DNA from: Psilocybe cubensis
Taxonomy: Eukaryota
Assembly (NCBI GenBank): GCA_017499595.2
Contig: CM039007.1
Coordinates: 682,001 to 746,000, forward strand
Reading direction: 5' to 3'
Length of the DNA: 64,000 nt
Positions 1 to 64,000 of the stretch are shown piece by piece. The translations under genes were made by a program, and so were the position numbers. The stretch's first letter is position 1. Every line of letters starts with the position of its first letter. The notes under the pieces are model-generated. The model was not told the origin of the DNA. It searched no databases and saw only the letters and a list, made by a program, of their open reading frames with translations.

Positions 1-630
1 ATGACGCGCTTCATTAAATTGCATTTGTTCTTTAACTTGATTTGGTGTACCGAGTGCCTACTTTTCTCGTTTCATGGAGCTCCTCTTGCTTTGCTTGCTC
101 TTTGCCTTTGCTCATCAACGTGTCGCTTCGCCTAGTTCACCTTTTTCGTGTTTTTATGCGTAGTGCGACCATCATCTGTCGGCTTTTTTTTTACATCAAA
201 TTTTGGTCCATCATTTTTTTTGGCGTCTTTAATCCCTTAAGGCAATCGCTCCTGTACAATGGTGTTTGCTCTTGGTACGCTCATCACGCGTAATATCTTA
301 TTCGTGCTGACTTGCTTGTCTCAGTGGCTTCGGGAGTGTGTATGGTATTCGCTAAAGGCGTTTCCACTCATCGCTTTCTATCGTACCGAGCGTTAGTCTT
401 TGCATTTTTCTACTCCGTATCAACTCATGGATTTTATTATCCTTTTTCTCTGTTTTTCATGTTTCTCCAAGTAGTATTTATCATGTTGAATTCTTGTGAT
501 GCTGTCTCATAACCTTTTCTATAAAACCTTGGTTTTTTTTTGTTTAGTGCTTTCCATCTTCGACGCTCTACCTGCCTCGAGCTCTATCATCTACAGTATT
601 CCTAAGTCTCTTTATCGTTTCAATCACATT

Positions 631-3600
631 ATGGTTTCCATCAACTCTGCTTATGCTCCTGCTTCTCCCAAGCCTACATATGCCGATGTGGTTGCTGGTG
701 ATCGCTCGCCCTCTGCTGAATACAAGTAAGCCGTTCCATGTTATTCTATGTACAGTTTATGATTTTAAACGTTGTGCGTTGTAACAGACATCGTCCTGCA
801 AAAGGCATTCGCAACGTCATAATCCACGTCAAACCCGACAACAAAGAAGATTCTTTTTCTGTTGCCACTGACTCTGATGACGGACCGTTAGACAGCGTCG
901 CCTCTCGCATTGCTGCCGCAAAGGTCGTCAAACCGGGGAACAAGACTGTTGCGTACGTGTATCCCATACTATCTTACCCTGTGTCTTCAATCACGCACGT
1001 CGTTTACATGCGTTCCTTCCGTTTTCTTATCTCTGTATTGCAGCGGATCAGATGCGTTGGACAATTTTGTTAGGAAGACCAGGTCAACAAGTGGCTTGTA
1101 TGATTTTAGCTGCACATTCCGCACTTTTTTTCTTTTGTTTTGACTACTTTATTGTCGTTATAGGAAACGCGATATCGAAGATGCTGCGCTCGTTTGTTCC
1201 GATGAGGAGTTGCCGTTAGTGAAATTGCAATCTGATAACCCTTATGTTATGCTGATATTTTGGTTTTGTTATATATTTACCTCAGAGCCCGAATTTCCCC
1301 TCCGAAGAAGAGTCGTACATCCGTCAGCGCGAACGTTGATGCGACTGTCAATCACGTATCTTACTCGAGTGATTCTTCGGTCGAAGTCATTCGAGTCGTC
1401 GATAATTCGTAAGTTTTACTGCTTGTATCAAATCTCGCCATTATTTCGTTCTGCTTAATACCGTTGGATACTCTGAACAGAGCCAACGCCCGATATCAGA
1501 AGGGTATTAGTGATGCCATATTAGTCGATGATTCATCCGCGGATGAAATGGTCTCTGTTCATCCTACCAGCGGGTATGTTTATCATTTACATCTTTTATG
1601 TTATTATGTCATACGTTCTCACATCCGCGTATTACAATTCGTGCTCCTGTCAGAGCAAAACCGAATAAACAGAAAGGCAAGAAGCCACAGAAGACAATGC
1701 CCCAAACGGTCCGTATCAAACAAGAGCCTGGCATTGTCATAAAGCAAGAAGCATCTGCTCGTCCCACGTCCGTATTGCCCTCTGAAGTTATGGTTAAGAA
1801 AGAGTCTGTCGATGTTCATATCCCTCTTGCACCGGATAACGTTGCGTCCACCCCCACAAAGAAAGACAAAGGAAAATCATCCGTTTCAAAGAAGGGCTCT
1901 GTTGGGATTCGTAGATCCGCTCGGCGTTCGGAAGCTGCGATCGAGCGAGTACCGTTCTCTTTTATTCCACATTGCGATTGACTGACGTCCTGCTCTTAGT
2001 CTGTCGGTGTCTCCGCTGAAGATTGGGTCTGAAATTTCTGGATCTGCTGTTTTGTCTCCACCCATTACTTTGCAGGGTGATGCTGATTCTGATATCAACC
2101 CCTTCTTGCCGTCACCTGAAGTCATTTTGGGCACCAAGTATGTGTATGCTCTAAAAGTCTACGTGAGCATCACTTAACTTGATTTACAGAATTCCAGGAA
2201 AAGGCAAATCCATTCGCATTGTTCTTCCCAGCGGTCCAATCGATCTTCACGAAGATGAAGCTATGATGTTTGCGTCAGTAATGTTCATTTGTGGTGTTTT
2301 TCTTTTATCACTTCTTAATCGGGTTTGATCAGGCACGCGGTCAGAGAGAGTCGAATGCATCAGACCACTTATCCATCTTCCAATGCTCTCCCCAGCGGTC
2401 CTTCCTCTAGCAAGTTGCTCAAAGCGCTCGATGATGCGTATGAAAAGTACAGTGAAGCAGATGCTCTTAAAACCGAACATTCGACTTTGGACCCCCCTGT
2501 TCAATTTAAGGCGTCTGTAATAAGGTAAATATCCGTCATGCCAATATATGTGATCGTCTTTATCTACCTTTATTCAACAGTGCCAAATCTATCGACGCGC
2601 ATTCTGATGTGGTTATGGCCAGTCTTTCTGAACAGCCAAAAACTCGACAAGTGCAGTTTCAATCTTCTTTGACAGCTGTTCCAATCAATGCCGCTGTTGA
2701 AGCTCCCCCTACACCTGTCACTCCAGTTCGAGTTCCCCGCAAGTTCAAGGATGTTGTGCCTGCCGGTCCTGTGAACAAAACTCCCAGTCTTGGATTGAAC
2801 GGGCCGGCTCTGATGGAGGATACCATGCGCTTCTCGGTCAAGTAAGTTAACGTACCCATATGTCATCTTCAATCTGTTGTCTGACTTGATTTGTGTCTGA
2901 CCTTAAGACATCTGCCGAAGAAATGCGAAGTTACGAAGACAGATTTACAAGATAGTCTTTTAGAAAGCACTTACGTTGACCTTCCCAATCTTCAGTAAGT
3001 TTTTACCTTCTAAGATAATCGATGTTTTGTTTTGACTATTTCAAGGCATGGTATTCTCAAGCAATGGAACTCGCCTAATGTCATGGCACCAGTCGACTGT
3101 GTTTCTTTTTCTCTCTGCGGTGAGAATTTCCCTGAGATGAATTTTGAGTGAGTTTCGTAAAGCCTTTGCTATACTTTACTTAATGATGCGTATTGCTTAC
3201 TCTCTCTACTATGTTATATAGAAACGCTTATGACGCTGTGACTTTTGTAAGGAACAAGAACTTTATCAATCCTTCGCGGGTTTCGCCTCTGGACGTCAGC
3301 ATCCTGTATATGGGAAACGATCGTAAGCGTGCCACTTTGCAGTGCAACTCGGTGCCTGCTATCTGCCTGAGTGCAATTCTCACCCGCGATTCGTATCTAT
3401 TGGAGCCGATATCCAAAGGACTGTGTAACAAATTTTTGTCTGGTCACATGATGCACCAGGAGTGGGAACGCTTCGCTGGATTTGCTTGCATGGCGTTCGG
3501 ACATCAGGTTATGGTAGCCTCTATCCGTGATAAGGCAATCACCTTTGGCACTATGGGAGTTAAATGTCAGTGGGCACATATGCTTACTTTGTTTTTTTTT

Positions 3601-4038
3601 TCTTTTTGTACTCACTCAGACACTCACTCAAATAGCGGAGCGGGAATCAATCTCTCCTTCAAAACCTCCTAGGACACCCGGCATACTTTCTGGACAGAAA
3701 GATGCCAAACTCCAAGGAGGAAGCCGAAAAGCACTTAAATCAAGCACCAGGTTCAAGACCATGATGGATTCAACCGACACTAGTAAGTTATCAACATTGT
3801 ATGTGCTTCAAACCACTGACAATGTCATATATTAGTTCCCATATATGATTCACGTAACCATGCCTTCAATTTCAACACTGACCTCGACCGGTTAGACGAA
3901 TTGCTACCTAGATGGCGTCGCGGAGAGATTCCACCTAACTCCTTTGTTATGGTGGCGTACACTATGACTCAATACGAGAAGGAACGGTCATTTCATCTGT
4001 GTACCAACATACAGTATGCCGTTGTGAATCTGCTCTGA
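631..4038 (+). CDS. Multi-exon hypothetical protein: low-complexity N-terminus and putative OB-fold/ssDNA-binding-like C-terminus
   Basis: ATG at 631 (MVSINSAYAPASPK) and many short GT-AG introns. Last exon reads VPIYDSRNHAFNFNTDLDRLDELLPRWRRGEIPPNSFVMVAYTMTQYEKERSFHLCTNIQYAVVNLL*. The OB-fold call is inference from the beta-rich pattern. Confidence 0.6.
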
Positions 4039-7000
4039 TAAAATTAACAGATGGTCATGAATGTGGTATATGTTCCACTCATTTATATATCTTTGAGGCA
4101 ATACCTAGTACAGTCAATTCAGAAGAGTCAATCATGCATAATCGTAACCAAAATGTTCTACATAAACGAGCATCTCGAGAACGTCAGAGGCAGGCAGGCG
4201 CAGAATCTGCTAATTCCGATGTTGACATGCTCAACGGTGATGCTTTTGTATCCACATCAGACTCTGACCACACTTCAAACGACCATGTGTTTCCGCCACA
4301 ACCACCGTCAAAGCTTCTGATAGAGGAAATCATCAATGGATTTTGCGCTGATTCATCTGCATCTCTACTGGAGGAAGCAGGCTGCATGGTCTGCGGTCTG
4401 CTGCAGCCTTTGCATAATTTAACTCACTTGTCTATGTTTGATCATCCCCTTGACATACTCGCAGTTGAGGGAGCTACCCGTGTAGAGAGATTACATCCTG
4501 ACGACCCGGTGAAGGACATCCCGGGCCCTGTGATCGATCCTGCATGTAACCATGTATGCGATACTTGCTCTGCTGCGTTGAAAAAAGGTCATGTGCCGAG
4601 ACATTCGCTTGCAAATCATTTGTGGTTAGGTAAAATACCTTCTCAGCTGCAAGATCTTTCGTTTGCAGAGCGCATGATGATTGCTCGCATTCGGCATAAT
4701 CGCTGTCTGGTCAGAGTTTCCTCTGGGCGGGCTAAAATGACAGCAAATGTCATCATGTACTCTAATCCAACGCTGAAAGTGTATCATGAATTACCTCCTT
4801 CAAAGCCAGAACTTGACGAGGTACTTGCCTTTATATTTACAGGACCAACCCAACCCACGGAAGAAGAGTTCAAGCGTAGTCCAATGCTAGTGCGTCGCAA
4901 TAAGGTCGCAGATGCTCTGGAATGGTTGAAACTTAACCATAAGGATTATATTGATCTTGAAATATCCAAGAAAAATCTCCAGTCTTACCCGCTGATAGGT
5001 GTCCCCGTAGCTGTAGACTACAGACAGCGCAACGGTACTAATCGTATGGAGTCTACAATGAGTCTACACGACGAAGGCGAAGATGAAGGAACTGTAGACG
5101 GACCTTGTCCGTTTACTGTCCATGGCTTGAGTGGAACAGACTATGGCAATATGTCCATACAAGCTTTGAAGGCAAAAGCCTTGCAACACATAGAAAATGA
5201 AGGCAAAATGCTAGCTATTGGGCATGATCCAAAACCGCAGTCTATGTACGATAATCCTCAGGCCTATCCGCAGATGTTCCCTTGGCTATTTCCTTACGGT
5301 TATGGTGGAATAGGTCAGCATTGTCATAAGCGTAAACTTTCAGAGTCAGAACATAAGCGAATACTGCTTATGCACCATGATAAGCGTTTCCAGCGCGACC
5401 TTTATTTTCCTATTATTGCATTCAATCACGAGCAACTGAAAGGTGGCGTTACTGGTAGCTTTCTTGTTGCAAAACGCCGTAATTTTGATGCGATATCTAA
5501 AAGATTGCTCTCTATAGACAAAACGGTTCTTCAAGACATTTCCTCTCGTCTTGTAAATGGGGACCATGTATCACCTGAAACAGACAGTGAGAAAGACTGT
5601 TACAAACTTTTAGATGATCTTGACCACGTTGGAGGATATGTTAAAGGGTCAATCACGTCTAAAAAGTATATGCGCAATGAGATATGGTCTTTGCTTTCTT
5701 TCAAAGGTTGCCCAATATGGTTTATAACCTTGTCACCTGCCGATAACAGACATCCTATATCAATATATTATGCCAAAGAACAGCTGACCTTTACACCAGA
5801 CATATTACCTTCTTCTGAAAGGAATAGACTGGTTGCACAGAATCCCGTATCGGCTGCCCGTTTTTTTCATCTCATAATTGAATTGTTTATTAAACACGTG
5901 CTAGGCGTCGGATCCAATATTCATCGAGGTTTGTATGGTAAAACTTCAGCGTACTATGGTACGGTAGAACAGCAGGGAAGACTCACCTTACATTTGCATA
6001 TGTTACTATGGATTGAGAATTGCTTGTCTCCACAGCAAATCCGTGACCGTATTATGAACAACGACTCTGCATTTCAGGCGAGCCTTCTATCATATTTGGA
6101 AGGCTGTCATCAAGGCGAATTTCTTACAGGAAACATGCAGACTGTTAAAGACCGCGTGCCACATATTTACGACAAAGAAATTGATGGACTTCATTCAATT
6201 ATACAAGAGGATGACGAGGCTGTAAATTCCAGTTACGCAGATCCGACTCTAACACTCCCTATACCGGTAGAACATGCTTGTCAAGATTCCAATGGTCCGG
6301 ACCACTGCACATCATGCATTTCTAATGCTGAATGGTGGGACAATTACGAAACTACAGTCGATGATATCATATTGAAGTCCAATGTGCACAGATGCACTGT
6401 TTCATACGGTCAGCAAATTGATGACCCTGACGGATCAAAAGGTATAAAAAATATGCCTAAGGGCCCGAAAGGTTGCCTGGATTGGAATGGAAATTGTAAA
6501 GCACGATTTCCGCGAAGGCTGTACGAACAGTCTCAAGTCGATCACGTCGACGGTCACATATTTTTGAAAAAGTTGGAAGCGATGTTAAATACCTTTACTC
6601 TTCCGCTGTCGTACCTCACAAGAAGTAATACCGACGTGACATGTCTGTTGTCGGGTACTTCGATAAAAGCAATAATATATTATATATCAGACTATATTAG
6701 CAAACCCGCATTGAAAACGTATCAGATATTTACCTCTATGTATGACGTGTTTGAACGTGAAGAAAAAAAAGTTAAAGACGATGTCAAGATTGAAGGTAAA
6801 GACGCAGGCAGAAGGTTGATGCTTAAAATTGTCAACTCTCTGTCTTCTAAGATGGAGATAGGTTCTCCGATGGCCTCCTTGTATTTATTGGGCAACCCTG
6901 ATCATTACACTGATCATACCTTTGTACCTTTTTGGTGGAGAAGTTTTGTAAGTGACGCAAGGAGCAGTCATAAATCCGGTATCACTGATGACCAAGCCGC

Positions 7001-8339
7001 CCACCTACCTACCGTAGAGGATCTAGAAAATGCTGAAGATGAAGAACAGAAAGTTATATTAGCTCGACATGACGGTCATTATGTAGGTTCTAGTAATGTA
7101 GATGATTATAAATACCGCCCAGTCACTCAAGAAGACATGTCTCTATTCGACTGGATTAGATCTTATGAGCGCCGTAAGCTCACTAAAAATGAAATGGAGC
7201 GTTTGCGTAGTGAAACACTCACCTTCGAAGATGATCATGCGTCCGACATACGTGAAGGCGGGGGGATGGAAGATTTCATTGATGCATGTCTTGGTATACC
7301 TGCAGATGATGATTCTGATCAACGTGTTAAATATGACGGTGTGCGAAAAAATATTAAAATAAACAAAAGAAGTTTTGAACGTTTCACTGAGGAGCACCCT
7401 CTTTATTCCACTCACGTAGTCAAATGTGACTCATCCCGAGCGCACAATATTGTCCCCAATTTTCTAGGCGGTCCCCTTCCACGGCGCGACAAAGGCGACA
7501 GAGAGTATTATTGTTGCAGTATGCTGACCTTGTTCAAACCTTGGAGGTCTGGGTTAGATTTGAAATCATTGCATCAGACTTGGGAACATGCATTCACCAT
7601 TTACGCTTTTTCCGACCGACAGTTGAAACTAATGGATAACTTTAATCTGCGATATGAATGTTTAGACGACAGAGACGATTTTCACGCACAGTTAAGAAGG
7701 AAAGACGGAGAACAACAAGATGTTTACACGGATGAACTCTATCCTGATGGTTGCGGTCTCGACGATCAATACAACGACTTTGTCGGCCTTGAATTCGGTG
7801 AAGATCATTTAGATTATGAAGAGATTGGTGAGGCATACCGCAGAGAGGTGTTGTTAAAGCGAGAAGTAGATGGCATCATACAATCTGCAGGATTGTTTTC
7901 TAACGCCTCTAGCGATGTTACATGTCAAGAAGTCAGCATGTTCAGGCCTGCTGAATACAAGACGCATACGAGCTGGGCATCTCTAATAAAAGCTGAAAAA
8001 ATTAGACTGTTTAAACAGAAGTTGTCCGGTTACGTGCCTTCAGATCCCTCAGATGATATAACAAACATTCATATTTCCAACGAAGAGTCTACTAATGACG
8101 TCAAAGTAGTTTCTTCGGATTATCTGCTCAGGTCGTACAAGGCAAAGCAAATGGAACATAATGTGTTAGTAGATTCTACAGTCGCCGATTTCACCTTGAA
8201 TACGGAACAGGAAAGGGCTTTCCGTATTGTTGCCAATCACGCTAGTTTGCTGTCGCCTGGTCAGCTGAGGATGCATCTCGGTGGCATGGGCGGGTACTGG
8301 CAAAAGTCAAGTGATCAAATCTATCATTCATATGTTTGA
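3999..8339 (+). CDS. Helitron RepHel, N-terminal part: Zn-binding/DUF6570-like region and HUH Y2 Rep endonuclease
   Basis: CMVCG...CDTC and ANHLWLGKIPSQLQDLSFAERMMIARIR; Rep motif 1 WFITLSPAD; motif 2 YYGTVEQQGRLTLHLHMLLW (HUH); motif 3 YISDYISK (two Tyr). Intronless 1446-codon ORF; true start uncertain (first ATG 4133). Confidence 0.93.
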   Translation: MYQHTVCRCESALIKLTDGHECGICSTHLYIFEAIPSTVNSEESIMHNRNQNVLHKRASRERQRQAGAESANSDVDMLNGDAFVSTSDSDHTSNDHVFPPQPPSKLLIEEIINGFCADSSASLLEEAGCMVCGLLQPLHNLTHLSMFDHPLDILAVEGATRVERLHPDDPVKDIPGPVIDPACNHVCDTCSAALKKGHVPRHSLANHLWLGKIPSQLQDLSFAERMMIARIRHNRCLVRVSSGRAKMTANVIMYSNPTLKVYHELPPSKPELDEVLAFIFTGPTQPTEEEFKRSPMLVRRNKVADALEWLKLNHKDYIDLEISKKNLQSYPLIGVPVAVDYRQRNGTNRMESTMSLHDEGEDEGTVDGPCPFTVHGLSGTDYGNMSIQALKAKALQHIENEGKMLAIGHDPKPQSMYDNPQAYPQMFPWLFPYGYGGIGQHCHKRKLSESEHKRILLMHHDKRFQRDLYFPIIAFNHEQLKGGVTGSFLVAKRRNFDAISKRLLSIDKTVLQDISSRLVNGDHVSPETDSEKDCYKLLDDLDHVGGYVKGSITSKKYMRNEIWSLLSFKGCPIWFITLSPADNRHPISIYYAKEQLTFTPDILPSSERNRLVAQNPVSAARFFHLIIELFIKHVLGVGSNIHRGLYGKTSAYYGTVEQQGRLTLHLHMLLWIENCLSPQQIRDRIMNNDSAFQASLLSYLEGCHQGEFLTGNMQTVKDRVPHIYDKEIDGLHSIIQEDDEAVNSSYADPTLTLPIPVEHACQDSNGPDHCTSCISNAEWWDNYETTVDDIILKSNVHRCTVSYGQQIDDPDGSKGIKNMPKGPKGCLDWNGNCKARFPRRLYEQSQVDHVDGHIFLKKLEAMLNTFTLPLSYLTRSNTDVTCLLSGTSIKAIIYYISDYISKPALKTYQIFTSMYDVFEREEKKVKDDVKIEGKDAGRRLMLKIVNSLSSKMEIGSPMASLYLLGNPDHYTDHTFVPFWWRSFVSDARSSHKSGITDDQAAHLPTVEDLENAEDEEQKVILARHDGHYVGSSNVDDYKYRPVTQEDMSLFDWIRSYERRKLTKNEMERLRSETLTFEDDHASDIREGGGMEDFIDACLGIPADDDSDQRVKYDGVRKNIKINKRSFERFTEEHPLYSTHVVKCDSSRAHNIVPNFLGGPLPRRDKGDREYYCCSMLTLFKPWRSGLDLKSLHQTWEHAFTIYAFSDRQLKLMDNFNLRYECLDDRDDFHAQLRRKDGEQQDVYTDELYPDGCGLDDQYNDFVGLEFGEDHLDYEEIGEAYRREVLLKREVDGIIQSAGLFSNASSDVTCQEVSMFRPAEYKTHTSWASLIKAEKIRLFKQKLSGYVPSDPSDDITNIHISNEESTNDVKVVSSDYLLRSYKAKQMEHNVLVDSTVADFTLNTEQERAFRIVANHASLLSPGQLRMHLGGMGGYWQKSSDQIYHSYV

Positions 8340-10935
8340 GTCGAGAGGCGAATCTCACCGATTTGTGGTTCTCGCACCCACAGGTACCGCTGCTGCACTC
8401 CTCAACGGATCTACTTATCACAGTGTATTAGGAATACGGTCCAAGTCGGATCGTGGTCAAGACTTTTCAAAAAACGAAGTCGCAGTAATAAATGACGTAC
8501 GAGCTCGATTAAAGGGTGTCAAGTATATCTTTATTGATGAAATATCTATGCTGTCGTCGAGGGATTTATATGCCATTAGTAGACGTCTGTCACAAGTGTT
8601 TAACGACGATACACTGTTCGGAGGTATATCAATGATCTTAGCTGGTGACTTCGCTCAGCTACCGCCGGTAGGTAATCTCCCCTTTTATAGTCCTTCCATT
8701 AAACATACGCAAGACGCTCGCATGAAGGTGTCCGAGCAAGAAGCTACTCTAGGCAAGATATTCTGGCACCAATTCACGACTGTCGTTATTCTAAAACAAA
8801 ACATGAGACAAAAAACGCAGACTGAGGAAGACGCAAAGTTGCGCACTGCACTTGAAAACATGCGGTATGCCGCCTGTACAGACGCTGATATATCGTTCCT
8901 CAAGTCAAGGTTAGCTTCTAAACTGACGACTATTGAAGGTAAACCTATATTGACTGACCCTGCTTTTCGCAACGTATCTGTTATCACTGCGTGGAATAAT
9001 CAAAAGGATAGGTTCAATGAGCAGGGCATCGCAAGATACGCTAAAGAGAGCGGACGTACATTGCATCATTTTTTCTCTGTCGATAGTCTGGGTACACAAG
9101 AAGGAGAAACTCGCAGGCCTCGCGGACGACCATCAGGATCGTCTAAAGCAACCAAACAGACAAAGATGTCCCAGCGTCTTCAGGAAGCCCTATGGGGTCG
9201 CAGCGCCTGTTCTAGCGAACAAGTGCCAGCAAAACTTTCTCTGTGCGTAGGTCTGCCAGTTATGATACGGCATAACGACGCCACAGAGTTGTGTATCACT
9301 AAAGGACAGGAGGCTGTCGTCGTAGGATGGGAATCTTCTGTTGGTGCGTTTGGTAGACCTGTACTTGATACGCTGTTCGTGGAATTAATCAGACCGCCGA
9401 ACCCTGTATCATTAGCTGACTTGCCTGTTAATGTTGTTCCACTTACGCGAACGTCGTCTCGAGTAACATGTACTCTCAAGTCTGGCACAAAAATCAATGT
9501 AAACCGCCAGCAGGTATTAGTGCTGCCCAATTTTGCCATGACCGATTATTCGTCTCAAGGTAAGACGCGAGATTATAACTTGATACATTTAGATCATTGT
9601 AAGGATCATTCGTCTTATTACACCTGTGTATCTAGAAGTTCGAACGCCAGTGGTACCATCTTACTCGGTAGATTCGATGCGTCTAAGATTACAAAGGGTA
9701 TTAGTGGGCACCTGCGCCAGGAATTCCGTGAACTCAATATATTAGATCATATCACCACCATGAAATACAATGGACAGCTTCCAGACGGCGTGTTGCATGG
9801 ATTAAGGAATCCGACAATTCGGTCTTTCATGCTTCTCGACGTATCGCAATCCATTGGTACAGACTGGCATCCTACCTTGGCAGTCTCTTCATCAAAGCAG
9901 CTTATCAGAACTCCGGAAAAGGACGGCACCTGGTCTCTCAACAGTGTTAAGGCAATTGTCACCGACAGGGCAAAAGATAAGCGCAATAAGCGCCAACCAA
10001 TTCGCTCAGACTGTATAGGACCGAGGAAACGAATGTTGCTAAGCACACCCTCCGAGTTTGCGGTCCTACCTGTAGGTACAAAGTGGGACGCGGACAACTA
10101 CAGTTGCAGTTACGACTCCATCTTTACCGTGTTATATAACCTATGGATAAGTGCACCTGAGATGTGGACCAATAGATTCAGTGATTTGACACCGTTATTA
10201 GACAGACTCAGCGGACAATTCGCACTTGTGCAGAATGGATCAATTTCTCTAGAGAGCGCACGAAACGACGTCAGAAACGATATGCACTCACGCAGCCCGC
10301 TTGATTTTCCTATGGGTCCAAATATGACATACATTGACAGAGTTATGACCGCTGTGATGGGCCAGCGATCTTCTGGAATGTCTGTTCTCGTGTGCAGTAA
10401 ATGCGGCTACAATGACCAAAGACCCGTAATGCGACTAGGCGAATATATAAGTGTGGCACGCACTGGCGTTTTCCACGACGACTCCCAGGAGGTGTCTTCT
10501 ATTTCAGACAGTTTAGGTTTTAACCTGAGCGATGCTCAACGATTGAGTTCGAAGAATTGCCCTTCGTGTGCACAAAATCAGCATATCGTATATATGTCGC
10601 TATGCCATAAGGTTGAACGATTACCTTACATTATGACAGTGGATATATGCTCGCCACGGTTTGCTATAAACCCTGATATTATGTTCAAATCGGATAGTTT
10701 CAACGTAGAGTATAAGCTTACTGGGGTTGTCTACGGCGGGCAACATCATTTTGTTTCTCGGTATGTTGACCTGCAAGGGGACGTGTGGTTCCACGACGGC
10801 ATTACTACTGGAAATAGATGCGTAAAGGAGGGTAATGTTCATGACCTTGTTAATGATGTATCTCAATGGCTACGCATTTCCGTAAATGGGGGAAACTTGA
10901 AACATGCATTGTATGCTATTTACGCGAGGGAATAA
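8281..10935 (+). CDS. Helitron RepHel, C-terminal part: PIF1-family SF1B helicase plus C-terminal papain-fold/USP-like peptidase domain (frameshifted from Rep ORF)
   Basis: Walker A GTGKS, APTGTAA, Walker B IDEISML, AGDFAQLPPV, LKQNMRQ, MTDYSSQGKT, YTCVSRS. C-terminal NYSCSYDS...GGQHHFVSR...WFHDG. Confidence 0.92.
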   Translation: MAWAGTGKSQVIKSIIHMFESRGESHRFVVLAPTGTAAALLNGSTYHSVLGIRSKSDRGQDFSKNEVAVINDVRARLKGVKYIFIDEISMLSSRDLYAISRRLSQVFNDDTLFGGISMILAGDFAQLPPVGNLPFYSPSIKHTQDARMKVSEQEATLGKIFWHQFTTVVILKQNMRQKTQTEEDAKLRTALENMRYAACTDADISFLKSRLASKLTTIEGKPILTDPAFRNVSVITAWNNQKDRFNEQGIARYAKESGRTLHHFFSVDSLGTQEGETRRPRGRPSGSSKATKQTKMSQRLQEALWGRSACSSEQVPAKLSLCVGLPVMIRHNDATELCITKGQEAVVVGWESSVGAFGRPVLDTLFVELIRPPNPVSLADLPVNVVPLTRTSSRVTCTLKSGTKINVNRQQVLVLPNFAMTDYSSQGKTRDYNLIHLDHCKDHSSYYTCVSRSSNASGTILLGRFDASKITKGISGHLRQEFRELNILDHITTMKYNGQLPDGVLHGLRNPTIRSFMLLDVSQSIGTDWHPTLAVSSSKQLIRTPEKDGTWSLNSVKAIVTDRAKDKRNKRQPIRSDCIGPRKRMLLSTPSEFAVLPVGTKWDADNYSCSYDSIFTVLYNLWISAPEMWTNRFSDLTPLLDRLSGQFALVQNGSISLESARNDVRNDMHSRSPLDFPMGPNMTYIDRVMTAVMGQRSSGMSVLVCSKCGYNDQRPVMRLGEYISVARTGVFHDDSQEVSSISDSLGFNLSDAQRLSSKNCPSCAQNQHIVYMSLCHKVERLPYIMTVDICSPRFAINPDIMFKSDSFNVEYKLTGVVYGGQHHFVSRYVDLQGDVWFHDGITTGNRCVKEGNVHDLVNDVSQWLRISVNGGNLKHALYAIYARE

Positions 10936-11537
10936 GATGAAAATTTATCCAAAGTGTTTTATGGTTATGGAGGCCTCAGTTGATACATGCTCAGATAACA
11001 ACTGTTTATATTCATATCAGTATGGTATTTATCGTTCGATAGTGTCGCAGCGTATCAGTCTATTAGACTCAGCTGTATAATCTGAACCCATAGACTACAT
11101 TGCATCGAGCATCGTGTGGTTGAAAGGACGATCCAAAAGCGTGGGAGAATGTCGTACATGTTCCTTTAATACCTTCGCATCAAAGGGATATCGGAACTTG
11201 CCGAAATTTCGTTCACCGCTCTGTTTAAGAACTGTGCCTATCCGACTTGAACACCTTTTTCGACGTTGTCATTTGCTGCCACATCGTACCAGTATTCGTA
11301 TCTTCAAGGCTAATATACAATATTTGTTAGGCTGTAGGTTATATTACGATATATGATAGAAATATTGATGGTATTCTAAATGTGTTCAAATCGATAGTTC
11401 ATTTTGAAGAACACCTTAAACCTGTCAGCGACTGCTTTGCAGAGTCGTTGCTTTAGTATGTCTATATCTACTCACGCAATGCTATACATATAAACGGCAA
11501 ATTTTTAATTTTTTTTCTGCTTCTTTTTAGACTACCT

Positions 11538-14241
11538 ATGGCTCCCAACCCATTCTTGGACTTAGAAGCGAATGTCGATCACGGAGATTCAGAGGATGGT
11601 TCAGCCGAATCTGACGAATTTGGTGCGCATAATATTTCGTTTTACTCAGTCTCATGTCATTCCAACATACGAGATAAACCAAATTTACTCGCAGAATGCT
11701 TCATCGACGACGGAACTCAATCCCATGAAGATTGTGACGGTTCATCATCTGTGGCAATGGACAAACCCATTCCTGTTACAAAGAGAGACCGACTGGCCCT
11801 CGTAATTCAACAAATTGAAGAGAGAACACGTGGTAGATCTCACTCACTGCCCGCCTCTGATATGTACCGGGGTGTGGAACCATTGTATTCAAACGCTGAC
11901 AATCCTACTGTTTTGTCACCGCACGGAAACACTGATTCGGGCTTCGAAAATCTGCCCACGGACTATCCTACATGGAGGATTGGATGTAAAGTAAGTTTAA
12001 TACCATCGAATTAAATTTGTGTGTTGCCAACCATATCGATGAACAATACGTAAGGTCGGATACGAAGAAATCGCGGTCGCTTCTTTACTCAAAAACTCGC
12101 GCCGAGAACATCATATTCGGTCCGCGTTTTCACGCAGTTCTGTACATGGATACATATACTTGGAATGTTTGATGGATCAGCCTATGATTGACCTTATCAA
12201 AAGATCGCCCGGCATCATCGTAAAAACTACGGACGTGCTCCTGAGTCCGATCGATAAGAATGAGGCTCAGCAACTGTTGTACATGGGAGGGGACATTACG
12301 AACCTATCGGTCGGAAAATGGCTCAAGGTTAAACGAGGTGTATACAAAGGCGATGTAGGCTTTGTCGTTTCGAAAGGATCGTGGGGGGTGTCAATGCTTA
12401 TGATCCCCCGTTACGAGTACGTGTCCACCAAAACGAAGTCATCTCGTAAACGGAAGACATACACTGCGGTGCCCGCGCCTAAGCTATTCGATCCGACAGG
12501 CCTTCGTAACTCTCATTTATACATAGAATCAGGCAGAGCATCTGTCTATCGCGTAGGTGATCTGATCTTTGAGCATGGTTTGGCCCGGGTGGACTACGAT
12601 CCCAGACACGTTGCCTCATGTCGTGAAGGTCTGAGTTACGTGACGTATACATCATTTTGTATGAGTGGGCATCCCGCACTCCATCACGCGCCGATACCAA
12701 AGCCAAAGGAATGGATCATGCGAACCATGGAATGGGTGGTAATGAGATCTACAGGTTGGCTCGGAGTCATTGCGCAAGCCGACGACGATAATATGGTCGA
12801 TGTCGATATATACAACAAAGGCTGCGACCATGACGAAACTGGTCAACATTACAACGAAACTGAAATCCACAGAGTTGATACAACTACGACCCAGCTGTTG
12901 ACAACAATACGCACCGTATGGAGTGACATCTTAAAACATTTCGAAATAGGGGATTACGTAGGGGTTGACGCTGGCGTTAATGCTGGACGATCGGGTTGGG
13001 TCGTGGACATCAAGGGAGATGAAATACAACTAATCGATAAGCAAGGCACTACAAAAGACCAGCAAATCAATACAGCCGACTCGATGTTGGAGGCAAGTAT
13101 TTGTCATTTAACCGTATATATACTCTGGCTCATGCATACATCTCAGATTATATATATGCACAGGAATTTCGTTTCTCTGGGAGATGCGACGACATGTCAG
13201 CCTTCATCGCTCCTCGCGCTTATCCCAACATCACACACGACCCGATATCATCGTTGGAAAGGTGTAACTGTGATAGTGAGCAAGGTACATCATACGTTCA
13301 AAGGCTTAATCGGCATTGTCGCCGAGGTACTACAGTCCGTAAGCCCAAGAACAGGTCAACCTGAGTTGCGTTTAGTTGTAGAGCCGACTCGATATGATCC
13401 GTCGAATCCCTTCAAGAAAATTGTTTTGAACAGAGACGACGTACTGGAATACAGGTAAGCGTATTTCATTTACCGATTTGTACTCGCGCTCACGGCTTGT
13501 AGTACCTTTGAGCCTCTAAGCCTGTCGAAGACGTATGATTCGAACGCTGTCCACCAGTCTCGTAACTTCGCCAACCCATCGATCATAATAACCACAGGAA
13601 CTGAAAGCGCTGACAGTGGCAGACATACACCATTGCCTGATACTATTGAGGACACCTCGCCTGCGTGGGATCCATCTGACCATTCAGAAGATTTAACAAG
13701 CATTAGCATAGGAACCGTCGTCGTAAATTCAAGCGACGGTACCAACGTTGCATCTTTAACCACTCCTTGTAATCTTTTGTTGAAACGAGAGCTGATTGGA
13801 GTTCCTTTGACGGTGGAAGAGGCAACCGTCGATGGACACGTTTCTCCGTTGTTTGTAATCGTTCAGGAGGACGTGGATGGGCAGCTGTGCATGATGCGAT
13901 TTACACCCAATTCGAAGCGGACGTTACGGATTGAATCGACCCATATAAAGCCCAAACATCCTACCATCAAGCACGACTTTGGGTTATTAGCCATCATTGA
14001 AGGAGAACACGCGGGTAAATGCGTCAGACGTGTGCATTCTAGGAAGGATACCAATGGCGTGGTATTGGTGGTCAAACAAGTACTGCCCACTGATCGAGGA
14101 GCTGATCAAATAGTGGATGGCGAGCTATTGACGCCAACCGAAAATTGTTGTGTGGCCTATGAAACTCAAAAGAGAAAGAATGCTAATCGGAATCAGATGA
14201 GACACGAACACGATATTTACATTAGTACTCATTTGCCATAA
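11538..14241 (+). CDS. Divergent Spt5/NusG-family transcription elongation factor homolog (acidic N-terminus, NGN, several KOW domains)
   Basis: Predicted exons 11538-11622, 11696-11990, 12055-13092, 13147-13454, 13503-14241. Motifs: NPFLDLEANVD; NGN-like WRIGCK|VGYEEIAVASLL...IRSAFSRSSVHGYIYLE; KOW1 VGKWLKVKRGVYKGDVGFV, LMIPR, PAPKLFDP; KOW KHFEIGDYVGVDAGVNAGRSGWVV; KOW GVTVIVSKVHHTFKGLIGIV. Confidence 0.8.
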
Positions 14242-14415
14242 TTGTTTACTGTATGTCATATGTGTTGTATGCTCTACAATGTAACCAATACAGACATCCT
14301 CATCAACGAGTTATAAAATATATATATAGCATGCAACTATCTATATAACACTGAACATTCATGTATCGACTGCGCTAATTGTGTGGATTGATACCATGCA
14401 CTGGCATACGGTTTA

Positions 14416-15688
14416 CTAGTCGTCGAACAAACTTTCCACAGAATTATTGGGCGCCCTAAACTGTATGTCCTTGCCTGAATCTTTGTCACTGTATATCTTG
14501 GAAGCGTTGCGATCCACTGCCTCTGCTATATTTGCCAATGTTTCGTGATTTACCGCATCGGTCATCGGTTGGAGACGATTGTGTTGAATAACATCATGTC
14601 CTGCAGCGGTGGTTGGTTGGAGACGATTTAGTTGAATGACGTCTTGCCCCGCAACTGGAAGGCGGGTGCGACGACCTTTGTTGCTTGGAGGTCCCGTGAT
14701 GACGGGCACATTGATGGCCAATAAGGACACGAGGGCCTGAGGCAGAATGAAGCAATGTTGTAGATGATGGTGTAGATAAAGAACTCACAGTAGCGCTTAA
14801 TGCATACACAACTAACATTGGATATTGTTGAGCTAACTTGACGTAAATCCCGAACCACACGGCGCTGGACAGCATTATGAAAACGCTGCTGTTGTAACCT
14901 AACGCGACGGCACGCCAACGGTGCGTCAGTCTGAAAAAGGACACGCGGGTTTCTACTATTAGTATAGTCCAGCTTCGTCGAATAATCAAGATATCAGCAA
15001 TGAGTTCAGCTATATAGCAGTCAGCAATGGGCAGTCGATTAGATGAAGTGTGACTTACCTATAAGAGAAAACAACAGCAGAATGTAAGGTGGTTGGCATG
15101 GACACACAGTATCCGACTTGCAATCGGTGTTGACCTTGCACACAAATATGGCGAAAGTGGAGAAGATAATGCCGATTGCGATGAATATGACAGCGTACAG
15201 CCAGCCCCATAATACACGGAGTTGTTTGGCCTTGTGCAGTCGATTCGGTGATAGCACTATACTGGCGCGGGAGACCCTGGACAGCGCATTCGTAGTAATA
15301 AGTGGCCATGCTTGTTGTGGAAAGTGACTACGCACCACAAAACTATAAAGAACGCAAATAGTTCGACTCGGTAGGAAACAGGAAGGGCGGTAGGTGTGTC
15401 GATGGCTATACATAGCAACCCCATGATATATGTCAATCAATGTAAAATAAAAAAAGACTGGCTACAAAAAGAAAAAAAAAAAAAAAAAAAGTATCACAAC
15501 GCACCCAATTTAAACAATGTGAGGGCAATGACAAAGTCTGCAACCACAGCCACAGCCGCCAGCCCATCGTCGTACCAACACCGTTTGTCGCACCGCCTGA
15601 TAATGAGCCTGAAGACGACCAAAAAAATGGCCAAGGCATGGCTGAAAGCCAATCCGTATGCTGCGACTGTAAAATAAAGAGGAAACAA
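14416..15688 (-). CDS. PTH11-like/fungal rhodopsin-domain multi-pass membrane protein (spliced, divergent)
   Basis: Exon peptides FRLIIRRCDKRCWYDDGLAAVA, SRASIVLS, ELIADILII, ALVSLLAINVPVIT follow the order of PTH11-like TM motifs (R..WWDD, SRxSI, D..SD.L, AxSxxxCN). Confidence 0.6.
14557..14652 (-). repeat. Two-copy 48-nt tandem repeat in coding tail
   Basis: Encodes AGQDVIQLNRLQPTTA / AGHDVIQHNRLQPMTD. Confidence 0.85.
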
Positions 15689-16039
15689 ATAAGTTCGTTA
15701 GTTTGTTGTTAGAAAAGGTTTACGAAGAATGCTGCCTTACCTATATTTACGTCCATTCTTTGTTCGCTGGTTTTGAGGGGCCGCAGATGCAGGTGATGGT
15801 AAGAAGTTGGCGGGATACAAATTACGTGGCAAATGGAAAATGGGAAGGCCACCATATATGGACTTTCGTCGCTGGTCACGGATTGTTCGGCATTCAGAGC
15901 GCGGGCTCCAAACGGAAATCGGACAAGCGAACATTGGCTGATAATGCTGTTTACGGGCTACTACAACATCGAATCAGCGACTCAGACGCTGTAGACCATG
16001 AGAAGCCATGATTGAATGAAAGCCGAGACAGATATCACG

Positions 16040-18871
16040 CCCTCTTGTAGGCGATGGTGAGTAAATTTCAAACATAATCAGGATATAAAAGCTTACGATG
16101 TCATACGCGCATGACTCTGGACATGATAAACTTTAACTTTACACCAGGCGACCTACCTGAGATGTTGTCCAATATACAACGGCATTCTGGTATATGGTGT
16201 CCGTTGCTAGGAGTTGAGATAAGTGTCATAATCGAGAGTATCGCCAGGTGTCGAAGACTCACCCGAATCGCCCAGGTCATCGATACGAAGGCCATCTTGA
16301 TACCGACATGAACAGACTCAGACTCTGCATCGACCTCCAAACGAATATTTATCCGAACGAACCACTACAAGCCATATCAGTCACACTCGATGCGGTGCAG
16401 GTGCTACGGAAACGCTTTGTTTGATATAGGTCATCTTGAATACTCGTTCAGCTCGGATAGCCTGTTCGAAACAAACCTACGACGTAGGTATGGTTTATTC
16501 TTAAGCGCATTTATATGCTGGTGTATGGTTCATAGGTGTGGCATAATGATTTTGGTCCATTGAAGTGCCCTGTTGCGCGCAATTGTATTGCCTGACGTTA
16601 CACCGCAGATACAAAGACCCCAATAAATGTCCATAGTCAAGAGGCGGACTATCATGTTGAAGTACTGACACAGAGGTAAGTCTTTTCACGTTATTTGTAT
16701 CACCCTCTCTAGACTTACTTGGGATTCCTTCACGAACACGTAAAAAAAAAAAAACTGACAACGTACGAAGCCAACTAATAACATCTGCAGATTTTGCATT
16801 AAGCCACCGCATTTAGACATTTCAAATATGGGTACGTACCATGGAATACAACTTTGATCTAGGAATTTCAACTTCTCCAACATGCCGGGTCGTATCGTGT
16901 TGTATACACCTCTTATTGGAACTACCTATTATTGTGAGTGCGAAACTATACGGTGGATACACAGCAAGTCATACAGACTTTAGCGTTTAACAGTTGGCCA
17001 GACGCCGTCTTAATCCGTATCTCGCGTCCCATGCGTTGTAAATGTCTTGTGTTTTTTTGCTGAAGTTAGACGACCCATCCATTTTCAGCATGTCTCGGAC
17101 GAAGGTCTATGAACACATTGAAACTCACGACAGTACGCTCGACGTGCCACATTGCAAACACCGACTCCCGTTTAAGCAGTTTTTTACGGAAACTGGATGG
17201 GTTGAAGAGTAGGCGGTGTACAAAGAAACTTTGATCCATCTCTGTTTGGGTGATTTGAGGTTGCACGGTTGCTGAATTCCAAACCAATACACGCGCTAAC
17301 GTCCGTCGGACCGCATTTTCTATGCTATATGTCGGTGCGTCTATTGACGTTGTCCCAGTTAGGTGTGCACCGACAATGTATGAGTAAGTGTGTTGCGGAC
17401 TGGTTGATCGAACCCGGATCTCTATTTGTATGTGAGTGCCATGCTATGTTGACAATATAGGGTGAAACTCACGAGCGCCTAGCAGACGGCAATTAATCTC
17501 ACAGTCTCGCACCTATCCGTTCGTTTGTCGTAAAGACGTTGACCAAGGTGGATGGATGGTGCAAAGAGACACGAGCACTCAAATGAAAGTATATTTCAGA
17601 GGATACATTGACACTCACGGTAACACAGGCATCACGGTACATTCTTCCATCCTCTTCATACGGTTACGAGCTGTTGATCAACTATGGTTGGAGAAGTTGG
17701 AGGATGAGGGAGCGGGCGAATCTTTTGTGGTGAAGAGTATCATTGGATGGAGTGTACTGAAGGTGCGAGGTAGAAGGACTGCGTGCTGATGAGGGCACTG
17801 TTGCCTGTTGAAGACGCACATTCCTCTAGTGCACACAATTGTACGGCCATTAGCAAATGTGAAACAAAGGTAACACCTGTAAGCAGTTCTGAGTAACGGA
17901 AGTGGACAGTAGGTATTTTGGTAGATCACATGCCTGTTCAGTCCGCTTCCGGGGTTCTGTTGTGTGCATTGCGTACACTCCTCTATGTCTCCTATATTCC
18001 ATTCACATCCTGCTATGATCTTCTTCCGTACACTCCGTGGTTTCTGACGCAATGCAACATGAAGTCGTTTAGTTTTATGCCAAAGTATTTGAGAGTCAAC
18101 TGACTTATAAATGCAGTGTGATCAACAATTTTCAAAGTGCCCTCGACGGTCTGGGCGGTACGCCTCTCTATCAATACAAAAGAATCCTGACAGTAAGTAG
18201 CACCCAAACAACTTTCCCCCTCTTAGATTGTTGCGCCACTGATAACCTCAAGCAACTTTTAGGGTGGAAACCATGCGATACCAGTCACTTTTCTTCATTT
18301 CCGTCAACGGTCTACTGCGGTCAAACTTGTATCGAGTGGTATGAGACACTATAACATGACCGAATCCCCTCGATGCACTACTGAGAGAATACGGTACAAC
18401 GGGTATAATCGATATTAGTTGTCTGGAATACATTGATTCAGGTGAGAGACCGATTGCACGGTGAAAGTCGATGTATACTCACACTCCTGACTGTAGACGA
18501 GCTTGGACTGAGATCGAACGAACGAAAATAAACGGACCCTCACCGAAGCCGGTTGACAGCACGTTGGCTGTCTATCCTTCAGAACATATACTGTACTACG
18601 AATTAACAGAAAGTTAATGAGTTGAACGGGCAACGGGAGGATTGTTGCACGCCTGAACGGAATGTGCGTTTGCATTCACTGAAGGCGTCAAAACGAAGTT
18701 TGTTCTACGTGCTAACCTCGGCCCATATAATATACAGCTTATCTCAACATCTGTTGACACAGGTCTGACAAAATCATGCTTTCGAACATCCACCCAGTTT
18801 AACAGATATGGGGAAAATATCGTGGCGAGGTGAATTGCTCCTCGCTGTCTTGTTGATTGAAACGCCTCCAC
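16040..18871 (-). other. Cluster of short-exon hypothetical genes or gene relics; models unresolved
   Basis: Several short minus-strand ORFs with GT-AG intron-like gaps and some in-frame stops; no family recognised. Confidence 0.3.
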
Positions 18872-19094
18872 GTTAACCTTGAAAAAAAAAAATTCAGGAG
18901 AACTGTCACTGCCTTACATCAACGGTATACCAAAACACGACCGCGCAAACTAACGACCGCTCCATAACATCGATTGTATGCACGCCCCATCGGTGCAGGC
19001 AACGATATCATCGCGTCGGACTTCAAAAGCCTACGTAGCACGTGCTTGCATATGTCAACGACCAAACATCTGGTTAGCGAAGTTCTACTTCTAC

Positions 19095-19776
19095 ATGGAC
19101 GTCTTGCACGACAACGCTACGGAAAGTAGTTCCTACAAAAGAGCTATCGCAAGGCGTAACGCCCTACTGAGTGACCCCTTGGCAGCATCGGTCACTGAGA
19201 ACTCAGTGGAGTGTAAAAGTTGCGGGAAGAGCATATTACTGTCGAAGAAATGGCCCTTCGACCCTCAACATTGGACAAAGCATCTCAAGAGATGCGATTT
19301 TACGAGACATTCGAATAACCACAAGGTGAGTGCGAACCATCATTAAGGACACTTTTAATTTTCGTTAACATACATTGTGTAGAGCCGTTCAAAAATTCAA
19401 ATCAACAGACGGAAAAAGAGTAACTGCAACGGTCGGGCAAAGTCGTCAGCGAGGTCGATGACAGAATCAGTGCCTCCACGGCCAATAACCTCAAGCAACT
19501 CAATTCAAGAGACAGCCTCATCAACTTCACTATCGATGAAAGAGCCATTTCAACTACCGTCAACGAGGCTGATAGTAACTAGCAAAGGCAACTGTAGGTT
19601 TCCCAAACACGAATTCGTACTCTACACTGTCTAATTATAATGCAAATACAGATTTTCAGAATTTGATGGATCAGTATACTGTACGATGTCATCCTGACGT
19701 TATCACCAGGCCTCCTTCATGGGATCGCGAAAGATGGGATTGGAGTAATTTGAAGCAGCCTAGATTCGACGATTGA
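19095..19776 (+). CDS. Small C2HC-type zinc-finger protein (three exons)
   Basis: RRNALLSDPLAASVTENSVECKSCGKSILLSKKWPFDPQHWTKHLKRC (CxxC...HxxxC). Introns about 19326-19384 and 19594-19651. Ends WDWSNLKQPRFDD*. Confidence 0.6.
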
Positions 19777-19899
19777 ACTGGCGTTTACAGTACACGCAAC
19801 TTAACATAAATATTTACGTAATGTTTATGATGTTCTTATTTATATTATACAATATGATGATATCAGTATCTAATCTTATCATAGGGTGAGGGAAATCAA

Positions 19900-21927
19900 G
19901 GACTCGTATCGCCGTGCGAAGCAACGGCCCTCAACTCAAGTTTGTGTGTAGAAGATCAAATTCTTTCATGTTGATTGCGGCTCTATGATTCCGAAACGCC
20001 AGTGGATTACAACATTTGTTACAGTGAAAATGCTTTTTCGCTTCCCCGCATTTTGTAAGTGACTGTGCACGCCAAGATCTTTCCTGCCTCCTAGGAAACG
20101 CGCATCCAACTCATTATGTCTGTTTTACTGGCAGTTAGAATCAGGACCGGGGTGGATGATGGAAGATCGTTGTTGTTATTTGTATCTGAAAGATGAATGG
20201 GTAGCATGTGCTGCAATCGGCACTGTTGTAATATGTAATAGTAACTTATCCTGAGAGACAGCCGGGAGGAAGCATTTCTGAGATCAGGACGCGATTTATC
20301 ATCGAGGCGGTATGTGGGATCATCGGATATTCTGGGATGATGCGCCAGTGCACAGGAATAGGCAGATACAATTGAATGGTTAATGGGATCTCATGGTTAA
20401 TGCAGAGAATTTGCCAGGTGGATTGAAGCTAGTAGACGATGTGCAGTATGAACACCGCTGTGTAAAGGCTGTTTGGACCCCTGCGCTGCGGTTGTGTTGC
20501 CAGGGAAGAGCTTCGAAATGGCCAATGTCACTTTGAATGAAGGAGCGATCAAGCGCATATACTGGGGTTTTCGGAAGATGATGTTGATGATGAAGTATTA
20601 CTGATACATTAATATAGGCATAATTTGAGATACATATTTGACACTACGAGATATCAAGGATGGTCCCAGTTTTAATGTACATCAGAGATGATGAGAGAGA
20701 AGTCATAATTCTGAGTGAGGAGATATGGAAGTACAATAATATGTATGCGTTTCTTCTTCTTGGAGATGTAATGGATCCTTTATAGACCTCGGACAGGTCG
20801 GATATCCACTACAGTTTACCCATGTAGGTAGAATCAATGGTCGCCGTTATAGTTCATGATGATATATGTCCCACCTTGACGAGCTGGATAATTCCCTGAA
20901 GCGGACGATAATATAACCCAAGAACCAAAAAAAATCTTAAAACACTCGTTACTGGGCGCTGCCTGGATCGTCAGTCAACCGTCATTATTTCATGATCATT
21001 TTGCTCGACGTTGTGATTTATGAGGACTCCAGTTCGGTTGTCGAAGAGTGAACTACCTCAGCACTTCGCTTCGACGATATATCCTACGCTGAGTAGATAG
21101 ATAGTCTTGAATTTTCGAGGCCAGGGGCCAGAGTGCCTACGTATTATATTCATGACTGTGGTCTACCGAGTACACTGGCTTTAGCGACTCAGCGCAGCAT
21201 CGATTAGGGTCCGTCAACCGACTGCCCGCCCACACGTTTTTCGACTCTTACCCTGGAACTCCATTTGAACTATTGGTTACCCGAGCCTATATGCAGAGCT
21301 AGATCTCAACGTCTTTTTCGAATTTATATTTAATAGGGTGGAGTGTTGCGAGTCTCGACACGGTCTCCCACATGTAGCCTTCCCATCATCATTGTTTTCA
21401 CATCAGTGAAATGGAACGGCGCTTGACCAGCTCTGTCCGACGTAATCAGCCAGCGGCGCTTTGATGACGGCGATTCGACTGCCGACGGCTTCTTCGAGTC
21501 GGTGGCTTTTAATTATAGGCGCCTACGACGACGAATGAGGATTCTTGTACACCTTTGCGCTCTTACTTATGGGTCGCTTACATATCCAACTTTTTTTGAA
21601 AAATCATATAGCTTGCGGTGATACTGGAGAATAAATAGGACTTGTCAGCCATGACGAAATCGAAGAGGAACGCAGCATACAGAGATCGCAGTCGGTTTGG
21701 CATAGATCGGCAATCCTATGAGGCAACGCCAGCACTCGTAGAAGCCACGCCACAGGAGGCGGGATAGCTACAAGGTCATTGAAAAAGCCATTCTGCTGGT
21801 CCTGCGTTGAAGAAATTGATTTTCCAGCCGGGTGACGGTCAAGTAATGGATGAAGTATTGTATCGGTAACTATCGTAATCATTGTACTCTCTGACAGGCG
21901 GTTACAGACGAGATTTTCCGTGCTCAT
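19900..21927 (-). CDS. Multi-exon hypothetical protein(s)
   Basis: First exon ORF 21927-21604 (MSTENLVCNRL...), then short open segments separated by intron-like sequence; structure and 3' end uncertain. Confidence 0.3.
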
Positions 21928-22704
21928 ATATGCGAACGGAGAAGGTGAAGATGTTTTGCTCGAAATTGAAGAAAGGGCACGGTGAACGGCCTCCGGTCAC
22001 CAATTTAGAGGGCGCATTTGCGGTGTATTGAGAGGCAAAGAACAGAAAACAAGAACGATTACAGCGGTATGTGTTTCAACTTATTTTTGGCCAACCCACA
22101 TGTTAAGCGCCCCGCATTCCCGTATACCCCTGTACGTATGCCCGTTAATTATTTGATTCCGGTGAGAGAGTGTTTGCTAGACGTACCGCAAAGGAAGTGG
22201 ACGGTGCCGAACTCGGCAAGAACAACAGCAGGGTTTTGTACGTTTTACTTTCCCTTCGAAAGCTTCAAGAAGAACTCTGCTAGCTAGAAACGAAGGCCTG
22301 CTGGTCAGTGCAAAGGTGGTCCTCAATGGCGGTGTGTAGTGGTGCACTGTGGTTGGTTTGTGGTTTCCTTAGTGACAGGGGGATGGCCGGATAGATCCGG
22401 GGCAGTGGCAATGCTGTATGCAAACAAGGCCCATCCGAAGTCTGCTCTCCTCGCTGGTCTCAGACACCCAGCTTGTACATTCACAAAGTCCCTCGTCGCC
22501 ATCGCCCACAACGACGACGCAGGTTCTCCGTGCTACACACCGCTCATCATAACGACTTTTGGCTTAGAGGCACATATACCCCTTTCACCCTCTCCTTATC
22601 CAGCCAACGATCGTTCGGTCTTTTCCCCCGATACCGACCTTGCATTGATCATCGACGCTCCATCCTCATATCACGACAAGCTCAGATATCGTTTTGCGTG
22701 ACAT

Positions 22705-25700
22705 ATGGCGTATCAGGTTACACAGGCCTCTCTCACCCCATCACGACCGCCGCCGCAAGCCCCTCAACGACGCGGTACGGACAACTCGCAGGGTTACAGC
22801 AGCAACGCTTCTCTTGCTAACTCTGGTTACAACTCGTCGTTCACTTTCACGCCTTCGTCTCCGTCGAGTTCATCCTACAATTCGCCCTATTCAGGGATCG
22901 GAGGTTCTCCAAACCGTGGCCCTGACGATGCGTCTGGTTCGCAGGTGGTTAGAAGTGGCGCTGTCAGCATGAAGGAGGACGCCTTTGGCAACTGGATATT
23001 CCAGAGGAAGTGGCTGGTGCTCAGAGACCAGACACTCTCATTCCACAAAAGCGAGGTGAGTTGTTGATGTTGCCCAGTTTTCTTTCATTGTTTCGTCGGT
23101 ATTGATGGCACTGCTAATCTGTAGTCATCACCTCAACAAATCGTCATATGGCTCCGTGACATTACAAATGTTGAGCGCATAGATATGAAGCCTTATTGTT
23201 TAGCTCTGGAGGCCAAAGATCGAAGATACTTTATTGCTTTGAAGAGCGACGAAGAGCTCTATGGGTGGTTGGACGACGTCTACTCGAGAAGTCCGCTCAT
23301 GGGCGTTAGCAACCCCACCAACTTCGTCCATAAAGTTCACGTTGGGTTCGACCCTCTCTCGGGTGCTTTCACAGTGCGTATTCCGGCCACATCGCAATGT
23401 TGCCAATACTAAACATTCGTACTGCAGGGTATGCCTGAGCAGTGGACGAAATTATTGACGAAGTCAGCAATTACGAGGGAGGATTACGCAAAGGATCCTC
23501 AAGCCGTGCTGGATGTCTTGGAGTTTTACACGGATCATCAGAAAAGGGAACTCGAGGATATGTCGCTCGGTGAGTCCTTCTCTTTTTGGTCTAAGCCGAG
23601 CAGGCATTCTTAAATCCCTATCAGGTGCTCCTGCTCGCTTCAACGCCGGGACAGGCTTCGGCGGTGCGAGTAAATTGAACGACAACGGTCGGCCAGGCAT
23701 CAAACGACAGGAATCGTCACCACCAGGCCTAGGGGGTGACACTGACAATCTTCCCAGTGCGGCCGCACGAGCTGCGGAGCTTGTGAATGGCTCTCATGTC
23801 GCCAGCGCGATATCCACCGTTCAGGGACCACGAGGCCCTCTCCCAAACCCACAGCCTCCTCAAGCGTCGCGCCCAGCGCCTCCTCGACCCCTTATGACAG
23901 GGACTCGGCCTGCACCCCCCACGCCCGGCCAATCAGGCAAAGTTGATTTGACGCCTAATGCTGCCGATCTGCGCGCTCGAGCGAAAGCGCAAGGACCGCC
24001 ACCCAACGCTATACCAGCCAGGAATGACTCATTGCCCGCATTACCTGACCAGACGATCAAGCAGCAGCAGGAGCGTCAGGAACAGCTGTGGCAGCAGGAA
24101 CAACAGCAGCGGCAGCAGGAATCACGGGTGGAGCAATGGCAGAAACAACAGCAGCAACAACAGGAGGAAGACAGGTATCAGCAGCAGCAACAGCAACAGA
24201 AGAATCTGGATTTGCCACGTCCTCAGATCGCTCCATCGAAATCTTCTCCTGCAACGACTTCCCCTGCATCCCAACCCGCGCCGGGCCCTGCTGGCTCTAC
24301 CACCGGTCCACCGCCTGTCCTCCCCTTGCAGCCGTCGAAAAAAATACAAATCCAGGCTCAAGAGAAGCCGGCCAAGTTGGCGGCGAATGGTGGGGTTGCC
24401 GCTGCCGCTGCGGCCTTGGAGAAGCCTAAGGAGAAGGAGAAGAGGATCAGCACGATGACGGAGGTGCAGATCATGGAGAAGCTCCGCCAGGTTGTCAGCG
24501 ACGACGATCCGAAGTTGCTGTACAGCAAGATTAAAAAAGTTGGTCAAGGGTAAGTTTTCTTGTTCTGTCTTTTATGGCCGCCCATTCCGCTCTGTCTTCT
24601 GTTCCCACTCCCCTTTCCCGTGGTGAGCGGTGCCGGAATGACAATCTTCGGGCGGCAGTCTTTCTGACTTGTGAATGATGCTGATGAAAATTTCCTTTCT
24701 TTTACCTATACTTTCGTAATACCCTCTCGTTATTCGGTCATCAGAGCATCTGGACACGTGTACGTTGCCAAAACCCTCTCCACAGGCAAAAAGGTCGCCA
24801 TCAAGGAAATGGATTTGTCTCACCAACCGCGCAAGGAGCTCATCGTCAACGAAATTTTGGTGATGAAGGAATCCCAGCACCCAAATATTGTCAACTTCTT
24901 GGAGTCATATCTCGTTAAGAATAATGAGCTTTGGGTGGTCATGGAATACATGGAAGGTGGTGCTTTAACGGATATCATCGAGAATAACCAGTTGGAGGAG
25001 GATCAAATTTCGAGCATTTGTCTCGAGGTAGGATTGTGCTTTTTTATAAGATATGTGATGCTGATGCAGCGTTCGCGTTAATTTTAGACTTGCAAAGGAC
25101 TTGGACATCTTCACAGTCAAAGTATCATCCATCGTGATATCAAATCCGATAATGTTCTGCTCGACGCTCAAGGCCGAGTTAAAATCAGTACGTTGTGCCC
25201 TATTTTCATACACCACCACCAACTGAACATTCCCTTTTCTGCGTTTCTCTAGCTGATTTCGGGTTCTGCGCTAAATTGACCGACCAAAAGTCAAAGCGCG
25301 CGACAATGGTTGGTACACCATACTGGATGGCACCTGAAGTCGTCAAGCAAAAGGAGTACGGTGCCAAGGTCGACATTTGGTCCCTCGGCATCATGGCTAT
25401 CGAGATGATCGAAAATGAGCCTCCTTACCTAGACGAGGAACCGTTGAAGGCGTTGTATTTGATTGCGACGAACGGGACTCCAACTCTCAAGAAGCCCGAG
25501 GCTCTCAGCCGGGAATTAAAGGGATTTTTGGCGGTTTGTCTGTGTGTGGATGTCGGTAGTCGGGCGACTGCTAATGAATTGCTTGAGGTAAATATTATTA
25601 TTTTAGTAAACCATCTTGAAATTGGAGGCTTACAAAATTTGACAGCACGAATTCTTGAAGAAGGCTTGTGCGCTATCAGGCCTTGCTCCTCTACTACGAT

Positions 25701-25726
25701 TCAAGACCGGGAAGCAGGGTTCATGA
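22705..25726 (+). CDS. CLA4: PAK family Ser/Thr kinase, Cla4 type (PH + CRIB/PBD + polyQ linker + kinase)
   Basis: PH domain ([10 protein letters not shown]...KWLVL); [20 protein letters not shown]; kinase motifs [32 protein letters not shown]; canonical introns. Confidence 0.95.
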
Positions 25727-27532
25727 ACATGATCGCACCTCCCTTTACCTTTCAACTCACTCGGCCCACTATTGTCCTCCTATTCTTACTACTTACCAGC
25801 TTCCATCCCCGCGCGGTCCCTCGTTGCCTTCTGTTGTCCACGTCCTCGTGGTTTCCGCGGATATCTGCTTTATCACAGGTTCTATGATCAGTTCAGCTCA
25901 TTACATGCGTCTGTTAGAAGAAATAATCCTCACCGGGCGTTTCTATATATGCGTTGTGGTGGCACTGTCGCGGCGGCTCTCAAAACATTGTATTTTCCTA
26001 ACCTTTTCCTCTTTTTGTGCCCCATCACTTCGTCACATCGCCCTCATAAACAATTTTATCCTTCTGGTTGCTGCTTGATCCATCCATATCCATTTTTTCT
26101 CTGTGATTCAGTTCTTTTGTAGCCGTCTCTCGCCTTTTTTTGTGTGACTTGAATATTCTTCCCCCCTCAGTACTTCGGTGTTCAGCAAACAACTTTCGCT
26201 TCTCTTCCCGTTCTCTTCCCGCCACACCCACCTCCCTGTTCTCTCCTTTCTTCCTTTCTATCTCTCCTGGTGTCCTTGGGACCTGTTCGGATATCCTTCT
26301 TCAAAACCTATTTCCCCCTTCCTCGTACTTTTTTTTTGTTTCTGTAACTCTCTATATATCCTTTTGTCCCAGCCCTTTTCCTTCCTCTTTCTTTCAAACT
26401 GCAATGTCAATGTAATTTTTTTCTCTCTCAATTCTGGTTCTGGTCCTCGGCTCCGTTGCCCTGCGTTTGTGTTGCTTGGTTGGTGCTCTGAATCTTTATT
26501 TTTCGTCCCATTCTGTCGGTTGTTGGTGGTCAAACTCTCAATGTGCTGGAAGCTGTGGAATATACGTTCCCCCTGTGAGCGGGCAAGGCTCAAGACCACG
26601 TTGTTCAATTTGGGATCCTGGAATCCCCCAATTTCTGCAGGACGGCTCATGTTGAAGTTGATGGCTGGCCCCGAATCTGTAACGTCTGTTTCGCAGTATC
26701 TCTTTCTGGGCCGTCTTTACTGATCTGTATGATGCTAGATGCTGTTGTTGAAAACGGTTCTTGCAAGCAATCCTGACCACTGCCACTGAGCGAAATGATG
26801 TCTGGTGATATAGTTCACTGGTTTGAGTATTCCTTGGGATCTGGAAGCTCACTCTTTACCACTGAAAACTGATGTTATGAGTCTCATCTCTGGGATATCT
26901 GGACCGCCTCTACGGGAAGTTGTTCTAGCGGGAGATGCTACATGGTAGTTCACTGGCGACTGCTGCGAACCTCACAATTGGAAAGGCTGCTGCATCTTTT
27001 GAACAGGCTCTGATGACCTTGCTATTGAACAGTTTGAGGCATGTCATGCACCCTTACTTTACTCAAGTGGCGCTCGACACTCATCTATCCCAAATGTGCA
27101 CCCAAAAAGCAGTTCGGGTGTCATATTGCCACCTTGAATGAGTCGATAACCGTCATAGCGGGATCGATGGCGGGGGCGGCAGAGGAGACAAGCACGCTAC
27201 ACATGTCCTGTCCGCCATCGTTGAGTCGGAAGCGGAGGGAGGCGGCACACAAGACTTATTGGCGAGTAAAGAGAGGCGGAACGGGCTGCAGGAAGCGACG
27301 GACAATTACAAGGTTTGGATGGGCAGTGGCATTACGAGCAGCCTTGTGCTGTTCGTTGGTTGGTCACTGAGTTGGATTCGTCACAGAGACCCACTAAGCA
27401 CTCTCACATTCACCCGTTGTTGATCACCGCGACGTTCCAAGCAAACCCTTGGTTTCTCTACTTGGACGAACTTTGTTTACGGGTGCATTTCTTGTGACCT
27501 AACGTTAACCCATAAGTATACAACTTGGGTGC

Positions 27533-27807
27533 ATTAGAGATTTTAGAACAGGAAAATCAGTGGCCGGAGTTCTATAGACAGACTATCGATGGTTTGATCA
27601 ATGGTTTTCTTACCTAGGAACTAGGAGTGTTGAAGTTTGGAGTTCTAGCTGCACACCTTTCGTGGATTAGAGATTCTAGAACAGGAAAGCTGCAATCCCC
27701 GGAAGCTTATGGACAGACTATTTATGATTTTATAAATGTTGTCCCACTTGTGCCACTAGGAAAGTTGAAGTATGGAATGTTGGACTTAAACCTGCGGGCT
27801 CATTAGG
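27533..27807. repeat. Degenerate ~133-136 bp tandem duplication
   Basis: ATTAGAGATT(T/C)TAGAACAGGAAA...GACAGACTAT...ACTAGGA..GTTGAAGT.TGGA starts at 27533 and 27666; a third ATTAG start lies at 27802. Confidence 0.75.
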
Positions 27808-27987
27808 ACGGTATGGCCAAGTCCAGAAGTTTCTAAATATCTGTTAGCTTATACGAGAAATTTAGGTCGTCTCAGAGGCCACTTCAAGTTATAAAAGACA
27901 CATTTAATCCATTCATCTAATATCCAGTATCTCCAAGCTTGATTTTACCGCCCTTACAGAAGGAACAACACATACAACACATCAAGC

Positions 27988-28651
27988 ATGTTATTAAACA
28001 CCGTCAAGTTGACAGGAGGACTCTCGTTCATATTGTGCTTCTCCTGGGTGAGCGCCGAATCTGGCCCTGGAACGTTAACAGTGCGTTATTCTGTTATGCG
28101 CGATATATAAATTGCCATTCATTTGTTTTAAGCCTTCTAGCAATGTAGAATGCGCAGACCCCAAGCTCACTACACGATACGTTACCCTATTTGACGCCAG
28201 TCGGACTACCCACCTGGTTGGTCGACACTGGCAAGTATTAAACAGCGATAAAAGTGGAGAATGGACCTTCCAAGGAGACACTTTTTGCGCTTGGGCATCC
28301 CCGCAGAACTCTACGAACGCAATGTATCTTTTTTACAACCGGCCCATCACGGACTACCAGTTTCTCCTCTCCTCGAGTGGCTCTGTCCCCGTTTCGAGTG
28401 GACTTGAGAATGAAGGTATCACATCATACGTGTACGCAAACGAAAGGCCAGAGTGCGGAACTGTCCCGTTGTACGCGCTTTCTGCACCAAGTGTTGGCGA
28501 CCATGTGTACACTATTTTTGAGGACGAGAAAGATTTGCTGCTCGCGGGGGGACCTGGGTGGGTTGATGAAGGCATCATTGCTCATGTACTCCCTTTGAAA
28601 CGTATGTCATTCGCATCTAATAAACATATATACTCACCAAGCTCACTGTTA
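27988..28651 (+). CDS. Small, probably secreted DUF5648-like protein
   Basis: Hydrophobic first exon MLLNTVKLTGGLSFILCFSW and intron 28048-28131. Repeated motif CGTVPLYALSAPSVGDHVYT...GWVDEGIIAHVLP. Confidence 0.7.
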
Positions 28652-28929
28652 AGACTGCGCATTCACGTATTGATAATGTCTGGTATTGTGGTCGAAACAA
28701 GAAGGGATTACTGTCTATACTGCGCTCGATAGCGTTGATGTGAACAATGTAGACCACAGACTTCATTCTAAGACTAATCTGCTACCCTGACAAGGAACCG
28801 GTGGTGACCAGGTGACAGATCGATGTGGCACATACCCCGGAGAGGTGCATGTTAACCAGTGAGAGTATATTTGGAGTGGTAATGAACTACGAAAGCAATG
28901 TCGATGAATATGTATGTAGTACATGTAGT

Positions 28930-30000
28930 TTAAATCGTTGATATCTGTGCTTCAAATTTACAAATGAATTTCGATGTCGATAGCGTGGCAGGTCGTGACA
29001 TTGCGAGCATGGATTGAATCAGGAACGCTTTACTTTTCCTTCTTCTCCGCCAGCCAGTCTTTGAAAAATTCATCAAAGTCCGGAGGGCCATCTTCATCTT
29101 CCACCTCCTCAAACTTTTGGTTCACAGGGAAATCGGGTTCGTCGAGAGATATTTCCTTCATCGACGCATCAGCGTCATCTTGCGCGGTGGTCTCTTGTGC
29201 ACCCTCATTCAATAGGATGTCCGAGTTGTTTGTGTCTTGCAGAGTGGTTTCGTCTACGCCTTTGGTGTCGGACGGGCAGATAGCTATATGTGGTACATAG
29301 TGATCGTGGGTGGCATGCCATGCAATCCACCTGTTGAAAAATGAAAGCTGAAGTTGTAGCGGAAAGGAAGTCACGTAAGCCAAAATATCTGGGCAAAATC
29401 CACTTGCACTTGATCCCTCACCCTGAACAGGTCCCCATTCCTAAGATACATCCGAATTGTTGTGCTTTTGAAAGCCATAAACGCCATTTGATTGGGGCTT
29501 TCTGTGCCGTCATCTGACTGAAGAAATAAGCGGTCAGGCATAGTCGTCGCGGCATAAGACGTCAAGATCTTACAGGACTATTGAGGGCATAATGCTGTTC
29601 AGACTTGGAGAAATCTTTGGACTCTTTGCTATTCATTTTTGTGGGCTTGTAATCGTTACATCAGGCTTCAGGTCGTATAAATTGAATCTTACAGTACCTC
29701 TAACGTGGATGCGAGTTATAGATCAGGGATGTGTATTATCAGAATCTTCTGGAACGCTGGTGCTGGTAATGAAAGTAAAAGAACCTGAGGGTTTGAAGGT
29801 CAACAAACTTTCGGTAGTTATAGTCGTATTTTGATTGGCTGCCCGGAATATTCGGCGGGTTTCTTGAGATTCAAATTGGGGATTCAAGTCCTACAAAACA
29901 AAGAATCATCGGTAACAAAGGGCACCGGGGCTGTGACAGCAAGGTCGTGTAGGGCAGGTCAGTTTAATATATTTACACATACAACCCATCGTCTCGTCAC
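28930..30000 (-). pseudogene. Degraded hypothetical gene with acidic C-terminus
   Basis: Short ORFs in shifting frames (MPDRLFL...AFMAFKST; EEVEDEDGPPDFDEFF) with in-frame stops upstream. Confidence 0.35.
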
Positions 30001-33000
30001 TGTTTACAGAATATGGATGACCTGTTGGCCGAGCCAAACTTTAACTTGAAGTATTATGTGCTGGTGCATGTATAGTGATTCGTCCCCTAATGCTTTCAAT
30101 ACTATCTAACCTGAATATCAGTGATGTTAGTGACCTAATAAAAATCCAGAATATAGACATCAAGGACGCATCGACATGTTCCTCCGTGACATTCGGCTAT
30201 GTTGTGACCTCCATAATGATGTCGGAGCTAACAAGTTAATTTCCGCGGAAGGCCGGTTGTTCAACTAGAATCGGCCTTTGATTATTGATAATATAACATC
30301 TTCGAATGCAGCACTCAGAGCTTGACCTGTTCAACTCAAAAGGATCTAATGAGAGGGAAAGCCATGCAAATATATCCCCAGGCACTCAAGGGTATAAGAA
30401 TGGGAGAAGCCGAATTTTGATGCAAGAAGCTTGCCGGTCCATGCCGGATTTGCAAATTGTCACACATGATGGCCGGTGACTCGGGACTTCTGTGGAACGA
30501 CGGTTTAGGGCGTGAATGGTTCCTTTGTCGGTCGCAAGCTGTTGCCACTTCATTTCCAGATCACTATTCCTCCACACCACTATCTCGGACTTTATTTGGC
30601 ACTTGGAGAACTACGTCTATCTTATTAGCATCAACTTCCAGTTATCAAATTTTTCAAATTGGCATTTGCAGAGCGCAATGATTCAGTGTGGATGTCGATC
30701 AACCCAAAGTGTTACATCTTGTCAGAATAAATGGATTGCAGGATAGATCTTCTAAGCATCCCACTCAAGCATTGGAAATCCAGGAAAGAACCAGCCATTA
30801 ACCCCGATTTTCACAAACCGGACCAGATGTTAGACTTCAAATCAAATATCGGATCCCATGGCTGCTTTAGAGCGTACTCAGAGCATGGTGCGCTCTAAGA
30901 GTCCCTGGCCCAGCTAATACAAATTGTCGGCCTATGAGACCAATAAACATTACTCTAAAGATAAATTATGGTCTTTATTTCAAAGAGTCGCTACCAGGTA
31001 TACCCTTACGTATAAATCTAGTCACTTTTGGAGCAATACATGCTTTCGTCATACAACTATCTAGAACAAAGATTGAAGCTCAAATGACCTGTCAACGGCA
31101 TCCGGTGTTGGGAAGAATAAATCGCAGTCTTCCTCTGACTGGATCATCTTCCAGTCGCTGTGCACCTCTTCAGCCCCTCCTACATGAATCTGCAGGCAGA
31201 ATTAGTCAAGTCACTGTGTGTGTAAATGAGATGAACTGACCGCTGATACGCTGGCGTGCGAGGCTTGAGATAATTTCTCGGAATTTTTTCCCGTAGGAGC
31301 AGAGGAATTTGCAGGCGAACCAGTGGCTGTTCTTGCAATTTCTCCGGCCTTCGATGCGCCTCGAGAGTGCCGCTTAGGCTTGGTCGACGTCGAGCTCTTC
31401 TTCATTACTGTTCGAATAAGCTGGTATGATGGATTGAAAAATAAGGAATCAGAATTGTGGGTTGAAATATGGTACATCGCATCCTTGCACTTACATCACA
31501 ATGTGCGCATGATTTATGAAGTTGGGACTGATGCTCAGTACACCGTAAAAGTCCCCTTCGCCACAGGCTGCTGGCTAAGCTGCCATTTTCCTTGAAAGAG
31601 GACATAACGAAAAGGACTTTATGTAATTTGGTAGAGGAGGGAGAGAATGTAGTAAAGCACAGACTGTGGGCCACAGAGTCTGAGTGTTGATGAAGGGCGA
31701 GTTTAGTTAACCTTGCCTCCAGAGTACTGGCGATTTATAGACTAGTAGTCACTACACTACAATGCCACCAAAGAGATTTGAACATACGCGTGATATATAC
31801 TCATTGAGGTGTCACTGCGAGCCATTTCTGGCCTCTTTTTTGAGGGCCAAAGCGTAACCTCGTCTGGATTGGCCCTTTTCCAAAAAAAGAAGTGCCTGTA
31901 CCATATGCCCTTATGGAAATGAAATTCGATGAGCCGACTACTCAATCCGCATTGTTGCAGGATAAAAAAAAGATTCAAACCTAATAGGTCACTGAGCCTC
32001 GATTATTGGACCTAGTATTTTAATGATATAAAACATCATTATCAAAGGGATTGATGGCGAAAACTCAGGCTCTATATTTAGCTGTGATATTTCATCGGCC
32101 TTGGGCTGGCAATTGGAAGAATTTTCGTTGCGCTTTGATAAATGACAATGCGGAGAAGTTGTTATGCATTGTAAATGATGCATGACCTAAGGCATCAAGA
32201 ATTATAACAGGCAATATATATTCTTTTCACTTGATATTACTTACCATTGAGCACGCCCTGCAATGGAATCCAGCACACCAGTCGTCAAAATTCTGCTCTC
32301 TGACAGTCATCAGATAGACAAATTATTATTTTCGACCTAGTGGGGATTGTATAACATGATGTAGTTTGTGAATTCCGAGAAGTTGCAGTTATGATGGCGT
32401 GTCTTGACGGTTTCATGTACGGAAGGTTATTGCCTTCGACGAGTCCAGGGGCTTTAATGGGCGGTCGCGCACGTCACATGGTCGCGTCGCGTTACCCCTA
32501 TGTGGGCAGTCCGAGAATCTGAATCCCAGTGGACGGAGGGAGATTAAGTAAACGATTGGCAAGGGATGGCAAAGTAGGCATGGTTTAATTGAATAATATT
32601 TTTGCATGTTCATTTGGCAATAGAGACCGTCCTTCTCAATGGAAGGAGTGTTCAAATATCCATTTCAATTAATAGTAATAATCAAAACAGTGTACTACAT
32701 AGGTTTACTACACGTCTATTGTACTCAACTACACATTTGATGCTTATGCACGCTTGCCAGTGTCGTGATGCGCTGCCGCAGGAAGACAACAAGACGAAAA
32801 TGATGAGAAAGGAGGAGATGGAGGAGGCGCCAAGGGAGTTCATTGAGGATACTATGGACATTGATCTGCAGGAGATGGATTGCCTCGCCCTGTGACTATG
32901 TCCAATGGGTTTTCATCACAATGAGCGACTAACTTTGAGCATTTTATGCTTGTACATGGAATACTGTAACATCATCTCCACCACTGGAGCACGAATAAAT

Positions 33001-33117
33001 TCCAATAATCAAATTATGTAGATAAAACATGAAGACATTGCCATTACAAAAACATCGAAGTCAATTGCAGCTTTACTGTTGCACCTGGCCTCGTCGATAA
33101 CTCTATCCACCACTACT

Positions 33118-35893
33118 TCACTTTTTCCTAGGTTGCTTGGCTTTGGTTCTGACCTCGCTGGCTACCTCCCTCGAGTCGATATGGTCTTCATCGGATCGAG
33201 GACGCTTACGCTCCGGTTTGCCCACCGCAGATCCTTCTGCCACAAGGCTGCTAAAATTTTTCACCAATAAAGAAAGCTCCGACCAATGCAAGTCTCTTCC
33301 ACTGCTGCCGACTAGGTCCTGAGCTGCGGTCGCCTGCTTGTTGAATATTTTAAACAAAAAGAGGAATCTGTCGTGGATTTTGGCATACGATCCGACATCA
33401 TTGTATGCGCCTTCGCGACCACGCTCGATGTAGTCCTGGTAAAGATCCTCCCTCAAAACGAAGAGTAAAGAGACAAAGGAATAAATCGACTTCGGGGCAT
33501 TAGCTATGATGGATTCTCCGAATGAGGTTTTGGTGATGCAATGGATTCGAGCATTAGAAGGCTTGATCTCGTTTATGAAAATGGCTTTGCCAAAATTCTG
33601 CAGAGATGGTGTCGATTGCTCTGGGTCAAGGCGGCAGCATATGTTCCAGAAAAGAATCCACCATATTGATTCTAAATCATGTTGGAAATTATGGGCGACA
33701 CCGGTCTCTGCAATCGCAGGTGTTTCCTGAGCTTTCCTTTCCAGATTCGCACCTCTCTCCAAGTAGCGCGCTTCTTCAATGTCAAGTGAATTATGTGCAG
33801 GAAACGACGGTGTGCCATGCTCCATTGCAGTTATTCTCTTATCGTGGTCGGAAGAAAAGAGGTAAGACGACATCATCACCTCTAGAGGCATGAAGTACGG
33901 CGTCCCCTAAAAGCAAGGCTCAGCAGAGGATTATTTCGCAATAAAATAACGCGCATACCGTCTTTGGATTTCCAGCACGCTTTGAACCATTTGGCAGAGG
34001 AAATGTCTTGGCATATTCAAGGTCAGAGAGCTTCGCCAGCCACGGCCCCTTGCTCTCCAAATTTTCCTTGAAAGCAAGTATATTTCCAGAACTAATGTCC
34101 CTATGGACCCATCCCGCGCAAAACAAAAGCTGGAGCGCTAGATAAGATACGTAAGGCCTTGCAAATCAAAGATGGGGGAAAACAATTAGCTCACGGATGA
34201 GGGTTTGCGATAGCACATTGACCACTTCTCCAAGGGTTTCGAGCCGTCCAGAAGGTCTACAAATCTCCTTGAAAAGGATGCGATATTGCCTCTTCTGCTC
34301 GCTCGGAATAGCTGGAAGGGCTGGTGGTTGGGAAACAATTCGGTGTGTGTTTACAAACGTCTGATCATTCTGAGACTGCGATTCTTGTGATTTGGTACCA
34401 GTCACCGGAGCATCTGGTGCAAGGTCTTCCTCCGCGTCGAAAAAATCTCTGACTTCAGTTCCTCTTTCTACTCGTATTTTGGTTTTCTGTCCGCTGTAGT
34501 CCAGGACAATCTGAAGAAAGTACTGCTTATAGCTGTCATCGCTAACAATATTTTTGTGAGCTTCTTTGAAGCCTTTTAATTCCGGCGGTTCGTCCGGGCA
34601 ATCCCAAAATTGTTCGATATCGGTAAAAATAGCGTCCTGTATCTCTTTTTCCGTCTTCGCAGAGCTGTCGAGCCACACGTCTTTCAAAACGAGAGGATCT
34701 CCAAACGCTTCGCCGTTTTCCCTGACTTCAACGACTTTATAAACACGTGTCATTTGACCAGTGATGATGTTCGAATGATAGACCGATAGGCCCTCTACGG
34801 TGCGAAAGAGCCGAAACTCGTCGCTTCCCGGTAAACGTGGAAGCTTGAATGTGTAGTTTCCGTCTGGTGCGAGCTTCACCATTGAATCGTAGCCAAGCTC
34901 TTCTTCCGTTGCAAACAAAAATGCAATGAGGATTTGAATGAATAGTTTAGGATTCTATGTGGATTTTGTCAGAAGAATATTCTAAGAATAGGGAAAGCTA
35001 CAGACCGTGGATAAGTTAAAAGGATACGACGCGGCTGAATGTGAACGATCATGATACCACATCGTAACATTATGCCTTTCGGCTGTTATCTGCGTGGTAT
35101 ATCGTGGATGTCAGCTCGGCCATCAGAGAAATGTACAGAAAGCGCACCCCGAAAGTGAACATACGACGTACGTCTTCGTTCATGATCTGAACATTGGAAG
35201 AGACGACATGTAACGCGTTCTACAGTGAGAAAAGATCAGAAGATACACGCGAAAGAATGGTCTTTAGCTGAACTATGGAATGGAACTCACTTGCCGATTG
35301 TGCGACGCAGCGACTTTGTGCCCGACTACAACAGCTATGTCGGTCGTCTGAAGCGGCTTGTCCGTATCGCAGGCTGCAACAAATGCGGCATCGATTTTGT
35401 TGTTGTAGCCTCGGTTGGAGGAAGCTATCCTCTTGTTCGGAATGTTTACGTAGCTGAATTTGTTGCGTTTTCGTTCCCCAGGATATTCGAAATTGCCAAT
35501 GGTCTGTGCAATCTTCTCCCATCCTCGAAAGACGGTGATTTTGCTGTTAGACTGCCGCCCCCGTTTGCTCTGGAGTGGGTAATCTCGAAAAGCGAAAGTT
35601 GTCTCGTTTCCCGTTAATACAGACAACACTGGCCGTGTAGTTACGTCGCTGGAATGAGAAGCATTAACAGCCCCCGTTAAAGTGCCCTGTAAAAGTTGCT
35701 GGACAAAATATTGCGTTTCCTTGTCATTTGGGACAAAAGGCAGGTAAGCTTTCATGAAGCTCTCGACAGGGCATCTGATGAACTTGAATTCGCTATCCAT
35801 TTCCCTGACAATATGCTGCTGCCGACGCTGCACGATACCGATATGCTCAAGCTGTGCAGAATTTCTATAGCTTCGCAGGGTTTCGGGACTCTG
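33118..35893 (-). CDS. Fungal-type protein kinase (FunK1 / Pkinase_fungal family), multi-exon; start uncertain
   Basis: FATEEELGYD, VLKDVW, GWVHRDISSGNIL, LSDLEYAK, T|GTPYFMPLEV, HNFQHDLESIWWI. Confidence 0.88.
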
Positions 35894-36937
35894 TAAAACT
35901 GAGTATCAGTCAATGGTAGACCTAAAAAACACTGAAAATATGCACACACGAGACTTGTTTTTCCTTGGTTTGGTCTATATTCGTACTAGTTGAGAAGATG
36001 GTAGATGATTAATCTTCAAGAACGCGCGGGATTCATCTCAAGGTTTCAACAGAGGCTTGGCGGTGCCTTCCCTCGGCCCGGGGCTGTTGCATCAATTTCT
36101 CACGGCCCACCCCTTTTGAGTTATACACTTAGACCGTGTACTCACTTGCCCACAAGCTACGTGTGTTGTACTCGTGTTCCATTGGCGTACAAACAACTTA
36201 TCAGAGACCTTTCGGTCAACAATTTCATGTGGTCTTGACCCCTCGTTTCCTTTGTCAAGACAACATTTGATTTTCATTAAGCTCCCCAAGGCAAATCTAC
36301 CTCCTAAACGCGGCCAATACGAAAAGGCATGTAGTCTTTTTTCTCTTTTTGATCGGACACGTAAGCTTTTAATGAATATTATTCTGAGGAGAGAGCCTTC
36401 TGAATAGCCCATGCTCTCTAGATATTCAATTTTAACAGTCACTTACGGTGACTGGGACCATTCAGAAGTGGTCATGAGCGCTGCCCCAATCTGTTTATGT
36501 TAAACATTCATTATTACCTTTATATGTAGTCGACAGAGCATAAATTACATAGGCATGTCGTCTATTCCAATTTTATCTATCTATATATATTTACCAACAG
36601 GACCCCCTTCAGAAGCTTCTTGCCTTCTCCATTGTGCGAGACACCTGACATCTGATCAGTCAATTTTTTTCCGAAGTTGTTGCTTTCACAATGTTGAAAG
36701 GAAACCCGACGAACTGAGGTAAAGACCTCATTGGGATATTATTGTGGCTGTTCTGCTTACCTCCAAGGCATAATTGTTGGGAAACTTGATGTAAACTGCG
36801 CATATATATGTACTAATCGTCCTGCTACATATGAAGAATAACAGATCAATTTTGTCTGTAGACGTAGATTGTGAGTCGTCTTCTGTCCATTCCCTCTTAG
36901 TGACTTTAGTCTGAGTGTTTTCTCCTAGCTCCTTGCA

Positions 36938-38285
36938 TATGGCTGCCCAAGTGGGGAAATATTCCCCGTAAACTTATTTAGGTATTTTTCTTACTGCGTG
37001 AATTTGTAAAAAATATGTTAGAGCACGGAAACATTTTTTGAGTGCGCAGATTGTTTTCTAGCTTAGCCGTAAATATATTTGATTGCGCGGAAACATATTT
37101 TGGACATATTTTGCTAGCGCACGTAAATTTTTACTGCCCTCAATTATATTTAATGCATAAATCCTATGCGCATAGAAACATTTTGAGCCCCAAACAAATC
37201 TTTCGATGCGCGGAAAACATTGTTCAGTTGCACTATTTCTAGCCTAAAGTGACCAGCCGTTATGCCGAGATTATGTAAAATGATCTAACATGGCACCTCG
37301 GCACACCAAAACAAGTTCAAGCTCCGACAATTGTATACACAATGCATGGTTATTCTATCTAGTACTGCCTTATAGGACAAAATAACAATTTCTGCAGTGC
37401 TTTACATGTAGCATTAGCAAACCCCCAGTGGTTCTGGGGTCTCCCCATTAGTGGTGCAGCTAGTACGCCATTTCAGACATCTCTAGCATTGTGTGAAATA
37501 ACCTCATCTATCGTGGGAAAGACATCAATCAGTGCATTCTTGAGCGCATTTGTGCATTTGGAGAGTCGGGAATAGGAGAATAAGATTGAAAAGCATGGTA
37601 AGATATGTATTACATAGGTATCTACAAGAATATGTCAAAATATTACCCGCAACTACTGTGTACGAAGTAAAGTATTAGCAGTGGCCATCACAATTGCGCA
37701 TTAGTGGCTGTGCAAGAAAGCGACACTTCACGTTCAAGCAACGTTCACGGCGATTTCAAGACGATTATCCCACATTACTTGATTAAAACAACATTAATAT
37801 ATTTCAAAAGAGCATAGATTAGATATACTAAGAAATTTGTAATTAAATGAATGTGGGTTAGCCTTGCAATACACAATCCTCAATATCACTGTCAGGTGGA
37901 GCTTGAACTCGTTTAGGTGTGCCGAAGTGCCATTTTAGATCATTTTACATAATCTCGGCATAACGGCTGGTCACTTTGGGCTAGAAATAGTACAACTGAA
38001 CAATGTTTTCCGTGCATCGAAAAATTTGTTTGCGGCACAAAATGTATCTACGCGCACAGGGTTTATGCATTGAATATAATTGAGGGCAGTAGAAATTTAT
38101 GTGCGCTGGAAAAATATGCCCAAAATATGTTTCCGCGCAGTCAAATATTTTTATGGCTAACCTAAAAAACAATCTGCGCACTCAAAAAATGTTTCCGCGC
38201 TCCAACATAGTTTTTATAGATTCACGCAATAAGAAAAAAACCTAAACAAGTTTACGGGGAATATTTCCCCACTTGGGCAGCCATA
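36938..38285. mobile_element. Non-autonomous IS3EU-like DNA transposon (1348 bp)
   Basis: 388-bp imperfect TIRs (36938-37325 and 37898-38285), termini TATGG...CCATA, 6-bp TSD CTTGCA (36932-36937 and 38286-38291), no internal transposase ORF. Superfamily assigned from recalled IS3EU end and TSD rules. Confidence 0.85.
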
Positions 38286-38900
38286 CTTGCATGCAAGCGT
38301 GGCAAGCGTGGCTAGCTGTCTATTGTATTTTTATCTGTCTTAATTTTACTATTTACCCATGATGGTTAACAGCTTCATTATGAGAAGCTTCTTGGCTTCT
38401 TTGTTGTACGAGATACCCGTTGATCATTGCTTCTGCATAAAACTCTTAACATGAATAGTATGTTTAGGTACAGATGAAGCGTGTATTATGCATTTCGCTC
38501 TTGTTTTGGTACGCTTCCGAACCATTTCACCTCGATTTGCTTAATTCTTATCACTATTAAGCTTTCTGCGAACTAGTTGCTTCCTCACATCTGAAGTCAC
38601 CTGGCGGCACAAAACCTTATGCTATCAAATCGCAGGCACGATCACTGAGGTAACGACTCGGTTTGCACATGCAAGAGTATTCTCCTAAATCTTCTGACAC
38701 ATACTTCTGGCCACCTGATGCACACCGTGGCATACAATGTGTACAAAACGTTCTGCCGCCAATTTCTCTGCGAAGGTATAAATTGTCGATGCACTTCACT
38801 TTAATGGAATATTCTGCTGTATTAAGATTCCCTGCAGCATAGGTAAAGTACAAGACATGTATGATCATAAATGACGGAATCTCATGAGCATATAAAGATA

Positions 38901-39631
38901 ATGATGTTTTTCAGATCCCTCGCGCTCTGCTTTTTGGTGTCAGCCTTAACTTGCATCATCGCTGCCCCCGCCACCTCGGAAGATGCCAAACTTCCTCCAA
39001 CCGACTCGGAATATCCAGAGGTCATTCCTGGTCCTGGATTACCCTCGTTAGAATCCCTCGGGTTGACCTCCGCCGATCTATACCGCAATCGCACCATGAG
39101 TACCTGACATGTCATTTTATTGAGTGTAAATGGAGAGACTAATGAATGAACTGCGTTTCTTAGATGCACTTTCAAGTCGCAATGAGGATGATTATATCAT
39201 TTACTGCTTAACAGGAGGTGCGACCACCTCGGTGAGCACTGCGCAAGTGTGCATCAATTACTTGTCTAGCCTCGGCACCGGAGACTGCATGGTCCCAGCA
39301 AATCCCGATGTAATCACTTTTTGCTCATCAGGGCAGTCAGTAATCTGTGGTACAAACGTGTGGGGCAACGGACAAGCTGTACACTCCTGGTGGTTTGTAG
39401 AAAATGTTTTTTTTACCTTCTTATTCTACTAATATGAAATCCTTTTCAGCTCAGACGTAGCTGTAACTGCTCAGTCAATCGTCGATTTGTGCCAGACAAA
39501 TGGGCAGGTCGACGGTACGCTTTATATGGGCCTCGTCGTGGAATCTGATCACTTACTATTTTCTAGGCTACGGTCAAGCAGCCGAGAATTCGAACATGCT
39601 GGTTAGTGTTGAATCAGTAATTACCTGTTAA
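38901..39631 (+). CDS. Small secreted cysteine-rich protein (4 exons)
   Basis: Signal peptide MMFFRSLALCFLVSALTCIIAAP; YPEVIPGPGLPSLESLGLTSADLY; Cys-rich mature region (CINYLSSLG, CMVP, FCSSG). Confidence 0.8.
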
Positions 39632-40301
39632 CCCGAGACATGTGAGGTGTATATTTGTAGACACATTTGAGAGATACCGAGCAGTTATTTACACTATCAT
39701 GAAAGAGAAAAGTAGTGTGCCAGAGGTTGTAGCTTCCACTATAAGAATCAGCGCGACAGCGCAATCAACCGACATCTGACATGGCCGGGGAACGTCAAGT
39801 TTTCTTTAGTTGAGGGGATCTTATGGTAGGAGGTGACGCACAGGAGTTGATATACAGAGAAGTCGGGCACCTATTCAGGCTCCGTATCCTTTTAACAGCA
39901 AGATCTTGAACATGAGGAACATGCAGCCTTGGAACGCAAACAAGCAAGGTTAGGCCTAACAGAGTTTCAATGGATTGTTGATTGGGATTAACCTTGCATT
40001 CTATCTAAAGTGAGCATACAGATAAAGAAAATGACAATATACATAGATAAATATGAATATGTTAGATAGCAAGGAACAAGTAAATATTCAAAGTTTCCGA
40101 CTAAAATCTGGTGAGTAGTTTAGATGGGTGATTGAATGAAAAGATACGGTGGATTCAGGTCAGCAGGTCGAGACGTATGGCGTCGAAGGCGTTGGGCGCA
40201 TGAACGGTCCCAAAGCGGTAATGCGGACTCTCAAATGACTTTGCCCCTAGGTTTAGGGTTACGTTGCACTTGCCATCAACCACGACTACAAGCTCTATCC
40301 A

Positions 40302-40826
40302 ATGTCGTTGACACCCAACCCAGCGACAGAGTTCTCATCTTCGACCATAGAAAACTTCAGTGCGCAAGCATCTGAGTTCACAGCGCCCATCCTCCGTGTG
40401 ATACCATACATCACATTCGCTTCCTCCGTCGTTCGAACCACGTTCGCCTTCATATGGTCTCTATTTCACCCACTCCTACGTCTCTCGCCATTACCAATAA
40501 TTCTCTATGTTCTGGGTCCGGCGATTGTCTTTGTGGATATCTTTACGACTGTATTCATACGCGCGCCGTACACCATCATTGTATACCTCATGGAGGCCCT
40601 GTACCCGCTGTATGTTTTCTGCGGCGTCGCATGCATTACTGGCGTAATTTTAGGCCTTTCTGCGCGTATTATATCTCGCTTGATAGTTGCCGCAATGTCG
40701 GCGGAGGAAGAGCCGCCACACATGGACGAGAATGAAGATGAACCAAGGCTGGATTCAGATCTTAAAGGAAAGGGCAGGCAGCGGGAACCGGAGAGAGTCA
40801 GAGTCAAGGTCAAGGTAGAATCGTGA
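40302..40826 (+). CDS. Single-exon small membrane protein of unknown function
   Basis: 174-aa ORF with hydrophobic segments (ALYPLYVFCGVACITGVILG) and a charged C-terminus. Confidence 0.75.
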   Translation: MSLTPNPATEFSSSTIENFSAQASEFTAPILRVIPYITFASSVVRTTFAFIWSLFHPLLRLSPLPIILYVLGPAIVFVDIFTTVFIRAPYTIIVYLMEALYPLYVFCGVACITGVILGLSARIISRLIVAAMSAEEEPPHMDENEDEPRLDSDLKGKGRQREPERVRVKVKVES

Positions 40827-43248
40827 GCGTGACGTAAAGTACTCGCCTTATTCCCTTCACCGACTTCCTTAATGAAATTGTCGAGGGCCAATGGTAGGTA
40901 ACAATAAACTATGTTCCAATTTATTGCTTACATTTTTGCAATTTGCAGCGAATCAGCTATCTCTTCTGTTCGTATTGCCTGTCAAATGCCTCCAGGCATC
41001 CATACTTTATCGACACTCCTTTGTGGACTCGTCGCCACCATGAAGCATTACAAGCCTACATTCCTAATCCTCGAGAGCTACTTCGTGCAACGTGTCAACC
41101 ACACGCCCATGGACAGATGATGCGGATCAAGCTCTTAATCCCATGATATCAACCGGGCCACGTAACCTCAAGGACGCTTAGGATCGACCAACATCCATAA
41201 CACCGGTTAAGGACATCGCGGGATTGGGAGGCATCGTCGCTGTTGACGAAGCGTCGAAATTTTGCGAGAGCTTTACCCTATGACAATACCCGGCTATTCT
41301 AAATTCTGGAGGGTTCGGAGTTCATGGCGGTAACGATCACACAACTGGCCTCATTATAAAGCTGCTCGTTGAACCGACTAGCCTCCGACCTGCAATTGCA
41401 GGCGTACATTGCTACTATCCCCGTGGCCCAATAGCGAATGTGCTGGAAGGTTGATGAAATCTTTGCGCAGTGCGCATACATCCAGAAAATTGTCGACGTT
41501 GACGCCAATGCTCAGCATGTTCTGTAGTGTCAACGATGATTATGGTTTCACCAACCCAGCCATTAAGCCCCTAACTTCCGCTGAACCTCATATTCAACGT
41601 TATCACCAATATGGCATATACGGCTGTCGATATTCACTCCGTCATAAAGTCTAGGCCATCCATTGCGCTCGGAAATCGTCTTGGCGCATACATGCACAGA
41701 ATCATTTGGGTCTTCTCTTGCCAAGGAGCAGTTCAAGTTTGGGAGGAAGATAATGAATAATGCCACCTGTTCCACGTACTTCGCTAGTCCGGTTCGAGTT
41801 GCGTGGATATCTCAAGCCATTCACTTCTCAAAATAAAGTCTCTGTACCATAATGTCGATTCTATAGTCTAACGACAAATAATGTTACAACAAACGTGGAG
41901 GATTATAATTTTGGAAATGCATATATTTTATGGTACAGAGAAGATACGACGCAGGGGTCAGATATCTCGGCGGAATCATCATAGCATCATGATAAGTTAT
42001 AACGGTAGGCCCGAGTTGGAAAAAATGAAAAAATCAACGACAATCCAGGGAATGTAGAACCCACAACACAGAAATTCTCAAAGCGAATTCGAAAACAACG
42101 AGAAAAAATATGTACAGTGTAAAACAGAACAATCAATGTCGAAAATATGTAGACAGTAGAATAAGTCTAACTTGAAAGTCCAACATGAATGGGGGTATAG
42201 TAACGATGTTCATCAATGACGAGAAGCATGTCGGTTGACTGGAGGTCAGGCCCTGGTGGCTTCTAATGAAGAGGTATCGCTCGGCATTACCATCCATCGC
42301 CATCCATCACAGATCCAGCCGGATCAGATAAGAAAGAAAACGGACAGAAACAGAAACAGAACACGAAAAACCCAACAAGCGACGACACAGCGGGGAAAAA
42401 AAGAGGTATATGACATGGATACAAGAAACAAACAAACAGACAAAACAAATAATAAAAAAAGATGCAAGTAAAGAGAGAAGGTAAAAATGTTGCATAATAG
42501 GGATATACATACAGGGGTGGGTCGAGGAAAGCGAGTAGGAAAAGGTAGGGTAGGAATAAAGGGTATGAGGTAAGAGTTTGGTGAGAAGTGGAGGTTAAGG
42601 GCGAAGATGGGGAAAGATATAGAGTCCACTAGTTCAACACGAAAACACAGTCAGCATAAGAGAAAATAAAAACCACGATTCTCCTCGAAACGTGATTTTC
42701 TTTTCCGTCAATTGTTCATACCACGCCCTTCCTTCCTTCCTTCTTCCTTTTACAACACCGCCGCATCTCGCCCCAACCAACCCCATTCAACGCCCTAACT
42801 GTCCTAAACCAAACTCAACCCAAATCCGAGCTTAATACATGGAAAAACCTAACGCATAACTTGTAAGAGAGAGTGTCCTAAACAATCGAGTAACATTTTT
42901 TGTCTTGTTTTTTTGGTGTCTGTTGTACGGTTTCTTCATCTTCATAATTAGACAGAGACGATAATTTGAATAGTGGTGTATCAGATACGCGAGAGATAGC
43001 TGAGAGGGATCCATTGGACTGCGAAACTTGACCCCGACTGGCCATTGAGGTTGAATAACGATGAATGATGAGATAATCGAAAGTCGAATATCGCAGTCGA
43101 TGGATGGTCCCGAAGATATAGATAATGCCCGTACACAGTATATTGCACAGGCCCAAACAGAAACAGAATTTAGGAGTAGGAGAACCGGAAAACCATGGAA
43201 GTTTTGACAGACGTGTGGCAGACAAAAGAAAGGCAGGGATGCAAGGCT

Positions 43249-44963
43249 TTAGAACCTGGATGTGGCGATGACGCGATAGAGATTGTTGGCTTCCTCGAAG
43301 CGGGCATTGCGCAGGCTAAAGTGTGCCATCTCAGTCGAGTCTGCGTCCGCAGTCGGATCGACAATGTTGAACTTGATGAGCGAGTTGTAGAACCGGCACA
43401 ACTGAGACACAACAGGATTAGCATCATTATATTACGCGCCAACGACGTAAGAGACGGAAAAACTCACGTTCTGGACTCCTTTAGCAAATCGATCATCACT
43501 GATATTGCCCTCTCGTTCCTCACGCTCTGCGTGGTCCAGCCAGTTGATGCACTCGTGTACAAAGCGGGCCAAGACCTCAATCAACACGAGGTCAGCAACC
43601 GTGGAGTATCCCTGCACCGTGACCCTCGTTTGGTCGCGCAAAAGGCGGCCAAAGAGGTCGAAAGTTGCGAGTGTGGGAGGTAAGAACGGAATGACGTCCA
43701 AGAACGGCAGAGGATTGTTCTTCTCCGGGTTGGGGTTCGTGAGCAGGGCAACGAGGAGCGGGTGCGCAATGGTAGGATTATGTGCGATGATGGGGGCCAG
43801 ATCGATGGAGGTGATGATATTAGTGTTGGCAAGGTCGGGGATGATCGGTACCAGCATCTGAATGAGAATAAGGGTCAATCATCAGACTTCATTTGAAAGA
43901 CAAATGTACGTACTCGTTGCTCAGACAGACTGAGAACGCGATCGCGAGCTGCCAGCAAAAGTTTCATAGCATGGATGAGCCTTTCATTCTTTCTGTCCTC
44001 ATCAAAGTTGACGGGCGAGCGAGATGGGGTGTCCGAGATTGCACGAGGAACAGGCGATCTCGAGTCGTGAATGTAGGTGTGCGTATGCGTAGAGTTGGTC
44101 GTGGATTCGTCAGTATCGGAGGAGGCCGATAGCCTGCGTTTGTTTACAAAATAATGATAAGTAGAATCGTCTCTGGGAAAAGAAATGAGATTAATCAGCA
44201 TCTGAACCATCGAGCCGACCAACAGAGACGTACATGTCAGAAATACTATTATACAATTCTTCATCAAGGACCAGATTAATCGCTCTTAGTTTAGGTGGAA
44301 GTGGGCAGCGTGACAGCGTGCTCGGGGAATATGGGCCAATCTGGGCGGATTGGGTACGATTAGACAGAGCGTGGCGGGCAGAAGCAATGGTGACACTCAC
44401 ATCATTACCATCACCTTTCAGGATTTTCCACAAGACCCAAACAAACTGCTCATTGGGGCTAACTCCACCCTCATTTGCAATGCTGACGGCCTTTTCACGC
44501 TCCCTCACGTAAGCCACGAGGAGAGCCGATTTGAAGGGGTTGATGGTGACGGGATGGGGCGTATACAGCGAATACAGAATAAAAGAGACCAGAATCCGTT
44601 GAGCTAGCTGTAGAACGTGCACATCGATGGTGAGCCCCTGTTGCTGGCAGAAAAATGGAGCGAGAGAGATGACAATCAGATACTGACCTCAGCAGACGTG
44701 TTGGAATCAAGAATTGGCAACAACGCGTCAAGAGCCAGCTGAAATCGCGAGGTTGGCTGAACGAGCTGAGTAAAAGCCAACGCAGCTGTCGAGCAGGGGA
44801 GAGAAAACGCCCTTGCAAGCAGGTGGTTGACAGATGCTCTTATGGAATCGCCAGAAGTGAGCGTTTGGAGCTGGGTGGTCGTCGTTGTGGTCGCCGCCAC
44901 CGCCGCCGCCGGAGCTTTCTTCAAGCTGGTCGAGGTCCCTGGTGGCGAAGAATGGGACTGCAT
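43249..44963 (-). CDS. NOT11: CCR4-NOT complex subunit 11-like (CNOT11/DUF2363), multi-exon
   Basis: C-terminal LAPIIAHNPTIAHPLL...TLATFDLFGRLL...FVHECINW...GVQN|LCRFYNSLIKFNIV...HFSLRNARFEEANNLYRVI matches the CNOT11 C-terminal pattern. Confidence 0.75.
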
Positions 44964-45373
44964 TCCTAGGCCAGGAAGTACCGTAAAACAAGAGGCGGAC
45001 GGGCCAAGTTGCGTTCACCCAACAAACCACAAGAAACACCCCAGAACAAGATAAATACTCCATTACCTAAGCACTCATCATGTGATCTTACACCCGATTG
45101 GCCCGCCTTGGCATGGGAATCACCTATCTTCCTGATCTTCCACTCGTTTCTCAGGTGTTCCGACAGCTAATTTCTACAACAGCTTTCTTCGTAACAATCT
45201 CCTACTTATCAATAGAGACATCATGCGACAATCTTTCATCAACTACCTATCTACGACAATTTTGGTGATGAACAGATTGATTTAGAAGATCTGTCATTGC
45301 CGGTACATTTTAAGTTCAGCGTCAGCGTAGCTAACGCCAAAGGTTTCAGGCACTTACAGAAGCATCCGAAAAC

Positions 45374-47051
<1,678 letters not shown>

Positions 47052-47522
47052 GATGGGTATAGATCAAAGACAGTCGTATTTTTCAGCGTCGGCGCGAGTA
47101 CACCCCCGTACAAGGGCCGAGGAAAGTGTCTTGCTCTTCAGATGGAATCACAATTCAGGGCTACTGTGTGTCGACTGGATGGTGGTGGATATCTGAAGAG
47201 CGAGACAGGTGCCCGTGGGAAAGCCGTTTGAGCGGTGAGGAGGCATTATACTATAAGCGCCCGTGGTTCTTATCGATTGATCCGAGGGATGGTCAGGTGA
47301 GTTGACCATGTTGCACACATTGTTGTGATTTTAATAGCCGCCTCGAGGGTAAATATCATCATGACAGTGATGCTTCGAAATATCGATGGGTATTATTTAC
47401 CCTTTGGCCAGTCGCTTGAAGATGATCGATGGATAAATTGATGGATGTCCTTTGCACGGTCATACATTACATGTGGCAGTCATACGTGTGTAACTACTGC
47501 TAATACAAATTTTAGCTTTTAC

Positions 47523-48896
47523 TTACTGCGGACACCCGCACGTTTTCCACTTCAACGCACAAATATAACAGAACTGAGTTCCGCATCGGCACGTAATATG
47601 ATTACAGCCTTGATTTTTCTCAACGAGGCGGTTGCATCCCAGGCAGGTCTGCCAGCCCGACTTGACCGCAAGAACCTTGAGTTCGATATTCGCAGCATTG
47701 ACAGCACAGCTCTCCTCGTCAGTGTGGGCTGCCTTCTTACACCTCGGGCACGTGCGCAACGTGCATGTCGGGCATACAACGTGGCTGACCTTGTTGTAGT
47801 CGGCGGACGAGCCGAGGAAGGTAGAGCAGCTCGCGCTAACGCAGTAGATTCTCTCCTGAATTGGGACGCTGAACTCGCTTTCCTTTTGCCTGTAGAGCTT
47901 GATCAACTCGTTTGATAGGAATGGGATGACGTCGGTGAAGGGGATTGGCTTCATGCCGCAGCATTTCAAGGGGAACATGCTCTCGTCTCGAGTTGTGTAT
48001 TCCACCAGGGATGATATGCAGCTTTCACAGTAATAGTGATCGCATGGTGTCTTGACCGCGTTGATATATCTCACTTTCTCGGTGCAAACGAGACAAGCGA
48101 CTCTATCAACCGTGAAAATACCAATCAGTTGTAAAATGTCGTAGCTATATGCGCGTTACTTACGTCCTATTTCGATTGACACTTGGGCCAGCAGTAGCGT
48201 TTGGCGATGGCGCTGCCTTTGGTCGCCCCTCCGTCACTCTAGCCTTACTTTCAGCCATCTTCCATTTGACGTATTTTTCCAGCTGCATTCTGTCAAATTC
48301 TCCAATGTAACTTTCTGTATCGGAGATATCATCATCGTAATCATTGACAGGAACTTCGTATGCTGGCTGAGGCATGGAATTCCTGAAATATGTACTACCA
48401 AATAGATTAACGCGTCTGAAAATTTAACGATGGAACTGATATACCTCTGGGATTCCGGATGCATAACAAAACCCCTGCTCTCGACACGAGCCTGCGCAGC
48501 AGTCGGCTTCGGAAGCCTCTCACCGCGACTAAGCAACTGCGCAGCCCTCCTATCCGCATTAGCCGCCTCCTCAGCAACCATAACCGCCTCCAAATACACC
48601 GCATCAGCGCACACAGCCGCATCAAGACTCCTCGCAAGCTTCGCATCCTCAGATTCAGCCAGAAGCCGCTGGAAGCTCTCGAGCTGGAGCTGATACGCCA
48701 CCTCCTCGTCCGTCAAGCCTGCGCCGAAGCGCGATTTTCCTTTGCGGGATGAATAGGCCTGTTCGATGTCTTGTAGCGCGAGCTGCGCGATGAGTGCGGA
48801 TGTCTCGTAGTCCATCTCATAGTCGTCGATCGCGCGGTAGGAAGGACCCGGATCGTGTGCTATCGATGGTCTGGATCGAGTGTGTATGGCAGACAT
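47523..48896 (-). CDS. RBR E3 ubiquitin ligase, paralog 2
   Basis: Shared N-terminus (ETSALIAQLAL...RKGK...TDEE); PCDHYYCESC, FPLKCC, RIYC, GCNHITCRC..FCYIC. Confidence 0.9.
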
Positions 48897-49361
48897 GATT
48901 GCGATTCAATGTGGTGGTATAGACTGGACGTTGGCCGACTCTTCAGGTATATCGGGGCCAAAGGGAAGGTTGATGGTGGGGGTTACCTGAAGAGAGGTGA
49001 CGGAAGTCCGTGGGGAAAAGTCCGTGCTGCAGGAAAGCTTTATAGAAGCATTAAGCGCCCAGAACGTGATGAATGGCTTCTTTATCGATCGTGAGTAAAG
49101 TCAACACGCGTCAACCACATGACCTTCTCGCAATTCTGCCGTTCACACAACTTCCTAAGCCCAAAAATGAAAGTCAATATAGCTCAATCATGGAGCAAGA
49201 CCGATGCAGATAATGAGAGAACCAACATGTCAAAATTAGACAGTTGGCGTGATATGCTGTTCTAATCCAACCTTGCCACTGGCAGAGACAGTGTCGAAAC
49301 ATGATATTTATTGGATTCATTGACAATCGTTACTTCTGCATTCCTCAGCGTAGGTCTGTAT

Positions 49362-50494
49362 TTAACTACTTTCAATATCTGTAACCATAGACAGCCTACT
49401 TGCCCGACGTTCAGTGAGACTCATACTCGGAGATCGTCGAGCACGCTTCTTGCCCCCCCAAGCGCCACTAGCCCTGGCAACCCTCCTCCTGATATGGTCC
49501 ACAAGGAGGCCAACCTTTGGAGAAACCAACAGATGTCCCTGTTCCTTGCAAAGGGTACAAGTCCATTTTTTGCAATTTGTACATACCTCTGAGCTTTTAT
49601 GCGGCGAAAGTTTCACCGCGCAGCCGAGAAAAGTGTGGCAAAAGTAGCAGTAGAGTCGGTCTTTCTCCAAGACCTGGGTTTCCTCTTGTTTATCGATTGT
49701 GCAATTTATGAGTGAGATTCCACACCCGTCGCAGATGAAAGGAAACGCTGGTTTGAGGTCGACTATATTGTGTTTGTATTTGCATTTACGGCTAGTGGAG
49801 GGTAAGAATTTAAATATGTGAAAAATGAAACGTATTTTGAAAAGATTAACCTTGGAGAATCGTCCTCTTGTTTTGGTAAAGGATTTAGAGCCTTATCTAC
49901 AGTGTGATTGACATCCACCGCTTTTGAATTTGAACACTCTGCTCCATGTTTTGTATCTGGTGCTAAAGAATCGTCTACCGGAACACTGTAACACCTTAGC
50001 ACAGCATAAAAATGAAGTAAAGCAAGGACATACCTGGGTATAACAGGCTCCATCCTAAAATCCGGGTCTGCAACGCGGGATTGAGCTTCAGTTCTCGCAG
50101 GAAGCCGTTCACCCTGAGCAAGCATCTCCGCCGCCCGTCTATCCGCACACGCAGCCTGCTCAACGACGCTAAACGCATCCAAGCACGCCGCATCAGCGGC
50201 CACAGCAGCATCTATACTTCGCGCGAGGACCGCGTCCTCCGAGAATACCACCGCTTGCTGGAAGATCTCCAGCTGCATTTGACAGGCGAGCTCAGCGTCG
50301 GTGAGGGGGGCGTTTTCGCGGGCTTTGCCTTTGCGCGTGCTTAGTACTTGTTCGATGTCCTCTTGAGCGAGTTGGGCGATGAGTATGGCGGTTTCAATGT
50401 CGAGGTCTTGGGTGTGGGTGTATTGCATTGCGGGGGGCTCGTCATTCCCCAGCATAGGCAATGAAGAAATGGGTTTGGAACAAAGTAACGCCAT
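49362..50494 (-). pseudogene. RBR E3 ligase paralog 3, truncated (IBR-like remnant only; no intact RING1 or RING2)
   Basis: Paralogous N-terminus (ETAILIAQLAQED...RKGKARENAPLTDAE); DRLYCYFCHTFLG...CTNCKKWTCTLCKEQGH; no GCxHxTC motif seen. Confidence 0.65.
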
Positions 50495-51441
50495 TATTAT
50501 TTTAAAGTAGGTGGTTTGTGGAAGAACTAAAACTGGAGATTTGTCTTGTACTTCGGATGAAGCCACAGCGTAAGAGGTAGATGTTGCTGCTGTGGCAAGT
50601 ATCCGAAGGGCGAGACACAATCCTGTGTAGTGTAGGATAGTGTCGAGCGACGATGGTGTTTTTATGTGTCATGCATAAGATTAAGCGCCCATAGATGGAG
50701 TCCAACTTGATCGCCGTCTTATCGATGTGGTCACCAGTTGGCTATTCAAACATGTGTGGGTAAACGGAAGACAGTAAACTGTTCTCGTGAGAGAGATTGT
50801 GGTTGATTAAGGTATGGTTTGGTTTTTGATACAGATTTGGACTAGCAAAAGGTATCTAGCCTTCTGGATGCGGAAAATTTCCCAGGATACTTTGAGTCTG
50901 CTTTGAGTCAAGTCAGGAACCTGCGCCACTACGCCTCCTTGTGACCTTTCTATTAGAACTGACCTAGCAGAGATAGAGGGCAAATAAAGATTACACCCCA
51001 GCTCTATGGATATCTAGAGACTATGTGGCGGATATGTTGTCAAGGGTTGGGCAAGGGCATGAAATAAGACGTGCCTAGAAGCATCTTATACGCAACTAGT
51101 CAGAAAAACTCTCGTTCATTCGAGGGGCTTCTATTTCTGGCGTTACGCTATGCAATAGATGCAGGAAAACAAGAGAACGGAGTCCCATCATCAAACGGAG
51201 ACACGAGAGCAAGCGGAAGGGATAAAACATAACCCTAACCCAACCAACCACCCTCACCTCCCATCATTTACTTATTTAATTATTGTCCAAACCCCCCAAA
51301 ACCAAACAACGCCGTCAATGGACCGTTCATTCCCGACAGCAGCCCGCACCTTTTCCATCGCCACAAAGTACCTACTTAAGTACACTCGTCCCCCCCTTCC
51401 CCTCCCTCCTTTTCCTCTTTCCCCTTCGGACTTTTAGAGCA

Positions 51442-52723
51442 ATGTTCCGATATGCTTCTCGACTGGTAAGACGCCATTCCTATTGATTGACAAAAGATAC
51501 AACACTGAATGTTGTCGCTGTATCTGTCTTTTCGAATCGAATAATTTGCATCTGCGCTGCACGACGACGACGATAATGATGATGTTGGTGCTGGTGTTGG
51601 TGATGAGTAGCCAAGAAGGGCCATTCTTTCTGCAACGGTCGCAGGAACGGCTGTCGGGATCCACGACCCTCAGAAGGTCAGTATCCTTCTCCCTAGATTT
51701 CTAACTGTCACTTTTCTACGAGCGTTCCGCTGAACCAACCCATCCTCATTCTCATTTTCATTTTCATTCTCATTCACATCGTCATCCCCATTGAACATAC
51801 CTCAACGAAAACGGAATCACATCATACGCATGCACTCACGCACCCGCGCACATACATACACACCCACCCACCCACCCTCACACACGCACGCACGCATACA
51901 CGCATAATGCACACAGCTATCGATATACCCCGCGCCCACACCCGACATCGTGCTAGTCGAATCGCCCTCCGCGCTCGAGCGCGAGATCGGCGTCGTCCGC
52001 CGGCACGCGATGCGCGCGTACGACGATGCGCACGCGCACGTCCAGGGATGGGTGTCTAAATGGATAGGCGTCGAGCACGCCGTCGAAAGTGCGTTTTTTC
52101 ACTTTCACACCCTCCCAATTGAAGGCGTATAACGACACGACTAACCATGCATTTCATCACTCTAATTACACATTACACATTACACGTTACACGACATACC
52201 CACAGACCGCGTCAAGTCCATCATCTCCCCTGAAGAATCTATGACCCCCAACCTGCTCTACGTCGGCGTCGCCACACTCACCGGGTCAATCCTAGGCCGC
52301 AACCGCCTCCTCCCTACACGCCTCCTGTTACCCCCCCTCTTCCTCATGGCATCCGCAGACTACCTCCTCCCCAAAACGACGTCGAACCTGCGCGCGTACC
52401 TCGGCGGGCTGGAGGACGCGTATTTCCCGGCTGTAGCGGAGAAGCACGAGATTGCGAAGGCGCATGCGGGGATGACGTGGGAGCGGGTGAAAGGGGCGAC
52501 GGAGGGTGCGAGGGAGGGGGTGAGGGAGGGTGCGAGGGGTGCGGTGGATTGGGTGCAGGAGGCTACGGGGCTTAAGTTGAGAGAGACGCTTGGATGGGGT
52601 GGGAGGGGTGTTGTTGAGCAGGTGAAGGAGGTTGGGGAGGGCAAGGTTGAGGAGGTTGTGAAGCCTGTTGAGAAGAAGGTTGATGAGGTTGAGAAGAAGG
52701 AGGATGTTAAGCGGTTGGTGTAA
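51442..52723 (+). CDS. MICOS subunit Mic26/Mic27 (apolipoprotein O family)
   Basis: Spliced MFRYASRL|PRRAILSATVAGTAVGIHDPQK|LSIYPAPTPDIVLVESPSALEREIG...WIGVEHAVE|..PNLLYVGVATLTGSILGRNR...LLPKT. Confidence 0.8.
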
Positions 52724-53148
52724 GGTTAAAACATGATTTTGTGAGGGATTAGGACAAATGATTATAGATTTCCGGTTGTTGAAGGATTCTCTTGCTTAAC
52801 ATAGAAAGTAGACCCAGTGACATTCAAAAGCGTCGATTAACTTCTACCCGCACGTCTATCGCAGATTAACAGTCCCGGCAGAGAAGTAAAAATACGTAAA
52901 CTACTTGGAAAAAAGGAAAGTACAATGTCAATGCAGCAGACAAGTGAGAAAAAGAACCTATGAAATCCAAGAAAATGACCTTCCGAGTTAAATAAATTCG
53001 TAAGACATGATGGTGTCGTGGAAGTAAAGTGCCAGTGGGATGGGGAAACCTGAGAAGTAAGTCAAACAGTGTCGGTCCGATGAAGAATGAAGAATGAAAA
53101 AATGAAAAATGAAATGAAAGATGAGTCTAACTACTGGTAAGTCGTAAG

Positions 53149-53192
53149 TCTACTACTACTACTAACTACTACTACTACTACTACTACTACTA
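53149..53192. repeat. (CTA)n microsatellite
   Basis: CTACTACTA... run with one interruption. Confidence 0.9.
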
Positions 53193-53652
53193 AAGTGTTT
53201 GAGTCTGGATCTAGCCTCTTGATGGTTATGTAAAACTAGAAAAAGAAAAAGTGTACGGATGCATGGAACGATGAAAACGATGAGCTATGAGCGATGCTGA
53301 GATGAATGATGATGGCGGAAAGAAAAGAAAAGAGAGGAAACGGAAATGAGGATGAAATGAGATGATCGATAACGATGGATATGCAGGTGTGTTGGGTGAG
53401 AGCGTGTCATTGAATGTATGATGTATGCTAAGAAAAGATGTGGTGGGTAGGAAAGAAAGAAAGAAAGAAGAGAAGAAAAAAAACGCTTCGCAGAGAAAGG
53501 GAAAACGATGTTAATGAGTGCTAATGTTGAGAGTAGGAAGGGAGGGAGGGAGGGAATAACGTGTCATTTCGAGATAGCAGAAGAAAGAAAGAGAAAAAGG
53601 TAGAAAAAAAAAATTTATAGAAGATGAGTGAAAAAAAAAGAAAACAAAAACA

Positions 53653-54952
53653 TCATCGTCTAGCTACGCGCTTCCGATCCCGACCGTCTTCCTCCACGTC
53701 CATCGCTTCAGGGTTCATCTGGATAACGCTGATATTCGGATTATGCGGCTGCAGCTGCGTCAAATTCCTCGAGCTCCGTGTCCGTCGTCTGCTCAGGCTC
53801 GACGCGGTCGAACCCGTGTACGCATTATTGTTTCCGCCCATCATCATCCCCCCAGGGGAGGACACAGTGGACGAGGGACCGCCGATGGATATGGTCGTCG
53901 TGGGTGGATTCGTGTTGGCATCGAGCATGCGCATGACGGCATGTCGCCGCTTTGCGCCTGCACCGATAACATTGACGATGGGTGTCTCGGGGTATTGTAT
54001 AGTGGACACGGACGATGGTGTTGTTGAAGGATCTGAGAGATGTGAGAGGTGAGAATGCGAGTGCGAGTGCGGGTGGGTGGAGGGGAAGTGGACGGGCAGC
54101 GTCGTTGATTGGCGGAATGATTCCTTTGTGGGTGTACCCCGTGATCGGGAAGAGCGCGTCGAGCTCCTCGGGAGCGTTGCTGATGGCGGTGGCGACGGCG
54201 ATGATGGCTCTGAAGGTGGTTGTGTGCTCGAGTGCGACGCGGGAGAGTTCGGAGTCGGTAGAGATGTCATCTAGAATAACGACGCACACACAATAAAAAA
54301 AAGTCAGCAATCAGGAGCAACAAAGAAACACAAAAAAAAATCCGAAAAAAATACACTCACGTTCTCTTTGACACGACTGGATGAGGCTGAGGCTGTGGAT
54401 GAGGAGGAGGGGTGGCCGGGTTTCTTGCCTTCTGATTTGGTAGGAACGGGTGGTGGCGCAGTGCGGGTGGCAGGCACCGCGGGCGCGGCCACGGCGACAC
54501 GTTCCCTGTCCTCGTCCTCGTCCTCTTCCTCCTCTCTCGCCTTGATCGCATCCACCCTCGCCTCTGTCCAGTCCATCACCCTCCCGATCGTCATGCCACC
54601 GCCCTCGACGACGGCATGCGAAGAGCTCGCGGGCGAATGCCCTACGTCCGCCGAGACACCCTGCTGGATAAAGGTGAGGAGATCCTGGCACGCAGCTGCG
54701 TATCCGGCGTTGTACGCCCGCTTCGAGTTCTTCCTCGATGACCGGTAGAGCGTGGTGATGCTCAGTGCGGCGGCTGTGATGAAGAGATGCATGGGAGAAA
54801 TTGAGAAATGGAGGTTATCATCCCCCCCGATGGTGTGGGCGCAACTAAGGGGACGGAGACGTACCTTTGAAATCGTTGAGGAGCTCCTTCTCTGCATTCT
54901 GCTGGGTGGTGGGAAGGGAATTGGCAAGGGTGTTGAGGTTGAGGGACTCCAT
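53653..54952 (-). CDS. HAPSTR1/TAPR1-like (DUF4588-like) protein, 3 exons
   Basis: MESLNLNTLANSLPTQQNAEKELLNDFK|AAALSITTLYRSS...AYNAGYAAACQDLLTFIQQG, followed by a Ser/Pro-rich tail ending RKRVARR*. Confidence 0.6.
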
Positions 54953-55713
54953 TGGAGAACAGGCAACGGCGCTCTTTGACAGAGCTGTTGGTAAATGTGC
55001 AAAACCCTAAACGACCCAAAACAGCTCTCCAAACAATCTGCCATCGCTTATGTAACCACACCTCATCACTCGGATTCCGGTCTCTGCACTCTGCCGCACA
55101 GCGGTTGTTGTGCTGGTTGTCATTTATTACAGCGAGTATTGTCTTTTGTGAATTATGCTCTCAGTATCCGGTGCCATGTTTTCATGCCAGAGAGCAATAA
55201 AAGTGTCAATCACTGACTTGTTGTGGTGTGTTATGGCTAGAAGGTCCCGGCGGTAAGTGTAATGCCACGCATGACTCAAACCCGGATCCGATTTTCAACT
55301 TTGTTCTCACTTCCATTCAATAACACCACCCATCAAGACAACGTCAAAGACATTCGATGCTCAGAGAATGTATGCAAACTTTGCTTGCCTAGAGACTTTG
55401 TGGATGTTCAAGGATGTTCTGGAAAATACTTCGGGGGCACTCGGAATTTCTAATCGCTTGCCATCACTGCTCAGTTTGCTGGGCGACTCACGACACGACC
55501 GCTGTGCGGTCCGCTGTTCGTCGTTCTGCTCCCCAGTGACATCAATAACCATCCTAAGAGATGTTCTGTTGTCGTTTCTTCTTGACCTTCTGAACTGTGA
55601 CCTATCTGCTGGCGTTCTGGTCTGATCATGGGACAGTCCACTCGGCCCGACATGCTATTCACTCTTGTATAAGTATGGCTCTCGAGGAGCCTCCTCTACG
55701 TGGACAAGTTGTG

Positions 55714-58664
55714 ATGAGACTAGGCTCTTTTCTTCTGTTTGTCTTGCTTAGGCTCGAGTTGTCGTGTGCCAGTGCACCAAGTGGACCCTGGGATGCCTTC
55801 AACCTCGCCCCAGAGTCCAAGACGGTGTATCCAGCTGCAATCCACTCCTCGCACGGCTCTGTCAAAAACTCAAATCTACTCGTCAAAAACAAAGGAAAAG
55901 CATCTCTATCAACCAACGGCTCGTGGATTGCTCTAGATTTCGGTATCGAAGTGCGTCAACAACCATTTTTGCCACTCATCACTCAGCCAATCTGGTTGGT
56001 TGGTTACGTAAGGTTGGGGGCCTGATTTCTCTCAACTTGAACTCCAACCCATCTCCATCCTCGTTCTCCCTCTCGTTCACCGAGTCACCCACATTCATCC
56101 GCTCCTCCGCATCGGACGACTCGTCCTTTCCCTCCGCGAATACCACGTACGACGGTGTGCTGCAGGTGTCTGTACCCGCGCACGCAGGGTATTGGGTGCA
56201 ACCTGCATCCTCTCTGCGTGGCGGGTTCAGGTACCTCACCGTCGTATCCAACTCGGAAAATGCTATTACACTGTCGAATGTATCCTGTGCTATCTCGTTC
56301 GTCCCGCACTTGGAGAATATGCGCGACTACGCGGGGTATTTCTACGCCAAGGATCCACAGTCAAAAGATGAAGATTTGTTAACGAAAAGTGCGCATATAT
56401 TCGTTGTATTCGTTATCATTGTCCGTGGAATTATGCTCATATCCATGGTGCCGATCCTTTTGGTGGGGTGTATATAAAAAAGTTTGGTATGCTGGTGCGT
56501 ACACGGTGCAGACTAACACCGTAGCTCTGAACAGCGGCCGGCACGTTCCCTTTTCCCCAGCAGGATGTAAGTCCCAACCATCTCTATCTCAATCTCCTAT
56601 CCATTTACCTACCTCCCGCTTCCCCGCTGACAAAAATAATGATCTGCACATGACACTGACACTGACATTCCGGCCATCTACTGCTATTTTCTGACACGCG
56701 TGATGTTGGTGTTGGTGTTGGTTTTGGCGTGGTTGGTATCGTTCACCCCACGCACAGCCTGGGCGAATGACGCGACATTAGGCGTTGCAGGGCCAATCAT
56801 CGTCGACGGAGCTAAACGCGACCGGTGAATATCTCAATTTTAACTTCTTTCCCTTTTTTCACGTAGATCGTTCGCTCGCTCATCTATTTCTATTCTGATC
56901 CATCGTTTACGCCCGATCCAAATCCGGTGTGTATGAAGTGCTGTGTGGCCTGGTGAGCATATTCTGTTGTTGCATTCATTGCACGGCGGACATCTCGTTT
57001 TTTTGGGCGATCAATCGGAATAGTGGTGTGATAGAACTTGGCGTGGGATGCGTCATGGTACTATTACACCACTATTTCCCTGATTTCCTTCAGATGTCCG
57101 CCGTGCATTATGGACTGATTCACAGGAGCTCAATAAGGGTCGTACGGCTTGCTTTTGCTTTTGCTTTGTGTTTGTGTTTTTGTAGGTGATATGGGTATCG
57201 CTGTGCCCACGCAGTTCGTCTCGACGAACGATCTGATTCCGACGCGCAATGCGCTGTCGACGATGTTTGCTGCTATCAACCCTAAAACGGGTGCGCTCCC
57301 TGAATCTGGTCCGCCGCTTAGCCAGCAGGGATCGGATACGTACCATGCATGGACGCTCATTGGGACGTGTGAGTGATGATTTTTTTTTGATTCATTGTCT
57401 CTGAGGTGGTGGTGGTGGTGGTATAGATAACTATGTTTTGTTTTCTGGGGATGTTGAGTGGTTGCAGGGTGTGTGGGCGAATTATACAAAGGCAGTAGCG
57501 TTTTTGGAGGGTAAAGTGGATGGGACGGGGTTGATGGATGTGACAGGTTTGAGAGATTGGGCGAGGCAGGGCGGGGGAGGGTATAACGCCGAAGGGAACG
57601 CAATTCTGTACAAGGTGCTCACCACCGCATCATCCCTCGCATCCACCATGTCCCTCCCCTCCCTCTCCTCCACCTACTTACAAAACGCAACCGCACTCAA
57701 ATCGGCATTCAACAACGCGTTCTGGCTTCCTAGTAAAGGGATGTATCGTGATAATCAGACGACGACGCTGTGTCCGCAGGACGCGAATTCGTTTGCGATC
57801 TTGTTTAATTTGACGGAGAGGGAGGAGCAGAAGAGGATGGTTAGTGATGGGTTGGTGGGGAATTGGAATGGGATTGGGCCTGTTGCGCCTGAGTTGCCGG
57901 ATACGATTAGTCCGTTTATAAGTGGTTTTGAGGTGCGTTTATTTTATTTTTTTGGTGTAAAGTTTGTGTCTGTTTTTGCGATTGAGGTGATATTGATGGT
58001 GGTTATCTTGATTTATTAGATACAAGCACATTTTGAGGCAGGGAACGACGCGCGGGCGATGGAGCTCATTCGCCGTACTTGGGGATACATGTTGACCACT
58101 GATCTGTCAGTGCAAAGCACATTGCTGGAGGGATTCACAGCGAATGGATCACTCGCGTATGTGTTTCTTTTACTTAAATATATAACTCGATCACTCATCG
58201 CCCGTAATCGTCGGTGCGAACACGATAGATATCGATACAACCACGGATACAACGATGATCCAGCATACACATCACACAGTCACGGATGGAGCTCGGGTCC
58301 CACTCCCGCGCTGACGTTCTATGTCCTGGGAATGACGCTCACGGAACTGCAAGGCAGGACTTGGGCGCTTGCACCCCATTTTGGAGGTGGGCTGTGCGCT
58401 GCGGAGGGTGGTTTCCAGACGGGACTAGGGTGGTTTGGTGTCAAGTGGTCGGCTGTGTTTGGGGAGCAAGGAGAGTTGGAAAGTTTGATGATGAGTATTG
58501 AGACACCGGAAGGGACGAATGGGGTGGTTATGCTTCCGAAAGGTATTAATGGAAGGATTGCGGTGGATGGGCCACGAGTAGAGAATCTGAATTTGCAGGA
58601 TAGTCGGGCGGTTACCTTGAGATTGATAGGAGGCAAGCACGAAATCCAAGTACATCCCGTCTAA
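55714..58664 (+). CDS. Secreted GH78 alpha-L-rhamnosidase
   Basis: Signal peptide; LDFGIE|VGG; LRGGFRYL; WYAGAYTVQ; DGAKRDRAVWPGD; GLRDWAR; PQDANS; STLLEG; SHSHGWSSGPT. Confidence 0.93.
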
Positions 58665-59952
58665 TAATGTCCAGCGAATCCCATTCCCAAGAACATCAGT
58701 GATATTTAATACGAGAAGGAACCAATGTTGTAGGCATACTGTAATGTGACGTATCATGAGAAAACATAAGATACTTGATGAATTAAAGCACTCTGCTTTA
58801 GAATCCTTTCTTTTCATTATTCAACGCATCGCCTTCCCAATATTCTTCATCAATTTCCGTAGTCATGTCCACCTCACATATAGTCGCTCACTTCATTCTT
58901 TGCACCTCAGCCTTTCTTTCCTTTTGGCTGAGGTGAATTCATTCTTTGTTGCTCATTAGAAAGTAGCTAACATAGTTTACAGATTTATCGTAAACTTAGG
59001 TTGATAATATAGCCTTTCTTTCCTTTCGGCGGAGACACATTGTAAACTTAGTTTTCATCAGCCATCACGTCGATTCACAAATTTCGTGGGTAAGATTCAC
59101 AATTTCAAACACTCGATTCAGATTTTGATTCACAAGATCGGTCAGTGGAATTTGGGATATGATAAAGTAGAAGCCAACTTCGCCAGGACCCGGGAAGCCC
59201 CCCTGTCCGCTTGTCACGGATTTTAGGGTGCTGCAGGCACACACCACATGCAGTGTTCAATAATTCATGGCAAAATATGGAAAACTTATTTACGTTTTGG
59301 CCAAATACATAAAGTAAATTGAAATAATGACTATATTTGGAGGGTACACGCAAATAAATTTCATATAAATCGCAACAAATTATTTGCGCATTTGAGGCCC
59401 AAAATTGGGGTTGACGCTGGACAACATCTTAGGGGAGCTCCTGGGTCCTACTTTGCCATTCCCCAAAATAGGGAGGGTTACCTGCGATACAGGATGTAAT
59501 TCCATCTACCGGTGGATGTAGTCCCATGGAAGCTCGACGACCCCCCCCCCCCCCCCCCATCATTGCCCGCCCGCATCATTGCTGTCCCCCCCTGTTTTGG
59601 ACACCTTTACAAGAACCTAATAGGAACGAACTCTGCTGACACTCTCAAATCTTACTCTCTACCTTCCCCTTGTTGCATCACTCTCAATACCAGATTTCAG
59701 ATCTATTCAACTTTCGTGCTGCCGCTAAAGCAAGTTTTCAGCAGAAACACTGTATTTCAACTTCCCTACAGGACGTGTGGATGCCTCGTCAACGAGGCGT
59801 CCAAACTGTAAATCAGCTCAAAGGAAAGCTTGGCAAAGTTAAAAGTTTTGTATCCTTGTTCTTCTGCCAAATGGGAGCCAAATTGAGCAGCATTGTATGC
59901 AAAGTACACTGCCTTGGGATGCTTCATATCGCATATGACTATTTCATTCAAA

Positions 59953-62900
59953 GATACGGAGGGCCACCATCGAGCTCTTCCAGATCACCTACTGATAGAG
60001 GTGTGAGTATCAAGTATTTCATATTTATTGATATTCTATTAATTGATATCTATCTAGAATGTTAGTGTCCGGAGCGGGACAGGCTTGGAGAATGGGATGG
60101 TTTTAATGTGGAAGAGAATGTGTCTTCCTGGGTGTGCTGGTGTCCTCACGTAAGTGCCAACTTTTACTTTGCTAAACAGTGTGCTTGATCGCCGTGTGTA
60201 TCCATTAGAACATCTTTTGGAATGTTTCAAATGTCTGGTGTCAGTACCAATATATACACGCGGACAGGGCATACAGAAATCAGCGTGGCTGCTCGAGTGC
60301 GTGCGTTTTTGCGTGTGCCTGCGTGACACGCATTTTTGCGCAACAACTGTGTTCTGCACGCATATTGATGTGTTGTGCACGCAATGTCACAGCTGTGTCA
60401 CCCATAGGATTGTAATGTACAGTGCTCGTTAGTGTTCATTTATAATTATTTGGTGCGTAATAATGTATTTTTAGTACATATGCCCTTGTACTACCAATTT
60501 CATGTGCGGCCACCACCACAGATATCAAGCAGTTAGGATATAAATTATTACATGGTCCGTGCTGTATTTGAATTCATTAATATATATGCCTTTAAAAGTC
60601 TATAATACATGGTCAGATTAGCTGTTTGAGGCTCGGAACCAGCAGAACTTCAATGAACCAATTTGTTGTTACAGGGGCCATACAGACAATGAACTCGAGG
60701 GATGGCTTGGTATGCCGTGTCGTCGGCGTGTGCCTCACAACAATCTCCGACTCCGCAACCAAGTCTCGGCAAAGAAATCGGCAACGGTTTATGATCGGTA
60801 ATATCCGATCAAACGGTGAACTTGGAGAAAAACGACAATTTTGTCTTTTCGACATGCAATTTATGGTTGTTGAACGGCCACCAGCGTGACACAACAGCAC
60901 GCTAGGTGCACTCAATCGCACGCATTTGCCACGCAAGCAGCACGCGACCCACTTTCCCACGTGAACGCGATGGCACGCGATGGCACGCAATAGCACGCGA
61001 CCCAATTAAGTGCGTGCAATTGACACGCAAACAGTTGTAATATGCACGCGATGAACCCGCAAGCAGTTTAATCTTGCACGCTAGTAGGAAATAATGTGTT
61101 TTAGAGTATTTTACTGCAAGAATATGTCTAATTTGTGTTGGCTTGACTCTTCCCTTGAAATACTGTTTATCTGCATGATGCACAATCCGGACGAGGTCTC
61201 CAGTGTATTCAATAATGTTCATCCATCCTCGTCACTCAACAAATTCTATATTATTATCAAGTCTAGACTTGAAATAGACGACAGTGTGGACGAAGCTTCA
61301 GTTACTGCAACTCTTGTCTTGCATCAAAATGTGTTTCATCAAACATTAAAGGACGCTGGAGCAATTACTGGACTCACATCACCGGAGTCTGTCATGATGA
61401 GTGCTTGTTTCACATTATACTGTTTTTTAAACACTCTGATGTATGAATGACTGTAGTGCTCGCTTTATCATATTGTTCAAAATGTGCGCAACCTTGAGGA
61501 CTTCCTTCCAGCAGTGCCATACTTCAGCACCTGGTATGTTAACTTACAATTCTGTACTGGTTGCAATCATACTGGAGGAAGAGCCCTGCAAATTATCCAA
61601 CCACGTCGCATTATACACTTGCAAGCCACTGGTCATCGTCACAGAGCTCCTCAGGGGAGCATTCACTTACTCTACCAGAATCATATTAGCATCAAGATGG
61701 CCTCTGTTGAGGCGTCAACTTGTTGGCGAGTCAAAGAAGGCAATCTTTTATGTACAGGTACACATGAATTGTAACAATCTGATTGGTTAAATTCCTTTGA
61801 TTCTTATAATCGAAGCTGGTGACAACTCCAACTCCCAAGGTTTGGAACTTCAATCTTAGAACTTTCCAGCTGCTTTATATCAGGATACGAAAGTCCTTGG
61901 AAAGAACAACGGAGTTGTTTATGGTTTAATTCGGGAAACCACCAAGATAACTGGAAACCTTATTTATGCAGGGATTGGTTCATTGGTGACCGAGAGGTCA
62001 ATGAATATGAGATGCTGGTATGTGTTCATTACAATCCCTTGATAGTATGCTCATAATTTGATATCTTTGTATGAATCCTGGTCCAAACTACATCGATCAA
62101 CCCAAAAAGAAGGGAGAAGCTCAACCCAAGAGACCTCGTCCTAAGTCTTGGCCTATTCCAAAGAGAAGGAAGTGGGATGACCATTAATTATTCAGTACAA
62201 CTGGATGCGTAGCATACTACATTCCTTGCAGAACATAGCTTAACATACGCTGCTCTTCATGTGAATCTCATACAGAATTTTGCACGCAAATCGCACGCTA
62301 CCTCAACAAAGCTGCACGCGTTTACATATCATGCACACGCAACATGTAGCATTTCGCACGCAAAGTCATGTGAAAGACACGCAAATTTACTGATTTGCAT
62401 TTATGCGTGGCACGCAAAAATAGGTCGCACGCGGGCTAACCACGCTGATTTCCTGGTGCCCACGCGGACAGTAGTGATTGCCGCCATTGTTTCTTCAACA
62501 ATTGGTGTAATCGTGTCTGCCGCCTACTTGTTACTAGAGACGCCTGTGGTCGATTTCAATTCAATCAAGGAATCACCCGAAGTATGTCCACCTAATTTCA
62601 ATATCGATGATTGTCTATTTACTATTGATTGGCGCTTTTCTTGTAGGCTTTCGAACCTCACAGTAGCGTGGAAGCCACCGATACCATGATGATACTGACA
62701 TTGCCACTGTGCATGTTCGCTTGGTACAGTCCATATTAATCTAAATCTCTTTGGAAGTATGTCTAATAACTCCAAAGGTCCTCAATTTTCTGGATTCTAG
62801 CATTTTTCATGATCTTCTTTACCGATCCGAATCAACTTTACAGTCCCAACCAGACAAAAATTAATGTCTGTGCTGTTCTTCTATGCATATTGGTCATTTT

Positions 62901-63003
62901 TTATGTTGTACCACTTGTATCTTCTACAATCAGAATCAGGCGCCAGCAAAATAGTCACAGAATGGTGGAAGGCTCTCCAAGGCACCCTAACTATATACCA
63001 TGA
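59953..63003 (+). pseudogene. Multi-pass membrane protein gene interrupted by a MULE-like insertion; start lies further upstream, uncertain
   Basis: Removing 60267-62470 and splicing gives ...LMWKRMCLPGCAGVLT|TSFGMFQMSGVSTNIYTR^TVVIAAIVSSTIGVIVSAAYLLL...|...LPLCMFAW|SSIFWILAFFMIFF...NYIP*. Confidence 0.7.
60267..62461. mobile_element. Non-autonomous Mutator-like (MULE) DNA transposon (2195 bp)
   Basis: 9-bp TSD ACGCGGACA (60258-60266 and 62462-62470); imperfect TIRs GGGCA...GAAATCAGCGTGG / CCACGCTGATTTC...TGCCC; subterminal GCACGC repeats; no recognisable transposase. Confidence 0.85.
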
Positions 63004-63099
63004 TAGATAGAATTCTCGGTAGCCGTATTGGCTTTGATACATATCTTCCAAGAATGAGGCAGAGAAAACATATTCTAGTCACAGGCCGTGTATACTAGC

Positions 63100-63755
63100 A
63101 CATTCCCACTTATTATCTATTGTCTTTCACCTTCATTAGCTCCTGGGTAATGTCAGTAATGTTGCCCCACACGAGGCAGACAAAGTGCATTTTCAATCAA
63201 TGTTTTAATCGACGGCAATCTTTCATTTGATCGTTCACACAGCATTCGGAGATGTCGCACTTAGTTTGGATTTATTTATACCTCTGAGCTACGAGGGTGC
63301 CAATTTTATCGATGTTGATGCTTTCGCTATCGCGTCGCGCCTCCAGACAAGCCACGTGATGGGACTGAAGAACGCCCAGAACAAGTTTCTGTAAGAGCAT
63401 GTGCACGTCTCCTCCGCGTAAATCAGAGTAGGAATCCTACGCAACATACGCCAGACTGCTCAGAAGGAAGAAAAAAAGCAGAGAAAAATCAATTCAGCAA
63501 AAACTCACAGAGCAGACACACAGAACCAGAACCAATATCAACCAGCCTCTCTGTGTACAAGAACTGGCGCACGTACCCATACAGCCGCCCATACTCAGAA
63601 TGCCCCCAGCGTCCATCTGCGTCCCGCTCATTCTCCGCAGCCGCTTCGAACATCTCAAACGTCTGCCCACACTCGTCGTGTACTTCCCGCAGCGGTAGCA
63701 GTAGTTCGGCGTAGACCACAGTGTGATATATTGTTCCAGAATTCCTAAAATCCAC
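63100..63755 (-). pseudogene. Degraded gene fragment, family unknown
   Basis: ORF 63755-63489 (...AENERDADGRWGHSEYGRLYGYVRQF) followed by exon-like segments with stops. Confidence 0.35.
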
Positions 63756-63810
63756 TATGAGCTATAAAAGGTTGCTGATACATATTGAAGCATCTGATCG
63801 GACTTCACAA

Positions 63811-64000
63811 CAGCATGGGAGGAGCTGGAAGGCGAGTACCCTACGTCCTCCGAGACACCCTATAGGATAAAGTTGAGGAGATCCTGGCATATAGCTGCAT
63901 ATCCGGCGCGGCGTTATACGCCCACTTCGAGGTCCTGCTAGATGAGCGGTAGAGCGTGGTGATGCTCAGAGCATCGGGTGTGAGGAGTTGCATGGGAGAA
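63811..64000 (-). pseudogene. Decayed duplicate of exon 2 and intron 1 of the HAPSTR1-like gene (54612-54799); continues beyond window
   Basis: Clear nucleotide similarity (e.g. GGTAGAGCGTGGTGATGCTCAG, GAGGAGATCCTGGCA), with a 5-nt insertion and a splice acceptor changed from CAG to CAC. Confidence 0.85.

Follow-up and report, generated by a model that had tools for sequence, protein, structure and literature searches.

In eukaryotes, the gene for Spt5 is regarded as single, essential and of housekeeping type, apart from a few specialised copies owned by the host, and Spt5/NusG is, to our knowledge, the sole transcription factor conserved across all life. We asked whether a fungal gene resembling Spt5 may be carried by mobile DNA. 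The gene lies in a stretch of Psilocybe cubensis DNA of 64,000 nt (the window; contig CM039007.1, positions 682,001 to 746,000, forward strand), in which an original prediction, made from the letters alone, had placed an element-encoded Spt5 homolog directly downstream of a Helitron RepHel gene. We found an intact GT-AG spliced gene on the + strand, running from the ATG at 11538 to a TAA ending at 14241, exactly the extent first proposed. Its exons and introns are, in window coordinates:

11538..11622, + strand, exon 1, acidic N-terminus with the NPFLDLEANV motif
11623..11694, + strand, intron 1, 72 nt, GT..AG, in frame and without a stop codon
11695..11990, + strand, exon 2, FIDD motif, low-confidence linker and first NGN strand (WRIGCK)
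11991..12054, + strand, intron 2, 64 nt, GTAAGT..AG, interrupting the NGN domain
12055..13454, + strand, exon 3, taken as a single continuous exon
13455..13502, + strand, intron 3, 48 nt, GTAAGC..AG, taking out an in-frame TAA at 13456-13458
13503..14241, + strand, exon 4, including the TAA stop

The public protein P0002 was reproduced exactly once intron 1 (11623-11694) was spliced out, and the translation of exons 1 and 2 through this in-frame intron matched no Pfam family. The first 60 residues contain 17 D/E and 3 K/R residues. With exon 3 kept continuous, the predicted product is 839 aa long. The public model P0002 (744 aa) cuts out 285 nt of this exon (13097-13381), and a second public model, P0173, shows a different splice pattern across the same part. 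A KOW5-like domain is absent from both models although it is conserved: the paralogues P0008, P0009, P0087, P0069, P0076 and P0153 align across the stretch omitted by P0002, which had pLDDT values of 84-92 in an AlphaFold model. A sequencing run presumed to be RNA (X14) gave just two matches of 18-21 nt and was uninformative on expression.

The recognised domains of the product were located as follows:

11961..12285, + strand, NGN domain (P0002 residues 118-204), split by intron 2
12304..12657, + strand, KOW1 and linker-1 (residues 211-328), including KWLKVKRGVYKGD
12718..13050, + strand, KOW2-KOW3-like barrels (residues 349-459)
13252..13454, + strand, KOW5-like barrel, HRWKGVTVIVSKVHHTFKGLIGIVAEV...RYDPSNPF..DDVLEY, with paralogue conservation and pLDDT 84-91
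13615..13677, + strand, degenerate CTR-type motif, SGRHTP...TSPAWDPS, single copy
13768..14163, + strand, KOW6-KOW7-like double barrel (residues 588-719), including IIEGEHAGK

Thus an acidic N-terminus with FLDLEA and FIDD motifs is followed by NGN, KOW1-linker, KOW2-3, a KOW5-like domain, one degenerate CTR motif and a KOW6-7-like pair, and the collinearity with Spt5 is a point on which Pfam, sequence matches in the PDB and two AlphaFold models all concur. The Spt5-NGN profile of Pfam matched P0002 above its cut-off (25.7 bits against 22.4, residues 122-181), and the modelled NGN domain superimposed on 2exu (Z 10.7, rmsd 1.8 Å over 83 residues) and on 3h7h_B (Z 10.4). The Glu of its IYLE strand (E164) was invariant across a six-sequence family alignment; in the NGN of Spt5 this residue presumably has a role in Spt4 binding. 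The KOW1-linker matched 4ytk (Z 13.0, rmsd 2.7 Å, 110 of 116 residues), with the Pfam KOW1_SPT5 profile remaining under its cut-off (17.8 bits against 22), KOW2-3 matched 4ytl_A (Z 10.2, rmsd 1.6 Å over 84 residues), and the C-terminal pair matched KOW6-7 of human DSIF in 5ohq (Z 10.4, rmsd 3.1 Å, 106 of 110 residues; Foldseek E=1.2e-3). For the KOW5-like barrel, the homologous stretch of P0176, a relative from Lentinula detonsa, reached 37.1 bits with KOW5_SPT5 (cut-off 27). One of the AlphaFold models had a mean pLDDT of 67.6, with the region of the CTR motif disordered (pLDDT <50); all recognised domains were high-confidence folds. Searched with Foldseek, this model gave 49 matches at E<=1e-3, and among those listed all were Spt5, NusG or KOW-domain chains.

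A phmmer search of PDB chains agreed with the structural comparison. Residues 4-298 were collinear with residues 178-480 of yeast Spt5 (7nky_Z, E=7.4e-13), NPFLDLEANV pairing with NRFLDIEAEV, and matches were also obtained to human SPT5 (4.3e-8) and to the plant KTF1 chain 8hyj_W (5.3e-8); 12 of the 15 PDB matches listed were Spt5-type chains. On the basis of sequence and structural models, we take the gene for a genuine Spt5 paralogue, its NGN and KOW domains following the canonical order. The original prediction had read the domains in this order and had called for a comparison with Spt5 NGN and KOW structures; Pfam, PDB alignments and matches to the NGN, KOW1-linker, KOW2-3 and KOW6-7 folds bear this reading out, and every motif that it quoted was found in the translated product.

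The likeness to canonical eukaryotic Spt5, the large subunit of DSIF, thus covers FLD.EAEV/FIDD, NGN, KOW1-linker1, KOW2-3, the KOW5-like domain, TP..PAWDP and the KOW6-7-like pair, all in the same order, with about 20% identity in structure-based alignments. The product is shorter, 839 aa in comparison to 1063-1122 for the full-length yeast-type Spt5 chains among the matches listed, and it differs in the CTR and possibly in KOWx-KOW4. With sequence profiles, neither KOWx nor KOW4 was recognised above the Pfam cut-off, whether in P0002 or in those paralogues that were scanned. By comparison, a metagenomic Spt5 of canonical appearance (L009) gave 63.5 bits for KOW4 together with KOW2, KOW5 and KOWx, whereas members of the present family rarely reached the cut-offs. 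In the CTR, the repeat array is replaced by one degenerate motif. What had been described as a CTR remnant fits a motif conserved in the family, TP...PAWDP.S.TP; the family members that were aligned showed no CTR array, the paralogue P0153 having two tandem copies (TPAWDPSSRTP).

To define the family, we searched a protein library clustered at 50% identity and obtained 549 representatives at E<=1e-3 and 181 at E<=1e-10, counts which probably take in canonical SPT5s too. One matching representative, P0094 (4004 aa), was a bacterial Ig-repeat protein and was rejected as a false positive. A word-index search with the single protein returned no match but itself. All 28 of the 28 representatives or members looked up belong to Agaricales as judged by their names, the order being verified for three species; the genera are Psilocybe, Panaeolus, Flammula, Pholiota, Dendrothele, Hymenopellis, Amanita, Armillaria and Lentinula. 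An alignment-based locus search, in which metagenome contigs gave matches, found the family in no viral contig. The members, although only 23-32% identical to P0002, agree in domain order, and dozens of alignment columns are invariant or nearly so. The gene is not the only SPT5-like gene of its genome: four accessions, distributed over three contigs, exist for the identical 744-aa protein (the UniRef name gives n=6), and about 18 models named SPT5 were seen in P. cubensis, in three divergent lineages with 30-38% identity between them. Furthermore, members of a 938-aa paralogue cluster are on five contigs, and P0162 and P0164 have two loci each. The family is large, fast-diverging and multi-copy in several species, which sets it apart from the single housekeeping gene of canonical Spt5.

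The reduced CTR and the unrecognised KOWx-KOW4 region could also be expected of a functionless passenger, i.e. a captured copy of host SPT5 in decay. In the reads of run X12, both of the two variants in the Spt5-like gene and seven of the nine in RepHel were non-synonymous, and at least five of these 11 were CpG transitions, so that single copies may be decaying. Nevertheless, the open reading frame is intact and its splice sites are clean, and the recognised domains all fold at high confidence. That nine or more genera share a domain order and key residues at 23-32% identity also requires long purifying selection. We therefore consider a functionless, decaying passenger a very improbable explanation.

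The neighbourhoods of relatives indicated what the family may travel with. In a metagenomic fungal locus (L001/L002), a family member (30.5% identical to P0002 and 34% identical to P0162) precedes a co-oriented gene; Transposase_21 or Plavaka occur in the best ESM-Atlas clusters of the latter (score 0.98). Inverted repeats of 960 bp or longer, 94.5% identical, flank the locus. In the Lentinula detonsa model P0176, a family member is fused to the N-terminus of a protein similar to the transposase-like one of L002. The transposase-like ORFs of L002 matched no Pfam family even at E<=10 and no PDB chain, the lead coming from ESM-Atlas alone; judging by sequence, the neighbouring gene in both relatives is probably an EnSpm/Plavaka-like transposase. 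Homologs are thus found beside probable transposase genes in two cases, and linkage of the family to transposons is supported. An association of homologs with mobile DNA, whose absence would have counted against the original prediction, was seen in both relatives with readable context; the probable transposon beside them is of another type than a Helitron.

In the window itself, the neighbour is a Helitron gene, upstream of the Spt5-like gene and co-oriented with it:

4134..10935, + strand, Helitron RepHel ORF, first ATG to TAA, split by an extra base at 8292
10936..11537, + strand, spacer of 602 nt from the RepHel stop to the ATG of the Spt5-like gene

RepHel, of the autonomous type, matched three Pfam domains, DUF6570 (7.3e-40), Helitron_like_N (2.5e-33) and PIF1 (5.7e-24), and its position directly upstream agrees with the original prediction. 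The gene had also been called intronless. In the assembly it is not a single open frame, being broken by one extra base at 8292, in the Walker-A region; 56 of the 64 reads of run X12 lack this base and restore the frame. No exact match was found in the protein collection for the two RepHel ORF translations. The multi-exon gene further upstream (~600-4035) and the ORFs at 14.4-19.3 kb matched no Pfam family, and the largest exon of the former (3223-3564) had no usable ESM-Atlas match.

We searched for the ends of the putative element, which in a Helitron would be 5'-TC and a hairpin with CTRR-3', set in an A|T target. No perfect hairpin with a stem of at least 6 bp followed by CTRR-T was present in 14242-20000, no repeats of at least 11 nt were common to the 5' and 3' zones, and a search for short inverted repeats as Helitron ends gave nothing usable. 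A weak candidate 3' end, CTAG|T, was noticed by eye at 14416-14420. Among relatives, RepHel was near none of 11 related loci and none of 177 proteins, which is weak evidence as four true family loci have ~380-900 bp upstream; a word-index search of 2432 longer candidates, likewise weak evidence, gave no fused RepHel-Spt5 protein. The claim that the gene is element-encoded is therefore sustained as regards the linkage of its relatives to mobile DNA, and not as regards carriage inside this Helitron, whose termini were not recognised. Most likely, the gene is a passenger of the adjacent RepHel Helitron.

Alternatively, the Spt5-like gene could be owned by another transposon, EnSpm/Plavaka-like and with TIRs, or by a larger composite or duplicated unit, RepHel being a nested neighbour. 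The relatives in L001/L002 and P0176, which both immediately precede a gene probably of Transposase_21/Plavaka type, and the long inverted repeats of the former would fit such ownership, as would the Helitron termini not found in the window. The read data are also in line with a larger unit. The depth of run X12 was flat across 1-20000 (37.8-63.7 per bin), so that RepHel and the Spt5-like gene are not at higher copy than their flanks. The contigs of runs X10 and X11 matched the window from 19940 onward only, which means that the variable segment spans at least 1 to 19939. The duplicated unit, whatever its nature, may extend over at least 20 kb. Neither of two 30-nt loose-end consensus strings of X12 reads at 4026/4027 was present in the window; the break at this position is thus no simple empty site within the 64 kb. 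However, the 64-kb window holds no relatives of the L002 transposase-like ORFs or of the P0176 C-terminus, and its first 30 kb hold no inverted repeats. In the family tree, moreover, the window copy is placed in a group of nine rows with a support of 99, to which the two transposase-adjacent members do not belong, and the identity of the transposase is itself a language-model lead without a match in Pfam or the PDB. Ownership by such a transposon or larger unit seems unlikely to us, and a Helitron passenger remains our preferred reading of this locus.

Specialised Spt5 paralogues occur in plants (SPT5L/KTF1) and in ciliates (Paramecium Spt5m), and the family could also be conceived as a lineage-specific expansion serving the fungus, e.g. 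in non-coding transcription or silencing, and merely located near transposons. Like the present protein, SPT5L/KTF1, which acts with Pol V in RNA-directed DNA methylation, and Spt5m are extra Spt5s with an NGN and KOW core and are connected with transposon-related transcription, and the match to the KTF1 chain noted above points in the same direction. The clades of the tree broadly track host taxa, as expected of vertical descent, and some members are on contigs of Mb size. On the other hand, KTF1 and Spt5m are host silencing genes, whereas the present family is multi-copy and lies beside transposase-type genes, its neighbours being of two transposon kinds. Identical proteins occur at several loci, and many members are on short, repeat-type contigs (3.6-19 kb in Panaeolus). 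Presence of the gene also varies among runs of the same species label: X1 and X7 carry all of its sampled words, in contrast to 0.09 for X10 and 0.00 for X11. Finally, GW/WG AGO-hook repeats are a defining feature of KTF1, and no GW/WG-rich region was found here, the protein having three such dipeptides, at residues 237 and 361 within the folded KOW1-linker and KOW2-3, and at residue 441 in a KOW2-3-like region modelled as strands. A host-serving family is accordingly an explanation to which we assign a low probability.

The layout of the window has a parallel in the HELPO1 Helitrons of Pleurotus ostreatus, in which, according to PMC4289320, one to four expressed 'cap' genes lie 3' of RepHel in the same orientation, and relatives of capB in other basidiomycetes still have RepHel upstream. 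The capA, capA2, capB and capC genes are described there as lacking conserved domains. The Spt5-like gene, 602 nt 3' of RepHel and on the same strand, resembles them in layout. A second parallel is provided by the fungal TET/JBP genes, which are borne by 11 DNA-transposon lineages, including Plavaka, EnSpm and Helitron, and which are thought to counter silencing (PMC12730594). There, as proposed here, a host-type chromatin or transcription gene is an accessory of several unrelated DNA-transposon lineages of Agaricomycetes; the protein family is a different one, and PMC12730594 contains no mention of Spt5, KOW or NGN.

Bacterial RfaH requires, for its recruitment, a fold switch as well as an ops site in the DNA. 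Another NusG paralogue, ActX, has its gene in plasmid pilus operons (PMC7819879). RfaH and ActX are NGN-KOW factors specialised for mobile or horizontally acquired genes, which thus have an elongation factor of their own. They belong to another domain of life and have one KOW; the likeness to the fungal family is one of logic and not of descent.

Taken together, the explanation that we favour, with somewhat more confidence than doubt, is that the gene is an intact Spt5 paralogue from an Agaricales family that travels with class II transposons as an accessory, that it is here a likely passenger of the RepHel Helitron, and that it has a Pol II role in favour of the element. What we infer is that it binds Pol II, that the element profits from it and that it belongs to this very Helitron. 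The conserved NGN would dock on the Pol II clamp in the manner of Spt5/NusG NGNs, possibly with Spt4, and the KOW1-linker and later KOW barrels would lie along the DNA and RNA exit paths. With most of the phospho-repeat platform of the CTR lost and KOWx-KOW4 not recognised, such an Spt5 would ride Pol II without the normal host regulatory inputs. Uninterrupted transcription of the element could thereby be favoured through anti-termination or anti-silencing, as with RfaH/ActX, or the host Spt5 could be displaced. The role first proposed, that of aiding Pol II through RepHel or competing with host Spt5, is likewise hypothetical. In a bolder form, which we put forward tentatively and think doubtful, mushroom DNA transposons from two or more superfamilies without kinship, Helitron and EnSpm/Plavaka-like, would carry and exchange their own Spt5, as a eukaryotic equivalent of plasmid-borne RfaH/ActX. 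It would load on Pol II by its NGN domain without CTR/KOW4 control, so that long element transcripts evade premature termination or co-transcriptional silencing, or transposition is steered to transcribed DNA.

In the literature searched, we found no account of a transposon-encoded Spt5 in fungi, nor of such a family. The automated name 'Transcription elongation factor SPT5' on genes of this family can lead analyses of orthology or gene number in Agaricales astray. If our explanation is true, the family would supply natural 'minimal' variants of Spt5, with the CTR nearly gone and KOWx-4 not recognised, for testing which modules are needed. TET/JBP would no longer be the one example of fungal transposons that trade chromatin or transcription genes of host type, this family being the second, and it would be the first case of eukaryotic mobile DNA with its own Pol II elongation factor.

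The window is eukaryotic DNA, from Psilocybe cubensis. Its Spt5-like gene had been proposed as a transposon-associated homologue, and the predicted limits, 11538-14241, were exact, with the ATG starting at 11538 and the last base of the TAA at 14241. A public 744-aa protein model (P0002), which carries the name 'Transcription elongation factor SPT5 [Psilocybe cubensis]', was 100% identical to the translated window exons. A Helitron RepHel ORF lies upstream on the same strand, as predicted, and ends 602 nt ahead of the Spt5-like ATG. The features are as follows:

4134-10935, + strand, Helitron RepHel ORF with DUF6570, Helitron_like_N and PIF1 domains
11623-11694, + strand, intron 1 of the Spt5-like gene, GT-AG
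11991-12054, + strand, intron 2 of the Spt5-like gene, GT-AG
13455-13502, + strand, intron 3 of the Spt5-like gene, GT-AG, which takes out an in-frame TAA

In P0002, 13097-13381 is spliced out as a 285-nt intron, and a second public model (P0173, 789 aa), with a different choice of splice sites, translates some of the stretch in the wrong frame. Six paralogues (P0008, P0009, P0087, P0069, P0076 and P0153) could be aligned across it without a break, sharing the block H.W.G..V.[IV]SK..H..KG..G.V..V...L.V...RY[DN]P..PF..I....DDV[VL]E. The homologous block of a Lentinula detonsa model (P0176) scored 37.1 bits with Pfam KOW5_SPT5 (cut-off 27), and with exon 3 kept continuous the AlphaFold model gave the stretch a pLDDT of 84-92 and folded it as part of KOW3 and a KOW5-like barrel. 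The paralogue alignment, the Pfam score and the predicted fold point to a continuous exon 3 (12055-13454) and a likely true product of 839 aa. Judged by the paralogues, both public models splice out or misread a conserved stretch.

Pfam, PDB sequence searches and AlphaFold/Foldseek all supported the Spt5-like identity. In P0002, Spt5-NGN scored 25.7 bits (cut-off 22.4) and KOW1_SPT5 17.8 bits, just under its cut-off of 22. Yeast Spt5 aligned collinearly, its residues 178-480 pairing with P0002 residues 4-298 (E=7.4e-13) from the acidic motif onward (NPFLDLEANV in P0002, NRFLDIEAEV in yeast); further PDB sequence matches were human SPT5 (4.3e-8) and plant KTF1 (5.3e-8). The AlphaFold model, built from a 20-sequence family alignment, had a mean pLDDT of 67.6 with disordered linkers. 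Foldseek returned 49 matches at E<=1e-3; those listed were without exception Spt5, NusG or KOW-domain chains, led by 7xn7_W (4.9e-20). Structure comparison of the model gave the following:

NGN against 2exu: Z 10.7, rmsd 1.8 A
KOW1-linker1 against 4ytk: Z 13.0, 110/116 residues
KOW2-3 against 4ytl: Z 10.2
C-terminal pair against human KOW6-7 (5ohq): Z 10.4, 106/110 residues

NGN and KOW1-linker were the best-conserved parts of the protein, and the glutamate of the IYLE strand, the key Spt4 contact in yeast Spt5, was invariant in the family alignment. No KOWx-KOW4 RNA clamp was recognisable in the protein, and the CTR array was cut down to one motif. This motif, originally described as a CTR remnant, turned out to be conserved in the family as TP...PAWDP.S.TP, and it is a tandem duplicate in the paralogue P0153. 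In fission yeast the CTR repeat unit is TPAWNSGSK, and descent of the motif from a CTR would be in keeping with this.

In this assembly, a single extra base at 8292 splits the RepHel frame within the Walker-A (GxxGTGKS) region. The base was missing from 56/64 reads of X12, an independent run labelled as the same species; the break is therefore either a private mutation or an error of the assembly, and RepHel is probably intact elsewhere. A multi-exon gene at about 600-4035 (+) ends just 5' of RepHel; Pfam gave no family for it, and a usable ESM-Atlas neighbour was lacking for its largest exon. In depth and variant pattern the gene was like the element, and it may belong to the same variable unit as RepHel and the Spt5-like gene. 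Host genes of ordinary kind start from 22700-26000, the first encoding a PAK-type kinase (PBD 1.6e-9, Pkinase 4.8e-27), followed by DUF5648, a fungal-type kinase fragment and an IBR/RBR-type gene.

Raw X12 DNA reads were even over 1-20000 (37.8-63.7 per 667-nt bin); thus the copy number of RepHel and the Spt5-like gene in this strain is not above that of the surrounding 20 kb, a stretch without a single-copy baseline. For X10 and X11, two further runs under that species label, the contigs matched the window solely from 19940 onward, and the sampled words of the Spt5-like gene were all present in runs X1 and X7, at 0.09 in X10 and 0.00 in X11. The identical P0002 protein occurs under four accessions on three contigs, two of the accessions being six numbers apart. 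Taken together, these observations suggest a unit that is polymorphic between strains, spans some 20 kb or more and has its left end outside the window, and for which a large Helitron, a composite and a segmental duplication are candidate readings. Exactly at 19940, the X10 and X11 contigs and some X12 reads joined other sequence to the window, and this position is the right edge of a strain-variable segment reaching left past the window. X12 contained many repeats of the 48-nt segment 19895-19942, whose two edges had 118 and 155 loose-ended reads.

X12 also showed a break at 4026/4027, 10 nt ahead of the stop of the upstream multi-exon gene and about 100 nt ahead of the RepHel ATG, where 29 reads ran off after 4026 and 59 ran in before 4027. 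The two read sets did not overlap (no target-site duplication), and the foreign letters were not found in the 64-kb window. Either a true element boundary or a further insertion in one haplotype may account for the break; no Helitron termini were recognised at the window locus. The X12 variants had fractions from about 12% to about 50% in the element and flanks alike, which hints at more than two copies and methylation-driven decay. They were transition-rich (C>T or G>A at 13/25 places in window 1-19000), with CpG transitions in at least 5/11 coding variants and non-synonymous changes in 7/9 for RepHel and 2/2 for the Spt5-like gene. Though the numbers are small, methylated, individually decaying transposon copies would show such a pattern.

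When 1.84 billion representatives were scanned in full with HMMER, 549 proteins scored E<=1e-3, the weaker tail probably including canonical SPT5s, and 181 scored E<=1e-10. One representative match, P0094 (4004 aa), was ruled out as a bacterial Ig-repeat protein, and the 90% cluster of P0008/P0162 also contained 53-57-aa bacterial PspC-type peptides, a clustering artefact. All 28 proteins whose source was looked up came from Agaricales (by species names, the order being verified for three species), in nine genera: Psilocybe, Panaeolus, Flammula, Pholiota, Dendrothele, Hymenopellis, Amanita, Armillaria and Lentinula. Members were just 23-32% identical to P0002, yet their domain order was the same and many residues were invariant, and this conservation speaks for long-term selection on the protein. 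P. cubensis has about 18 SPT5-named models of at least three divergent lineages, and their contiguous numbering suggests one assembly. Members of a 938-aa P. cubensis paralogue cluster lie on five contigs, P0162 and P0164 have two encoding loci each, and many Panaeolus members are on contigs of 3.6-19 kb, as with repeats in short-read assemblies. In a quick ML tree (31 rows), nine rows formed a group with support 99 that contained the window copy, Psilocybe cyanescens, Pholiota, Flammula and the other P. cubensis lineages. The clades of the tree broadly track host taxa, with old paralogue lineages common to two Panaeolus species; the root was two metagenomic Spt5-like sequences, and family monophyly is thus more an assumption of the tree than an outcome.

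Outside the window locus, two relatives gave evidence of transposon linkage. The first lies on two metagenome contigs, L001 and L002, which represent one fungal locus (99.8% over 6.8 kb) and encode a member 30.5% identical to P0002 and 34% to P0162. Downstream on the same strand is a three-exon gene (L002 3120-6125) with CxxC motifs and an '...IYIDWFNPY...CLNLP...' core. Its best ESM-Atlas neighbours (score 0.98, 222/256 features in common) were Basidiomycota clusters with Transposase_21 in 11-31% of their members, and Plavaka clusters came next (0.89). Based on this language-model match and on its motifs, it is a probable EnSpm/Plavaka-like transposase, which we treat only as a lead because Pfam and PDB sequence searches gave no match. 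An inverted repeat, at least 960 bp long and 94.5% identical (L001 4-966 vs L002 9828-8886), encloses the locus, and its right copy duplicates the promoter and first exon of the Spt5-like gene:

L001 1-7365 / L002 1-10118, metagenomic locus: family member, transposase-like gene and a minus-strand gene at about 6930-8908, all inside the inverted repeats

The second relative, P0176 (1570 aa, on a 6-kb contig), is a family member over residues 1 to about 990; an unrelated linker comes next, and then the N-terminal part of a transposase-like protein, with '...HVDFFNP' as its last residues. The model probably merges two adjacent genes. Its C-terminal part is just weakly similar to the L002 transposase-like protein, and its identity as such is a lead from the language-model match and its motifs. 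RepHel was found at 0/11 related loci and in 0/177 collected proteins, and the protein search gave no longer, fused RepHel-Spt5 form. Like the termini that were not recognised at the window locus, these results speak against a Helitron link; since true family loci had less than 1 kb of upstream sequence, however, RepHel could lie off contig.

TET/JBP genes are carried by 11 fungal transposon lineages, including Plavaka, EnSpm and Helitron (PMC12730594), a precedent which shows that accessory genes of this sort do pass between element types; Spt5, KOW and NGN each occur 0 times in that paper. Spt5 in PMC13085455 concerns Paramecium scnRNA biogenesis and not a Helitron gene, and the nearest published layout is that of the HELPO1 'cap' genes downstream of RepHel (PMC4289320). 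Our searches, covering partial texts, found no paper on transposon-associated Spt5 paralogues in fungi. The closest logic is that of bacterial mobile DNA, where plasmids encode ActX and RfaH works on operons gained by horizontal transfer.

The top structural matches of the Spt5-like protein were Pol II-DSIF complexes. In solved complexes of this kind, NGN and KOW1-linker form a clamp over DNA. The CTR array of Spt5 serves capping, Paf1C/Rtf1 and other factors as a platform under kinase control. The parts that were reduced or not recognised, the CTR array and KOWx-KOW4, are the regulatory ones. It is plausible that the protein is an element-supplied elongation factor, which would take the Spt5 site on Pol II and disregard host pausing, termination and silencing inputs. 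Alternatively, the protein may be a host silencing paralogue of the KTF1 or Spt5m kind, or a targeting adaptor bringing transposase to transcribed DNA. Public annotation as 'SPT5' by similarity already exists; what appears to be new is a mobile-DNA-linked branch of the Spt5/NusG family.
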